Below are positions 1 through 64,000 of a stretch of DNA of 64,000 nucleotides, one piece after another. Below the pieces are notes generated by a model. It saw nothing but the letters and a program-made list of their open reading frames with translations. It searched no databases and had not been told where the DNA came from. Source of the DNA: Yuukianura sp. NJ FZ-2021 (taxonomy: Eukaryota); contig CM102283.1 of the NCBI GenBank assembly GCA_046563655.1, forward strand, positions 744,001 to 808,000. The letters run 5' to 3'. The position numbers were made by a program, and so were the translations under genes. Position 1 is the first letter of the stretch; each line of letters opens with the position of its first letter.

Positions 1-133
1 GCACCCGAAAACCGCAAACAAGAAAAGCCGGGTATTTTCGTGACCCCAATTGGCACTTGAAGCCAAAAGTTAATTAAATTAAGGAAACGAGGTCACAAAT
101 TTCGAGTCATTAAATTGACCTGCGGAAGCCCTT

Positions 134-141
134 TATAAATA
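134..141 (+). promoter_or_regulatory. Candidate TATA box of the secreted peptide gene
   Basis: TATAAATA about 90 nt upstream of the ATG at 223; position only, no transcript evidence. Confidence 0.4.
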
Positions 142-222
142 GAAACTTTGAGTGAATTTGTTTCGTCTCCTGTTTCAAATAGAATTTTGGTCTGGTAAAG
201 TGGGTTCTCAGAAAACTTAAAA

Positions 223-480
223 ATGAAGGTTGCAATTATTTTGGCTGTCGTTGGAGTAGCTCTGATTGGTGGAGCCTTTGGAGGCGAAGCATCCAATCAC
301 CGTGCGATTCTGTGCGAAGACAAGAACGTGATTGAATTCTGGGAGTCAGATGACCTTCTGGACTTCCACTGTTTCTGCAAGGACACTTCTTGGTTCTGGT
401 GCAGAAAGGAAGCCAAACCAGCAGAGTCAAATGGATCCGAAGAGGGTGACCTCGGTGTCTCCATCCCCGCTGGACACTAA
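223..480 (+). CDS. Small secreted Cys-containing peptide, copy 1 (85 aa)
   Basis: Hydrophobic signal peptide MKVAIILAVVGVALIGGAFG, 4 Cys (C..CxC..C); a near-identical intact paralog lies at 4655-4912. Confidence 0.75.
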   Translation: MKVAIILAVVGVALIGGAFGGEASNHRAILCEDKNVIEFWESDDLLDFHCFCKDTSWFWCRKEAKPAESNGSEEGDLGVSIPAGH

Positions 481-1128
481 ATTTCTTAAACTTTAATTCT
501 ACAATTTCAGCTTTATCAAAAAATTGAATTTGATTGAATTCCTAAACTTTGTGCAACAAATTCAACACACTTGTCATTCGATTCATTCCTTTTATTCTAC
601 ACTACAGAAATACTGTAGTGTAGCGTCTGTACTGTAGGAGATGCTTTGTCTATAGATTGGTATTCGAGAAGTAACTCTTTGTCTTTTAGTTTTATTTGCG
701 ATTAAATAAAAATCGGCTGTTCCACAACAAAGCCAGTTGAAAACCAACGATATACAATTTTAATTTGGTATTTAATTCTCAACGAGCATGCATTTGTGTT
801 TTATTACAAAATTTTTCATTTTCAAATAATTCATTTTCTTTGCACGAAGAGGAATACAGACCAAAAAAATTTCACTGGAACTAAAGACTCAAAGATTCAG
901 ATAATTTTTTAACTTTGCCAATGGTTTGCAAAGGTCAAATATGCCCCCGTGTGTCGTCTGCTATAACTACCATTCAATCGCATGCAAAAGCCTTTTTTCC
1001 AAAAACTCAATTATTTAAAAACTCGTGAGCTAAATCCACATTACCTAAAAGTTCCACTACCTAAATTCCATTTGGTAAAAATTTAATTAACTTTTTTTCC
1101 CCACTCACGTTGATTTCAGTATAACTTA

Positions 1129-1522
1129 GGAAGCACGCCACTGATTCAACAGCAATTTGTCCAAATGAAAACGTTCAAAACAAATTGGTTCAAGGGACTA
1201 ATTGGTTCAATAGGTAAATTGGTTCAAGAGTGAAGTAGTTCAAAACCAATTGGCTCAAGAGTCCAATTGGTTTAAGAGGCAAATGGGTTAAAAAAAACGT
1301 GGATTTAGCATATGTAGATCCTGTTTTGTTTTCCCGCGCCTAAAGCACAGTGTTAGTTTTTAAATTCGCAATAATTATACGCTAGGTTAAGGTAGTGTAA
1401 AGTTTCTTGAACTTGTTTTTTTATGTTGCTTAACTTTTGAACCAATTTCCCTCTTGATCCAATTGGTTTTGAACCAATTCACACTTGCACTAGTTTGCCT
1501 CTTGAACCAATGGCATGGAACC
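1129..1522. mobile_element. MITE/foldback-type non-autonomous DNA transposon with 8-bp TSD
   Basis: TSD ATAACTTA at 1121-1128 and 1523-1530; GG..CC termini; left arm carries AATTGGTTCAA repeats and right arm TTGAACCAATT repeats. Confidence 0.75.
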
Positions 1523-1665
1523 ATAACTTATACGGGTTTCTCATCACAAAGTTTCTCCCTTTTTTGATGCCCTGCCAGTGCCACCGCAACGACTACAGTT
1601 TGATTCCAAAACTTAATCCTGACGCTGTATTTCTTTGCTAAAACTTGGTCTACAAGTATTACAAA

Positions 1666-4240
1666 ATGAATCTTTTGAAAATTTTGTTCGTGGTTGGCAT
1701 ATGGCTTCCACTTTCTCAATGCCAAGGAGCTAAAATATCTTGAAGGCGTCAATGAACTTGCAGCAGAATACCAAGATTCAGAAGTTCTTATTGTAAAAAT
1801 CAATTCAACCAAGTACGAACTCGATGTTGGGCCAATTACTTCAGTTCCCGTTATACTCCTGGGTAATCCAATTCGCGGGTTTGAAGTTAGGAGGGAATGG
1901 CGTAAAAGACCTTATTCAATTGTTATGTTCATCGTATACCCAACTGATGTCTTCGTACGCACACCCGGATTTGACAATTTTTTCCTTCGCTATTACCCTG
2001 AACCAGAAGCATACACGTTCATGTATATCAATGTGCTGATCAGCGAGTCCAACCGGAGCCTTATAAAAGATGAGCCGTCGATAGCGTTTTACGTGCCTTT
2101 GCCGAGACAAAATATGTTTACAACACATTATGTGTATCACCGGTATGCACAACGAGAAAGTACGAGCTACTACGCGATCCAAGACGTTGTGATGAGCCTT
2201 CGTTACGTTCCATATTCTAATGTGCACATGCTTTTCGCTGGGTATTCGGATTATTCACAACAGTTCGGAATTGGAGGATGCCATAACAACTCAAAGACGG
2301 TGTCAAAATGTAGGTCCGAGGTTGATATGACGATGGTTCCGTTTCTGGATGGATTGATCGTGGTCCCTGGTGATTACGTTGGAAAGTGTAACGGCATTTT
2401 CTTTGGTAAAACTTGCTCACCAGGAGCGACGGAATTGTATAGAAATCGATCTTTGTTAGAAACTGACACGAGGTTTTACCATGTCAAAGGATATTATGCG
2501 TGCTTACTTTGGGTCACCGACTCGGTCTATGCAAGAAGTGTATAACATTAATGATGTCGAATTGGCGAATTGGCTGCTCTTGGAAGCGGTAGAATTGTGG
2601 TTCTTTTTTAAAAATAGAACGATGGAACCGCTGCCATTGTTGACCGAACAGCTGAGGTACGGAAAATGACAATATGTTGAGCAACATTAAGTTGGAGAAA
2701 CTCGGTATGATTCCATTTTACCATGAACGATACCGAGCACGCCGATCAGTACTCCAAGTTGGGACGAGATGGATGACGTTTACTACCTGTGATGGGGTTC
2801 ATCAGCCGATGAACTTATATTTTTATGTGGCACCTTACGATATGGCTACGTGGATCGTCTATGTCGTTTGTATCTCAGTAATTTTACCAGTTATGGTCTT
2901 GTTATACCGAAAATGGAGTTTGTCGACGCCCGCTCCGTGGCGAGAAAACGTTGAGCTTATTCTATGAAGTTCTGTTTTTTAACGTCGCCGCGACATTCGA
3001 TATTGGCGAAAACGTTCCACACAGCCTTCAAAAGCATCCCCGGGCATTGCGTATAACCGAGTTGCTTCTTGGGACTTGGATGCTAGTCATGGTCGTTCTT
3101 GTTGGAGGTTACCGAGGAATTGTAGTTTCGGAGCTGACTCGGCCGGCAAACATTATCGCAAAACATTTCAATGTCTCGGAAATGCCAGGATTTGTGTTTT
3201 ACGCCCCGCAACATTACATGGACATGCATCTTGCGTTAGTTGAACAAAACACCAGCGTGCTCAGTGTTTACGGACAAAGATGGATCTACGCCTCGCAACT
3301 ACGGAATTGCCTGTGCTACCCGGAACTCGGCGAGGCGTTGGCCGGAGTGTCGGGCGTACGATTTGCGAATAACTGCAACTATGATGACTGTACACCAGTA
3401 CATAATTGTACACTCCTTCACAACAGTTTTGGTAGAATAAATAGGTCCGTTCCCACTGCGATGCCGCCCGGCTTTTGCAGGTATACTGATGGAGATTCTG
3501 AAGTCAAAATAATGGACCGGGTATATCGGGAAAACAGAACATTTTTGAAACCTAAGGGTGTCTACAGTGTGACAAGATTGTGGTAGTGGCCCACATGCCG
3601 GAACAACGGAAACCACTACGTACCACGCCAGAACCCTTTACTTTTGGAATTATCGTCCTCCAAGCCAGAGAATGGGTCACGCGATTATTATTGGCACAAA
3701 ACCAAACCTATCCGATCCCTCGACTCTGACTATGAACAACTGGTGAACCTTACAAAGTCCTGCGACAATGTTGGGTACATTGACTACGAAGAGGAATTGA
3801 ACATTGTCATGGCAAAGGCTGAAGAGATGGGTCACCGGCCGTACAGAATAGGTCGTTCCAAGCTCTTCAATTTCTGGGATGGTTTCATGTTGGTACATTA
3901 CCATCGCAAAGTTACTGCTCGGATGCACACACGGTTTCACCTTCTGATGCAATCAGGGATTCTACCGAACTGGATTATATGGCACCGTGAAAAGAGGCTA
4001 CCCGTGCCCACCAACGTCGCCAAACGTCTGCTACTATCACAGCCAAGAGTCCAAGCTGTCAAACTGTCGTCGAACGTCTACACAATTTTTGTGGCTTGTG
4101 GAGTTTGCTTTTTGTTCTGCCTTCTTGTGTTAAGCATTGAATCAGCGCCGATTTTGTCTGCGACTGCCGGGAAGTTTTATAGTAGTCGGCGTCGCGTTGA
4201 CCTGAGGCAGGCATTGGAAGTGTTTCGACTGCTATTTTAA
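1666..4240 (+). pseudogene. Frameshifted copy of the divergent ionotropic-receptor-like gene (pseudogene or consensus error)
   Basis: Collinear with the intact 5934-8492 ORF; frameshifts at about 1716, 2487, 2661, 2957 and 3565 split it into the ORF fragments seen in the track. Confidence 0.8.
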
Positions 4241-4654
4241 AAACTTTCATTTGTATTTTTTTTCCGTTTTGTCGATTTTTTAATTTCTGCCACCTATCAA
4301 AATTTTTGGTCACCCATCAAAATTTTTGCCGCGTAGATAGCTAAGTAGTAGTGGAAGTACCAATTAATTTAATGGACGTTTAATCATTCATCAATTCAGC
4401 ACAAATGAACGCGTTTGAATTGAATTTCAGTGCAGGAATTGATGTGCAACATTTGCAGTCAACAATAATGGGAAGGAACTGAATCGCATTTAAAACCATA
4501 CAAAAAATATGTTTAACACATCTAGAAATGAAACCTATTTAGCTTTCTAAACGTTTTTTAATGCTCAGTCCGCAAGAGAAGAATAGTCCTGAGGTCACCA
4601 TGTCCAAATGGTTGGGTGGGATCTCCGTAAACTGGGTTTTCAAAGAATTTGAAA

Positions 4655-4912
4655 ATGAAGGTAGTAATCATTTTGGCTGTTGTTGGAGTAGCTCTGATTG
4701 GTGGAGCCTTTGGAGGCGCAGCATCCAATCACCGTGCGATTCTGTGCGTAGACAAGAACGTGATTGAATTCTGGGAGTCAGATGACCTTCTGGACTTCCA
4801 TTGTTTCTGCAAGGACACTTCTTGGTTCTGGTGCAGAAAGGAAGCCAAACCAGCAGAGTCTAATGGATCCGAAGAGGGTGACCTCGGTGTCACCATCTCC
4901 GCTGGGCACTAA
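4655..4912 (+). CDS. Small secreted Cys-containing peptide, copy 2 (85 aa)
   Basis: ATG at 4655; differs from copy 1 at only a few residues and keeps all 4 Cys. Confidence 0.7.
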   Translation: MKVVIILAVVGVALIGGAFGGAASNHRAILCVDKNVIEFWESDDLLDFHCFCKDTSWFWCRKEAKPAESNGSEEGDLGVTISAGH

Positions 4913-5519
4913 ATTTCTTAAACTTTAATTCTACAATTTCAGCTTTATCAAAAAATTGAATTTGATTGAATTCCTAAACTTTGTGCATCAAACTCAACAC
5001 AATTGCATATTTATTTTACATAAGTAGGAAATGCCTTGTCTATAGATTGGTATTCGAGAAGTACTCTTTGTCTTTTAGTTTTATTTGAGCTTGAATAAAA
5101 ATCGGTTGTTTCACAATAAATCAAGTTGAAAATCAACGCTATTTTAATTTTGTATTAAATTCCCAACGAGCATGTTCATGTATTTTATTACAAAATTTAT
5201 TCATTTTCAAATACAGATTCATTTTATTTGTACGAACAGGAATACAGACCAAAAAAATCTTTGGAATTAAAGACTGGAAGATTCGAGATAATTTTTTGAC
5301 TTTGGCATGGTTTGCCAATGTCAAATATGTCCCCTTCGTGTCCTCTGCTATTGCTACCATTCTATCGCATGCAAAAGCCTTTTTGCCAAAAACTCAATTA
5401 ACTAAAAACTCGTGAGCTAAAAACCCATTATCTAATAGTCCCACTACCTAAATTCCACTTGGTAAAAATTAATTACTTAACTCTTTTTTCCCACTTACGT
5501 TGTTTTCATTATAAACTTA

Positions 5520-5800
5520 GGAAGCACGCCATTGGTTCAAGAACAATTGGTTCAAATGAAAAGGTTCAAAACAAATTGGTTGAATAGTCCAATTGGTTCA
5601 AGAGGCAAAATGGGTTCAAAAACAACGTGGATGTAGCATAAACCCTGTTTTGTTTTCCCTAATTTTTTAAATTCGCAATAATTAATATATGCTAGGTTAG
5701 GTAGTGTAAAGTTTCTTGAACTTGTTTTTTTTTATGTTGCTTAGCTGTTGAACCAATTGCCCTCTTGAACCAATTGGTTTTGAACCAATGGCATGGAACC
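5520..5800. mobile_element. Shorter duplicated copy of the 1129-1522 MITE
   Basis: GGAAGCACGCCATTGGTTCAA ... TTGAACCAATGGCATGGAACC imperfect TIRs; TSD degraded. Confidence 0.65.
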
Positions 5801-5933
5801 ATAATTTAAACGGGCTTCTCATCACAAAGTTTCTCCTTTTTTGATTCCCTCCAACCGCAACGACTACAGTTTGATTCCAAGCTTAAGCCTGACGGTATTT
5901 CTTTGCTAAATCTTGGTCTACAAATATTACAAA

Positions 5934-8492
5934 ATGAATCTTTTCAAAATTTTGTTCGTGGTTAGCATATGGCTTACACTTTCCAATGCCAAGGAGCTAA
6001 AGTATCTTGAAGGCGTCAATAAACTTGCAGCAGAATACCAAGATTCAGAAGTTCTTATTGTAAAAATCAATTCAACCAAGTACCAGCTCGATGTTGGGCC
6101 AATTACTTCAGTTCCCGTTATACTCCTGGATAATCCAATTCGCGGGTTTGAAGTTAGGAGGGAATGGCGTAAACGACCTTATTCAATTGCTATGTTCATC
6201 GTATACCCAACTAATGTCTTCGTACGCACACCCGGATTTGACAATTTTTTCCTTCGCTATTACCCTGATCCAGAAGCATACACGTTCATGTATGTCAATG
6301 TGCTGATCAGCGAGTCAAATCGGAGCCTTATAAAAGAGGCGCCGCCGACAGTTAGTAACTGGCCGAGACAAAATATGTTTACAACACATTATGTGTATCA
6401 CCGGTATACACAACGAGAAAGTACGAGCTACTACGCGATCCAAGACGTTGTGATGAGCCTTCGTTACGTTCCATATTCTAATGTGCACATGCTTTTCGCT
6501 GGGTATTCGGATTATTCACAACAGCTGGGAATTGGAGGATGCCATAACAAATCAAAGACGGTGTCAAAATGTAGATCCGAGATTGATATGACGATGGTTC
6601 CGTTTCTGGATGGATTGATCGTGGTCCCTGGTGATTACGCTGGACCGTGTAACGACATTTCCTTTAGCAAGACTTGCTCACCAGGAGCGACGGAATTGTA
6701 TAGAAATCGATCTTTGTTAGAAACTGACCCGAGGTTTTACCGTGTCAAGGATATTATGCGTGTATACTTTGGGTCACCGACTCGGTCCACGCCAGAAGTG
6801 TATAACATTAAGGATGTCGAGTTGGTGAATTGGCTGCTCTTGGAAGCGGTAGACTTGTGGTTCTTTTTTAAAAATAGGACGATGGAGGCGCTGCCATTGT
6901 TGAACAAACAGCTGAGGTACAAAAATGACAATATGTTGAGCGACATTAGGTTGGAGAAACTTGGTATGATTGCATTCTACCATGAACAGTACCGCGCACA
7001 CCGCTCAGTACTCCAAGTTGGGACGAGATGGATGACGTTTACTACCTGTGACGGGGTTCATCAGCCGATGAACTTATATTTTTACGTGGCACCTTACGAT
7101 GTGGCTACATGGATCGTCTATGTCGTCTGTATCTCACTAATTTTCCCACTTATGGTCTTGTTGTACCGAAAATGGAGTTTGTCGACGCCCGCTCCGTGGC
7201 GAGAAAACGTTGAGCTATTCTATGAAGTTCTGTTTTTTAACGTCGCCGCGACATTCGACATTGGCGAAAACGTTCCACACAGCCTTCAAAAGCATCCCCG
7301 GGCATTGCGAATAACCGAGTTGCTTCTTGGGACTTGGATGCTAGTCATGGTCGTTCTTGTCGGAGGTTACCGAGGAATTGTTGTTTCGGAGCTGACTCGG
7401 CCGGCAAACATTATCGCAAAACATTTCAATGTCTCGGAAATGCCAGGATTTGTGTTTTACGTCCCTAAACATTACATGGACATGCATTCGGCGTTAATTG
7501 AACAAAATACCAGCGTGCTCAGTGTTTACGGCCAAAAATGGATCTACGCCTCGCAACTACGCAATTGCCTGTGCTACCCGGAACTCAGCGAGGCGTTGGT
7601 CGGAGTGAAGCGTACGCTTTGCAATAACTACGACGAGGAAGACTGGACACGACTACATAATTGTACACTCCTTCACAACAGTTTTGGTAGTATAAATAGG
7701 TCCGTTCCCACCACAATGCCGCCCGGCTTTTGCAGGTATACTGAAGGAGATTCTGAAGTCAAAATAATGGACCGGGTATATCGGGAAAACAGAACATTTT
7801 TGAAACGTTGGAATGTACACTGTGGCAGGATTGTGGTAGTCGCCCAAATGCCGGAACAACGGAAACCACTAAGTACCACGCCAGAACCATTTACTTTTGG
7901 AATTATCGTCACTCAAGAAAGGAATGTGTCAGACGAGTATTTTTGGCGTAAAGACAACTATATCCGATCCCTCAACACTTACCATGAACAACTGGCGAAC
8001 CTTACAAAGTCCTGCGACAATGTTGGGTACATTGACTACGAAGAGGAATTGAACATTTTCATGGCAAAGGCTGAAGAGATGGGTCTCCGGCCGTACAGAA
8101 TGGGTCATTCCAAGCTCTTCAAATTCTGGGATGGTTTCATGTTGGTACATTACCATCGCAATGTTACTGCTCGGATGCACACACGGTTTCACCTTCTGAT
8201 GCAATCAGGGATTCTACCGAACTGGATTATATGGCACCGTGAAAAGAGGCTACCCGTGCCCACCAACGTCGCCAAACGTCTCCTACTAGCACAACCAAGA
8301 GTCCAAGCTGTCAAATTGTCGTCGAACATCCACACAGTTTTTGTGGCTTGTGGAGTTTGCCTTTTGTTCTGTCTTCTTGTGTTGAGCATTGAATCAGCGC
8401 CGATTTTGTCTGCGACTGTCAAGAAGTTGTATAGTAGTCGGCGTCGCTTTGACCTGAAGCAGGCATGGAAAGTGTTTCGACTGCTATTTTAA
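5934..8492 (+). CDS. Intronless divergent ionotropic receptor (IR/iGluR-like chemoreceptor), ~852 aa
   Basis: Signal peptide MNLFKILFVVSIWLTLSNA; pre-M1 FTTC...FYVAPYD..TW followed by a TM helix; M3-like LLLGTWMLVMVVLVGGYRGIVVSELTRP; LMQSGI..W and M4-like LSSNIHTVFVACGVCLLFCLLVLSIE. This is the topology of arthropod divergent IRs. Confidence 0.75.
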   Translation: MNLFKILFVVSIWLTLSNAKELKYLEGVNKLAAEYQDSEVLIVKINSTKYQLDVGPITSVPVILLDNPIRGFEVRREWRKRPYSIAMFIVYPTNVFVRTPGFDNFFLRYYPDPEAYTFMYVNVLISESNRSLIKEAPPTVSNWPRQNMFTTHYVYHRYTQRESTSYYAIQDVVMSLRYVPYSNVHMLFAGYSDYSQQLGIGGCHNKSKTVSKCRSEIDMTMVPFLDGLIVVPGDYAGPCNDISFSKTCSPGATELYRNRSLLETDPRFYRVKDIMRVYFGSPTRSTPEVYNIKDVELVNWLLLEAVDLWFFFKNRTMEALPLLNKQLRYKNDNMLSDIRLEKLGMIAFYHEQYRAHRSVLQVGTRWMTFTTCDGVHQPMNLYFYVAPYDVATWIVYVVCISLIFPLMVLLYRKWSLSTPAPWRENVELFYEVLFFNVAATFDIGENVPHSLQKHPRALRITELLLGTWMLVMVVLVGGYRGIVVSELTRPANIIAKHFNVSEMPGFVFYVPKHYMDMHSALIEQNTSVLSVYGQKWIYASQLRNCLCYPELSEALVGVKRTLCNNYDEEDWTRLHNCTLLHNSFGSINRSVPTTMPPGFCRYTEGDSEVKIMDRVYRENRTFLKRWNVHCGRIVVVAQMPEQRKPLSTTPEPFTFGIIVTQERNVSDEYFWRKDNYIRSLNTYHEQLANLTKSCDNVGYIDYEEELNIFMAKAEEMGLRPYRMGHSKLFKFWDGFMLVHYHRNVTARMHTRFHLLMQSGILPNWIIWHREKRLPVPTNVAKRLLLAQPRVQAVKLSSNIHTVFVACGVCLLFCLLVLSIESAPILSATVKKLYSSRRRFDLKQAWKVFRLLF

Positions 8493-9429
8493 AAACTTTC
8501 ATTTTTTTCGTTTTCCCCATTTTTTAATTTCTGCCACCCATCAGAAGTTGTCCCCAATGCATACCTAAGTAGTAGTGGAAGTACCAATTAATTTAATCAT
8601 TCATCAATTCAGCAAAGACGAACGCGTCTGAATTGAATTTCAGTGCACGAAACGATGTGCAACATTTGCAGTCAACAATGGGAGGGAACTGAGTCGCACT
8701 TAAAACCATTCAAAAAATATGTTTAACAAATGTAGAAATGAAACGAATTAGCTTTCTAAACGTTTTTGTTTAATGTGCAGTGCGCAAGAGAAGAATACCG
8801 ACCCGAGGTCATCATTCTTTTTGTGAATATTCATCTCATCAAGAAATTAGATCCCGACCATCAGTTTAGCGATAAACTAAACTGGGTGGTAATGGTAATT
8901 GAGTTCTTTCATCCTAAGAACTGGAGCTGTATGCGGTTTCAGAGAATTAGCACTACACATTTGACTCGGTGAGACTTTTTTTTTGGTTGACGCGCGCGAG
9001 TATATTTAAACTAAAATCTCAACAAGTCAACAACAAATCAATGGGTGTCCATTTGAAGATAACTATAGCTTTCTCCTTATTTGCATAATCAAAAAAGTTG
9101 AACTCACCAGAGGCGTCGTACCTGCAGTGCGGAAGTGACGCAAATACAGAAATGGGCAAATAGAATTAATTAAATTACACAAAAATTAGTTTCAATTAAT
9201 TTAGCAAATAAAATTGAATCAACTAGAATCAAATTAAATAAAATAAAATAAAATTGAATTATTTGAATTAAATTGAATGTAATTGATTTTAAAAAGATTT
9301 AATCGGATTAAATTAAACTAACGTTGAATATGAATTTGAAATTAAGTTGAATTTCGAGTAAAATTAAACAAAGACTATAAATGAAATTAAAAAGTATTGA
9401 GATTTGTCTTGTATTAAAATAGGAAACTC

Positions 9430-12400
9430 CAAAAAATACAAATTTTTTGCTTCAAGGGTGTGGTCAGCAGTTATGTTTTTTTGAAAAATTTGAATTTTTT
9501 TCACTTTACAACCTCGGAAACAAAGTTACATGCGTAAACCAACCTCGGAAGGGGTACCCTCAGAATAGTACCCCCTTGGGGTACCTTAGTAAAAAATTTC
9601 AAAATTTGTACTTAAAGGGCGTGGTCAGCCGTTATGTTTTTTTTGAAAAATTTCCATTTTTTTTTCACTTTACAACCTCGGAAACAATGTTACACCCGTA
9701 AAACAACCTCGGAAGCGGTACCCTCGGAAGGGTACCCCTTTGGGGTACCTTAGTGAAAAATTTCAAAATTTTTGCTTACAGGGCGTGGTCAGCAGTTATG
9801 TTTTTGAAAAATTTCCAATTTTTTTCTGATTTACAACCGCGGAACCAATGTTACACGCGTAAAACAACCTCGGAAGCGGTACCCTCAGAATAGTACCCCC
9901 TTGGGGTACCTTAGTAAAAAATTTCAAAATTTTTGCTTAAAGGGCGTGGTCAGCAGTTATGTTTTTTTGAAAAATTTCCAATTTTTTTCTGATTTACAAC
10001 CGCGGAACCAATGTTACACGCGTAAACCAACCTCGGAAGGGGTACCCTCAGAATAGTACCCCCTTGGGGTACCTTAGTAAAAAATTTCAAAATTTTTACT
10101 TAAAGGGCGTGGTCAGCCGTTATGTTTTTTTTGAAAAATTTCCATTTTTTTTCACTTTACAACCTCGGAAACAATGTTACACGCGTAAAACTACCTCGGA
10201 TGTGGTACCCTCGCAAGGGTACCCCTTTGGGGTACCTTAGTGAAAAATTTCAAAATTTTTGCTTACAGGGCGTGGTCAGCAGTTATGTTTTTTTGAAAAA
10301 TTTCCAATTTTTTTTTCTGATTTACAACCGCGGAACCAATGTTGCACGCGTAAAACAACCTCGGAAGCGGTACCCTCAGAATAGTACCCCCTTGGGGTAC
10401 CTTAGTAAAAAATTTCAAAATTTTTGCTTAAAGGGCGTGGTCAGCAGTTATGTTTTTTTGAAAAATTTCCAATTTTTTTTCTGATTTACAACCGCGGAAC
10501 CAATGTTACACGCGTAAACCAACCTCGGAAGGGGTACCCTCAGAATAGTACCCCCTTGGGGTACCTTAGTAAAAAATTTCAAAATTTTTACTTAAAGGGC
10601 GTGGTCAGCCGTTATGTTTTTTTTGAAAAATTTCCATTTTTTTTCACTTTACAACCTCGGAAACAATGTTACACGCGTAAAACTACCTCGGATGTGGTAC
10701 CCTCGCAAGGGTACCCCCTTGGGGTACCTTAGTAAAAAATTTCAAAATTTTTACTTAAAGGGCGTGGTCAGCAGTTATGTTTTTTTTGAAAAATTTCCAT
10801 TTTTTCTGATTTACAACCGCGGAACCAATGTTACACGCGTAAAACAACCTCGGAAGCGGTACCCTCAGAATAGTACCCCCTTGGGGTACCTTAGTAAAAA
10901 ATTTCAAAATTTTTGCTTAAAGGGCGTGGTCAGCAGTTATGTTTTTTTGAAAAATTTCCAATTTTTTTTCTGATTTACAACCGCGGAACCAATGTTACAC
11001 GCGTAAACCAACCTCGGAAGGGGTACCCTCAGAATAGTACCCCCTTGGGGTACCTTAGTAAAAAATTTCAAAATTTTTACTTAAAGGGCGTGGTCAGCCG
11101 TTATGTTTTTTTTGAAAAATTTCCATGCTTTTTTCACTTTACAACCTCGGAAACAATGTTACACGCGTAAAACTACCTCGGATGTGGTACCCTCGCAAGG
11201 GTACCCCTTTGGGGTACCTTAGTGAAAAATTTCAAAATTTTTGCTTACAGGGCGTGGTCAGCAGTTATGTTTTTTTGAAAAATTTCCAATTTTTTTTCTG
11301 ATTTACAACCGCGGAACCAATGTTGCACGCGTAAAACAACCTCGGAAGCGGTACCCTCAGAATAGTACCCCCTTGGGGTACCTTAGTAAAAAAATTTCAA
11401 AATTTTTGCTTAAAGGGCGTGGTCAGCAGTTATGTTTTTTGAAAAATTTCCAATTTTTTTCTGATTTACAACCGCGGAACCAATGTTACACGCGTAAACC
11501 AACCTCGGAAGGGGTACCCTCAGAATAGTACCCCCTTGGGGTACCTTAGTAAAAAATTTCAAAATTTTTACTTAAAGGGCGTGGTCAGCCGTTATGTTTT
11601 TTTTGAAAAATTTCATGCTTTTTTCACTTTACAACCTCGGAAACAATGTTACACGCGTAAAACTACCTCGGATGTGGTACCCTCGCAAGGGTACCCCTTT
11701 GGGGTACCTTAGTGAAAAATTTCAAAATTTTTGCTTACAGGGCGTGCTCAGCAGTTATGTTTTTTTGAAAAATTTCCAAATTTTTTTCTGATTTACAACC
11801 GCGGAACCAATGTTACACGCGTAAAACAACCTCGGAAGCGGTACCCTCAGAATAGTACCCCCTTGGGGTACCTTAGTAAAAAATTTCAAAATTTTTGCTT
11901 AAAGGGCGTGGTCAGCAGTTATGTTTTTTGAAAAATTTCCAATTTTTTTCTGATTTACAACCGCGGAACCAATGTTACACGCGTAAACCAACCTCGGAAG
12001 GGGTACCCTCAGAATAGTACCCCCTTGGGGTACCTTAGTAAAAAATTTCAAAATTTTTACTTAAAGGGCGTGGTCAGCCGTTATGTTTTTTTTGAAAAAT
12101 TTCCATTTTTTCACTTTACAACCTCGGAAACAATGTTACACGCGTAAAACTACCTCGGATGTGGTACCCTCGCAAGGGTACCCCTTTGGGGTACCTTAGT
12201 GAAAAATTTCAAAATTTTTGCTTACAGGGCGTGGTCAGCAGTTATGTTTTTTTTGAAAAATTTCCAATTTTTTTTCTGATTTACAACCGCGGAACCAATG
12301 TTACACGCGTAAAACAACCTCGGAAGCGGTACCCTCAGAAGGGTACCTCCTTGGGGTACCTTAGTAAAAAATTTCAAAATTTTTGCTTAAAGGGCGTGGT

Positions 12401-12930
12401 CAGCAGTTATGTTTTTTTGAAAAATTTCCTTTTTTCGATTTACAACCTCGGAAACAATGTTACACCCGTAAAACAACCTCGGAAGCAGTACCTTCGGAAG
12501 GGTACCCCCTTGGGGTTCTTCAGTAAAAAATTTCAAAATTTTGGGTTGAAGGGCGTGGTCAGCAGTTATTCTTTTTTTCAAAAATTACAAGTTTTTTTTT
12601 CACTTTACAACCTCGGAAAAACTGTTACACCTGTTACACGTAACGTTACACTAAAACTACCTCGGAAGCGGTACCCCAACGACGGTACCCCCTGTGGATA
12701 CCTAAGTTGAAAATTTCACCAAATCCACTTGAAGGGCATTGTCAGCACTTAGTTTTTTTTGAGAAAACTCAAGTTTTTTAAGTTTTCAACTTCGGAGAAA
12801 ATGTTACACGTCTAATTCTATTTCGGAATGGGTACCCACGAGAGGAGAACCCCTTAGGGTGTATAAATTAAAATTTTCAAAAAATCCAGTTCAAGGGCGT
12901 GTTCATCACGTAGACTTCTTTAAAATTTTT
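9430..12930 (+). repeat. Tandem array of ~164-bp monomer (~21 copies) with ~490-bp trimeric higher-order repeat
   Basis: Monomer includes ggggtaccttagtaaaaaatttcaaaatttttgcttaaagggcgtggtcagcagttatg; the diagnostic variant ctacctcggatgtggtaccctcgcaag recurs every ~490 bp; monomers decay at the edges. Confidence 0.95.
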
Positions 12931-13256
12931 CACCTTTATTTTTAGTTTTTCGTGTGGGAAGAAATATTTTGGAAGTAAAGTTGGATTGGGCTGAATAACC
13001 ACTCGAAGTGGTTTCCACAAACCCCACGGTACCTATAATCCAAAAATTGGAAAAATTATCAGGACCAATTTTCGCACACCTAGAATTTTTTTGCAATTTT
13101 GTCCAAGTTTAGAAAACAAGAAAATGAAACAAAGCGCAAAACACTCTAAATATTTTTTCAGAGGTGTTTCAGATTTTTCGTTGCAAATTTCTATATCTCA
13201 CAATCATACTCTAATTGACGATGCGACCGACCGACCGACCTACCGAATCACCTAAG

Positions 13257-13660
13257 TGGATTGCACAATCTCTAACAATTTACATTTGAGATTTTTCAAA
13301 GTTAAAATGGATCGCACAATTCCTAACAATTTGTATTTGAGATTTTTCAAAGTTAAAGTGCATCGCACAATCCCTAACAATTTACATTTGAGATTTTTGA
13401 AAGTTAAAGTGGATCGCACAATCCCTAACAATTTACATTTGAGATTTTTGAAAGTTAAAGTGGATCGCACAATACCTACTAACCTAACCTAACAAACTAA
13501 AAATTTTCTCCCAGTATGAAGATACCATTACCCAATAAATGACAAATTGTTAGGAATTGTGCGATCCATCTTAACAAATTCTTAGGAATTGTGCGATCCA
13601 TCTTAACTTTAAAAAAATCTCAAATACAAATTGTTAGGAATTGTGCGATCCATTTTAACT
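13257..13660. repeat. 51-bp tandem repeat with inverted copies (small foldback MITE)
   Basis: Four and a bit copies of ggatcgcacaatccctaacaatttacatttgagatttttgaaagttaaagt, a short spacer, then reverse-complement copies (aaattgttaggaattgtgcgatcca) at 13543-13660. Confidence 0.85.
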
Positions 13661-13869
13661 ATAAAAAATAAGCTTACAGTGAAAATGAAAAGGTTAGCAA
13701 AGTAAAGTCGCTTTGTCCAAAAATCGTGAAGGTAGAAATGTCATCTCGGATCAGGACGGGACCGGCAGGTCACAATGCGATTTCCGCTTGCTAACTTTCT
13801 ATGTCTAGGAACTACTGGCGGTGGTAACTTGCCATTCGGCCGTTATCACGGCAAGTAGATACTCAAGAT

Positions 13870-15860
13870 GCAGTACTGACCACGCACTTGAAGAGGATTT
13901 TTTTGAAACCTTTAACTTAGGTACCCTCATGGGTAACAGTTGGGTACATTTTTTCCGAGGTTAAAAACTTTTAAAAAACTTGAGTTTTTTCAAAAAAACA
14001 GGTTAAGTGCTGACCCCGCCCTTCAAATTAAATTTTTGAAATTTTTTACTAATGTGCCCATTGGGGGTACCGTTCGGAGAGTACCGCTTCCGAGGTTGTT
14101 TTACGCGTGTAACATTGGTTCCGCGGTTGTAAATCAGAAAAAAAATTGGAAATTTTTCAAAAAAACATAACTGCTGACCACGCCCTTTAAGCAAAAATTT
14201 TGAAATTTTTTACTAAGGTACCCCAAGGGGTACTATTCTGAGGGTACCGCTTCCGAGGTTGTTTTACGCGTGTAACATTGGTTCCGCGGTTGTAAATCAG
14301 AAAAAAAATTGGAAATTTTTCAAAAAAACATAACTGCTGACCACGCCCTGTAAGCAAAAATTTTGAAATTTTTCACTAAGGTACCCCAAGGAGGTACCCT
14401 TCCGAGGGTACCGCTTCCGAGGTTGTTTTACGCGTGCAACATTGGTTCCGCGGTTGTAAATCAGAAAAAAATTGGAAATTTTTCAAAAAACATAACTGCT
14501 GACCACGCCCTTTAAGCAAAAATTTTGAAATTTTTTACTAAGGTACCCCAAGGAGGTACCCTTCCGAGGGTACCGCTTCCGAGGTTGTTTTACGCGTGCA
14601 ACATTGGTTCCGCGGTTGTAAATCAGAAAAAAAATTGGAAATTTTTCAAAAAACATAACTGCTGACCACGCCCTTTAAGCAAAAATTTTGAAATTTTTTA
14701 CTAAGGTACCCCAAGGGGGTACTATTCTGAGGGTACCGCTTCCGAGATTGTTTTACGCGTGCAACATTGGTTCCGCGGTTGTAAATCAGAAAAAAAATTG
14801 GAAATTTTTCAAAAAAACATAACTGCTGACCACGCCCTTTAAGCAAAAATTTTGAAATTTTTTACTAAGGTACCCCAAGGGGGTACTATTCTGAGGGTAC
14901 CGCTTCCGAGGTTGTTTTACGCGTGTAACATTGGTTCCGCGGTTGTAAATCAGAAAAAAAATTGGAAATTTTTCAAAAAAACATAACTGCTGACCACGCC
15001 CTGTAAGCAAAAATTTTGAAATTTTTCACTAAGGTACCCCAAGGAGGTACACTTCCGAGGGTACCGCTTCCGAGGTTGTTTTACGCGTGCAACATTGGTT
15101 CCGCGGTTGTAAATCAGAAAAAAAAATTGGAAATTTTTCAAAAAACATAACTGCTGACCACGCCCTTTAAGCAAAAATTTTGAAATTTTTTACTAAGGTA
15201 CCCCAAGGAGGTACCCTTCCGAGGGTACCGCTTCCGAGGTTGTTTTACGCGTGCAACATTGGTTCCGCGGTTGTAAATCAGAAAAAAAATTGGAAATTTT
15301 TCAAAAAAACATAACTGCTGACCACGCCCTTTAAGCAAAAATTTTGAAATTTTTTACTAAGGTACCCCAAGGGGGTACTATTCTGAGGGTACCGCTTCCG
15401 AGATTGTTTTACGCGTGCAACATTGGTTCCGCGGTTGTAAATCAGAAAAAAAATTGGAAATTTTTCAAAAGCTGTACTGCTGATCACGCTCTTGAAGTGG
15501 AATTTTGAATTTTTTAACTCTCGTGGGTGCCCTTTCCGAGGTAAAACTACAAGTGTAACATTTTTTTTTGGAAAATTGTCAAAAAAAATAAGTTTTTTGG
15601 AAAAAGTTTAAGTACTAACCACGCCCTTTAAGTGCATTTTTTTTTGAAATTGTTAACTTATGTACCCGTATGGGTAAGCGTTGCTTTACTTAACCTAACC
15701 CAGTCTAGCCAACTTTACACACGGAATAGTTTTTCCGAGGTAGAAAACTTGGGGAAAAAATGAAATTTATTTTTTGAGAAAAACTTAGTCCCGGAAACGC
15801 CGTTCATGTGCATTTTGTCAAGTTTTTACCAAAGATACCTGAAATGCTGGCGGTTGAAGG
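13870..15860 (-). repeat. Tandem array of the same ~164-bp monomer in reverse orientation (~10-12 copies)
   Basis: cataactgctgaccacgccctttaagcaaaaattttgaaattttttactaaggtacccc is the reverse complement of the left-array monomer. Confidence 0.95.
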
Positions 15861-16880
15861 GGTACCCAGCACGATACAGCTTTACCGCTGAAATATTTTT
15901 TGAGAGATTTTTTGTAATATTGTCTTTACATATATTGTCCTGAGTATTTGGTTAACTTTGGTAACCATTTGTCATTAGTTCAGCTTTGTGAAAGAAATTA
16001 ACTCCATTTTGTTACTTACTACCAGTTAATTATTAAATTAATTTTAACTAATTATTAATTTGGATTAATTATTAATTTTTATTATTTACAAAACTAATGT
16101 GAATTAATTTTTAACTAATTAGCCGATAATTTAAATAATTTAGAAAATATTTCCGATGCCCATATGCGATTTTGCATTGCTTCGGCTGTATGGTATCACG
16201 TAATCTGAAAATAGGGTGAAAGTCCATAGTTAACTATGGGAGAAAGCTATAGATATCTCCAAGTTATTATGGGTAACAAATCAAACTCAAAACAAATGAG
16301 TTTCACTTCATTTTTCAGAAAACTTCTGCTGTCGTTTACTGTGTATTAGTGTAAGTAATTGGTCTTCAACGAGTTATTTAGTTTAGATGTTAATTGAAAT
16401 TAGAAGCATATTAAGCAATTGCACTAATCTATTCGGCGAATTGTCTCGTGTGGGTAACTGTCGCATCACAAGCATTGTAAGAATTGCCTGTGTACGGTTG
16501 AAGTAAACTCTACGGAGTGTATTGTAGTCACCTACACCTTTGTATTCTAAAGAGCGGCACTAACCGTTGATAAAATCAGCTTGAAGCTTTCCTAACCCGG
16601 CTATAAAAAGTGGTGGTTGTTGTACTTGTAGGGAAAATTTCAAATTTATTGCCGTTCTTTATTATGACAGAGCTGTACATTGAGCGAATCATACAGCACT
16701 AAAACAAATTCAAACGGCTGGGTGATGACAATGGGTTTCGTAAAGTTGACCTCAACCATATTTTCCTTGGTACTATTCATTGCTAAGGGAGAATAAGTTA
16801 TAAAACTAAATACACTACAATTATGTATATACTATAATTCAATTTTGCGTCATATTACTGATTCCGAGTGACAAGTAACC

Positions 16881-18631
16881 ATGGGAGCGACGTTGAGGTC
16901 ATTGGATGATTTGGAGAGGAGTACGGCGTGTCACGAAGGGCACATCACGTTAACGTATGAGCAGCAGGAAGAAGTGGAAGAGTCTGTCCTAAGGATGTAC
17001 AGAAAACGCGTCGATTGCAGCAACCCGAACTATCCTCTACTCGCAAGGGACAAGCATGTTGCCTATTTGACTCTCGGCTTGTCCAGGCTCTCGTCCAACT
17101 TTGAGGTGAGGCATTGAATTTGGTTTGAATTTATCGTACTTTCTATTTACCGGTACCTGTTGACTTTTAGGCTCTGGACAGCAGTCAGCCCTGGCTCTGC
17201 TACTGGATACTCCATGCCCTTAGTCTCCTAGATGTCAAACTCAGCCCAGACCAAAAGAAGAAAGTGACAACATTTCTAGCATCCTGTCAAGCGGATGATG
17301 GTGGGTTCGGAGGGGGACCGATGCAGATGCCCCATCTAGCAGCATCCTACGCCGCAGTGAATGCATGTGTCTGTCTGGAACATCCACAAAGTCTAGCCAT
17401 TATCAACCGGTGAGTTCAGTTTCAGTTGAAGGTGAAGACGGAATTTTTCATTATAACATTATAACATGAGACGACTCATTAATATAATGTGGACGATATT
17501 TGTACAGAGATCGACTACTGGAGTTTGTAGTTAACATGAAGATGTCTGATGGATCCTTCCGAATGCACCGTGGAGGAGAGGTGGACGTAAGAGCCGTTTA
17601 CTGTGCCGTCGTCGTCGTCAAACTGACGAATGCCTCGGCTCCACCTACGTTGTTCCAAGGCACAGCGGAATGGGTGGCAAGGTAAAGTCTCAGTTACTTA
17701 CAGTGTGGTGTAGTTAGGAGTCAGTTAGTTGTAGTTAGATTGTCAATTAGAAGAGTCATCTTTGAAACAAGTTTCATTGTGGTAGGTGTCAGACGTACGA
17801 AGGGGGATTCGGCGCGAGTCCGGGAATGGAAGCCCACGGTGGGTACACTTTTTGTGCCGTTGCTGCTCTCATCCTTCTCCGTCAACATCACCTCATCAAC
17901 ACCGACGCTCTTTTGAAGTGGCTGGCCTTCAAGCAGTTGCCCCTCGAAGGTGGCTTTGCGGTGAGTTTGAGTAGCTTCTGCTGAATTTAGTTCGGTCAAT
18001 AGAAAAGACGATCAAAGGCTTGAAACCGTCCTAGGAATAATAGGTTGATGTTTGATTTACAGGGACGGACGAATAAATTAGTTGATGGGTGTTACTCGTT
18101 TTGGCAAGGAGCCACGTTCGCCCTTCTCAGTCAGTGTGTGGAGCCTGGTGATTGTGTTACTGAAGAGGGGAACTGGCTGTTTCACCAGAAAGCCCTTCAA
18201 GAGTACATCCTCATCTGTTGCCAGTCTCTCCATGGAGGACTCATTGACAAACCCGGCAAGTATGTGTTCATTCTAAATCATAAAGTCAATTTCGCGACTG
18301 TTTTTTCACTTCTGCACTCCACTTGTTTTTATTTGAGGGCTCGTGACTTTTACCACACTTGCTACACACTGAGCGGTCTTTCTATTGCACAACAAGCTCA
18401 GGGATCCAGCACCATCCTCGGCAACCCCGCTAACGCGCTGGTAAGATTCCCGTTTAAGGTTTCTTTCTGTTCTTCTGAAGTAATTTAATGATATAATATA
18501 CGTTTCAGCGTCCAGTCGTCCCAGTTTTCAACCTGACAGTCGAAGCAGTATCCAAAGCACGGGAATATTTTTATGAAAACGATCCCAGCGTTAGTGCTTC
18601 AGTGGAAGTTGAAGAAGAAGAGATGAGTTGA
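16881..18631 (+). CDS. FNTB: Protein farnesyltransferase subunit beta; exons 16881-17105, 17171-17409, 17508-17681, 17786-17960, 18063-18259, 18338-18440, 18509-18631
   Basis: Motifs LDSSQPWLCYWILHAL, GGEVDVRAVYCA, CQTYEGGF..PGMEAHGGYTFC, GRTNKLVDGCYSFWQG, RDFYHTCYTLSGLS; GT-AG introns with consistent phases. Confidence 0.95.
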
Positions 18632-19530
18632 CACATTCAGAGACTTAATGGCCAGTTGTCCTGATTAACTCAAGCCTAATCCTAATCCCACCAAATCAAA
18701 ACAACGTGAGCTGTGTTAGGAAATTTTGACAAGTACTAAATCCATAGGTATAATAGAACCCAATAGAATTCTTGCTTGAGTTACATTCGTCTCGGACACG
18801 AATTATAACGTAATCGCTGAAAGATTTCTATTGAAATGTCAGTTTTGGTCTCCGGGAGGGCATTATTTCCATTTGATCCAGAATTTGTCGGTCCTATATT
18901 TTTAATTGCAGTTCTTCCCACATCCTGTCAAATTCTTATTCTAAATGATCTCGAATGCGGAAAATGCTAATAAGATAAATGGTTTAGAATCTCGTCGTTG
19001 CGTTGTTAATTTGGTTTGCAAGCACAGATTCCAAGGCTATGAATAGTGCCGAACTCTGCCGTGCCGTGACAGATTATGTCATCCGGTTCATTTTTTTCTG
19101 AGTATTAGACTAGACACTGCATTAAGTAACCCGACCATTACATACTAAACTGTAAACAAGAATCCGCGGTCAGACCTTTAGGCAGACCCTTTGGAAGGGG
19201 TTTATAGCAAAGCTAAATTGAGTAGCATTTGGTAGATAACTTATTGTGAATTCACCAAGTCTAAAATTAATTCAGCGGTGACTTCCAATTCCAATTCCAA
19301 GGATAAATTCCAATAATTCTAACTAACAAAAAGAATTATCAGGCATATTTAGACATCCGGAAGAAAAAAAGACCAATATGATACAGGACAGTGGTTGTTA
19401 CGAATAAGATTGACAGCTGTTTATGCCTTCACAGTTTTACACTAGGTAGTACTTAAGTACTGTAGCTAATATTTACTTCAACCCCGCTTCGCTGCACCAG
19501 CGTTTGAGAAATTGGCGTAGTGAACACTGA

Positions 19531-21826
19531 ATGGTATGCCTTAGCATGGTCTTTTGTAATATCTTTCCTATTTATTTAAATGTTGAATGTGTCCATTTTT
19601 TGTGCAGGCTGGTACCTGTGTCATCAGTAATTCGGGTGGAACGAGCCTCGCCGAAGGGAGCAACATCCATTTTAGTCCAGTTGACAAAAAGCCACTCTGT
19701 TCTTACTCAAACAAGCTCTGTCGTCAACGAAGGCTCAACGGTTACGGATTCTGCATTAGGTAAATAAGTACTAGGTAGAAAGCTTAATAACTATACCATA
19801 TAAGGGATAAGTCTTGTCAAGTACACCAAAATTAGATTTTCCGTTTTCTAACGTTTTGTAAATGTTTCTCCGTTTTGTAAATGACTTTTCTTTAAGGGCT
19901 AAAGCTTCAGTCCAAAATGCATGCAGAACGTATATGACCTTGACACTTGACATTAATGTCACTGTCGCATAGTTCTGCTGGTTTAGTGTACTTCCTCCAT
20001 TCTCTTCATTTCATTAAAAAGACGCTAATGTTTTCGATATTTCATCATTTCGTCCATTACTACATAGTAGAAAACTTTTAGTTTTCTTAAGCAAAGCCTT
20101 AATGCACCGCCTCATTATATTTTACTACATTTCTTCGGATTGAATAATTTTCTGTTGTCTCTCTCATAAGGCATATTTTGGAAGACAAGTCAGCTCCGTT
20201 CAAGCAATGCCACTTTGTGACAAGGAACAACAGCCAGAAATGCTTGAATGCCATTCCCAGGAACCAGGAGAGAGGCTATTGCCATAGCCACATGCAAGTC
20301 GCGGGTTTCATTCCTAAGACATCGAAGAAACCGAAGCAGGTCAAAGCATCTAATAATGCCCCCTCGCATTCCCAACGGCCGACTACACTTGCTATTCCAG
20401 CAAAAAGTGAGTCGGATAACTCTGATTGTATAATTTTAGTAGAAGAGGGAGACTCTAAAGGAACAACCGAACACTCTTCGAAATCAGTAACGAAGGCGAG
20501 GCCCAAGAAACTTCCATCTGCTGGGCAGTGCGCTGGGAAGGTCAGGGATTCAACCACGCCAACTCAAAGTCAAAGTTCAACCGTGACATTTCATCCCCTG
20601 CTGAACAAAAAGAAGAGTAAGTTGCGATTGAAAGGTAAGAACGCAGACTCCGTGCCAAATGGAGATGCGTTCAGGGAGTCGCTGACTTCGTCTAAACCTT
20701 TTGAACAACTCAAGACACTCATAATGTTGGAGAAGTTGCCGCGAGGAGGCAGTGGAAGCGAGTGGGACGGTGGAACAAAGTATTGCCATAGGATAGTTCC
20801 AGTCTCGACTCCAAGTGTGGATGGAAAGAAAGAGAAACGGGCAGATTTTTTAATGCGTGTTCGCCAGTCTTACCGGATCCAGTACGAAACACTTCGACGG
20901 CTGGCGAAAGAACGTCGAGAGGCAGAAAATCGTTCCAGTTTTCTTCTGAGGAAGTCACTCCTTGCTTGCGCTCGAATTGATCCCAAGAGATGCGCCTACA
21001 TTCTTAAAAACGGAGAAGATTTTAATGAGGCTGAGGTTGGCATTTGCGGAGAAACAGATTTGAAGCGAAGTCACCCAGGAAAACACTGCCCAAAAATCCA
21101 AGCAAGTGCAATTATATAAGATTTGTTAGTTATTCATTGCCTTGATTACTTTTGATTGAATTGAATTTTTTTTCGGTCTTTCGTTACAGGTAGATGATGT
21201 TGGATCCACTGCTCCACGCATGAAGATTCCGAAAGATGAGGATTTGAGTGCCCAATCTAAAGGGACTTTACATAATAGTACCATCCATCCTCCCCTTGCT
21301 GTTTCTTACTCCAGTCACACAAAGAAGGAACAAGAGGCGATATGTAACATCGTTCTGGACAATGTTGTACATGCTGGGACATCATCGAACCTTGCCACTA
21401 TAGGTGCCCCCTCGGATGGCACTTTCGACAATGCTTTCGACCACTCTCCGCATCACCCAGGTTCATTGTCTCATTCATTTCATATTGCAATTTTCATTTT
21501 CATCTTCAAACGGTGTTCAACTGGTTTTATTTACAGATTCCGACTTTGGTGATGTGGAAGAGCTCGAGAGGACTTTTGCTTTACACATTGACCCTGAGAT
21601 TGCGCATCAGGCATCATGTATCATGGAGGAGAATGGATTGACTGAGGAGGACTTTACAGATCTTTTCCCAGAAAGCAGACTCGGTGATCAGAAAGGAGGA
21701 ATAGGAAATGATCTTGTGGGCCTTGACCTAGCCACATCTACACTTGATGGAACAGACATTGACTACGCCATATTCTCCAACATCTTTCAGAGACCGTCTC
21801 CGGATTCACTCAGAAACACATTCTAG
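19531..21826 (+). CDS. INO80D: INO80 complex subunit D-like; exons 19531-19533 (ATG), 19608-19759, 20171-21035, 21190-21460, 21537-21826
   Basis: Spliced N-terminus [49 protein letters not shown]...YCHSHMQVAGFIPK matches the INO80D zf-C3Hc3H region as recalled; the first exon is inferred. Confidence 0.85.
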
Positions 21827-22166
21827 AGGTTAGAAATGTATCAAATCGTGGAATACTTTTGGTTTACAATCTAGTTGATTGGTCGAGTTGATGACTTAAT
21901 GCTGGATTTTTTTGTGAAGTGCATGTGTTTTTGTCATTTCTAATGTGGAAAAATTCGTAACGTTAATCGGCAAAACTCCCCACATAGTTTTGGCACATTT
22001 CGGGAACCATATCTTTATTAAGATGAGTTTTTAAGTTACTATTCTAAAATTGTGGGCTACTAAAAAAAATTCTTTGTTTTCAGAATTTGAACGTTAAAAA
22101 TAGGGGCGATTAGTCATGGTATTTCGAGGAATAAGATTAGCCAATGACAAAATGATGTCGCTTGTC

Positions 22167-22963
22167 GGTTGAAGTAAACTTGGGCCCCCCGCCTGTCCCC
22201 ACCCGTTCAAATTTTCGCGCTGCTTCCATTGTCCCCACCCAGTGCCCCACTTGGTGGGGACAAATGTGTCCCCACTAGCCTTAAACAACGACTCCCCCGA
22301 GCGGTTGGTGTCGAACTAACGAATTCGAGCTGGCAACGTTGTAGTGTTGCTTCAATGTAAAAAACCCGCTGTAGAAAAGGCCACTAGGGACTAGGGCACA
22401 TGTAATCAATATAGCGAGGCTCATTCAGACAAACTTACACACTTAATCACTATTGCGAGACTTTTAGTCAACCAAACCTACAGACGTAATCACTATTGCG
22501 TGCTTTACCAAACCTAACGCCGCGCCTTCGGCGCGGAAACTGCAAAGAAACTTCTTCGTGTAGTTTCAGCCCGAAACTTCTTGGGACAATGCAGTTTCCG
22601 CGCCGAAGGCGCGCCGTTAGGTTTGGTTAAGCATTCAATAGTGACTATGTCTGTAGGTTTCGCTGATTGTCCTACAATAGTGATTTTGTCTGTAGGTTTT
22701 TTTGACTTTATTATTAGTCTCATATTTATTCTCCGGTGCACTGGGTGGGGGCAATGGAACAACGGTACGACGTTGCCAGCTCGAATTCGCCAGTTCCACA
22801 TCGGCCGCTAGGGGGAGTCGGTGTAAGGCTGGTGGGTACACTTTTGTCCCCACCGAGTGGGGACAAATGTACCCACTTGGTGGGGACACTGGGTGGGGAC
22901 AATGGAAGCAGCGCGAAAATTTGAACGGGTGGGGACAGGCGGGGGCCCAAGTTTACTTCAACC
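22167..22963. mobile_element. MITE with long TIRs (~170-200 bp), 8-bp TSD and a nested inner inverted repeat
   Basis: Termini GGTTGAAGTAAACTTGGGCCCCC / GGGGGCCCAAGTTTACTTCAACC; TSD CGCTTGTC at 22159-22166 and 22964-22971; inner IR accaaacctaacgccgcgccttcggcgcggaaactgca versus its near reverse complement, about 22507-22628. Confidence 0.85.
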
Positions 22964-23476
22964 CGCTTGTCAGCTCCCTCATCCCTTCTTGTATTCTCAC
23001 ACTTTTTAGTCTTAACTTTCAGTTGGCTTTTGACACTCTTCCTTGTCTCAAGTTCCAACCAACTTTTGAACCTATTTATTCATCACATCACTAAAGCAGA
23101 AATTAAGTCAATTTAAATTACTTCTGAAATAATCCCAGTTAAAGTTGTAGTAAAACTGCATTGGAACATTTTCACTCCACAACTTCCCCTAATGGCCATC
23201 TACAACATTTTTCACAATTTCAACGGCTACCGTTACCGCGTCAAGTACAAACGTCAGGAAATCGGGGGCTAGAAACTATTAGCATCGTCCTTTACATTTT
23301 TAGCACTGTTTTCTTGTTGTAATTAACGATTTAAATTTAACTACACTTTAGCGTAATTTAACTTTCAACCCGGATTCAACTTATATAAGTTATTTGACAA
23401 TATTCCGTTAGAAAACACTAATTTCTAAAGTCCACTTCATCAAATTTTGCCACTAGTATTTTTTTAAACCGACGAC

Positions 23477-25230
23477 ATGAGAAGAAACAGGTTGAAGTTG
23501 TGGGTTACTTGGTTGCTGTTGGTCATCTGGCATGCGCAGTTGAGTAGAGGCTACAAGGCAGTTGTCCTCGTCCACGGCATGTTGGACCACAAAGACAGTC
23601 TCGTGTCACTTGCAGACAGAATTGTCACGGTAATTTCGGTTTAATAATTAGAGTGCGGTCATTGACCTTTGACCGCTTTAGTTTGTATATTTGAGTTAAC
23701 TTTTGCCACTTTTTTTTTTAGAAACATCCCGGAACCAACGTGACAATAATCGATCGTCTTCATGGGTTTCGATCGCTGATTCCGCTGTGGACACAAGTTC
23801 GTTTGTTTCAAAAGTCGCTCAATCCGATCATGGAAGCCCATCCAGAAGGAATTCATCTCTTGGGTAAGCATGAACATCAACCCAAACCATGTCAAATGTC
23901 ACACAAAAGGTCAAAAGGTCACCACTTGATCTTTCCTGGTGTGTCGAAATTTTGTCACATGCTCTTACTACTTGCCCTTGTTTGAACAAACATGATAGCG
24001 TTTAGGAAACTCTTAAGAAAGACAAACAAAAAACCGCATGGATATTAGATAAAAACGTGTTTTGTTGCGTTAAAACTTTATCTCACGCTTGAACCTACCC
24101 ATTTTTCACGCACATTCCACGCCGTTACTTAACCAACATAAATATTTGACACACCCACCAATAGACAAAGGGGATGAATCATAAGAGTTTATTTTTAAAA
24201 AGTTGAAAAAAACGAAGACAATGGGACTTTTGAATTTTTTTCAGGATTTTCACAAGGAGGTTTGATTGCCAGAGGGCTGATTCAGTCCAATCCAAATCAC
24301 AATGTTCAAACTTTCATCTCCCTGAGTTCGCCACAGGCTGGACAATATGGCGGTTAGAAATAAAAATTTTCTGAAAAAAGAAAAAAATTGTGGAAATTTT
24401 GGACTTTCACTTTGATTTGTTTTTAGATGAATGCCTACGCATTTTCTTTCCGAATTTGGTGAAGACGAAGGCCTGGAAGTTGTTCTACTCTCGCTTGGGT
24501 CAAGACGTGTCGATCGGCAACTACTGGAGAGACGTAAGGGTCACTGATCTCAAACTTATCCATTAAATAATGACAACATGCAGAAATTTGCGCAAATTTC
24601 AAAGTCCAAATTGTGTTTGGATGAGTTTATAAACTCTATAGAGTTGTGAATCTTTACTTCTTTTTCTTTTGCAGCCACATCATATTCCACTGTTTCTGAA
24701 TCATTCTGACTTCCTGGCTCACGTAGACAACTTCGTTGGGAGTCCAAATGCCACAGAGTTCAAGGCCAACTTTGTCAAGATTCAGAAACTGGTGTTGATC
24801 GGTGGACCAGACGATGGGATCGTTAGTCCATGGCAGTCAAGGTCAGCAGATAAGCATTAGCTTAGACCAAAGGTCAAGTTGTCATGGATCACCTTGACCC
24901 GATTCAATGACATAGTTGATCTGATTTGTTTGTTTTGTTAGTCAATTTGGATTTTACAACAAGAACGAGACGGTAGTGGACATGCGTGAAAGACTGGAGT
25001 ACAAATTGGATTTATTTGGATTAAAAACCTTGGACAAATCGAATAAAATCAGTCGCCATACGGTTCCAGGCGTAAGCTCGTTGATTTAATTGGCACTTTT
25101 AAATACAATAATTAACATTAAAAATTAAAAGTACATAACAAATGTCTTATTTTATTTTCAGATCCAACACTTCAAATGGCATCGAAATCTTACTGTTATT
25201 GACAATTACATTTTGCCGTATTTGGACTGA
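23477..25230 (+). CDS. PPT2: Lysosomal palmitoyl-protein thioesterase 2 homolog (multi-exon)
   Basis: Signal peptide, then YKAVVLVHG, nucleophile [44 protein letters not shown] and terminal [24 protein letters not shown] introns. Confidence 0.92.
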
Positions 25231-25609
25231 TACCTCCATTCTTTGAATTTGCGACAAAGGTCCGTATAATAGATTCTTGTTGAAGTTGAAATAAATGTGT
25301 AGTATTTTCCAAAAGAAACTGTGGAATTCCAGTTTAATGCGTCTGTTATGTTATCTTGAATACGGAAACCACCTTACTAATCTTTGATGCTCAGAGGAGT
25401 CCGAAAATTCGGAGGATTAGTATGCTGCTGGCATTTTCTTGTTGCGGTAGCAGTAAACATAAAATACCTCCATTGTAACCACACAGTGTACCCTCCGACG
25501 ATGTGCTAATAATACGATGTTGGTTACAAATATCTACTGACAACCTGATTTACTAAACATTAAGAACATCTTTGTATAACCATTAGGCAGTTACAAAAAT
25601 TGCAACGTC

Positions 25610-25791
25610 TACAGAGAGTATGCCGACTTAGAAACTACAAAATTTGCTATTGTCATTGTAAAATTCGCCTATTGGGTGGATTTTGCAATGGCAATAGGAC
25701 CACAAAGTAAGGAAATTTTCCAACTCCCATTTGTCAAATTGGCATTTTGTATTTTGTAGTTTATAGTTTCTAAGTTGGAATACTTTTTGTA
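25610..25791. mobile_element. Degraded small MITE-like inverted repeat
   Basis: tacagagagtatgccgacttagaaactacaaaat pairs imperfectly with attttgtagtttatagtttctaagttggaatactttttgta; not found in the paralogous intergenic region near 31130. Confidence 0.45.
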
Positions 25792-26182
25792 CAATGAATT
25801 ACAATGTTACGCTGCATATATTACAATGGGTGCAAGTTTAGTGTACTCCAACATTGTAAAGTACAACATTGAATTCAATTGTAGAAAAAAATCATAAACA
25901 AAACAAGATTATTGGAGAATTGTTACTATCTGTCTTAAGTTATTGTTATTTATTAATTTGACTATTTGACTCAATCTCTTGAACGATCTACTTATTCCCA
26001 GACATGGTGTACTGAAAGCTTCAGCGTCGCTGGATTCGAAAATCGAGATGGAGTTTTGTTCATTACTTGGTAAATGCAGTTGAAAGAAGAAAGAACTGAA
26101 TTAAAGATTTCTATTTTTCTAGTTTTGTCAAATCGTCAAATGATATATGTAACAATGCTTTCTGTATGTAGAGAATAAGGAA

Positions 26183-29100
26183 ATGTACCACAGAACATGT
26201 GTGCTCTGTTCCGGAAATGTGGATTTGGTGAACGAAGATCAACCGGACGACAAGACAGAACACCTAACCAAATTCATCCCACGTCTACTCCGTATTCAAG
26301 CACCGCCTGATTTAGTAAATGATCTCCCTAGAACTTCAGTTTGTTCAGGTTGCTCTGGGCTAGTCGAAGAAGGTCGCAAGATGTTACTCCAATTGGATCA
26401 AATCCAGAAGAAAATCGATGACATTTCCATATTACTCAAAGTCAAAATCATGGAAGGATTTGTCAGGCAATCGACCGCTTCTAATACTCAAGGCTACCCC
26501 GCCGTTCGAAAATTGACTGACAAAGTGAGGGGAAGCCTTGCCGGATGTAAGTAAAAACTTCTATTGCTATTTTACAAATGACTGTTAGGTTAATATTCTG
26601 AATTACTTTCATTAAATTCATAATTTCAGGCCTCAACTTGGGATCTGTGGTGAACAGTCTGGCAAGGTCGTCAGTTCAAACTGATACTAGCGAACAGAAT
26701 TCGGTTGCGTTAGACTCCGACGACATGAGTTTAGAGGCGGAAGATGCTGCAAGTTCAAATGATATTGACTACGGGGTGATACGGATGAGGTTGAAAGTTT
26801 CTTTTCGCCCGTGAATCATCAAACTGTATCTAACCAAGAAGCGGGAGGTGTTATTACTGGCATACCCAAGTCAGTGGGTCATCGGCGCACAAATTTGCAA
26901 GGAAAAACACCATTGGGGAGACCAACAATAATCAATCCCAAGGAATGTATATCTGTCCCATCATCTGCTGATGACGAGGGATTAAATGATGTCAGTGTAG
27001 TGCGCAAGCGTACCAGGAATCCAAATTTTACCGACGATGAAGTGTCAATACTGGTATCTGAGTACAAGAAACACAAAAGACGCAGTCGTGATCCAAATCA
27101 CCCTCAAAAGAGGATTGAGTGGGAAGAAATTGCAAAGACAGTTCACAAACGTTCGTCTTCCCAAGTTTGCCGTACCGGGGGACAATGTGAACGGAAGATT
27201 ATTGATATGAGGCATCGTCCTATTGGCCTTACGCATTTACTAAAAGATGACTGCGATTACAGTTGGAAGACATCTGATGGAGAAGGTATATTATGAATGT
27301 AAATAAGCATCTTTTTTGAAAGAAATATTGAACTTTTATTGAGTTTGTTTTCAGACAATACTACAGACGATGATAAAGACAAAGACGAAGATGACAACGA
27401 CGACGCAGTGTTGAATCGAGTAGATGACGCAGAGGAAGACGTAGAAGAAAATACTTCACTTGGTTTTGCAGAAGAACGGCAGTCGATTGAATTTACAGAG
27501 GAAATTTTACTACTGGTAAAAGAGTACCAGGAGCACATACGACGGTGCTCTGACCCAGATGACCCCCAGAACGCGATTAATTGGGCGGAAATCGCACAGG
27601 CAGTTTCTACTGGATCATCTTCGAAGCTTCCATGCACGGCAATCCTGTGTAAAAGAAAAATTATGGACATGCAGAGGCGTGGAGATCTTGTGATATTGCG
27701 TCAAAATACAAATATGAACACTCCTCGTGAAGCAGGTAAGCATCACTTACATCACAAACAGGCCGATAGTTTCTTTTTCATTTTCTACCCACTTAAAGTT
27801 TCACTTTCAATCCAACCTTTAGTGAACATTATGTTAGATGGTGATTTCGAAATGGATCAAAGCAGTCATCAAGACTACAGGGATGACGATGATGCAGGAA
27901 TGGAGCTAGCAGCGGAAAGTTCAGAGTTAAAGGTTCCAGAGAAAGTCCGACTGGGCAGCAAGAGGATACCAAATTTTATGATCGATGAAGTTGCAATTCT
28001 TGTGTCCGAGTACAAGAAGCACCTTAGAAGGAGTGCTGACCCAGATCACCCTCAGGAGCGGATTGATTGGAACAAAATTGCGGAGGAAGTTTTCACTCGT
28101 TCCAGTTCGACATATCACCGTACGGCAAGGCAATGTAGAGTCAAAATATCGGACCTGAGGAGGAGAATTTGCAGGGGATTGGACGAAGTTATAGACGATG
28201 ACAAAATTGTGAATGCTACACACGACCCAGGTGAATCGCCAACACACCTTGTATTTTTTTTAGAATTCAAAGCACTGTTAATCTGTGTTTCAGAAGAGGA
28301 TAGAACTACTATCAACAAGAATCATGCGAGGTATCAGATTCGACTTGATGTAGATATTCAATCTGACAGCGGAACAGGTAAATTTTTAAACGAATCGGCA
28401 CTTTTAGTAGTTGTTGTTCTTTTTCTTTAATTCTTTTGTGGAAAAATTAAGTCTTCCTTTATTTTTTTTCTATCAGATGACTTCACGGAGGATCAAGGTA
28501 ATGACGACGATATTACGAACTCTGAGAATGCGGAACAACATAAGGAGTCGGAAGGGAAATTGAGAAGGAAGCCTAATTTCGGCAAAGATGAAACCGATAT
28601 ACTAGTAAAGGAGTATCGGAAACACTTGATACGGTGTGCTGATGTAATCGACCCGCAGAAGACGGTTGACTGGAACCAAATTTCAAAGGCAGTTTCCATA
28701 CGTTCGTCTTCAAAAGTCTATCGCAGTGCGCGGAATTGCAGAAGGAAAATAGTAGATATGAAGCATCGCGGACAACTAGTGGTATTGGGAAATAGCAAAA
28801 CACCAACTACTCAAGGAACAGGTAACGCCTTACAGCATTATCGTTAATAGAAATTTTTTTTGCTAATAAATATGTGTTGTCAAATCTAATCATGTGCTGA
28901 TTGGTGTTGATTTCAGATGATAATTCCTCAGAAGCTCAGCATCTGGACCAGATTGATGAATATGTCGACGATTCGGAGTTATTAGCTGATGACATGGAAG
29001 TAAACGATGGCTCTGTGGCGAAGCGAATGAGAATGCCTAATTTTATGGCCGATGAGGTTGGAATCTTGGTTGCTGAGTACAAGTTACAGTTAGTTGTGAC

Positions 29101-30484
29101 ATCTGACCCAAGTCACCCTCAGAAAACGATTGACTGGGACAAAATTGCCGAAGCCGTATCTACTCGCTCCGTGTCAACATTTCGACGTACAGCGGACCAA
29201 TGTCGGTCGAAAATTACGGACATGAAGAGGAAGACTTGTACGGGACTGGATGAGGTCATAGATGATGACAAGATTTTGAAAAGTGCTTCTGAAGCAGGTG
29301 AATTTCTAAAGTTGTTCACATGAATGCAAAGTTTATTTCAAAAAATTAATTATATGATTCTTTTAGTCTATGAAGTGATGCTGCCCAACGGGAATTTCTC
29401 ATTAAGAAGATTCGTCGTCGAACTCGTACGTTGTGATCATCAGAAGATTCCAGTATTTCCAGTTCGAGAAAACACCAAGAAGAAACTGATGAATCAAAGA
29501 ATCAAGGCGCTCCGGATTTTGGCGCAAAAGAAGAGGCTAGAGCAGCAACGGAAATTGAAATGTTCATTCTGCCCCATTCAGTTTCCTACTCGTCATCTCT
29601 TGTATCGCCATCAAACCGTGGCTCATACACATCCAATATCAGGGGCTAAATTGACCTATTTGTGCTCATTCGATGGCTGTCACGAACGTTTTGCTTCAAC
29701 CGGCAACCTTGAGCGCCATCTCATCAACGTTCATGAATCACAGCTTGCCTACTTTTGTGACCTTGATAACTGTGCCAGTGGATTCTGCACAACCGTAGCC
29801 TTGGAAGTTCACAAACGAAGGCGCCATGATTCATCCTTGAAAAAGTTTCGCTGTGACGTCTGTGGCCGTGCTTTTATGACGGAAGACGGTTGTGCTAATC
29901 ACATGCGAAGTCACAAGGAGAGAAAACAGTTTCTCTGTGAAACTTGCAGCCAAGAGTTTCGCTCACAGCGGACATTGGAATCCCACCGAGGAAAAGAACA
30001 TGGAGAGACCTTTCCATGTCCAGACTGCCCGCAGGTATGTGCCAGTAGAGAAGCACTCAAGAATCACTGTATTGTCAGCCATTTGGAAGGCGGGAGAACC
30101 AAATTCCTAAGATACGTCTGCGCAACTCCAGATTGTTCAAGGAGATTCAGAACTCCTTCGTCGTTAAGATATCATACACAGAGGTTCCATTCAGGAGAAA
30201 AGAATTTCCAATGCGACAAATGTCCGTCGGCCTTCACATGTGAACGGAACCTTGTACGTCATACTGTACATACACATGGAGATACGAAGAAGAGGAAATG
30301 CCCGTACTGCTGCCGAGTGATGGGACAAGGAACGTTGCGAAATCATATCAAAGTTATTCATGAAAAGAGAACTGATATCAAATGTGACATTTGCGGAGAG
30401 GGATTTCCACTGAGAAAGTACTATACGAGGCATCGCGATCGCTGCCATCCGACCAATAACGTTCACAGTTCAACTGAAAACTGA
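26183..30484 (+). CDS. ZAD-like + 5x Myb/SANT-like + 10x C2H2 zinc finger gene, copy 1; exons 26183-26546, 26630-27285, 27355-27735, 27838-28230, 28294-28377, 28477-28821, 28917-29297, 29367-30484; +2 frameshift at 26773-26776
   Basis: N-terminal CVLC...CSGC; repeated R.PNF..DEV.ILV.EY..H....W..IA..V....RT..QC..KI.DM; 10 C2H2 fingers in the last exon. Exon 2 is 656 nt (not 3n) and hits TGA at 26812. Confidence 0.8.
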
Positions 30485-30693
30485 CCGTTGGGAATGTGAC
30501 GTTCACAACAAAGTAATTTTGTTTATCAAAAGTAAGATCTCATTTCTTTTTATTCCCACAACTTTCAGCAAAATAGCAATTGTAACTTTAACTACTCCTC
30601 TGGTGCAAACATTGTGGATCATCTTGATACTTCTAATTACAATAATTAATATTAATAATTACATAAAGTAAATAAGTCGTATTTTATTTGCTG

Positions 30694-30752
30694 ATCCAAC
30701 ATTTCAAGTGGCATCGAAATCATACTGTTATTGACAACTACATGTTGCCCAA
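30694..30752 (+). pseudogene. Duplicated fragment of the PPT2 last exon, marking the duplication junction
   Basis: atccaacatttcaagtggcatcgaaatcatactgttattgacaactacatgttgcccaatccggactga parallels 25162-25230 and is followed by a copy of the PPT2 3' flank. Confidence 0.85.
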
Positions 30753-31472
30753 TCCGGACTGATACCGTTGTTCTTTGAATTTGTGTTCATACTAGATTCT
30801 AGTTGAAGTTGAAATAAAATATGTAAGTATTTTTAAAAGGAAAGTGTGATATTCCACTCTAATTAATTGTAGAAATCTTGAATACGGAAATCACATAACT
30901 CCAACTTGGATACGCAAAGGACTCCGAGAATTCTGAGGATTAGTGCACCGCTGGTGTTTTCTTGTTGCCGATTTGAACCTAAATTACCTCCATTGTAACC
31001 ATACAGTCTAACCAGTGACGGCATTTTTGTCGTTACAACAATGTAACGGCAATTTAGGTCATCAATTTGAACCACACAATATAACCACCCCATGGTTACG
31101 CTAGCCTTCAGACGATTACAGGAATTGCAATTATTATATGGTTACACTGGGAATGCTACATTGGGTATAACGTCACTGTACTCCAACATACAATAGAGCA
31201 TTGAATTCCCCAAGAGTACACAAAAATCATAAACAAAAACAAGGTTATTGGAAACAGTTTGTTGTATTTAATTAGTATTAATTAGACTCAGTTTCTCGGA
31301 CGATCTGATTTATGGCAATGCTGTACTGAAGCTTCAGCGTCGCTGGATTCGAAAATCAAAATGGAGTTTTGTTCATTACTTGGTAAATGGATTTAAAACA
31401 GATTTAAAGATTATGATTTTTCTCTTTTTGCCAAATGATTAACAATGTTTTCGGTATGTAGAAAATAAAGAA

Positions 31473-34400
31473 ATGTACCACAGAACATGTGTGCTCTGTT
31501 CCGGAACTGTTCTGGATTTGGAAAATGAAGATGTACCGGATACAGAACACCTAATGAAATCCATCCCTCGACTACTCCATATCGAAGCACCGTCTGATTT
31601 AGTAAATGATCTCTCTCGAACTTCTGTTTGTTCGGCTTGCTCTGAACCAATTGGAGAAGGTCATAAAATGTTACTCCAATTGGATCAAATCCAGAAGAAA
31701 ATCGATGACATTTCCATATTACTCAAAGTCAAAATCATGGAAGGAATTGTGAGGCAATCCACCGCTACTAACACTCGATGCTACCCTGCCGTTCGAAAAT
31801 TGACTGACAAAGTGAGAGGAAATCTTGCTGGGTGTAAGTAAAAGTTAGTGTTGGAATTTTACCGATGATCATTGGGTTGACAACTTTCTGAATAACTTTA
31901 ATTTTCCCTTAATTTCAGGCCTCAACTTGGGATCTGTCGTAAACACACTAGCAAAGTTATCAGATAAAAGTGATGCCAGTGAGCAGAATTCGGTTGTGCT
32001 AGACTCTGATCCTCTGAGAACAGAAGTAGATACATCATATCATCTTTCAAGTTCGAATGATATTGAGTACGGTGATGCGGATGACGCTGGAGCTTTCTTT
32101 TCACCAGCGGATGATGAAAGTCCATGTAATGAAGAAGGGGAAGCTCTTACGACTGAGATACACAACTCAGTGGGTCATGGATATGCAACTTTTCAACAGC
32201 AACCGTTACTCGTGAGGTCACCAATCACCAATGCCAACGAACGCATCCATGTCACGTCATCTGCAGAAAACCTGGGATTAAATGATACCAATGCTCGACG
32301 CAAGCGTATCAGGAACCCAAATTTTACGCCTGCTGAAGTTTCAATACTTGTATCCGAGTACAAAAAGCATAAAAGGCGCAGTCGTAACCCAAACCACCCT
32401 CAAAAGAGGATTGAGTGGGAGAAAATCGCAAAGACAGTTCGCAAACGTTCGTCTTCTCAAGTCCGACGTACGGGGGAACAATGTGAAAGGAAGATTTCGG
32501 ATATGATGCGTGCTCGCTACGGCCTTGCCCATTTGCTAAAAGATGACAACGATGACATTTTGGAAACGGCTGACGATGGAGAGGGTAACTTAGAAAGGAA
32601 AGGTTTTGTTTTGAATTTTAAATAAAAATTAAGCTCTCATGATTTCTGTTTTTCAGGTAGTAATTCCGATGAGGATGAAGACGTTGACTCCCACCTACGA
32701 GGCGATAATGAAGGAAGCAGAGGTGATATTAGTCAAATTAAAATTACAAATATCACTACCGCAAATACCAGTAGCGGTACTTTGAGAGAACTCTTCAAGG
32801 ATGATGCGATTTTGAAAAATCCTAACGAATCCGGTAAGTTGAAATGTGTACAACCACTTACTACCGCCACTTAAAGGGAATATCAGAATTCCTTTTTCAT
32901 AAAAAAATTAGACTATATCTTTATGATCTTGATTTCAGATGATGATTCCAGAGACGATGACTGGAACCCCCGGGATGAAGACTGTGAAGATGTTGAATTG
33001 GAACACGCAGATGAAGCACAAAACAATACCAAACAGAATGTTGAATCTGGAGGCAGGAAAAGGCAACCCAATTTTACGAGGAAGGAGGTTATCACACTGG
33101 CTACAGAATACAAGGAACACCTAAGAAGGCGCTCCGATCCTAATCATTCGCAGAATAGGATTGAGTGGGATGAAATTGCAGAGATAGTGTACAAACGTTC
33201 GTCTTCGAAGGTTCGACGTACCGGGGAACAATGCCAACAGAAAATTAGGCATATGAAGGATAGTCGTAGTGGATTTCTACACTTGCTAAAGAGTGATTCG
33301 ATCCTGGAAGGTACTGATAAAGCTAAAACAGGTAATTTTTTTTAAATGTGTCAAGTTTCTCTTGCTATCACGTAGAGACTTTCATCGTCTTCCAGAATAA
33401 TTACTAAGGTTGCGTGTGTTATCTTTATCTCAGATGATTCCAATCAAGATGACTATGGAGAATTAAATACTACAGACGATGATTTGGAAGAAGATGTTTC
33501 ATTTGGTTTCGCCAAACGGAGGCAACCGAATTACTTTAAGGATGAGATTTCAATACTTGCAAGAGAATACCAGGAACACCTAAGACGCTGCTCTGACCCC
33601 AGCCACCCCCAGAACAGGATTGGGTGGGCAGAAATCGCAGAGGCAGTTTCTACTGGATCGTCTTCAAAGTTCCGACGCACGGCCCATATGTGCCAAAGAA
33701 AAATTATTGATATGAAGAACCGTGGAGATCTGGCGATATTACGAGGAAATAGGAAAATTAACACTAATGTTGAAGCAGGTAAGCATTGCACTAAACTTAT
33801 CAAGTGCTTCGTCATGTCTTAGTCAATGCAGTTAAAGAATTGAGTGAACTTTATTTCAGATGGTGAGTTGCAAATGGATCAGGAGAAAACTCGTATTGAC
33901 GACGTTGCAACGGAGTCGGCAGCGAGTGGTGTGGATATAAATGTTGTATATTCAGTTCGCGAGCACAGGAAGAGGTTACCAATTTTTAAAATGGATGAAG
34001 TCTCTATTCTGGTGTCCGAATACAAAAAACACTTGAGGAGTAGTGCCGACCCAGATAACCCGCAGGAACGGATCGAGTGGGACAAAATTGCAGAGGAAGT
34101 TTCTACTCGTTCCGGATCGAAATATCAACGTACGGCGGTACAATGCGAAGCCAAAATTAGTGAAATGAAACGAAAGATTTGTAGGGGTTTGAAGGAGCTA
34201 ATAGACGATGACAAAATTTTGAACAGTCCTCCTGAGCAAGGTAATTTCTAAAATATCCACGGAGGTAAATGGATACATTTGACGATTCCGTTTGCGTTGG
34301 AGACATATTATAACCAGTGCTCATTTTCTTTTCAGAAGATGATAGCATTCCTGTAGAGGATCAGTGGAAGTACTACATTCGACTGGACGAAGAGTGTGTT

Positions 34401-37270
34401 GACTCGGAAGCAATTGGAGACGACCTATTCGTAGAGAAAAACGTTGAATCAACACAAAAACCGAAGAGACCGATTTTCGTAATGAGTGAGATTACTATCC
34501 TGGTATCCGAATACAAGAAACATTTAAGAAGGTGCGCTGACCCACATCACCCCCAGAAGAGTGTTGATTGGAAGAAAATTGCAAAGGCTGTTAATTCTAA
34601 ATCTTGCTCAGAATTTCAACGCACCGAGGAACAATGTCGAAAGAAAATCAGTGATATGAGACGTCCACACAATGGTCTCGGAAAAATACAACTGCTAGAC
34701 GATGTTGCACTTTTGAATGCTGGTGGTGAAACAGGTAACTTCTAAACCAATCTTTGTTTTCTGATGTTCAAGATTCTGTTCACTATTTTTTTCTTTCAAT
34801 CTTTTTTTCTTTTTTAGATGAGTTTTTAGAGGAGCAGAGTGATGACGATAATTTGGAATCGACGACTGGTGACGCAGATGAAAAAAATGAATCTAAACGG
34901 AAGCAGAGAAGGAAGCCTAATTTTGCGAAGGATGAGGTGTCTATACTCGTAGACGAATATGGCAAACACTTGAGACGTTGCTGTGACTCACGTCACCCTC
35001 AGAAGACGGTTAATTGGGAGCAGATTGCAAGAGTAGTTTCCACGAATTCGGCTTCAACTGTGGAGCGCAGCGCTGAAAATTGTAACCAGAAAATTACTGA
35101 TATGAAGTGTCGTAAACAGCTTGTGATATTGCGAAACGATAAAAAACCAACACTTGCTACTGAGGAAGGTATGAACAAAACATCGTTAGTCGCCAAGCAT
35201 TTTTGTGGAATCAGATTACCTCTTACGAGGGAAACCTTTTGACGTGATCTCGGTAAAAATTACATTCTATTAGGCATGTCGAAAGAAAATTTCCGCAGTA
35301 GTTTCCGTTGCCAACGCCAAAAATTATATACCCAGACCTGCACTCGAAACCGTATCCCCGCCCCGCTTCAAAATATTGAGAAAATATTTTTTTATGTCGC
35401 ACTCCTCAACAGGAAACGTCCAGAATGTATGACATCCTAAACACGTTTTCTGCTGAAGAATTCGACATAAAAAATTTTTTTTTGTCGTCCGAAATGGAAA
35501 TGAAATGAAGTGGTGCCAGGGGTTCGAGCCCATGTGGGAGCAATTTTTTTGGCGTTGGCAATAGAAACTACTGCAGTAAACTTTCTTTTGACATACGGAA
35601 TATAACGGTAGCTTTCAGTTCAAAAGTTGATCACGTCAAATGGTTTCCCTCGTTAGTTGTGTTAACCATAACCTGAAACTGATTATGTTTTTGTTGTTTC
35701 AGATGACAATTTCGCACAAGCTCTGGACCAAGATGCCGAAAGTGTTAATGAATCGGGGTTTACACTTGATGATGTTGATTTCGAAGTAAATGGTGGCTCT
35801 TCTGCGCCCAAGCGAATGAGGATGCCAAATTTTATGGTGGATGAGGTGGCAATCCTGGTAGCTGAGTACAAGTTTCAGTTGATCCTGAGATCTGATCCAA
35901 GTAACCCACAGAAGAAGATTGACTGGAACAAAATTGCAGAAGCAGTATCTTCCCGATCTTCCTCAAAATTCCAACGTACAGCGGCCCAATGTCAATCGAA
36001 AATTACGGATATGAAACGGAAGACTTGCACTGGACTGGACGAGCTGATAGATGATGAGAAAATTTTGAAAGGTGCTTCTGAAGCAGGTGAATTTGGTGAA
36101 TGTCAAATCGTTTGTAAAATATTAAACAAAACACTAGCGTATTGCAAGGACATAACTTATTAATTAATTTTGATAGCCTACGAGGTGACTGTGCCAAACG
36201 GAACTTTCGTACTGAAAAGATTCAAAGTGGACCTCGTACGCTGTGATGGTGATGGACCGACGATTTCAGTCCAAGATATGAAGCGCAAAATGATGCATCG
36301 AAGGATAAAGTTGATCCAAATTTGGTCTCAAAGGAAGAGGCTAGAGAAAGAAGGAAAATTCAAATGTTCGTCCTGCCCTATGAAGTTTCCCTCTCGTCTT
36401 CTTTTGTATCGCCATCAAACCAAGGCTCATCCTATGTCTGGGACTCCGTTGACCTACTTGTGTTCTTTCGATGGCTGTGACGTACGTTTTCCTTCAACGG
36501 TAAAGCTTGAGCGCCATCTCATCAACACCCATGGATCAGAACTTGCCCATTTTTGTGACCTTGATGACTGTGCCAGTGGATTCTGTACAACTATAGCGTT
36601 AGAAGATCACAAACGAAGGCGCCATGACCCATCGTTCAAAAAGTTTCGCTGTGACATCTGCCCCCGTGCTTTTATGACAGCCAAGGGATGTGACGATCAC
36701 AAACGAAGTCACATGGATGGAAAACAGTTTCTCTGTGAAACTTGCAGCCAAGAGTTTCGGTCACAGCTTACATTGGAATCTCATCGAGGAAAAGAACATG
36801 GAGAGACCTTTCCATGTCCAGACTGCGGGCACGTATGTGCGAGTAGAGTAGCACTCAAGAATCACTGTATGGTCAACCATTTGGAAGGCGGGAGAACTAA
36901 ATTCCTAAGATACGTCTGCGCAACTCCAGATTGTTCGAGAAGATTCAGAACTCCTTCGTCGTTAAGATATCATACACAGAGGTTCCATTCAGAAGAAAAG
37001 AATTTCCAATGCGACAAGTGTCCGTCGGCCTTCACATGTGAACGAAACCTTACACGTCATACAGTTCATACACATGGAGATACGAAAAAGAAGAAATGCC
37101 CGTACTGCTCCCATGTGATGGCACATGCGGTGGCGTTGCGAAATCATATCAAAGTTATTCATGAAAAAAGAACTGATATCAAGTGTGACATTTGCGGAGA
37201 GGGATTTCCACTCAGAAAGTACTACACGAGGCATCGAGATCGTTGTCATCCGACAAGCGTTCAAAGTTGA
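31473..37270 (+). CDS. ZAD-like + 7x Myb/SANT-like + 10x C2H2 zinc finger gene, copy 2 (~1516 aa if all exons are used); exons 31473-31833, 31919-32584, 32657-32833, 32939-33331, 33434-33778, 33860-34240, 34336-34734, 34818-35168, 35703-36086, 36177-37270
   Basis: All internal exons are GT-AG, phase 1-1, lengths divisible by 3 and open; same domain motifs as copy 1. Confidence 0.85.
35226..35652. mobile_element. Intronic MITE with TTA target duplication (PIF/Harbinger-like; a mariner-type origin is not excluded)
   Basis: TTA|CGAGGGAAACCTTTTGACGTGATC ... GATCACGTCAAATGGTTTCCCTCG|TTA, plus internal IR gcagtagtttccgttgccaacgccaaaaa / tttttggcgttggcaatagaaactactgc; absent from the matching intron of copy 1. 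Confidence 0.75.
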
Positions 37271-37414
37271 ACTGAAAAGTGACACTTAGAGGCGGTCAAA
37301 ACTAAATAATTTGCTAATGAAGATCTCATCTCTTTTTATTTCCAACCACAACTTCTAGTAAAATTCCAACTGTAACTTTTACTCCTGAACTGACACAACT
37401 GCACGATTTTGAAA

Positions 37415-37845
37415 CTACGCTTTCTTCTTTCCTCCGCATTTTCCATCAGTCGTAAGAACTGCAGTATAAGTGCAGGAGGGAAAAACGTTCTTGTCGGTTT
37501 TACAGTTGTAACCTTGGACGGGCGATAAGCAGTACTGTTTGCCTTTGTCCTTGAATGGGTTTACCTTCACAGCAGTCTCCTTACACAGCTTCCCGTTATC
37601 TTGACTGTCTTCTTCGCATTTGTCTTTATTCGGATTCTCCACCTTGTCCTGTGCAAAACAGGTTGTTACAGTGTAACTTGACATAAGACGTTCAGATATT
37701 ACATTTTAAGTAGTATATTATAATATTTATTAGCTAATTATAATATTTACTCTGGAATAGTATTTTGGTTTTATGGGATTTAGTGTCATTATTATTAACG
37801 AGCAGTATGTTACCCCAATAAACATGAAACCGCAAGTTCCCACAT
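37415..37845 (-). CDS. Small secreted Lys-rich protein with 6 Cys in the mature part; exons 37845-37814 and 37676-37415
   Basis: A phase-2 GT-AG intron joins MWELAVSCLLG to YTVTTCFAQDKVENP..., producing a signal peptide. Confidence 0.65.
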
Positions 37846-39147
37846 TGTTAATTTGGTGTTTTAGACACTGGACCAAGAGAGATTTAGTAGCCGCTCGGAT
37901 AGTGAGGCATGTGTCGTAGCCTTTGCAATACGAAAGAGCGTGCATCTTGAGTCAAAATAATATGAATGCGTAAAGCGTAACATTAGTCAACAATGTTTTA
38001 GATGAAATTGAACAACCTTGAATTTGATTTTAGTTGAATTTTGACGTCAGAAAGAAGCGAAGGTTGGGAAATTGTGTTTTTACCCCCATGTTATTAACGT
38101 TGTTCTTCTGTAAAGTGTGCAACGGCGATAAGGCTAAAATCGCAAGGAACAGGAGTGATGGTCCAATCAAACCATTTGCGACACTGGATGCCATTTTCTA
38201 CAACGGTTTTTTTTTAGTTGTTCTCCCGGTTTGTTCAAAATTTTGGAAAAGTTTGAAGAACTGCACAGTTAACTTGAAAGCCGGCTTGTATTTGTACGAA
38301 GTTGCGATCACATTTTCCGTGGTATAAATTGAGTAAATTTAAGTCGAAAATTATTTGCGACGAAGGTGACCTACATTTTAGTGGCCTACAAACTACTTTC
38401 AATATTAGCGTTAATATTTTTTCTTGAAAAACATTTCCTTGACATGAAAGTTTTACTCCAACTTCATTTCTTGGTTAACTTTGAAATTGAAAAGTTCTTG
38501 ACAATTCTATATCAATTCTAAGTTGATCGACACTTCAATGTAACTTTTTTTATTCTACATAATTAAAAAAAATAAGTGCAAATTCAGCGCTGCTTAGGTT
38601 TTGCTGCAGAAATTCTTCCGCTCTTCCTCGAAGCATACGTTCGACTATTTTGAGACAAAACAGAAGTTTGAATTTAAAGCTTTTAGAATTTGTTAGTTTA
38701 AACTTAAAATTGTTTAATCTGTTAGGTTTAAAAGTAGCCTCCGTGCTTGTAGACTGGACTTGACGTTGGGCGGCTTCTGAACTTGAGCGTCGAATATTCA
38801 TCTTCTCCGTAGTAACAACTAGCACAAATTACAATATTGCATGTTAAGATTTTACGAAAACTGCGAATCGGATTTCTGTTAAAAAAAATTTCAACTGATA
38901 CCAAAAAATATATAAAATTTTATAAAACATTAAAAAAATACGTGCAAACTGCACAACTTTGGCAAAACATGAGCTTTCTACTGAAAAACATAAAAAATAA
39001 TAATCATTTTTTGATGGCATTGCTTTTGCTGAGCTTGCTGAAATTGAATTGAATTCATTTTTGATTCATCCAAAATGGCGATCAGAACCAGAAGATTGAC
39101 GTGTAATCTTAATTGACCTGCGACAATAGTTGACCCGTGACAGACTC

Positions 39148-42100
39148 TCAGCTGACCTGTGACATGGAAGTAACTGAAGGGTCAATGCCCCATAGGTCAT
39201 ACCAAGGCCCACATAAGTTTCCTGTTCGTTCCGATTTTTGGTCCAATTTTGAATTTCGTTCCGGGTAGTAAAGTCGTTTTTGAATTTGGCGCCCGTATTC
39301 AAAAAGTGGCAGTTGAAATGTAGTTACTGGCCCTCGGCCACTCCCGGCATCACTTTCACTTGCAATTAACTCTAACGTATGAACTTCAGAACGAATTGAA
39401 CCTTTGACCCGCCGTCCACCTCCACTGCGCCGTCGCATTTCGTTTCTCTCAATATTGTAGTTCATGCGTGGTTCATCTTGTTCCGAAGTTCCCCGGCCAT
39501 AGTCGGGTTCACTCGGAACGATTCGGAGACTCTGCGATTTCATTCTCCGACCGAGTAGTCGTAAACTTCCTTTACTATTTTCAAATTGGCTTCTTCTGTT
39601 TTTTGATTGGTTTCCGTTTGGCATTTCCGATTCTCTGATTGGTGGCGGCGGAGGCGGGAAACACTCTTCTTCAACTTCTGTGCCTTCAATGAAAATGCTG
39701 CTCTGAGCATCATCTAAAAACTGATCTTCTTCAGCTTCCTCCTCTTCCAGATTTTGACTTTGGATTGAAGCTCCAGATGAGAAGCGCGGGAGTTGAGGCA
39801 GAGCTCTACTGCGCATTCGCATGTTGCTCGGGACAATTGGTGCCTCGGATGCAGAAAACGACTCCACCCGAAGCATGCGTTGACCTGGAGTGTGCTGTCG
39901 GCCTTTTTCGGATGCACTTCGTCTTACCGAACTGGAACTGATGGGAGGTGGAGGTGGCGGTGGAACGGACCTGCGCAATACGATACTGTTCCTTTCGTTG
40001 CTTTCCGACACTTCTGGATTTTCGTCTTTCTTGGGTCCCCGCCATGGCAGAGGGGGTGGAAGCGGGGGGAGGGGCGGCGGTTCCTTGCGGGGTTCTTCCG
40101 TCTGTGAATGCTGGGAGACTTTAATGGGCGGAGCTTGTGTTTTGTTGATCCGTGTGCAGTGACGTCCGGACGACTCTTTCAGTGGAGCAGAAGGAGGTGG
40201 ACGACGCGGTGGTGGTGGGGCGACGGGGGAGTTGAGCTGAACCACGGATGCATGCGAAGCCCAGAGGTCATCGGACTCACAAGAACCGGCAACCGAGATA
40301 GAATCGAAAGCTTGACCTTGCCGTTGCGGAAAGGCAGCGGGTGGAAGCTGGTGGGGATGTGTAGAGTTAGTGTCTTTTTTCCAAATTAAGGACTTGGTTC
40401 GACTGAGCAGTTTTTGTAAAGGACCGGCACTGGGAGAGCGGTGACTGCTTGTGGAGTTGTGGCGAGTTGCTCTCGTGGAGCGGGTCAAAGGTCGACCTCT
40501 GTGACCTCCTTCGTCATGCGCAGAAGCTTCGGAAATGTTTATAAAGCTCTGGGCTCTGCGTGGTTCGGGAATTCCTTGGTGCTTCATTCGTGCTGACTCT
40601 GATTTGTGATATTTCTCCATCAACCAAGCGTCGCCAGATTTCAAAGTGCCACTGATTTTGTTTGTCAAAGTTGAAAAAATGCAAACAAAAATGAAACGAA
40701 AAACAAAAACAAAATTAAAGCAAACGCAATCAAACTTTAAAGCAAAACTCAGAAATTTAACGAAAACAAAAAAAAATTTTTTTTTTGAGAATTTACCTAG
40801 CCGAATTTGGTTCGTCTTCAGAGTAGTCGATTTCTGGTTGCGGTGGAGCCTTGTGAATGTCATTGCTAAATCCGCTGTCATTGCTGCTGTGTAGAGAATC
40901 TGATGCTCTTCCATTGCTATTTCCACTTGGCGTCTGCGTACTAATTGACACAATTTGATTCTGCCCAGAACTCTTGGTCATGCCTTGCTCTTTGTAGGGC
41001 AGCAGAAAACCGTTGGGGAGCGGTGGAGGAGGCGGTGGCGGCATGGGCCCTTCAAGGGCCTCACAAGAAGATGTTGTGGCTGGAGACTCTGGACCCTCCG
41101 TGTACGCCACTGGAAACCAGCCTAACTTCTGTGTCCGAAGATTCTCACCATACTGCCACCCTTTACTCCGTTCACCTACAAAAAGCAGCAGTTTCAAAAA
41201 ATCCAAAATTGGGGGGGATCAATTTTTGAAAGCAATACCGATGAGAATGATGATGTCGCCTTCTAGAAATGACAATTGGTTGTCACCGCTGGAGAGGTAC
41301 GCGTAAAGTGCTTTCACGACGCTGCTCATCCCACCTAATTCATTTGGCACTGCAAGCGATTTGGGACGCTGGAGCTGCCCAGCTCTGCTGCCGTCTCCCA
41401 TCAAAGGTGGAGAAAGTTGACCCGTATAAGATGGCACGAGACTCATCTGACCTCCGTTCTTGTCGCTCATGGCCAATGACAGATCAGATTTGGCACGACT
41501 CATGGCGCCCATGCGCGGTTCTTCCTCTTCGTCCACACTTTCAAGCATCTCTGCCCCCTCCATCGACTTGCTCTTGCGCAGACGCTGTTGACCTGAACAG
41601 CAGTTTGGATCTTCCCGCCCATTTCCTCTAGGGGTACAATAAATACAGTCGTCCTCGCTTCCCTGTAAAAATGGAAACAAAATATTAAAAGCATTAAGAA
41701 ACTGTAAGAAGATTACTCATTCAAATCTAGAAATAATCTTATTTAATTTAAAGAACTAAAAGTTTTTAATTTAGTTTTCCAAGTTCAAGATAATTTGAGT
41801 TCAAAACCTTCTGCAGACGATTGATGAGCTTATTTTGCATTGGCGGGGGGAGTACTTCGCGTGACCTTGAGACTTGCATCCATTCGTCCAGACTATCCCC
41901 CAGCAGGGAGTTCCCCTTGGAGTAGAATGCCAAGTAGTGCTTGGCCAACGACGCTTGTCGTTCCAAAATAAATCCATACCGCCGTCGCTCCTCAGTTAGC
42001 GCCTTAAATTCAAAACAAAATACATAGTTTTATTACTCTAATTTTTTATGTCATACAACGATGTAACGATGTCATATTTCACATCGAATGCAAGGCGTCT

Positions 42101-45100
42101 ACCTAAAATTTGAAAATTTTCTTTTGGGAAGTTCTTTACGGTATTTCTTTTTCGACTCCGTTTAGGAAACTCACAGAAGAAATTCATAAAACTTTAGAAA
42201 TAATCTACTAAACCTAAATTAGCTCCAAAAAAAAAAATTATAACAGAAAGACATTTTTTGAAGAAAAGAAGTTCATGCTCTGAAAATTTTCAATTCTTGT
42301 TTCATTTTTTTTTTGTGCTTGTCAAAAACACGTTTCTAATCAGAACCAAGAACTGCATAATATGCCATTTGCAAAACCAGACAGACAGAGCCTGCTTTGG
42401 TTTCTGCAGAGTCTTGTTTTTCATGCACATTTTGTTCTGGTTTAGCACTGTATCTTTTTGGTGTAAATTTCAAAAAATTCTCATTTAAGAAAATTGTTGT
42501 TTTAAATTACAGGGTAATGATGGATCTTAACTTACAGTATTGAGTGAATTTTCACAAAAGAGTTCCAATTTGGTTTTCTCTTCTTCAAGCTCCTGCATCA
42601 CCTAGGTTCCACAACAACATTTCAGAGGTAAATGGGGTCAAAGTTGTTCAAAATTAGAGTTTGAATGAAGGTTTAAAAACTGTTTTGAAAAGGAGCGCCA
42701 ACAAAATTTGAAATTGAAAGTTACTCTAATTTCCTTGTCGATGGCCGTGGATGAAGTTGATTTACGGCCTTTCTTCTTCATCTTCCTGGCATTTGCTGAC
42801 GCCTTGACGAAGCCTTCAATCCTCCTCTTGTGAGACACTCCAAACTTCTTCTGCTCGTTCTAAATGCAAAGGAAAATGGAAAACATAAAGAGACGCCCAG
42901 TAGGTGTGAAAAAGACAATGGAACTCATTCATCATAAACGAGTGTCTAAGTAGACTAACTTTTACCTGTAATTAAGTATGAATTAATTAGGGGTGTGGAA
43001 TCATTTAGTTAATTGCAATTACTGTTTTAAATGTTAACGATTTCCTTTTACCTGAATCACTCGTGAGTCTCTCTCCAAGTTTGCCTCCAAAGGAACCAAA
43101 AAATCAACGTAAAAGGCCTTCAACTGAAAAAAAAAAACAATTTTTGCAAAATAATAAAAAAAACGAAAATTTTTCTTAAACATTTTTCTCTGCATTTTGC
43201 TTTATTTGAAATTTACTGACGTGTTGCCTTTTTCTTACAAACTTTTTTGTCGCTTTTTACATTTTTTCTTTACTGTTTTACATCAACATTTTTACATAAC
43301 ATTCAACTTACGGCATTCAGTTGTTGTGTGTGAATTTCCTTGAAAACTTGCGTCACTTCCATGAGAGAGGAGCCTATACAGTGACAGTGTGAGAAAACTT
43401 TTGTGAACTTCCGAAATTTCATTTTTTTTTTAAATTTAACTGTGTAACTTTTTTTTTCATTATTTTGAAATTACCAATATCCGCAGCGCATCCTAGAGAA
43501 CTTTCCTCGGCCTGTTTGGAAAGTTTGAGGAGCGAGTCCAAGTAGAGGGAAGACGCTGCAGAGGCACCTTTCAAAGCAAAACAAACGAGGAAAACAATGG
43601 TAGGCAATCGGAATTTGCAAATTGTCGTCAATTGACGAATTTGCAATTGTGTAATATGTGCAATTTGTAATTTGGTACTTAATTGCAGTGTCTTCTTTCC
43701 GACACATTATTGCGTCACTTTTACAAAATCCTAAACTTCGTGTTATACACTATGCTAAAGAAAGAGAAGACAAATGACAGTTTCATTGTTCATCGTTTGG
43801 TTGCGTAACGACGTTGTTCGTCTTAGTAAATCCTTGTGTCTGCGCAGTCGCATCATGCTCTCAAGTAGACAGAGTCAAAAATGGAACTTCATTTTGCAAA
43901 ACCTTATTTTTCAAAATTCTGTTCACATTTTGCAATTTCATCATTTCCTTACACACATTTTTTAGTAAAACTTTAAAAGGAATAAGCTTTACATTTTGTA
44001 ATTTTTCAACTTCATCCCACACCGGCTTACATTTTCATGCAGAATTCTTTAGAATTGGTTCACATTTTTTAAATCAGTGAACTGAATTCATTTCTTATTT
44101 TTTCTTGATGAACTTTTGCCATTTTCAGTTTTTGGTCTGTTTTTTTTTGCCTTTCAAAATTTTGAGTAACGAACTTACTGTGTAGAGCTTTGAGGTACGC
44201 CTTGCCCGTGGCAATCATTTCTCTAGAAGCGGGATTGAAATTCTCCAAGATGTTCTGCAAGAAAAGACCAAAGTGCTGTCAGACTTTTCAAAAAAAAAGA
44301 CAAAGCCTCTTCAAAATTTTAGTTTGAAACATGTCAGAAGTTATATAAAAACTCTTTTTTCATTTCCATGAAAAGGTTACATGAACTTCCCATGTTTTCA
44401 GTTGTTGGCGGAAGTTGGTTTCCGTTTCAACTTTACAAAAAACTTTTTGAGTATAGAGGAAGACAAATGATTCTTCCTGATCCATGAATTGCTTTGCTTT
44501 CACTTGCGTCTTAAGCTCAGTCATTATTTACGGCGGAACTTTTTGAAAGAAAAAGAAAAAAGGTTTTTTGAAATGACTTTTGATTCTTGTTTGAAATCGT
44601 AAGTGATTTGTGGCCACAGCATGAGGGGAAAACTTGACCCCAAAGTCTGGATTTCTTTATTCAGCTTTCAATGTGGGTCACTGTGCATCTCGCACGTACT
44701 TATAATACAACAACTTTTGTATTATTATTGAGCGACCAATGAGGCAGAACGTGTTTCCCTTGGAGAGAGATCGTGTTTAGACTTTGTACAGCCATGCCCT
44801 CAAGGAAGAAATAAGAAACGCATAAGCTAGCATAAGCTCAAGTGTTAATTGGAGGAGAGATCATTTAGAGTCTAATGACACAGGCTGTACATTCACTCAA
44901 GTAATTTAGAGTCCAAACATTTTAGATTTGTGTAATTTCTCTCCTGAGAGGATGAATGGACTTAATTACCCCTCATATGATCTTTGTACAAGATGTTTCA
45001 AAAATCCCAAATAAACAACTCTCTCGATCCCAAAAGACAATGAGTGTGTATAGTGTGTAATGTGTGTAAAATGGATGTGTAAAGTGTGTAAATCAATGTG

Positions 45101-45909
45101 TGTTTGAATGAGTGTCGAGACAGGTTAGGTTAACCTAATCTCACATTAATGTTAACTGAGCTCTGGCTTTTGGCATTTTGACTCCACTTTCACTTTGAGG
45201 TTTTTCGCAGAGAGTTGTTAAATGTGGACAGAGCGGAGGTGGGCGTGGTGGGACATGGTGTAAATCAACACGCGAAAACCACAAAGTAGCTGTGTTTTTA
45301 AAACTAAAACTCGTTTTCTATTTGAACACCGACAAGCAAGTGCTAAACAGGGAATTGGTTTAACCTACATACACTCAACTTGTCAAAAAAGATATTTTAT
45401 TCTCTCTTCCTCCGTTTGGAATGAAGAGTTTAGGATTGGGATAAACCCTGACATTTTGAAAATGTTCCGAAAGTGTCAAAATGTGAGTGCCAACATTTCA
45501 AAATGCCCGGAAAGTACAAACTTTAAGTGCAAACATGTTCGAAATGTCCGAAAAGTGCAAACACTTTTCATAATGTTCGGAAGGAAGCCACTGCGGAGAA
45601 AAGTCGTTAGTTTTTATTTTTATGCCAAAAACAAAATTTTCAGGGCTTTGGATATTCGCAATTTTCGGTTGGAACATTTCAATCCCCATTTCCGACTTTT
45701 TCTTTCAGGAAAAGTGTGCTAATAAAATTGTCTCTGAAAAAAGTGAAAAGTTAGAATAAAAAATTTAGTTTTTTGGAAACCTTTTTAGAAAAGTGGTTTT
45801 GTTACGAACTCCTTTGATGTTTTACTTTTATAGTTGTATTTTTGAAACTTCTGGTTTCACTAACCTTGTATACGCCGTCGATGACCTTTGTGATTTCAGT
45901 TGGATCCAT
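39148..45909 (-). CDS. IRSp53: IRSp53/BAIAP2-family I-BAR (IMD) + SH3 protein with long Pro-rich tail, ~11 exons (first 45909-45865, last 40651-39148)
   Basis: IMD exons MDPTEITKVIDGVYK / NILENFNPASREMIATGKAYLKALH / LKAFYVDFLVPLE / ALTEERRRYGFILERQ; SH3 VVKALYAYLSSGDNQLSFLEGDII..GERSKGWQYGENLRTQKLGWFPVAYT. Confidence 0.9.
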
Positions 45910-48900
45910 AATTCCCATTTTGAAAAAGAAAAATTTCAAAGGGAAACTTTGATTTCCAGTCAAAAACAGAACAAGTCACTTCGGTTCAAACCGCAACCTA
46001 ACCGATTCTTTTTTGAAAAAATTTTTCAAAAAGGTATTTGAAATTTTGGGATTCAATTGAACTAAGATCTTGTTCCAATCGACAGCAGCAGTTGGATGGC
46101 TTCAGTACAAGGACCCATGACTTGATTTGGTCGAAAGGAAGTGCTGGTGCTACGCCAATTGCAAATTGTAAATTGCAAATCTTGAAGTCCTTTGCCTTCG
46201 TCACCTCGATTCCCACTAAAAAGAAGCTTCCCAAATCAACACCACTTTCCTACAACTATCCAACTGCCCCTCAATTACCAACACAAATACAACTTAACAC
46301 TATGCACAACAACTCCTGTCCACCAACACTACTTACTTTTCAACTTCTTTTGTTTCTCGTCTCACCATCACAACATAAAGTCGCCGGTTGTAGCTCAATT
46401 TCCAATCAAAGTTAACTCGAGTGACCAAAATTGCAATTAAAGTAAACTGAGATTGTGTTTCAAGGTGACCTTTGATGTTTCACTTTTTGAAAACAAAAAC
46501 AGGACATGAATGCTGTTGTCGTTTGGAGGACGTAAGAGACACTGCGACAGATTCCCCTTCTTTCCCTGCCTTTCTCCACTCACATGGAAACTTTCACTTA
46601 CAAAAACCCACAATGGAAGTTCACAAATGCAAAGACTACCATACTTCATCACTTTAATTTACTTCATTGTTTCATTCACTAATCAATTACTTTTATTACA
46701 ATTTATTATTCTTTTATCCATATCATTCGTTTTTTGTGAAGTTTGCTTAGTCATCATTAAGTAGCAGAAGTTACTTTTATTTATTGACCTTGTCCTTCTG
46801 TCTGTCAGCTTTTATGTCGTCACGTAACCTCAGCTTTTTCCTAGATCGTTTCCATTCCTGTTCAATATATCGTTTCATGGCCATTAATTTTAGTTACTAG
46901 CGCTTTGTTATTATAAAATTTACTTTGATTTAATTACAAGTTGTTAAATTTGTTTAGTTTTAAACTAACAACTACATAAGACAAACCCTATTAAAAACAG
47001 GGCAACTTATACCACGCATAATCCGTTTAAAAGTAACACGACAGAACTAATATTTGTGAGTCTCCCATGACCTTGCAGTCCAACTGGAGCATGGAGGAAC
47101 AACCTAAAACTTAATAGTTCTGAAGATTTTTTCTGTTTCTGCTTTTGACATATTTATTGTCATGTTTTATTGCTTCCTTGTTTCCCAGAAGTTAAACACT
47201 GTAAAGGTCAGTTTTCAGGTTAAGCTACAGTTTCATGTTTTCTAGTTCCCAAAAAAGGGACCCCACCTCCTTGTTCTTTTAGTCCAGCAGTTGGACACAG
47301 ATCTGAGTTTTTTTTTACTAAAAAAAATCAGAAGGCCAACTTAGGAATAGTACCAGTATAGTCAGTGAACTTTTGAAACAGATCTTAATTCTTGTTTTAA
47401 ATAAAGCAACTCAATTCTTCCTTCCGACTTTCAAAAAAGTGTGAATAAGCTCACGATTTTTTTTAAAAATGAATTTAATTTGAATTGGTTTGTACTTTAG
47501 AAAATGGAGTGGTATTAATCGATTAAAAGTTGGGTGGTTTGCAGAGTGAAGATAGCAGGAAGTGGAAGTTGAGTAGGAATGCGGGAGGAAGTTGGCGAGG
47601 GAGAACGTGAATGAGAAAGGGAGAGGGAGATGAACTTCCAGCAGTATCCAGGATTCTGGAGAGCTGACACTGGATTTTGTGGTGATTTGGTGTTCTCTTG
47701 CACGGTGAAAGTCCTGGAGCGTGGATAAAACTTCCTGGAAGGGGAACACTTTGGATATGGCAAAGAGGAGGGGAGAAAAGAAATTAGTTTTGGTCTTTGG
47801 CGTCGATTGTAAAACTGGGAATAATATCAACAGCTAACATAAAATGAAAGAAAGCACGCGGAAAAAACATTTTTGTGAATTTTTTTTTGTTAAACTTTTG
47901 CATTTGTGAATAGTGAACCTATGATTAGTACCAATGATTTAAAAATTGTGATGCTGAAATTTCCAATTTCGTCTTTTGAAAAAACGTTAAAAGTTAATGC
48001 CTATATCGTTTTAAATGTGGAGACTAATGAACCTATTCAACATTTGTATCATGTTTTGAGATTTTAATTTTTCTTAAATTTTTTGTACCAGAGAGAGGAA
48101 GTTGTTTGTAGGACGAGCAAGGCCGAGTTGGACTGTTTCATAAGTTTGTTATAAATTGGGGTTAACTGACATTGACATCAAAAGTTTTTAGGAAAACGAG
48201 TTAGGCTAGGTGACAGGAGTAGGCTACTCAACTAAAAAAAAAACAATTGGCATATTGACGTACTTTTTGTTCAAGTTCTGTTGTGTACTAAAGGATAAAG
48301 TAGGATCAACGGAGTGGGTTGTGTCATATTCTGCCAAGAAATTGATTTGCTTCTGCAATTATCTAATCTAACGAGGATTCACTTGCAGGGCGAAACACTG
48401 CATTTGCACATGCATAACCAATGGAAATTCGAAAAAGTGCAAAATGGTGATGGGGTAATTAGAACATGAAATCAATCCATATGCCACATTCAGAAATACT
48501 TCACATTCCGTATCCTGCTGTGAATATTTGAAGTTTCCAATTTCGTCGGCGCGTAACTTGGATAACGGCTAGGTTCAGCATAAAATATTAGGGCCAGACT
48601 GACCTGCCGAATAAAATTTAAAATTTAAAATTTAAAAAAAAAATGTTCCGAAGCTCAAAATCAATCAAAAGTTTTAGCTGGCATGTATAAAAAATTTTAG
48701 GCATCATTTTGCTTCATCTGTAAGAAACAAAACAGGATAACACAATATGTTTTGTCAGATTTCATGCGCAGATCAAATGGTTTGCAGCAGCAGTAGCTTC
48801 CAAATTTTTTTGAAGTTGAACAACTGAACAAAGCACACGCCTTGTTCAGTTTAACGCTTTTTGGATCATGTTGGTTCAATATTTGTTCGAATTCAAAAAA

Positions 48901-49541
48901 CTCTTTTTGGAAAACACAGAAGCATTGAAAATTAATGGAATGCAATGAAATGATCTTTCAATTTTTGTGTAGACTCGCCCACTTCTAGTTTTATCCATTA
49001 GTACATAAGTGCTGAATTGCTTTCGGTTAATGTAGGAATGCTAAATGTCTTTTGATTGAACCACTTGAGTGTAACCACCGAAGCGAATATTTGTAATTTT
49101 TGTGACGCTCATAGATCAGATTTGTTTCAAATCGTTAAGAGTTCTATCGGGGGCTTCAGAAATGCATGAGTCAGTGCATCGTTGGAGCTCGCAAAGCCAC
49201 AAAAAGTGTCACTTTCTGTCTTCTTTCAAAAGTAAAGTATAACTCGTGTGTCGTCTTAAAGTTATGAAAGTATGGTTTTGCTACCCTAACTCCTGTTCAA
49301 GGTCCAAGGATCACAGTCCCTTTAAAATTTTCTTCGTCGTTCGTTATAAGTAGGCGGGCACAAATAGTCACTTCGTTCTCTCAGTCTTATCTTTCCGTTT
49401 GTACAAGTTCGTCCATTCTAAGATCCTAACCTTACATAACCAACTACGTAGATCCTGTTCACTTGAGTGGGAGGATTGAGAACGTGAAGTTGTGTTTGAA
49501 AGTAAGGGCTGGAGAAATTGAATTTTGAACAAAAAGCAAAC

Positions 49542-50324
49542 ATGTCAGAGGTCACGTCAAAACTGGAAGTGGATACAGATCATGTAGTGAGGTTGAACGA
49601 CCGAAATTTTCTTGTCTGGAAATTTCAAATGAGCATAGTATTGAAGGCCTCCGGACTTTGGAAAGTTGTTAGTGGGGAGGAAGTGGCTTCAAGCGACATT
49701 TGGGAAGAGAACGACATTTGTGCGCAGGCGCTCATCATTCCAACGCTGGACGACAACCAAGTACTGCTTGTCTGTGCCTGCAAAACGTCCAAGGAAATTT
49801 GGGATAAGCTGACTACTATTCATGCAGACACTTCACATATGAACAAGACGTACAACTTGACGAAATTTTTCCAGTACAAACCCAAGCCTGGTGCGTCGCT
49901 GCTCCAAATCTACTTGGATGTGGAGGAAATTGCCAACACTTTAAAGGAAATTGGAAGTCCACTGTCAGAGACCATGGTGGTGGCAAAAATACTTTGTTCT
50001 TTACCAGAAGAGCACACGACATTCAGGCAGGAGTGGGACTGGGAGACTACCGGGGAGCAAACAATGGTTAATCTACTGTCCAAAATAAAGAAAAAGGAAT
50101 TGGAACGGCAACTTCAACCGAAAAATGTCAGACGTATGACGGGATTGGCTTTCAGATCAGAACCGCAATCCACACGCCAAAACCAAGGGAAACAATGGAA
50201 CAAAAAACATGGCTGTGCAATTTGTGGAAAACCCGGGCATTGGAAGAACGATTGTCCAGGAAATGGAAGCAACGGGGGTGGTTCTTCAGGCAACGGCTGG
50301 CCGTCATTTGGAGGCGCATATTAA
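49542..50324 (+). CDS. Intact gag-only ORF of Ty1/copia type (260 aa), candidate domesticated gag
   Basis: RLNDRNFLVWKFQM..VLKASGLWKVV, ACKTSKEIWDKL, MVVAKILCSLPEEH..F..W and CCHC knuckle CAICGKPGHWKNDC, then a Gly-rich tail and stop. No protease/integrase/RT downstream; ATTAAA at 50407. Confidence 0.8.
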   Translation: MSEVTSKLEVDTDHVVRLNDRNFLVWKFQMSIVLKASGLWKVVSGEEVASSDIWEENDICAQALIIPTLDDNQVLLVCACKTSKEIWDKLTTIHADTSHMNKTYNLTKFFQYKPKPGASLLQIYLDVEEIANTLKEIGSPLSETMVVAKILCSLPEEHTTFRQEWDWETTGEQTMVNLLSKIKKKELERQLQPKNVRRMTGLAFRSEPQSTRQNQGKQWNKKHGCAICGKPGHWKNDCPGNGSNGGGSSGNGWPSFGGAY

Positions 50325-51142
50325 AGGTGTAATGACATTACGTGTAATATTTCTAGTAATAGCGGCTTACCGTTAGACGTTTATGTTAAATTACCGTAAA
50401 ACTTCTATTAAACACCCGCGCGTTTATTCAAAATCTCAACTTTTACCCCGGGCGTTTGAAGGAATTTCTAATTGGTCTAATTAATTACTGTATTGCCCAA
50501 ATTGGTTAGGTTATGTTTTATTGCCACCTCTTGTTATGTTAGTATACGTTAGTATTTGAATAGGCTAAATGCTATGTACTACTAAGATTATCGTGTAAGG
50601 TAAGATTGCTCTCGTCGTTAGGCAACAGCAGTGTTAAGTCAAAGAGTTTATAGCCAATTTCTAGCCAAGTTTTTTTTTGTTGAAAATTCATGGTATATTT
50701 TCTACTATTAATACGACTATGTTAATTAATTTTTAATTAATTAATTTTATTTGCAGTAGTGTTGGTCGATTTCGTAAATCAGTTAATTATAATTGCTAGT
50801 ATAAACTGAATTACGTGAATATCTTATCATAACTTGGCTTCATTCCTTCGGCTTTTTAGGAATACATCATTACATAATAGCTAGCTTAATTTAGAAAGGA
50901 AAATCGCATAGTTAAATTCAATTCAGGACAATTTATTCTCCTACTTAAGCAGGTTTTTCAGAGTAAATGTTTTACAAATTGTTGTATTGATTAACTATGC
51001 TAATTGGTTAACGTTGCAAAAGGAAAATTATGACGAATAATTATAAGTTTAGGATTAAACAAAATTTATATCATTTTATAGAACAATATAACAATATTAT
51101 AGTAAAAAAGGAAATTACAGACTTCGTTAGTTTCAAACTCAC

Positions 51143-53160
51143 CCGCTGAGATACATTGGATGCCTAAACTGGTACACTTTGACCATTCCGAGAACTGCAA
51201 TGACGTACATGAAAGAAGTATCTAAAAAAATAGGGCAGGTTATAGAAATTTTGAAATATGTTTTTTTTTATTTATTTATTTGAAATACTTGTTTCTAAAC
51301 CTTGCTTTTCTCTTGAAATTGAATTCAATTTTAAGCCTTACCAAATTGGAAATTGGATTGATTTGGACATATGTGATTGCTGAGGATAGGACGCCTTCCA
51401 GAATGATAGCAAGTACCGTACGTACGAATACGTACCGTATTCGTTTGAAATGTTTGCGTATATCATCGGAAGTATTTTCCGAAGAACTCCTGTGTTGTCA
51501 AAAGTGGCATCTCCATCTCCTGCGATTACGTTTGCGTCAAGCGGCGTTGAATGGAAGTCAACGGCCTAGAGGCTCCGCTGCCGGAGGCTGACAAAGACGA
51601 TGAAACCAATGCCGCAGATGACATGCCTGTGTTGGAGTCAATGTGGTTGAAATCCATAATGTAGCCCAGTGGACGGGCACATCGATAGTTGTACTAGCAC
51701 AAGTTATAGTCAACCTCACCAGTCCGACAGAGCACCTGTAATTCAAATGCCTTTGATATTCACATTTCGTCTAATGTGATTGATTAAATGGATGAATCCA
51801 AAGTATTGTTTTGGACTCTCGTGGAAGAATGTATCCATCTGGTAGGTACAACGAGTGGGTACAAAAGTAGAGCAGTGCAAAAATTTGGATGGATGGGTAC
51901 AGGCGGGGAGCCCTTGTTTACGTCAACCGAAATTACACATTGTTTGACTTACCCTGAGCAGAATCGACGCTTTCGTGGTCATACGCGGTCGCAGTATCCT
52001 CTGAATTGAACACTTTGCTCTTGATCCAGCACTGGACACTGAATAAAGTATAATAAGGTGGCATTTATATAAAAATCATTTTTGAAAGAAACGGTAAAAA
52101 TGTGAATTCTTGTATTGTTTTTCAAAAATTCTGCCAATTTTTGTGCAGACAGTACTAGTGTCTGCACAAAAATTGGCAGAATTTTCAAAAATAGTACACG
52201 AAACCAAAATTCGCCCAAAGCAACACTTATTGTGCTACCTAATTAATGTCTGATTGCATTTTTTTAAAAGTTATACTTGTGTTGTGGTTCCTGGATGGAG
52301 AAGCTGACACAGATATCTCCAGAAACATCGTCAATACTGACCAGTACCGAGTCGTCTTCAGTTTTGGGTGGATCGTATTTGTAGTGCACAGGAGCAGCCG
52401 GTGAAACCTCAACTTTTCTGGGCGGGTCGCCAATTCCAAGAAATCCTTAGCTCAAATGACACTCCAATAAAATTTCTTTTTGCAGTTCTAATTTAACGTT
52501 TAACGTGCGTACCGTATGACAATGTCGTTGGTGACAGTCAGTGAGACCAAGAAGTTGATTAGATCCACACTGCACGTTGAGATTTCAATTTGAATAGCCT
52601 GGTTCGAATCGCCTTTGCCCACTTCTGAGCAAAGAGTCTGAGTAGTAGGAAACGAAACTAAAGATATACAAAGCAGTAGCCAGTAGCGTAAGCGACAACT
52701 ATGGAGTGCACGTAGTACAGCTTACATGAACAATTGATTTACCTTTCCAGTTTGATCCTGTACTGCAATTGGGAGTTCCCAGGATAACACCGCTCGTCGT
52801 TCGCGGACACTAAACAGACTGGACAGTCCCCTGGAAAAGGCTCCATGCTAACACTCACGCGCCCGTTGGCATCCTAAATTACGCAAACTTATGTGAAAGC
52901 GAAATGCTCCGTAAATTTGAGTTTTGAAATCTATTCCTTGGAATGGTGATCCTTTGTTTCTAGAATTGCTAACTTACATATGTGTTGAATTTTCTGAATA
53001 TCGTACTGAGATCGTAGTAGAATACTTTTTGTGTTGTAGAGTTTATGAATCCGTCATGAAGTCTGCCGACCGTTCCCGTCAAAACAGTGACTTCCGGTAA
53101 ATCTCCGGTGGAAACAACAATTGAAATAAAAAATGGAAGCAACACCGCCGTGTTCCACAT
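51143..53160 (-). pseudogene. SID-1: SID-1/SIDT family transmembrane protein pseudogene (intron-containing, internally deleted, 3' truncated)
   Basis: Motifs VRERRAVLSWELP, CPVLDQEQSVQFRG, NLC*YNYRCARPLGYIMDFNH..SN.G (TAG at 51696-51694), LEGVLS..HICPNQSNFQF|DTSFMYVIAVLGMVKVYQFRHP; several frameshifts. Confidence 0.88.
52125..52185. repeat. Perfect 27-bp-arm hairpin in an intron of the SID-1 pseudogene
   Basis: aaaattctgccaatttttgtgcagaca-gtactag-tgtctgcacaaaaattggcagaatttt. Confidence 0.85.
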
Positions 53161-53758
53161 TCCGCGCGTTTCTTACCTTCCAATTCGTTTTTTCAATACT
53201 ATACAGAAATTATTCATGTATTTTCAAAATTTCTTTAACAATCTAATTAAACCGCTATATTTTTTCAAAACCGTGCATTTTTAATGTTTCGTTTAAATAC
53301 ATATATCCTAACGAAGTTTTTTCTTAACCTTTGAAGAAATTTTTAATTTACAACTTGCGTTTTTTTTTTCAAAAAAAACCTAACACATATTTGGAAAAAT
53401 CACAACTTTTAAACTTTAGAGAAAGCAATACATGAAAATAATTTTATCCAGGACGTAATTACTTTGAAATTAAAGATTTTTCGGACTAATGATTTTGAAG
53501 ACCCTACTTTTCTTACTATTCGTACTTAAAAGAACTCCCGTTCAACGTAACATTGTTACCTACGGTAACACGTTTAATACATGCTTAAATTTATACTTGT
53601 GATGTTCATTCTCATTTCATTAACGCATTAACTACACAAGAATTAAAGTTATTGCAAACTAAATTTATGATTTGGCCTTTTGTGTTTTTACCACTTTTCT
53701 AAACTGATTAATATAGAACGTAATAATAACCAAACAAAGTTTACATTTTTATAATGGA

Positions 53759-54470
53759 ATGGAAAATTTAACTACAGATATTTTAGATGAAATTTTCCTA
53801 GGTAATATTTAACTTTTAACGATTTAACCAATTTTAAAATAGCAGTAACAACTTCAGACTCTTCATTCTTAAAAGATTACACTCTAAATGTTTTTGAAAA
53901 CTCTCACGAACAATTAAAAAATCATTTACCAAATTTAGCTATTTCACTTTCTTATGTATTCATAAGAACTCATCAGTTTGTTGGATGTGCCAACATCTTT
54001 ACTAAATCATTCTTAGAAACGTTATTAAAAGATTTGTTTAAATCTACCCTTAATAAGTTATTACTTGAGACACAGATTTGTTCAAGTTCAACTCGCATTG
54101 AAGCAACTAAATTTCGCGAATTAGACAAACACTGTAGGAATGTTCTTGCTAAGAAATTTTTTATTCGTTTCCACAAGGAAATTCGAAATAAATTCTCATA
54201 TTACAAGTTAGAACAAAAATTCTGAACAAATGAATGAATTAGATTTCCCTTTTGTGGAAGAAATTTTATCAATTCTGACATCACAAGATATTATAAATTT
54301 CTATTTGGCCCTTCAAAATAATAAATTCACAAATTTACAAGTTATCATAACTACAAACTTTTAGCAATCAAGGATCAACTTTTACAACACACTGCTACAT
54401 TAAGTGCAAATCTTCGTGTCTTACGAAAATTCTACGACTATTTTTTGGGATTTCATTTTAACAGAAAAGG
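53759..54470 (+). pseudogene. Two tightly packed, decayed AT-rich ORFs with F-box-like N-termini
   Basis: MENLTTDILDEIFL..TFNDLTNF (53759, frameshifted, continues to stop at 54225) and MNELDFPFVEEILSILTSQDIINF (54230); 4 nt apart. Confidence 0.35.
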
Positions 54471-55831
54471 TTAGGTGTATCAAAGGAAGTTCAACAGTTC
54501 ACGCCCAAATTGCAGTAACCGATGCCTTATACGATGGCTTTCGCAGAAACAAAGTCTGCGCTGTCATAACTCTAGATTTATCCAAGGCTTTAGACCGGAC
54601 CATCTTACTTGAAAAGCTGTCATGGTACGAAATCGAAAGCATATGGTTTTCCTCCTATCTATCCGTACGGAAACAATTCGTCTCGCTGGGAGGGGAAAGA
54701 TCCGGAAACATAGACATTAAGCGTGGAACTCCTCGAGGCGGTATACTTTCACCTCTACTTTTCACCATCATGGTCAACGATCTCTACGAGTTCTACTGCA
54801 ATTCCAACAATTTAGCAAAAATCTCCTCATCATGTTTGCTGACGAAAACACTACGGCAGTTACAATAGACCCAAGCACGCTTCAACAATTTAAACAAGAA
54901 GTTGTAGAAAGTTTAGAATTTGTTGTTAAGTGGATGAATGAAAATCAGTTGAACATTAACCAAACTAAAAGTGCAATTCTATTATACGCTAAACCCAGTA
55001 TCCTAAAAAGTGTCGGCGCAATGAACTTTCTAATTTGCGGAGAAAGTGTTAAATCAAGAAAACAAATTACCAGCTTAGGATTAATTATTGACAGTTCAAT
55101 GAATTGGGACGCTCACATTACATCCATTTCTAAGAAAGCACTCAGTGTCATAGCGTCACTCTATTCTCTGCAAAGATTTCTTAATATGAAAAACCGGAAA
55201 ACTATGATGGAAGCGTACGTTCTTTTCAAAGTTACTAATATGTGTGAGATCTGGGGAAAAGCAAACAAGCAACACGTTAAAACTGTTATTCGTTAAATAG
55301 GTTAACTGTTATTCGGAAAAAGTTATTCGTTCTGCAGGAAGATTTGTTCTCAACGTGAAGAAATATGATCCAGTGAAAGTGAAGGTTACGACCGAATTTG
55401 AACTGGCTCTTTCCAAAACACCTAACTGATTTCCGTATTACATGGTTAGTTTCGACTATCATCTCAGGGAACTGCCCAAATTATTTTACAAATTATTTCA
55501 GCGAAGTCCAATTTACTCAATCAAGCACAACTACTAGAAAGAAAACTCATGTAGCAAATTTAAACCGGAGAATTCATCCTCAATCCTTCAAAACAAGTGG
55601 TTTTCGCAAGTGGATGGAGACGGAAGAGGATGTACGACGTCTTCCCAATCCAACTGCAATAAAAATGAAGCTTAAGGACCATTTTATGAAAGCTCAACAC
55701 AATGAACTCGAACGCCGAAATGATGTTGTGGAAGAGGACTGACAATTGAATATTTGTATTAATAATACGCAAAAAACCTATTTTAGCAATGAAAGATTAA
55801 GTAAAGTAAAGTGTCAAAGAAAGTAAAGTGT
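54470..55831 (+). mobile_element. 5'-truncated decayed non-LTR retrotransposon (CR1/L2-group RT)
   Basis: STVHA..VTD, LDLSKA, WFSSYLS.RKQFV, RGTPRGGILSPLLF.I.VNDL, MFAD, WMNENQLNIN.TKS, LGLIIDSSMNW..HI; frameshifts; short (AAAGT)n tail near 55800-55830. Confidence 0.85.
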
Positions 55832-55889
55832 AATAATTATAAGTAAGTCATCCTATATCACAATAGATTCGACGTTGGAAAAGTTTTAG

Positions 55890-56250
55890 CTTCAAAAAAT
55901 TGTTGGACACTACGTAGGGGTTGTTCCAAAACTCCACACAACAACAGTCATGTTCAAATGTGTCTGGATTGTGAATGGCACACAGTGGTAAACAATTTTT
56001 TAAAGTTTAAAATTTAACTTTTTTCATTTTAATTTTTTTAGTTTTAGTTTTTCCGATGAACCGGAGCGTTGTGTTATGATGGCGGATGACGTGCTCGACA
56101 ATTACTATTCATCCAGGGATTGAGAAGTAACAGAAATACCTGCGCAGCGGAAGATAGGAGCCGAGCTCCTTGTTCGCTGGAAATGGCCGGGCAGCAAGAA
56201 AAAGTCGTGGGAGCGAAAACTAAATCTAACAAACGCAAAAAACTAATTTC
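55890..56250 (+). pseudogene. Decayed chromodomain-encoding fragment, possibly two tandem domains
   Basis: *EVTEIPAQRKIGAELLVRWKWPGSKKKSWERKLNLTNAK at 56121-56240; upstream LQKIVGHY...VMFKCVW is weakly chromo-like. Confidence 0.5.
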
Positions 56251-56519
56251 TTTGACAAGAAGCAACACGAAGAAAGGACGATGCGGAATGGAAGCCTCAA
56301 ATGAAGCGGAAGGCGGTGGTACAACCGTCATCTTCCAAAACACTTCGCCTTGACCTATCACAAGGGTCAGCCCAAGGATAAACCTTGTATGAGTAGAGCG
56401 ACGCCTACATTCTCTTTGAAGTCGCTGAACTACTAAAGATTACCTCTGTAATTCCAAATTTAGTACAATAAAATTAGATGAGAAAAAAATTGCGTGAGAA
56501 AAAATTAATGTAGGGAGTT

Positions 56520-56708
56520 TTATATTTCCAGGTATTATATTATATGCCCTACGGGCATAGGTTATGCCTTATGGGCATATATGGTGGCCATAAGCCACCA
56601 TAGCGGCCACCCCCCTGGGACCCACCCCATAAGGGCCACCATGTATGCTGTAGAGCACTACTCAGTTTGCACTGGCCAGTACAAACTAAGTAGGGACCCT
56701 ACTACTCT
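56520..56708. mobile_element. Polinton/Maverick-like terminal repeat remnant
   Basis: Ends in CTACTACTCT (reverse complement AGAGTAGTAG, typical of Polinton termini), preceded by GC-richer short hairpins (atgccctacgggcat, tggtggccataagccacca, agtttgcactggccagtacaaact). Confidence 0.5.
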
Positions 56709-56997
56709 CCATATTCTGAAAGAAACTTAATTTTGGAAGATAAAACAACATCTTATATGTTCTAAATATTTTTTTTATTCTTTCAATTGATTTAAATTTA
56801 CTGTTAAACATTAAGGTTTTCCCAATGGATGAAGAAAGAGCTACTAAACTACCAATTCATTGGACAGCTATTTTACTTTTCGAATTAGCCCTTGCTTTTA
56901 CCATAATTATTGGCGTGGGATTACTTATTATTTTGTATTTTTACAGTTTGAATCAATAAAAATCAGTTAGTGTAAAGTTAAATTTTTTCTTACCAAA

Positions 56998-57350
56998 ATG
57001 AGTAAACCTACTAACGTTGGAATTGTTCCAACCAAATTCAGTCCTAGATTTGATGCATTCAAATGGCTACAACAGTTTGAATTAGTTAGCATAGCTAATT
57101 CTTGGGTGAATGAAATAAAGTCGTCCAGCTTCCTAATTATTTAACTGTAGTTTGTGGTATCTCAATTGGAAAAACGTACAGACAAACACAAAGCGACCGC
57201 AAAGGAAGGCGATACTGAACCAACAGTCAGATGGTCTGAACTGACTGAGGCGCTCCAGCGCGCCTTTCAAACAGTCGCAAACAAAGAAATTGCTGAACAA
57301 ATATTGAATGACAGAAAACAACATTTAGGGGAAAGCTTTGAAGATTTTTT
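56998..57350 (+). mobile_element. Frameshifted Ty3/gypsy-type gag (capsid) fragment
   Basis: KWLQQFELVSIANSW..QLPNYL..WY...WSELTEALQRAF...AEQILNDRKQHLGESFEDF. Confidence 0.65.
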
Positions 57351-58149
57351 TTGTTTATTTAATCTTGTCTAACCCCTTTCAAGGTTACCCGCCCTGCAGG
57401 CCCGAAGCCTATGGCCGGCCCACGTTACCGGGAAGACCCCTTCCTGCCCTGTCCTTCCATTGTTCGTTGAGTCTTTACGCTGCTTCTACTAACTGGAGCC
57501 GTCCAGGTTTTCTACAGGATAGCGGCGCTAGTTTCGCTGCAATCCCAGGTTCTCCAGGCAAACGCGGACAGGGTAGCCTTGGAGATATACGCACAGAGAT
57601 GCCATGTAAACGCAGCAACAACCGGTGAGTTTTCCTTTTCCTAAATTTTTATTTCTAGTTTTCTTTATCTCTATGCTAGTTTTCATTTCATTTGTAAACT
57701 TCAGCAATCAATGTTCAGCAGCACACGGTGCTGAACAAGTTGATTCGGGATACAGAAGAAAGCCGAAAGTCTGTTTACACTATGGAGGTTCAACAAGTTG
57801 CCGATTCGAAGAAGTTAGAGGAAGCAGAGGAACGTATCTAACGGCTAGAATCGGATATTCTGGACCAGATACAAGAGGATCTGGCAAAAATTGAAGAACG
57901 AGCAAAGAAACCTCTCCAAAATATCTTGTATCCCAATGTGGAAATCATCTCCGACGTATAACGTTTTTGTTTTGAGATTTTCTCGACTCAATTTGGCTTC
58001 GACTACAACTAGTTTCCTTTAAATCTGCTCATATGTTCAAGGTTTTATAAAAATAAAAATCTACCGTCGAATTCCAACAACTGAGAGTCAAAAAAAGTGT
58101 GAAATTTTATTTCAATTTCAACTTAAATTGACATTGGTGTTTGTTTTGA

Positions 58150-59400
58150 ACGCTTATGCTAGTTGAATCAAAGCTTCCACTGGAGACATAGAGGCGTGGT
58201 CATCTATATTTCATCCAAGGGAGATCATTCGGACTTGATTTCTCCGAGAATTTTGACGAGCGCCTCGAGTTCCTGACGAGTCAACACAATCTTGGGGCCT
58301 CGAGTCAATCAAAAGTCAAAATTATTTTCCAACCATTACTTGTCATGAACTGAGGGTGTCTTTGACGTTCTGCTTTGACGTAACAAAGTACCCCGTATAC
58401 ATTGACCCGGTCACTGGATTATTTGAGTAAAACTGGTAACATCGCCCAACTAGGTGAGTCGTGCGCAAACGCAGTCGCCCAGAGTCCGCCATGTATATTC
58501 CACCATTGTTGTCTTCCCAAAAATCTGCACATGATGGTTTCAGAGGCATCTCCCCAGGGGGAGTCTTGAAGACAAAGTATCCATTTCGGAGCCCGTCGTC
58601 AATCATTGGAAACAGCTGTCCTTTGACATACTCGGAAAAGTCGTCAACTTCCGAGAGCAAAATCTGGACGATTCTGGCTTTGGCGCTGAAATTATCCTTT
58701 TTAACGTAAATTTTGAAAACGTATGGGCCAAAAACAAGTGAACAATTACAAAATTTGACTTGATTTCATGATTGAACATTTTTTACATCATTGGAATGAT
58801 CAAATCCCGATTGAATGAGCAGTTTCGTAGTCAATGCAATCTTATGCAAGTCCAAACTCTCCGAAAAATTCGTTTTGAGTAAGAACGGTAAGTCCAAGAG
58901 CCGGAGCCCTAGCCAGATAAGCCATTTCGGCATTCGGTATCGTAAAGTTAAAAGCAGCCTTCATCAGTGGGGGCGGATCTTGAACTTCCAGCCCAACAAC
59001 TGCGTCAGACCCGATAGATATGAGGTCATAAGCCCGTTCAGCAGCCTCCTTTGGGTGTACGGATCTAAAGATATCCTCCTATCTAAAGATTGATTTATTT
59101 AACGCATAAATTGCGCTGGGAAAAAGTATTTTTGATGACATAATTGATTACAATTAAACAGTTTCTCTGACGTCTTTGGGAGTGGCTTTGGTGCAAATGC
59201 TGCAACTAGTTGTTCCGGAAGCTCTGTGTGAATAAAATTGAATTCGACTGTCTAATAGAGTCAAAAGGAACTATTACGTCACCTTCGTTAATGTTGGCCA
59301 TTGCAAAGCGTATGCTGGATTAGCCTTTTCGAATCTGCTCGTCAATGTCGTCTGTGCCGTTGTGGCTGAAATCAAGCATATTCATATGAAATCCGATCCA
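58150..59400 (-). pseudogene. Decayed spliced gene of unknown family
   Basis: Coding-like segments (VHPKEAAERAYDLISIG..., ORF 58343-58660) separated by short intron-like AT-rich gaps, with in-frame stops. Confidence 0.35.
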
Positions 59401-59573
59401 TGTTAATCAAAGTTGGAAAAAGTTTCAGTTTACCCGTCAAAGCACTCAATTAAAATGCTATCACGCTATCATGCTCATCTCGCATTAGTCACAAAAGTAT
59501 TATTTAAGCAAGTGTAACACTGTGTTTTGCATTACAGTCTTGATCATCTCTAGCCGTCACTTTAATTATTACG

Positions 59574-61700
59574 ATGGTCATTGTAGACAAAGTCCCACTG
59601 GCCGCCGAATGTCTACAGTTACAGCTACAGTCTGTAACATCTAGAGCAGCGAAAAAGAGAAAAGGTGGCTCGGAGAAAACAGTGTATGAAGTGTATGCAA
59701 GAGGATGGGGAAAGGTCAGAGAACGAAAAGTTTCCAAAATCGCGCCTGAACAGTTAAACTCTGCACAACAGCATGTGCTTGATGTCGTAGAGGAACATGT
59801 TCAGTCTGGCGATGGGCCATTGCGTCTAATTATACCTGGACGGGCGGAAACGGGAAAATCCGATGCCATTCAAAATTTACGTCTGCTACTGGACAAGTAT
59901 AAAATTGAGTGTGCTGTACTTTCGTTTACTGGAAGCAGTGACTTTGCCATTGGAGGTAATACTGTTGCTAAACCTATCGATCCATGGACACAAAAGATGA
60001 ACAAACAATTAAATTTATTCTTGTAGGAAGGACTATACACAGGATTTTGCGTATGCAATATCCTCATAAAGACGGTTCTCGGCTTCCATGTTAATCTGGC
60101 ACAAATGGAGCTACACAGTGTAAAGTTATTTTTATTTGATGAAATGTCATTTTTGGGTTTGTTCCTTTTTAAATACATTTCTCAGCGCCTAAAGGCCATT
60201 TACAATACTGACGAAATTTTGGGAGGAAAGTCTATGATTCTGGCGGGAGATTTTGCACAGGTTCCCTTTCAAGTTTTTTCAAGTTTAAAAGCTACTAAAA
60301 ACATTTATTAGCGGCAGGCAATCAAGATGTGCATTTCAATTTCAGTTGCAACCGGTAATGGACAGGCTACTCTTTGCCACAGGGGAAGAACTGAGGGATT
60401 TGGAGGTCAAAGGGGCTGAAGCATACGCTACTTTTAATCGTGTCATCTTTCTAAAGAGCATGATGAGACAGAGTGGCTCGGAAGAGATACAGTTTCGTGG
60501 AAGGCTCGGAAGAGTGCGCGTGGGTGAACTGACTGAAGAAGACGAACGCGTCTTTAATTCCAGAAATCTAGATCAACTGTCATCTGAAGAAGTGATTCAG
60601 TTGGCATAGTCTGTAACCTTTCTCTACGGTGAGCGAGTCGTCGCAGAAAAGTACAACGAGTTTCGTCTGTAAAAGCTGGAAGTTATGGTTGAAATCAAGT
60701 CGCGCGATATCTGTGTAAACGATCCTGTACCACATGTATTAAAACTTGCAGTCGGGGCTAGAGTAATGTTAACTCGCAACTTGTGGATCGAGGTAACTAG
60801 ACAATTACGAATAACCATAGCCTGCTTGACCCATTTGTTTCCTAGGGCTAGGCCGGAGCATACAACGGGGCTCATGGCATCGTGACCATCATCTCCGACC
60901 AAGTGGCAATTTTGGACAGCCATTGTTTGTAATGGTGAAACTGGATCGTTGGAACGGGCACTGCTTTGGATTGCGAACTTGAGAAGTTCCTGTTCACTGT
61001 GAGGAGGTTACTCCCTCTCCCGTACGAAATTCATTTCTTTAAGTCTTGATTTCTAATGCAACCAAGACTCCTCCCCAAGACCAGTATTTTCCCCCACTAG
61101 TCCTTGCCATGTTCCTGCAAAGGAACATGACAAGGTGTTTTTCCCACTTCGCCGTGTGTTTTTCCCCTCCCCGGATCCCCCAAACCACCTTCTAGAACTT
61201 TCTGGAAGCTTCCGCTTGTTCACAGGCAGAATCTCGCTTCCCACTTCCTCCTAGCAGTCCGCTTTTAACAGGTCTCGTCACTCGTCTCTCAGCCATCCGA
61301 CATCTTCTTTTCTGGCACGTTGCCCACGCTGGACATCACTGGACATCCTCTGGACATCACTTGACGTCTTCTGGACATCACTGGACAACCCACCATTTGG
61401 TTCTTGTTTCGTTTTTTTCATTTATTTGTTCAAATAAACGTTCATTTGTTCTTTTCCCAATTTTCCGCTCTGTTTTTCGCCTGATTCATTTGGCCAGGTC
61501 ACTCTCGTGACCTGTCCTTGACCTCACATTCCGGGTGCCCTTTGTGGCGGCCCGTGAGGGGCCTACCTCCTCATATCACGCGGTTGATGTTGTACAGCAT
61601 GACCCAGTTATGAGGGTTTCATGGACGAGAAAGCAGCTTCCACTGCAGCTTTAGTGGGGTATGGCAATTCACAACGCATAAGGGATTACTCTGGAAAGAG
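59574..61700 (+). pseudogene. Decayed intron-containing PIF1-family helicase (transposon-associated type)
   Basis: Degenerate Walker A GRAETGKS, LFDEMS, ILGGKSMILAGDFAQ|LQPV (intron 60261-60345), MMRQ, LKLAVGARVMLTRNLW, RKQLPLQL*WGMAIHNA*GITLE. Confidence 0.85.
60998..61575 (+). mobile_element. Solo LTR-like insertion (578 bp) with 4-bp TSD inside the PIF1 relic
   Basis: TCAC|TGTGAGGAGGTTA ... TACCTCCTCATA|TCAC; internal AATAAA near 61433 followed by a T-rich tract; removing it restores ...VPVHAVDVV. Confidence 0.75.
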
Positions 61701-63462
61701 TAAGTAGATTTGATTTTGCTTTTACTTTTTAAACGGAGCAAATTTCACAACTTTCTTTGTGAACTTCACACTTTGAATGATGAAAAAAAAATCTCTTTTC
61801 TAGGTCGTTCTCTCGTTTCCCCTCCTTCGAGCAGAGATAGCCTCTTCTTTCGATTTTCCCCAAGCGTGTTTTATGGGGCAATTTCTAGAGTGAGAAAACT
61901 CTCTCACGTATGTTTTGCAACTCCATTCAGACCGGACCTAGTCAAAGGTCCGAGAAACCTGCATGTTGCACAATGGCAACAGGAAGAAGCCAGACTGGAA
62001 GCTCTAATGCAGAATTTGTCCGTTTGTTCAGAGGAGGCTTGAACCCGTTTTGTTTGTGTTAATGTATGATATTAAAATGTAAATAAAAATTTCAACTGAC
62101 GATCAAAGTAGCCAAACAACACAACTCTTCTACACTCTGTGCAGTCGCTCTCGTGCTCCTGCCCAGGCAATATCTAGCATTGCGTCAGGCTTTGCTAAAA
62201 AAGTGTAACGTTTTAAAATGAATTTTGGAAATCGGCAGCGTAGAGTTTCAAAATTTTCAATTTTTGGCAGTGGAATTTTTCAAAAAGTACAGCAAGATTG
62301 GACTTTTGGCTATGCCGGACAACCAACAGAAAGTGAATTCACTAGAGGTCAGCTCTATGCACTGCTGTATACAGCACTTTTTCGATCAGCATGCAACGAG
62401 CCATGAGTAGTATGGAGAGTACACCACTTGTCAATACCCCAGCAAGAAAATAGACTAGAACACTTCTCAATCCCTCCCAGTGTAAACAGACTAGATCATT
62501 TGTCAATACCTTTTCTAAGTAATCACAATCAGACTAGACCGTTTGGCAACAAAATTACGTAATTAAACCACGCTAATGGTCTAGGACCATTAATATGTAA
62601 TTTAGCCACTTTAGTAGAAAGTCTTCTTTTGAGTAATGCCCAAATCAGTTCAAAACAGATTTCCAAAATGGTTGTTCCGTTTTCGTATGCTCCAGAATAT
62701 ACATCTCTTATGCAAAAAGAAAAGCCAAAGTTCCAGCAAACAAATCCTTTCGACAAACTCCAGGATGAAACCTGGGAAGCCACAATTAACATTTCGTAAT
62801 ATGGTGTCACCATCTTTACGGAAACCTACTCACGTGGTATGGGAAGCACTAACAAACAGCGAAATGAAACCTTTCCTTTCTTTTATCACTCGCAACTTTG
62901 CAGAATACGACTTTTTTGGCCACTACGAACGCCAAATTTTTTCTCGGTACGACCACAACGATAGGACTTGGGTGAAGAATCTCAAAACTTCCTTAAAAAA
63001 ACCTTAAAAGGAACGTGTTGCCTTTCAACCAAAATTGCGCCCACGAGAACGATTTTGCAAGAATTTGAAGTTTTTCCTGGATGCGTTTGCGAAGGAATCG
63101 TCAACGTTTACTTGGCATTCGTTTTGCTTAATTGTATGGTGTACACAACAATGACCCAGTTTCAAGCAATCAACTTAGAATGAAGATAATTCGAGATTTG
63201 GGAATTCAATTAAGAAAACATTTTCTAGATTATTCTAGCTATGCTCGTAAAAACAAATTGTTTCTGAATAAAAATACTCCAGCACAGTTCACCTTTAGAG
63301 AGTAATTAATTTTCAATTAACTAACATTTTTTTAAATCATTTAACAATCCAAGGGATAGTTTTCTACAATCTCAACGCTTCATTAATTTTCAATTAATTT
63401 ACTTTCAACATCAATAAAACCCAACAGCGTTTAAGAAAATTTAGTTACAAAAAAATTCGAAA

Positions 63463-63810
63463 ATGGCTACAAGGTTGGTTGAGTATAGTTCATCAGAAGA
63501 ATCGGACGATGGGATTACCATTGAAGCAATTCGGTTGAGGCATTGTGTACAATGTAATCAAAAATTAAACCGTGTGATTGAGTTTCAAGGTCACTTGCGT
63601 ACAGCACATCCCAACACGATTAATCAACATGGTAGCGGCTCTCAGCGCAGTGTTCAAAATCCTTTGCCAATTGTTTTGTCCGGTGAAAGCCTAAACGATA
63701 CGTATCAAGAATTCCAAGTTCAAGTTGAGCCTAATCAAGTTTACACTATCGAAGAAATTTTTCAGCGACAACGCTCTTCCTTCATCACTTTGATTCAGAC
63801 GAGGACATGA
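63463..63810 (+). mobile_element. Truncated C2H2-containing ORF resembling the N-terminus of Polinton/Maverick proteins
   Basis: CVQC...HLRTAH finger followed by QHGSG; sits among intronless AT-rich ORFs (e.g. 62636-63007). The family call is inference. Confidence 0.4.
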
Positions 63811-64000
63811 CTGACGTGGAGTGCGTAATTGAAGAAGAATCTGCCAGTGATCGGGACGATGACGATGTTCAAGAAGTCCTAGTGCCACAGGAAGACTTGG
63901 ACGAGTTGGATCCAATTCCAGAAGGGGTTCCAGAACCTGGTCATGCTGTTCGTCGCGTCGTCTTGGTCCAGCGACCACCAGAGGGTCCGGCTGTAGCGGA

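Follow-up and report, generated by a model that had tools for sequence, protein, structure and literature searches.

Proteins that combine an N-terminal oligomerisation domain, Myb/SANT-like domains, and a C-terminal C2H2 array are known from vertebrates, where ZSCAN20, ZSCAN20-like, and ZSCAN29 are described in these terms (PMC3706607, PMC9392472) and so resemble the gene reported here (gene B); ZSCAN20 is in addition listed as a putative Harbinger Myb-like derivative (PMC9392472). The published description of Drosophila Mzfp1 gives two tandem domains of the Myb/SANT superfamily (MADF) followed by six C-terminal C2H2 fingers, a plan similar to that of gene B, and its authors describe the structure as an unusual one that a small set of C2H2 proteins share (PMC11229372). 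The classical insect ZAD-C2H2 proteins (Pita, Zw5, ZIPIC, and M1BP, for example) have, like gene B, four cysteines in an N-terminal domain and an array of C2H2 fingers at the C-terminus, and their genes too are duplicated in tandem; ZADs are reported to form homodimers (PMC7913770), as is predicted for the head of gene B. Finally, Harbinger Myb-like proteins and their domesticated relatives NAIF1 and MSANTD1-4 are described as having one trihelix Myb/SANT-like domain, broadly of the kind found here (PMC9392472). These proteins and their derivatives are single-domain and have no zinc fingers, unlike gene B. Presumably, the Harbinger Myb-like proteins and NAIF1/MSANTD fall in Pfam PF13837/PF13873.

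Gene B occupies positions 31473-37270 of the forward strand of the window (the whole 64,000-nucleotide stretch analysed) and is predicted from the DNA to have ten exons and 1516 codons. We consider it probable that it encodes a multivalent DNA or chromatin factor made up of a dimeric head, a Myb/SANT-like array grown exon by exon, and ten zinc fingers. The main transcript is assumed to include every Myb exon. The four-cysteine, ZAD-like N-terminal head would bind zinc and form homodimers; it is followed, like beads on a string, by basic Myb/SANT-like domains of the trihelix type, every one with an acidic linker before it and a symmetric phase 1-1 exon of its own. In the resulting dimeric, multivalent protein, sequence specificity would come from the C2H2 fingers, the basic cores would supply extra contacts to DNA (or nucleosomes), and the acidic linkers would serve as spacers or as segments that bind partners.

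Compared by description, ZSCAN20 and ZSCAN29 have a SCAN head, a domain that oligomerises, and two Myb/SANT copies, whereas the head of gene B is of the four-cysteine ZAD-like kind (Pfam gives no SCAN match in gene B) and the family described here has seven, five, or three copies, one symmetric exon each. Mzfp1 differs from gene B in having MADF rather than Myb_DNA-bind_4/5 domains, two copies rather than seven, and, in its published description, a single C2H2 at the N-terminus in place of a ZAD-like head. Against the classical ZAD-C2H2 proteins, gene B has a folded Myb/SANT-like array instead of the usual linker, and its head scores under the zf-AD cut-off. Profile searches also brought up proteins with serial arrays of the Pfam families found in gene B: XP_063234182 of Bacillus rossius has six Myb_DNA-bind_4 domains in series, and XP_070203696 of Littorina saxatilis has four Myb_DNA-bind_5 domains with C2H2 fingers at the end. 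Both are distant (whole-protein E-values of 2.9e-21 and 2.1e-7, respectively, with 9-25 bits per domain), neither shows a ZAD-like head by Pfam at E <=0.001, and their arrays are independent in origin because each protein's domains cluster together in the tree. No example of a ZAD with a Myb array was found in the literature or the protein collections searched. The suggestion, made in an earlier sequence-only reading, that the architecture had not been described thus stands for the ZAD plus Myb array but not for the general plan of dimerising head, Myb/SANT domains, and C2H2 fingers, of which ZSCAN20/ZSCAN29 and Mzfp1 are published analogues. The seven-copy form and the exon-by-exon growth are new; related domain combinations were known already.

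The gene model was obtained by scanning for AG|exon|GT with an open phase-1 frame at each of the eight internal exon lengths of that reading (666, 177, 393, 345, 381, 399, 351, and 384 nt). Every length matched once except 381 nt, which had two candidates, and for this exon 33860-34240 was picked on the basis of its polypyrimidine tract and GGTAAT donor. The scan reproduced exactly both the lengths, all multiples of 3, and their phase 1-1 symmetry. GT-AG borders and phase 1 hold for all nine introns, and joining the exons yields 4551 nt and 1516 codons with one stop, which is terminal. Head, Myb exons, and fingers are predicted in one open reading frame, in an order that is repeated in the tandem paralogue (gene A) and in a metagenome contig (L001). 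Judged from its DNA, gene B is a genuine animal gene for a DNA-binding protein.

Seven exons of gene B match Pfam Myb_DNA-bind_4 (PF13837) and/or Myb_DNA-bind_5 (PF13873), each with an acidic linker (a long one in exon 2) and one Myb/SANT-like domain. Numbered along the gene, the domains lie in exon 2 (31919-32584, 666 nt, phase 1-1; PF13837 27.8 bits, PF13873 26.7 bits; core pI 11.4), exon 4 (32939-33331, 393 nt; PF13837 28.4 bits), exon 5 (33434-33778, 345 nt; PF13837 20.4 bits against a cut-off of 27), exon 6 (33860-34240, 381 nt; PF13837 27.1 bits), exon 7 (34336-34734, 399 nt; PF13837 28.1 bits, PF13873 22.1 bits), exon 8 (34818-35168, 351 nt; PF13873 28.7 bits), and exon 9 (35703-36086, 384 nt; PF13837 29.1 bits, PF13873 25.3 bits), all on the forward strand. 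For six of the seven, the score in one or both families passes the curated cut-off; exon 5 is below it but fits the repeat profile. The MADF profile gave only E 0.53, in one of the seven. The linkers, at pI 4.1-4.2 with net charges of -5 to -15, are acidic; the cores, 71 residues each, are basic, at pI 9.4-11.4 with net charges of +4 to +14. The AlphaFold model of exon 9 has helices at 45-62, 74-84, and 93-104, and its core blocks reach pLDDT 82-93. Pfam matches, charge profile, and these three core helices bear out the earlier description of seven exons, each an acidic linker plus one Myb/SANT-like domain, and the twelve domains counted then correspond to seven in gene B and five in gene A. 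The repeat motif proposed at that time orders the conserved residues correctly, but alignment shows the spacing between 'EY..H' and 'W' to be too short. Exon 3 (32657-32833, forward strand, 177 nt, phase 1-1) has an acidic linker and a repeat-unit tail without a Myb core; it has no Pfam match, and its tail aligns with those of exons 6 and 9, where 1 and 3 of 300 shuffles, respectively, score as high. By this alignment, it is probably a repeat unit whose core was lost.

The best Foldseek matches of the exon 9 model were the Zeste DNA-binding domain (probability 0.98, TM 0.65 on target), the EP400 SANT region, NgTRF, and GT-1, all of them weak (E >=0.25, none <=0.001). SANT-type domains may instead bind proteins or histones, and the modules could be scaffolds of this type, with DNA read by the fingers alone; such a protein would differ from the one we prefer solely in the role of the repeats. 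The EP400 SANT region, which belongs to TIP60 complexes, and other SANT domains are indeed among the best matches, but so are the DNA binders Zeste, GT-1, and telomere Myb domains. Strong basicity is common to all seven cores, and Harbinger Myb-like proteins are described as binding DNA (PMC9392472). We regard pure scaffolds as somewhat unlikely and infer from charge and family that the Myb/SANT-like cores bind DNA.

Gene A (26183-30484, forward strand) sits 5 kb upstream of gene B. Behind a ZAD-like head it has five exons with Myb/SANT-like domains, a linker remnant of 84 nt, and, at the end, ten C2H2 fingers (exons at 26183-26546, 26630-27285, 27355-27735, 27838-28230, 28294-28377, 28477-28821, 28917-29297, and 29367-30484). 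The two are tandem paralogues, probably of one lineage-restricted gene family. A blastn block (25798-27303 against 31133-32601, 76% identity) begins about 340-385 nt upstream of both ATGs, and the 5' flank of gene B within it (31133-31472, forward strand), a putative promoter and 5' UTR, was duplicated along with the gene. The tree gives good support to five A/B exon pairs, which are also colinear by blastn; among them are B5=A3, B6=A4, B8=A6, and B9=A7 (the last at 74% amino-acid identity). At least five units are therefore older than the gene duplication. The two genes nevertheless differ by whole exons: exon 4 of gene B is unpaired in the tree and has no colinear blastn block in gene A, and the counterpart of exon 7 is the 84-nt remnant alone.

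The repeats of gene B are 32-48% identical to one another and all in the same phase. In L001, which has the same order of parts (head, Myb exons, finger exon), there are three Myb exons, all of which pass both Pfam cut-offs (29.0-38.9 bits); its exons of 363, 504, and 99 nt are phase 1-1, the 99-nt exon being linker alone. There, two copies of a unit of some 450-460 nt, offset by 453-465 nt, are 89% identical over 480 nt that take in an exon, the intron, and the beginning of the following exon. On this identity, two of the L001 Myb units are a recent tandem exon duplication. Amplification of the array by exon duplication, as previously proposed, is thus upheld, and the exon comparisons show that the array arose, and still changes, through tandem duplication and loss of whole exons. 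This is why every internal exon has a length divisible by three and the same phase; nine phase-1 introns out of nine are far from chance, but tandem exon duplication accounts for them and no further cause is needed. The module itself may have been captured from a PIF/Harbinger element, as the earlier reading also suggested; a scan of ORFs in the window showed no transposase.

The earlier reading took the same symmetry to mean that exon subsets could be skipped in frame; the Myb exons would then be cassette exons or, in a stricter form of the idea, mutually exclusive ones, giving many isoforms with varying subsets of Myb/SANT domains or just one domain. Any subset of the eight internal exons could be removed in frame, exons 4-9 are homologous, adjacent, in-frame, and within 18 codons in length, as in the criteria described for predicting mutually exclusive exons (PMC3228551), and evolution has tolerated whole-exon differences among gene A, gene B, and L001. 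However, exon duplication necessarily yields symmetric exons, which are thus no evidence for skipping. Each Myb exon brings its own linker, as for domains in series, the linker-only exons (177, 84, and 99 nt) are sensible as spacers rather than alternatives, exon 2 joins its Myb domain to a unique 127-residue region, and annotated proteins of other taxa have 3-6 such domains in series. We suggest that a repertoire of isoforms is distinctly unlikely and retain the full array.

It is very improbable that the locus holds no functional host gene, being instead a pair of decaying pseudogenes or part of an array, repetitive or derived from transposons, with frames open by chance or youth. Exon 2 of gene A (656 nt, not a multiple of 3) is frameshifted as assembled: the DNA alignment with gene B shows a G-run longer by two G and then an in-frame stop (26780-26814, forward strand). 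L001 lacks a visible ATG, and its first Myb exon has a frame problem; the protein collections searched hold no annotated close relative; and there are transposon remnants within the window and a MITE-like insert in intron 8 of gene B. Against this, the 1516-codon frame of gene B runs unbroken through ten exons, its splice sites are canonical, and neither terminal repeats nor a transposase surround genes A and B. The dN/dS between genes A and B is 0.21-0.45 in all eight segments at dS 0.34-1.17, and pooled over the five exon pairs, it is 0.23 for the Myb cores and 0.44 for the linkers. These ratios show long-term purifying selection, with the cores held tighter than the linkers. The same architecture also recurs in a distant organism: the finger exons of gene B and L001 are colinear, with 38% identity across 377 residues (E 3e-76), and the heads are 27% identical (E 4e-11).

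Exon 1 (31473-31833, forward strand; ATG and GT donor) encodes a CxxC...CxxC plus long-helix domain, ZAD-like and the probable dimerisation head. The zf-AD profile matches it over positions 4-71 of 75 with E 0.032 and 14.9 bits, under the cut-off of 28; it does not match the head of gene A at an E limit of 0.01 or that of L001 at E 0.1, and a small custom ZAD profile gave an hhalign probability of 2.7%. The AlphaFold monomer is poor (pLDDT 55; residues 1-59 <50). On the other side, cysteines C6, C9, C53, and C56 are invariant in all three homologues, and 19 of 30 neighbours in a protein language-model Atlas fall in a zf-AD-bearing set (score 0.90). The predicted homodimer scores 0.57 against 0.02 for the best of three controls (runs agree on >=96% of contacts; pLDDT >=73), passing a mark that 21 of 30 solved homodimers, but none of 23 solved monomers, attain, although the pass may mirror only likeness to ZAD dimers that are already solved. 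The ZAD-like label given earlier, based on the sub-threshold zf-AD match and favoured by cysteines, neighbours, and predicted homodimer, is plausible; the head probably binds zinc and homodimerises.

At the other end of the protein, exon 10 (36177-37270, forward strand) encodes ten C2H2 fingers and the stop codon. The number claimed earlier is matched by ten hits in a pattern search, as it is in gene A, and Pfam confirms the family (zf-C2H2, E 2e-17). Intron 8 of gene B carries a nested palindromic MITE-like insert (35222-35656, no strand assigned) of three nested inverted-repeat pairs, the outer arms being 28 nt and 93% complementary, with no further copy elsewhere in the window. Because of this insert, the intron is 534 nt long, against 95 nt for its orthologue in gene A.

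The gene at 31473-37270 (+), here called gene B, was rebuilt by searching window 31000-37800 for segments that lie between an AG acceptor and a GT donor, keep an open phase-1 frame and have one of the eight internal exon lengths listed by the sequence-only reading. Every length was matched once, except 381 nt, for which two candidates lie 15 nt apart; a polypyrimidine tract and a GGTAAT donor decided in favour of 33860-34240. Joined to exon 1 (31473-31833, +) and exon 10 (36177-37270, +), the internal exons of 666, 177, 393, 345, 381, 399, 351 and 384 nt give a full frame of 4551 nt, or 1516 codons, with a single terminal stop. All nine introns are GT-AG and all nine are positioned after the first base of a codon; the lengths and phase originally claimed are thus matched exactly by the ten-exon model. 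The introns measure 72-105 nt with the exception of intron 8 (534 nt). This intron holds, at 35222-35656, a 435-nt MITE-like element with three nested inverted-repeat pairs, the outer arms of which (28 nt) are 93% complementary. The element is the sole copy within the window and is missing from the orthologous 95-nt intron of gene A, the tandem paralogue at 26183-30484 (+).

Pfam was scanned exon by exon, with curated cut-offs of 27 bits for Myb_DNA-bind_4 (PF13837) and 21.7 bits for Myb_DNA-bind_5 (PF13873). Exons 2, 4, 5, 6, 7, 8 and 9 match one or both families; six of these seven (2, 4, 6, 7, 8 and 9) reach at least one cut-off, and exon 5 scores 20.4 bits against 27. The description of the repeats as Myb/SANT-like is therefore borne out and, judged from the protein sequence, is sound at the family level. 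MADF (PF10545) was seen in only one of the seven Myb exons, below its cut-off (E 0.53, 11.1 bits against 22). The Myb exons share one layout: first a linker that is acidic, with a pI of 4.1-4.2 and a net charge of -5 to -15, then a core of 71 residues that is basic, with a pI of 9.4-11.4 and a net charge of +4 to +14. The AlphaFold model for exon 9 used the alignment of 12 repeats (mean pLDDT 71, core blocks 82-93) and predicts three helices in the core and a fourth in the tail. The top Foldseek matches of this model in the PDB are of Myb/SANT type: the Zeste DNA-binding domain (probability 0.98), the EP400 SANT region, NgTRF/RTBP1/TRF1 and GT-1. They are weak matches (best E 0.25, none at E <=0.001), and a search of the PDB by sequence with the Myb profile gave no meaningful match. 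We regard the predicted fold as supportive but weak evidence for a Myb/SANT identity. Exon 3 has no Pfam match; its tail can be aligned to those of exons 6 and 9, with 1 and 3 of 300 shuffles, respectively, scoring equally high. We suggest that exon 3 is probably a unit that has lost its core.

A C2H2 protein with a ZAD typically has two CxxC pairs at its N-terminal end, separated by some 40-50 residues, and the nine ZADs that we compared have CxxC...CxxC spans of 49-56 residues. The head, the part of the gene B protein encoded by exon 1, is N-terminal, lies ahead of ten fingers and shares with ZAD the layout of two CxxC pairs and a long helix. All three homologues keep C6, C9, C53 and C56 unchanged, and the AlphaFold model, a poor monomer (pLDDT 55), places a helix at 62-100, after the second cysteine pair. 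In the Atlas, 19 of the 30 language-model neighbours of the head belong to the zf-AD-bearing set (score 0.90). The zf-AD profile (PF07776) itself aligns over positions 4-71 of 75 with E 0.032, and its 14.9 bits are under the cut-off of 28. The gene A head has no zf-AD match at the E 0.01 limit, and the head of L001, a metagenome contig with a distant homologue, has none at E 0.1. With our own nine-sequence ZAD alignment, hhalign reached a probability of 2.7%, and the HMMER scores were only 7.2 and 4.8 bits. The head profile found no meaningful match in the PDB by sequence, and a word-index search of longer proteins with the head alignment found none at E <=1. The earlier label 'ZAD-like' stands as far as the four cysteines, the long helix and the zf-AD neighbours are concerned, but the family cut-off is missed. 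SCAN is not among the Pfam matches at E <=1 in any of the ten exons.

Predicted as a homodimer with zinc, head residues 1-100 score 0.57 versus 0.02 for the best of three controls; the head passes the mark set for this test, and among solved structures, 21 of 30 homodimers and none of 23 monomers reach it. At least 96% of contacts are shared between runs, pLDDT is no lower than 73, and the predicted interface follows helix 59-98. Since solved ZAD dimers exist, the pass may reflect likeness to, or memory of, those structures alone. We consider it likely that the head is ZAD-like and forms a dimer. At the other end of the protein, the pattern C-x2-5-C-x9-15-H-x3-6-H finds the ten C2H2 fingers claimed for gene B, all in exon 10, and ten in gene A; PF00096 matches at E 2e-17 and E 1.4e-18, respectively. 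A word-index search of longer proteins with the finger exon gave 44 matches, all generic zinc-finger proteins (best 28-32% identity), and none is an orthologue.

A search of every six-frame ORF in the window with a profile built on the seven gene B repeats located five more units at 26769-29320 and none elsewhere. These sit in gene A, which explains why 12 domains had been counted: seven units in gene B and five in gene A. Gene A starts with the same head and ends with ten fingers; five Myb exons and one exon of 84 nt lie in between. The two genes align by blastn in four colinear blocks (25798-30596 with 31133-37386, 69-79% identity), which take in approximately 340-385 nt upstream of both start codons. 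Exons 3 and 4 of gene B have no counterpart in gene A, and exon 7 is represented by an 84-nt remnant only. Exon 2 of gene A is 656 nt long and has a frame break at 26780-26814, where two more G than in gene B extend a G-run and shift the frame, leading to a stop at 26812-26814. This break could be that of a young pseudogene, a homopolymer assembly error or the product of an unrecognised splice. Outside it, the remaining 3.3 kb of coding sequence are intact and under constraint. The gene A ORF at 27303-28430 might be taken for an intronless fusion of two units; we ruled this out, as a canonical 102-nt intron inside it merely stays open.

Between the two genes, dS (Nei-Gojobori) is 0.34-1.17, and dN/dS stays within 0.21-0.45 for every one of the eight segments. 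When the five orthologous pairs are pooled, dN/dS is 0.23 for the Myb cores and 0.44 for linkers plus tails. These values indicate that the Myb exons have served as coding sequence and evolved under constraint. We built a tree of 41 domain cores (77 columns) from the 12 window units, three units of L001 and 26 units of 13 chosen library proteins, admitting only units that cover at least 55 profile positions. Naming each unit by gene and exon number, the tree pairs B2 with A2, B5 with A3, B6 with A4, B8 with A6 and B9 with A7, all with strong support; B4 and B7 are unpaired and the deeper nodes are without resolution. The Myb exons of the two genes might have arisen independently after the gene duplication, but the five well-supported pairs rule this out. 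They imply that at least five units were present before the gene duplication and that the copies have since diverged by whole exons.

The relatives were sought with a profile of all 12 units against 1.84 billion representative proteins, which gave 45 matches at E <=0.001, one at <=1e-10 and none at <=1e-30. Names were obtained for 20 of the 45, and Pfam was scanned for the 16 that are long or have several matching stretches. Myb/SANT-type families were found in 14 of these 16, C2H2 fingers as well in one (P0051, from the snail Littorina saxatilis, with four copies of Myb_DNA-bind_5) and zf-AD in none. The best match, P0045 from the stick insect Bacillus rossius, has six copies of Myb_DNA-bind_4. 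Several proteins of the pike Esox lucius and relatives (P0067, P0058 and P0076) join a TINF2 N-terminal domain (TINF2_N) to four to six copies of Myb_DNA-bind_4; these fish TINF2 proteins are another independent serial Myb_DNA-bind_4 array, with a different head. The other matches are mostly single-domain proteins of fish and sharks or unnamed metagenome ORFs; among the named single-domain relatives, 'Myb/SANT-like domain-containing' proteins from fish and sharks come closest. Neither a word-index search of longer proteins with the 12-domain alignment nor a metagenome scan with exon 2 of gene B found a relative, and the family of gene B was not found in the annotated proteomes of the protein library searched.

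Two of the unnamed ORFs, P0049 and P0050, lie on one 4015-nt metagenome contig, L001. Its head has the CxxC...CxxC layout and 27% identity to that of gene B (E 4e-11), its three Myb exons all score above both Pfam cut-offs, and its finger exon encodes ten fingers that are colinear with those of gene B (E 3e-76, with 38% identity across 377 residues). Its phase 1-1 exons measure 363, 504 and 99 nt, the last of them a linker. Counted from its best acceptor, the first Myb exon (669-1144) has 476 nt, a length not divisible by 3, and the frame differs in its upstream part. The head exon starts at a phase-1 acceptor (181-200) with no ATG visible, so the contig may lack an exon further upstream. A unit of approximately 450-460 nt (offset 453-465 nt), which runs from one exon through the intron into the start of the following exon, is present in two copies with 89% identity over 480 nt, which points to a recent tandem exon duplication. 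By sequence, gene A, gene B and L001 are one gene family, in which the head and finger array are conserved and the Myb array varies at five, seven and three units. Exon duplication and loss in the Myb array are shown, and the proposal of amplification by exon duplication is upheld by both the A/B exon pairs in the tree and the tandem unit in L001. We regard this as a clean, still-active case in which exon duplication amplifies a domain within a zinc-finger gene: orthologous exons can be traced between paralogues, one duplication has been caught at 89% identity, and units that have probably lost their core persist as linker-only exons.

In known ZAD-C2H2 proteins, a linker sits between the head and the fingers; in the gene B family, this space is instead taken by a growing Myb/SANT array. 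The full-text literature, searched for ZAD combined with Myb/SANT-like domains or with exon duplication, yielded no description of such a plan. Within that literature, the suggestion that the architecture is undescribed holds for a ZAD-like head with a Myb array, but analogues are in print. ZSCAN20, ZSCAN20-like and ZSCAN29 are presented in a passage of PMC3706607 as SCAN zinc-finger proteins with SANT domains, and ZSCAN20 is listed as a putative Harbinger Myb-like derivative in PMC9392472. Drosophila Mzfp1 has two MADF domains ahead of six fingers; according to PMC11229372, its C2H2 cluster is sufficient for specific binding, and the authors propose that the negatively charged MADF domain may recruit transcriptional complexes. 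ZSCAN20/29 carry an N-terminal SCAN, whereas gene B has no SCAN match, and the Mzfp1 type carries MADF domains, whereas the Myb exons of gene B fail the MADF cut-off. Failing these defining tests, gene B is an analogue of both groups and not a member of either. With its family, the 'dimeriser + Myb/SANT + C2H2' plan has arisen independently for a third time, besides vertebrate ZSCAN20/29 and Drosophila Mzfp1, and three independent origins suggest that the combination is functionally favoured. As for the source of the domains, MSANTD1-4 and NAIF1 appear as Harbinger derivatives in PMC9392472, and PMC9710019 describes PIF-derived MADF genes from insects; a Harbinger origin for the gene B domains would be reasonable. 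None of the 33 window ORFs scanned matches a DDE transposase.

The gene B protein would act as a dimeric factor whose ten fingers provide sequence specificity. The basic Myb/SANT cores, judged by their charge, could add DNA or nucleosome contacts, with the acidic linkers serving as spacers between them. The cores may read DNA or bind protein. The Myb exons are adjacent, homologous, of similar length and in the same frame, which are sequence criteria for mutually exclusive or cassette exons, and criteria of this kind serve in predicting mutually exclusive exons (PMC3228551). However, symmetric exons are an automatic outcome of exon duplication. Inclusion in series would suit three features: the linker at the start of each Myb exon, the exons made up of linker alone, and the serial arrays of other taxa. 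We think it improbable that gene B represents a new ZAD-like-(Myb/SANT)n-C2H2 family in which the array is both remodelled continuously by tandem exon duplication and loss and deployed by combinatorial in-frame skipping or mutually exclusive splicing. Were this nevertheless so, additional DNA-reading modules would be mounted in varying sets on a single dimerising zinc-finger scaffold, possibly tracking fast-evolving repeats or transposons. If gene B is expressed, it would offer a tractable system for what serial Myb/SANT modules add to a zinc-finger array and a test of symmetric duplicated exons for isoform diversity.

Rfam and tRNA scans of the whole window gave no match. An 860-codon ORF at 5910-8492 (+), with a hydrophobic N-terminus and several hydrophobic segments, has no Pfam match at E <=0.01 and may be a divergent membrane receptor or channel-like gene. 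Upstream of the gene pair lie two ordinary host genes, an exon of a prenyltransferase alpha-alpha toroid protein at 18024-18485 (+) (E 4.9e-26) and an ORF with a zf-C3Hc3H domain at 20148-21119 (+). Gene B is closely followed downstream by an unannotated gene of several exons (39148-41716, -), with long ORFs of 609, 141 and 165 codons in which only an SH3 fragment is recognised. Further downstream, at 49506-50324 and 54404-55296 (+), are retrotransposon remnants: a gag of copia type that includes a zinc knuckle (E 1e-30), and fragments of reverse transcriptase.

Follow-up and report, generated by a model that had tools for sequence, protein, structure and literature searches.

To our knowledge, all gags known to have been domesticated in animals come from Ty3/gypsy retrotransposons, with Arc, dArc, PNMA, RTL/PEG10, SCAN and Crtg1 as the examples. 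The sequence-only reading of the locus described here had likewise held that the well-known domesticated gags derive from Ty3/gypsy, which is true of all seven animal cases among the 14 co-option events that Wang and Han (2021) recovered from 2,011 eukaryote proteomes, but not of the four copia-derived events, in plants and fungi (PMC8321522), nor of Drt2, a copia-derived co-opted gag in yeast (PMC12530519). A co-opted copia gag in an animal was not found in the literature searched, the supplementary tables of PMC8321522, which may hold weaker candidates, lying outside that search. Because copia-derived co-opted gags have already been described in plants, fungi and yeast, the novelty of such a gene would lie in its animal host. 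The active counterpart is Drosophila Copia Gag (8vvw, 8s41; PMC11835246; bioRxiv 10.1101/2024.02.21.581285), which belongs to the same Pfam family as the protein described below and also has a two-domain capsid and one CCHC knuckle. Copia Gag comes from an active LTR element, is made as gag-pol or from a spliced gag and protease RNA, and is freed by the element's own protease; its capsids have recently been shown to travel from cell to cell and to counteract dArc1 (PMC11835246).

The locus lies in a window, by which we mean the whole 64,000-nucleotide stretch of Yuukianura sp. NJ FZ-2021 DNA analysed here, where positions 49542..50324 of the plus strand form an open frame of 260 codons that runs from ATG to TAA with no interruption in the ORF listing and translation. 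This length exceeds chance, since the longest ATG-initiated ORF averaged 88 aa and reached at most 157 aa in 200 shuffles of the region 45000-55000. Pfam assigned residues 30-190 of the protein to Retrotran_gag_2 (PF14223; 107 bits against a cut-off of 27, E 9.4e-31) and residues 224-239 to zf-CCHC (23.7 bits against a cut-off of 20.8), with a sub-threshold DUF4219 at the N-terminus (21.3 against 27). The uninterrupted 260-aa ORF with copia gag motifs and a single CCHC knuckle, as noticed from the letters, is thus borne out by translation and Pfam, and so is the quoted C-terminal end, GNGWPSFGGAY followed by the stop.

Along the plus strand, the ORF divides into a capsid N-terminal domain (CA-NTD; about residues 11-98, 49572..49835), delimited by the AlphaFold2 model and its alignment to 8vvw_A and predicted to contain helices at residues 23-36, 40-44, 52-68, 71-77 and 83-95 (pLDDT >=95); a capsid C-terminal domain (CA-CTD; about residues 99-193, 49836..50120), delimited by alignment to solved CA-CTDs; and a putative basic linker between capsid and knuckle (residues 194-224, 50121..50213), rich in K, R and Q and placed by composition and by its low confidence, with a pLDDT of 56-69 over residues 191-220. 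Then follow a nucleocapsid-like CCHC zinc knuckle, C225-C228-H233-C238 (50214..50255), found both by Pfam and by the regular expression C..C....H....C at residues 225-238, and a Gly/Ser/Asn-rich tail of 22 residues that ends A-Y and then TAA (50256..50324), as placed by the comparison of junction motifs given below. At its N-terminus the protein has the native Gag start found in its relatives. In an alignment with 74 other relatives, 43 gag columns reach 70% conservation or more among those 74; the window protein keeps 36 of these columns, a fraction of 0.84 that ranks 43 of 75 and lies near the family median of 0.86, so that the window Gag is not degraded. Codon usage of the ORF is host-like, its RSCU correlation with five host ORFs (0.56) falling among the values that these ORFs show among themselves (0.35-0.58), and its GC content is 46% against about 38% around it.

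The AlphaFold2 model, built on 75 aligned homologues, reached a mean pLDDT of 87.3, with residues 11-190 at about 95 or better except for one 10-residue block averaging 89, and with weak confidence in the pre-knuckle linker and in the tail. Foldseek returned two significant PDB matches, both to the Drosophila Copia capsid (8vvw_A, E 5.5e-7; 8s41_A, E 2.9e-4), and VIA-align placed model residues 11..193 on 8vvw_A over 181/184 residues (Z 14.2, rmsd 5.0) and gave Z 11.2 for 8s41_A, at a structural-alignment identity of 17-21% between the window protein and the Drosophila Copia capsid. The structure prediction against retrotransposon capsids that had been proposed as a check thus came out in favour, with 8vvw_A as the match. 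The C-terminal part of the model (residues 98/99..189-194) also aligned with the CA-CTDs of Ty1', Ty1 p22, Drt2, the Arc C-lobe, PEG10 and MOAP1 (Z 9.8-11.2, rmsd 2.1-3.0). At the sequence level, the 270-aa 'Copia VLP protein' was matched by the family profile at E 3e-40 and by P0001 alone at E 4e-7 to 8e-7. A two-copy complex prediction for residues 10-200, in which the alignment was not used, ended in 'no answer' (score 0.01 against a mark of 0.32), which speaks neither for nor against binding. Judged by the model, the ORF encodes a complete copia-type Gag, with CA-NTD, CA-CTD and CCHC knuckle, that is predicted to fold like the solved Copia capsid; PF14223, the knuckle and a modelled two-domain capsid fold, the three features that define a Ty1/copia (Pseudoviridae) Gag protein, are all present. 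Since its length (260 aa, against 270 aa for the Copia VLP protein) and the position of its knuckle (residues 225-238, against 230-247 in Copia) are near those of the Drosophila protein, the window ORF corresponds closely to mature Gag.

Four full-length copia polyproteins (P0006, P0009, P0015 and P0021; 1741-1880 aa), used as tblastn queries, matched the window solely at 49566-50255, that is, within gag, and gave no copia pol at E<=0.01 in the whole 64 kb. A regular-expression search of the ORF protein found no D[ST]G[ACS] protease motif, and Pfam found no RVT_2, rve or protease domain in the 26 neighbouring stop-to-stop ORFs. The TE domains in these 26 ORFs were just two, both RVT_1 of LINE type (54404-54865 and 54721-55293), and belong to a reverse transcriptase relic whose pieces lie in different frames and are split over at least three; the statement that the other TE coding relics of the window are decayed therefore holds for this one, the relic that was checked. 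Direct repeats of at least 40 nt were absent from 40000-60000, and a word-7 blastn search of 46500-49541 against 50325-54000 gave a best match of 23 nt (E 0.03); as both searches were negative, we conclude that no LTRs surround the ORF. The window yielded no tRNA genes, and one trivial inverted repeat of 15 nt was seen. What the sequence-only reading had reported as missing, namely a protease DSG motif, pol remnants and flanking direct repeats, was missing in each of these searches as well, and the locus, lacking pol and LTRs, is not an autonomous Ty1/copia LTR retrotransposon.

The place where the frame stops was compared across 27 family members (22 with knuckle and DSG, three without a regex knuckle and hence unscored, plus the window protein and the relative P0154). 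In 19 of the 22 relatives with knuckle and DSG, the stretch leading up to the protease contains an A-[F/Y] plus a hydrophobic residue, 13-25 residues ahead of the active site. The frame in the window reads G-G-A-Y and then TAA, with the stop directly after the A-[F/Y] motif and a spacing of 22 residues from knuckle to motif, the same as in P0005. A MAFFT alignment had set the tail W-P-S-F-G-G-A-Y against the W..DSGA motif of the protease; this placement was rejected in favour of the A-[F/Y] junction, with which the P0005 spacing agrees.

Relatives were collected by an exhaustive search of 1.84 billion protein representatives, which returned 4300 matches at E<=0.001; an earlier word-indexed protein search had found just two relatives, at 27-28% identity, and P0004, whose 90% cluster includes P0154, surfaced only in the exhaustive one. 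P0004/P0154 is the nearest relative of the window protein (53% identity), the nearest full polyproteins standing at 40-42%. The P0004 90% cluster has two members, on one contig each, and its complete member, P0154, is 275 aa long and ends in H-R-A-F. At the JGI locus of P0154 (L001, a metagenomic contig of 1243 bp), TAG follows straight after this A-F, the same junction motif, and all three frames are closed within 8 codons of the stop, with 96 nt of contig remaining, so that the sister too is gag-only and stops at the same codon position. The L001 copy carries a stop at codon 4 and differs from P0154 at 6 positions, 4 of them in the first 24 residues, with 249/251 identical from residue 25; its flanks are unlike those of the window. 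The exact window protein was absent from a collection of 15 billion proteins, no further clade member was found among 59 metagenome loci (next best 30% identity), no relative was present among 88 pattern matches in viral contigs, and the protein atlas returned generic copia gag/CCHC clusters only, mostly from plants.

Trees were built from the exhaustive-search matches that align to at least 190 query residues. The window protein and P0154/P0004 formed a clade in the tree of 45 rows (UFboot 100, SH-aLRT 99, stem 0.57) and in that of 89 rows (SH-aLRT 100), and all protease- or pol-bearing sequences fell outside it. Judging from these sequences, a clean stop at the junction, shared with a divergent gag-only sister, would be hard to get by random truncation, and so would the combination of no LTRs or pol, no sister copies, kept family residues and a frame free of indels. 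Taken together, these features speak for a gag that was maintained in its own right.

Over 259 codons shared by the window ORF and L001, dN/dS was 0.17 by NG86, 0.24 by LWL85 and 0.23 by maximum likelihood, with a saturated dS of 1.4-2.1. A ratio of about 0.2 is no proof of host-level selection, because dS is saturated and because the gag genes of active elements show low dN/dS as well. The proposed dN/dS check thus gave a low value, in a saturated comparison with a metagenomic relative. In the 45-row tree, the terminal branch of the window protein is about twofold longer than that of P0154 (0.82 against 0.37).

The stretch occurs in five listed sequencing runs, all DNA and none on record as RNA, which says nothing on expression either way. 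Copy number and recent variation were read from the contigs of four of these runs, aligned to 45000-55000 at >=80% likeness. Summed contig depth over the ORF was 181-237 in X2, 115-345 in X3 and 3.5-4.5 in X4, compared with 170-468, 104-338 and 4.3-7.1 over the flanks 45000-48339 and with 1344, 724 and 27 in the repeat bin 50344-50677. Since the depth of the ORF is not above that of the unique flanks, nothing suggests extra gag copies at >=80% identity, depth being a rough guide and not a copy number; no trace of a parent copia family at this identity was seen in the contigs. X4 comes from a different labelled organism and a different study, and its contigs match 45000-48492, upstream of the ORF, at about 96-97% identity, leave 48674-49341 uncovered, a gap that allows no interpretation, and include one of 787 nt that begins within the ORF and reaches the 3' flank (49884-50656). 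Because the X4 contigs cover the flank and bridge the end of the ORF, the locus predates the split from the X4 organism.

Substitutions in the ORF matched those in the upstream flanks in X2 (20/840, 2.4%, against 52/2143, 2.4%) and X3 (8/305, 2.6%, against 43/1724, 2.5%), and the same held for 49884-50656 in X4 (24/773, 3.1%, including 332 nt of 3' flank, against 117/3478, 3.4%). Gap letters, in contrast, numbered 0 in 840 nt of ORF against 37 in 2143 nt of flanks in X2, 0 in 305 nt against 33 in 1724 nt in X3, and 2 in 49884-50656 against 111 in the 3478 nt of upstream flanks in X4. Indels are thus depleted in the ORF and substitutions are not, and this is what argues most against strong constraint in recent times. 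As the substitution density of the ORF, synonymous and non-synonymous changes counted together, equals that of the flanks, recent purifying selection is visible only as missing indels.

The gag ORF and a minus-strand IRSp53-like gene (IMD exons 41769-42029 and 44072-44278, SH3 41219-41713, proline-rich exon 39148-40977) are arranged divergently, with the ORF about 5 kb upstream of that gene. Downstream of the ORF are repeats, two SID-1-like fragments and the LINE relic (54404-55293). A placement of gag in an intron of a SID-1-like gene was considered and rejected: the similarity is confined to two small pieces, which we take as gene fragments because no further exons were found in 106 additional minus-strand segments. 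Elsewhere in the window, a farnesyltransferase-beta exon (18024-18485) has at most 53% identity to any database protein and 51% to the top-ranked one, and its best matches come from molluscs, insects, crustaceans, chelicerates and springtails alike; the host is an invertebrate.

Upstream of the gag ORF, a motif scan found a candidate core promoter on the plus strand (49345..49386), consisting of TATAAG at 49345 and an Inr-like TCAGTC at 49381; the first ATG downstream of it is the start codon. The pair looks like an arthropod-type core promoter, albeit one of short motifs that could occur by chance. Past the stop, the ATTAAA that had been noted some 80 nt downstream indeed lies at 50407..50412 on the plus strand, 83 nt beyond the last stop base, and is the sole canonical poly(A) hexamer within 700 nt; its use can only be presumed, because it sits inside a repeated piece. 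This short, highly repeated segment (50392..50457) begins 68 nt past the stop and opens a repeat-rich 3' flank: depth spiked in the bin 50344-50677 in 4/4 runs, many loose contig ends fell at 50390-50392 and 50447-50457, and contig depth stayed raised from the repeat onward to about 53350.

We consider it plausible, with the chances for and against about evenly balanced, that the ORF is a copia-derived domesticated or domesticating gag in an animal, retained by selection in the host lineage. The host gene proposed by the sequence-only reading gains from the stand-alone Gag, the gag-only sister and the dN/dS of about 0.2, and loses from ORF substitutions that are not below those of the flanks. 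Substitutions equal to the flanks also count against domestication, as do the early stop in L001, its flanks unlike those of the window, and the longer branch of the window protein. Repeat-rich DNA 68 nt past the stop and a poly(A) hexamer within a repeat count against it too, and would also fit a truncation by later insertions. The main rival builds on such observations: the ORF would be an undecayed neutral relic of a fairly recent copia insertion that lost pol and LTRs by deletion and nested repeats and whose gag has not yet been hit. The equality of ORF and flank substitution density in three comparisons, the patchwork of repeat-rich DNA from 68 nt past the stop and the early stop in the related L001 copy are what such a relic would show, and in neutral simulations at 2.4% divergence the frame stayed open in 39% of runs with substitutions only and in 10% with indels; the drop to 2.4% and 0.025% at 10% divergence counts instead for retention. 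Because substitutions are not depleted in the ORF, a young neutral relic stays alive as an explanation. We nevertheless hold it to be rather unlikely, given an ORF that ends exactly at the conserved gag/protease junction and not in flanking DNA, a sister ORF from a different organism, 53% identical, that has the same end motif and also lacks protease, no LTR remnant on either side, no parent-family trace at >=80% identity in the contigs, an ORF free of gap letters where the flanks have 1.7-1.9%, and an ORF common to a second labelled organism that is about 3% diverged.

The shared end can also be read as a feature of an element. Two gag-only ORFs with the same end in different organisms, together with the low dN/dS expected of a gag that still serves an element, would suit a selfish gag-only retroelement lineage, whether as a non-autonomous element moved in trans or as a product of retrocopying from a gag-only subgenomic RNA; a spliced short RNA of Drosophila copia exists, though it encodes gag and protease (PMC11835246). 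Such a lineage is improbable in view of the missing LTRs, the lack of a visible poly(A) tract after either ORF in the sequence read, an ORF depth without sign of more than one copy, a P0004 cluster of just two members on one contig each, and the failure to find a further clade member in 59 metagenome loci (the next at 30%) or in viral contigs. Two of the co-opted gag genes of Wang and Han (2021) are fused to host genes (PMC8321522), and the ORF could by the same token be one exon of a larger host gene rather than free-standing; with an in-frame stop 12 codons before the ATG, the native Gag N-terminus at the ORF start, and no Pfam domain in plus-strand ORFs within 3 kb on either side, we regard this as very improbable.

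Under the preferred reading, a gag kept by the host, the window ORF and P0154/L001 probably share a gag-only ancestor. Its fullest form is one that we put forward tentatively and think somewhat doubtful: this would be the first animal gene from a Ty1/copia gag, would have arisen once by the junction stop, and would have been kept gag-only in at least two divergent invertebrate lineages as an RNA-packaging capsid or a lattice-poisoning guard. In the preferred reading itself, the gene descends from the gag of a Ty1/copia (Pseudoviridae) element; protease, integrase and reverse transcriptase are gone, as are both LTRs, and what is kept is the complete mature Gag, with its two-domain capsid, basic linker, single CCHC knuckle and a tail ending where the protease normally begins. 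The TATA/Inr-like motifs at 49345/49381 would drive transcription, and the transcript would be polyadenylated near 50407. Multimerisation through the capsid domains and RNA binding through the knuckle may both still work. The protein could enclose RNA in particles like those of Arc or Copia; alternatively, by analogy with yeast p22 and Drt2, it could enter into mixed assemblies with the Gag of incoming copia-type elements and so poison their lattice. The two modes would fit the locus equally well.

Among known systems, Arc, dArc1, PNMA2 and PEG10 are likewise stand-alone animal gag genes with a two-domain capsid of retroviral type, and the model aligned with PNMA2 at Z 9.9, with dArc2 at 9.2 and with dArc1 at 8.6. 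The Arc-type genes come from Ty3/gypsy, whereas the window gene is copia-type by Pfam and by its best sequence and structure matches, and capsid assembly and RNA transfer have been demonstrated for Arc-type genes, whereas for the window gene we only infer them. The TR-GAG elements of plants are terminal-repeat retrotransposons that have gag as their sole coding capacity, carry LTRs and are multi-copy; the window ORF is gag-only alike, but neither LTRs nor, with depth as a rough guide, multiple copies were seen at it. Drt2 and Ty1 p22/p18 are copia-type Gag derivatives that poison the capsid lattice of related elements (PMC12530519; 9rxy, 7nli), and the CA-CTD fold of Drt2 and p22 matches model residues 98/99-189/192 at Z 9.8-9.9. 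The active portion of Drt2, p22 and p18 is the capsid CTD alone, whereas the window gene keeps a full Gag including NTD and knuckle, and a restriction role for it would be by analogy. Compared with Drosophila Copia Gag, which is cut free from a longer product, the window ORF ends by a stop codon at the junction and has no protease, pol or LTRs. Parallels in origin are Crtg9 and Crtg10 of plants and Crtg12 and Crtg13 of fungi, host genes which likewise come from Ty1/copia gag without pol or LTRs and are under selection, and which differ from the window gene in that its host is an animal (PMC8321522). That survey defines a Crtg by synteny across at least two host families, or a phylogeny congruent with that of the hosts, plus selection (PMC8321522), whereas the window locus has been seen in the close relative X4 only, at about 3% divergence. 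Because both capsid domains and the knuckle lie within 260 residues, assembly and RNA-binding assays would be straightforward, and the gene, if kept by its host, would be a natural system in which to test whether capsids were co-opted convergently from a second retrotransposon superfamily.

Immediately downstream of the copia-type gag-only ORF (49542-50324, plus strand, 260 aa), a segment of about 56-66 nt at 50392-50457 is, judged by contig depth, repeated a very high number of times genome-wide. Depth here, summed over window bins and not a copy number, rises 3-7 fold in the contigs of all four DNA sequencing runs compared, and in every one of them dozens of contigs end loose at 50390-50392 and 50447-50457. 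The ATTAAA closest to the gag stop codon lies inside this repeated segment, for which a fold search did not find a tRNA-like fold. On the other side of the ORF, a contig from X4, a run labelled as a second organism from a different study and about 3% diverged, joins window position 49414 back to 49379 with five extra letters, which suggests that this taxon carries a small duplication (49379-49414) where the gag gene's 5' UTR or promoter would putatively lie.

Among the clear host genes, the one lying closest to the gag ORF, in divergent orientation, is an IRSp53/BAIAP2-like gene on the minus strand (39148-44278), comprising IMD-domain exons (41769-42029 and 44072-44278), an SH3 domain (41219-41713) and a long proline-rich exon (39148-40977). 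Two small minus-strand pieces at 51142-51267 and 51529-51693 match stretches 340-363 and 252-276 of the SID-1 dsRNA-channel profile in Pfam (28.6 and 27.0 bits versus a cut-off of 28.7) and follow each other in the correct order for a minus-strand gene. Contig depth is raised over both, and no more SID-1-like exons were found in the 106 further segments searched; the pieces are probably duplicated gene fragments. Further downstream, a decayed LINE-type reverse transcriptase on the plus strand (53806-55742), multi-copy as judged by contig depth, retains RVT_1 matches in differing frames at 54404-54865 (E 2.3e-7) and 54721-55293 (E 0.004).

Elsewhere in the window, there is a tandemly duplicated plus-strand gene pair (26153-30484 and 31443-37270), each gene having several exons that carry Myb/SANT-like (Myb_DNA-bind_5) repeats and, after them, a C2H2 zinc-finger exon of ~370-390 aa. 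An intronless plus-strand ORF of 860 aa (5910-8492) had no match in a Pfam search; its near-identical upstream paralogue on the same strand (1679-4240) is split over four frames and is apparently a pseudogene copy. Two arrays of a 164-bp satellite, at 9431-12630 (19.6 copies) and, in the opposite orientation, at 13986-15470 (9.1 copies), both with matches of 89-95%, account for the repetitive pseudo-ORFs at 10104-12710 and 15278-15607.

Judged by its protein sequence, the host seems to be without a close sequenced relative in the collection compared: a farnesyltransferase-beta exon (18024-18485, plus strand; Prenyltrans, E 4.9e-26) shares at most 53% identity with any of 490 database homologues (51% with the top-ranked match), the best matches being scattered among molluscs, insects, crustaceans, ticks and springtails.

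The gag-only sister ORF on the metagenomic contig L001 (positions 320-1147) has a stop as its fourth codon and is either a pseudogenised copy or a case of translation from a downstream start. Compared with P0154, the complete 275-aa sister protein, it has six differences: four in residues 1-24 and only two in the other 251 residues.
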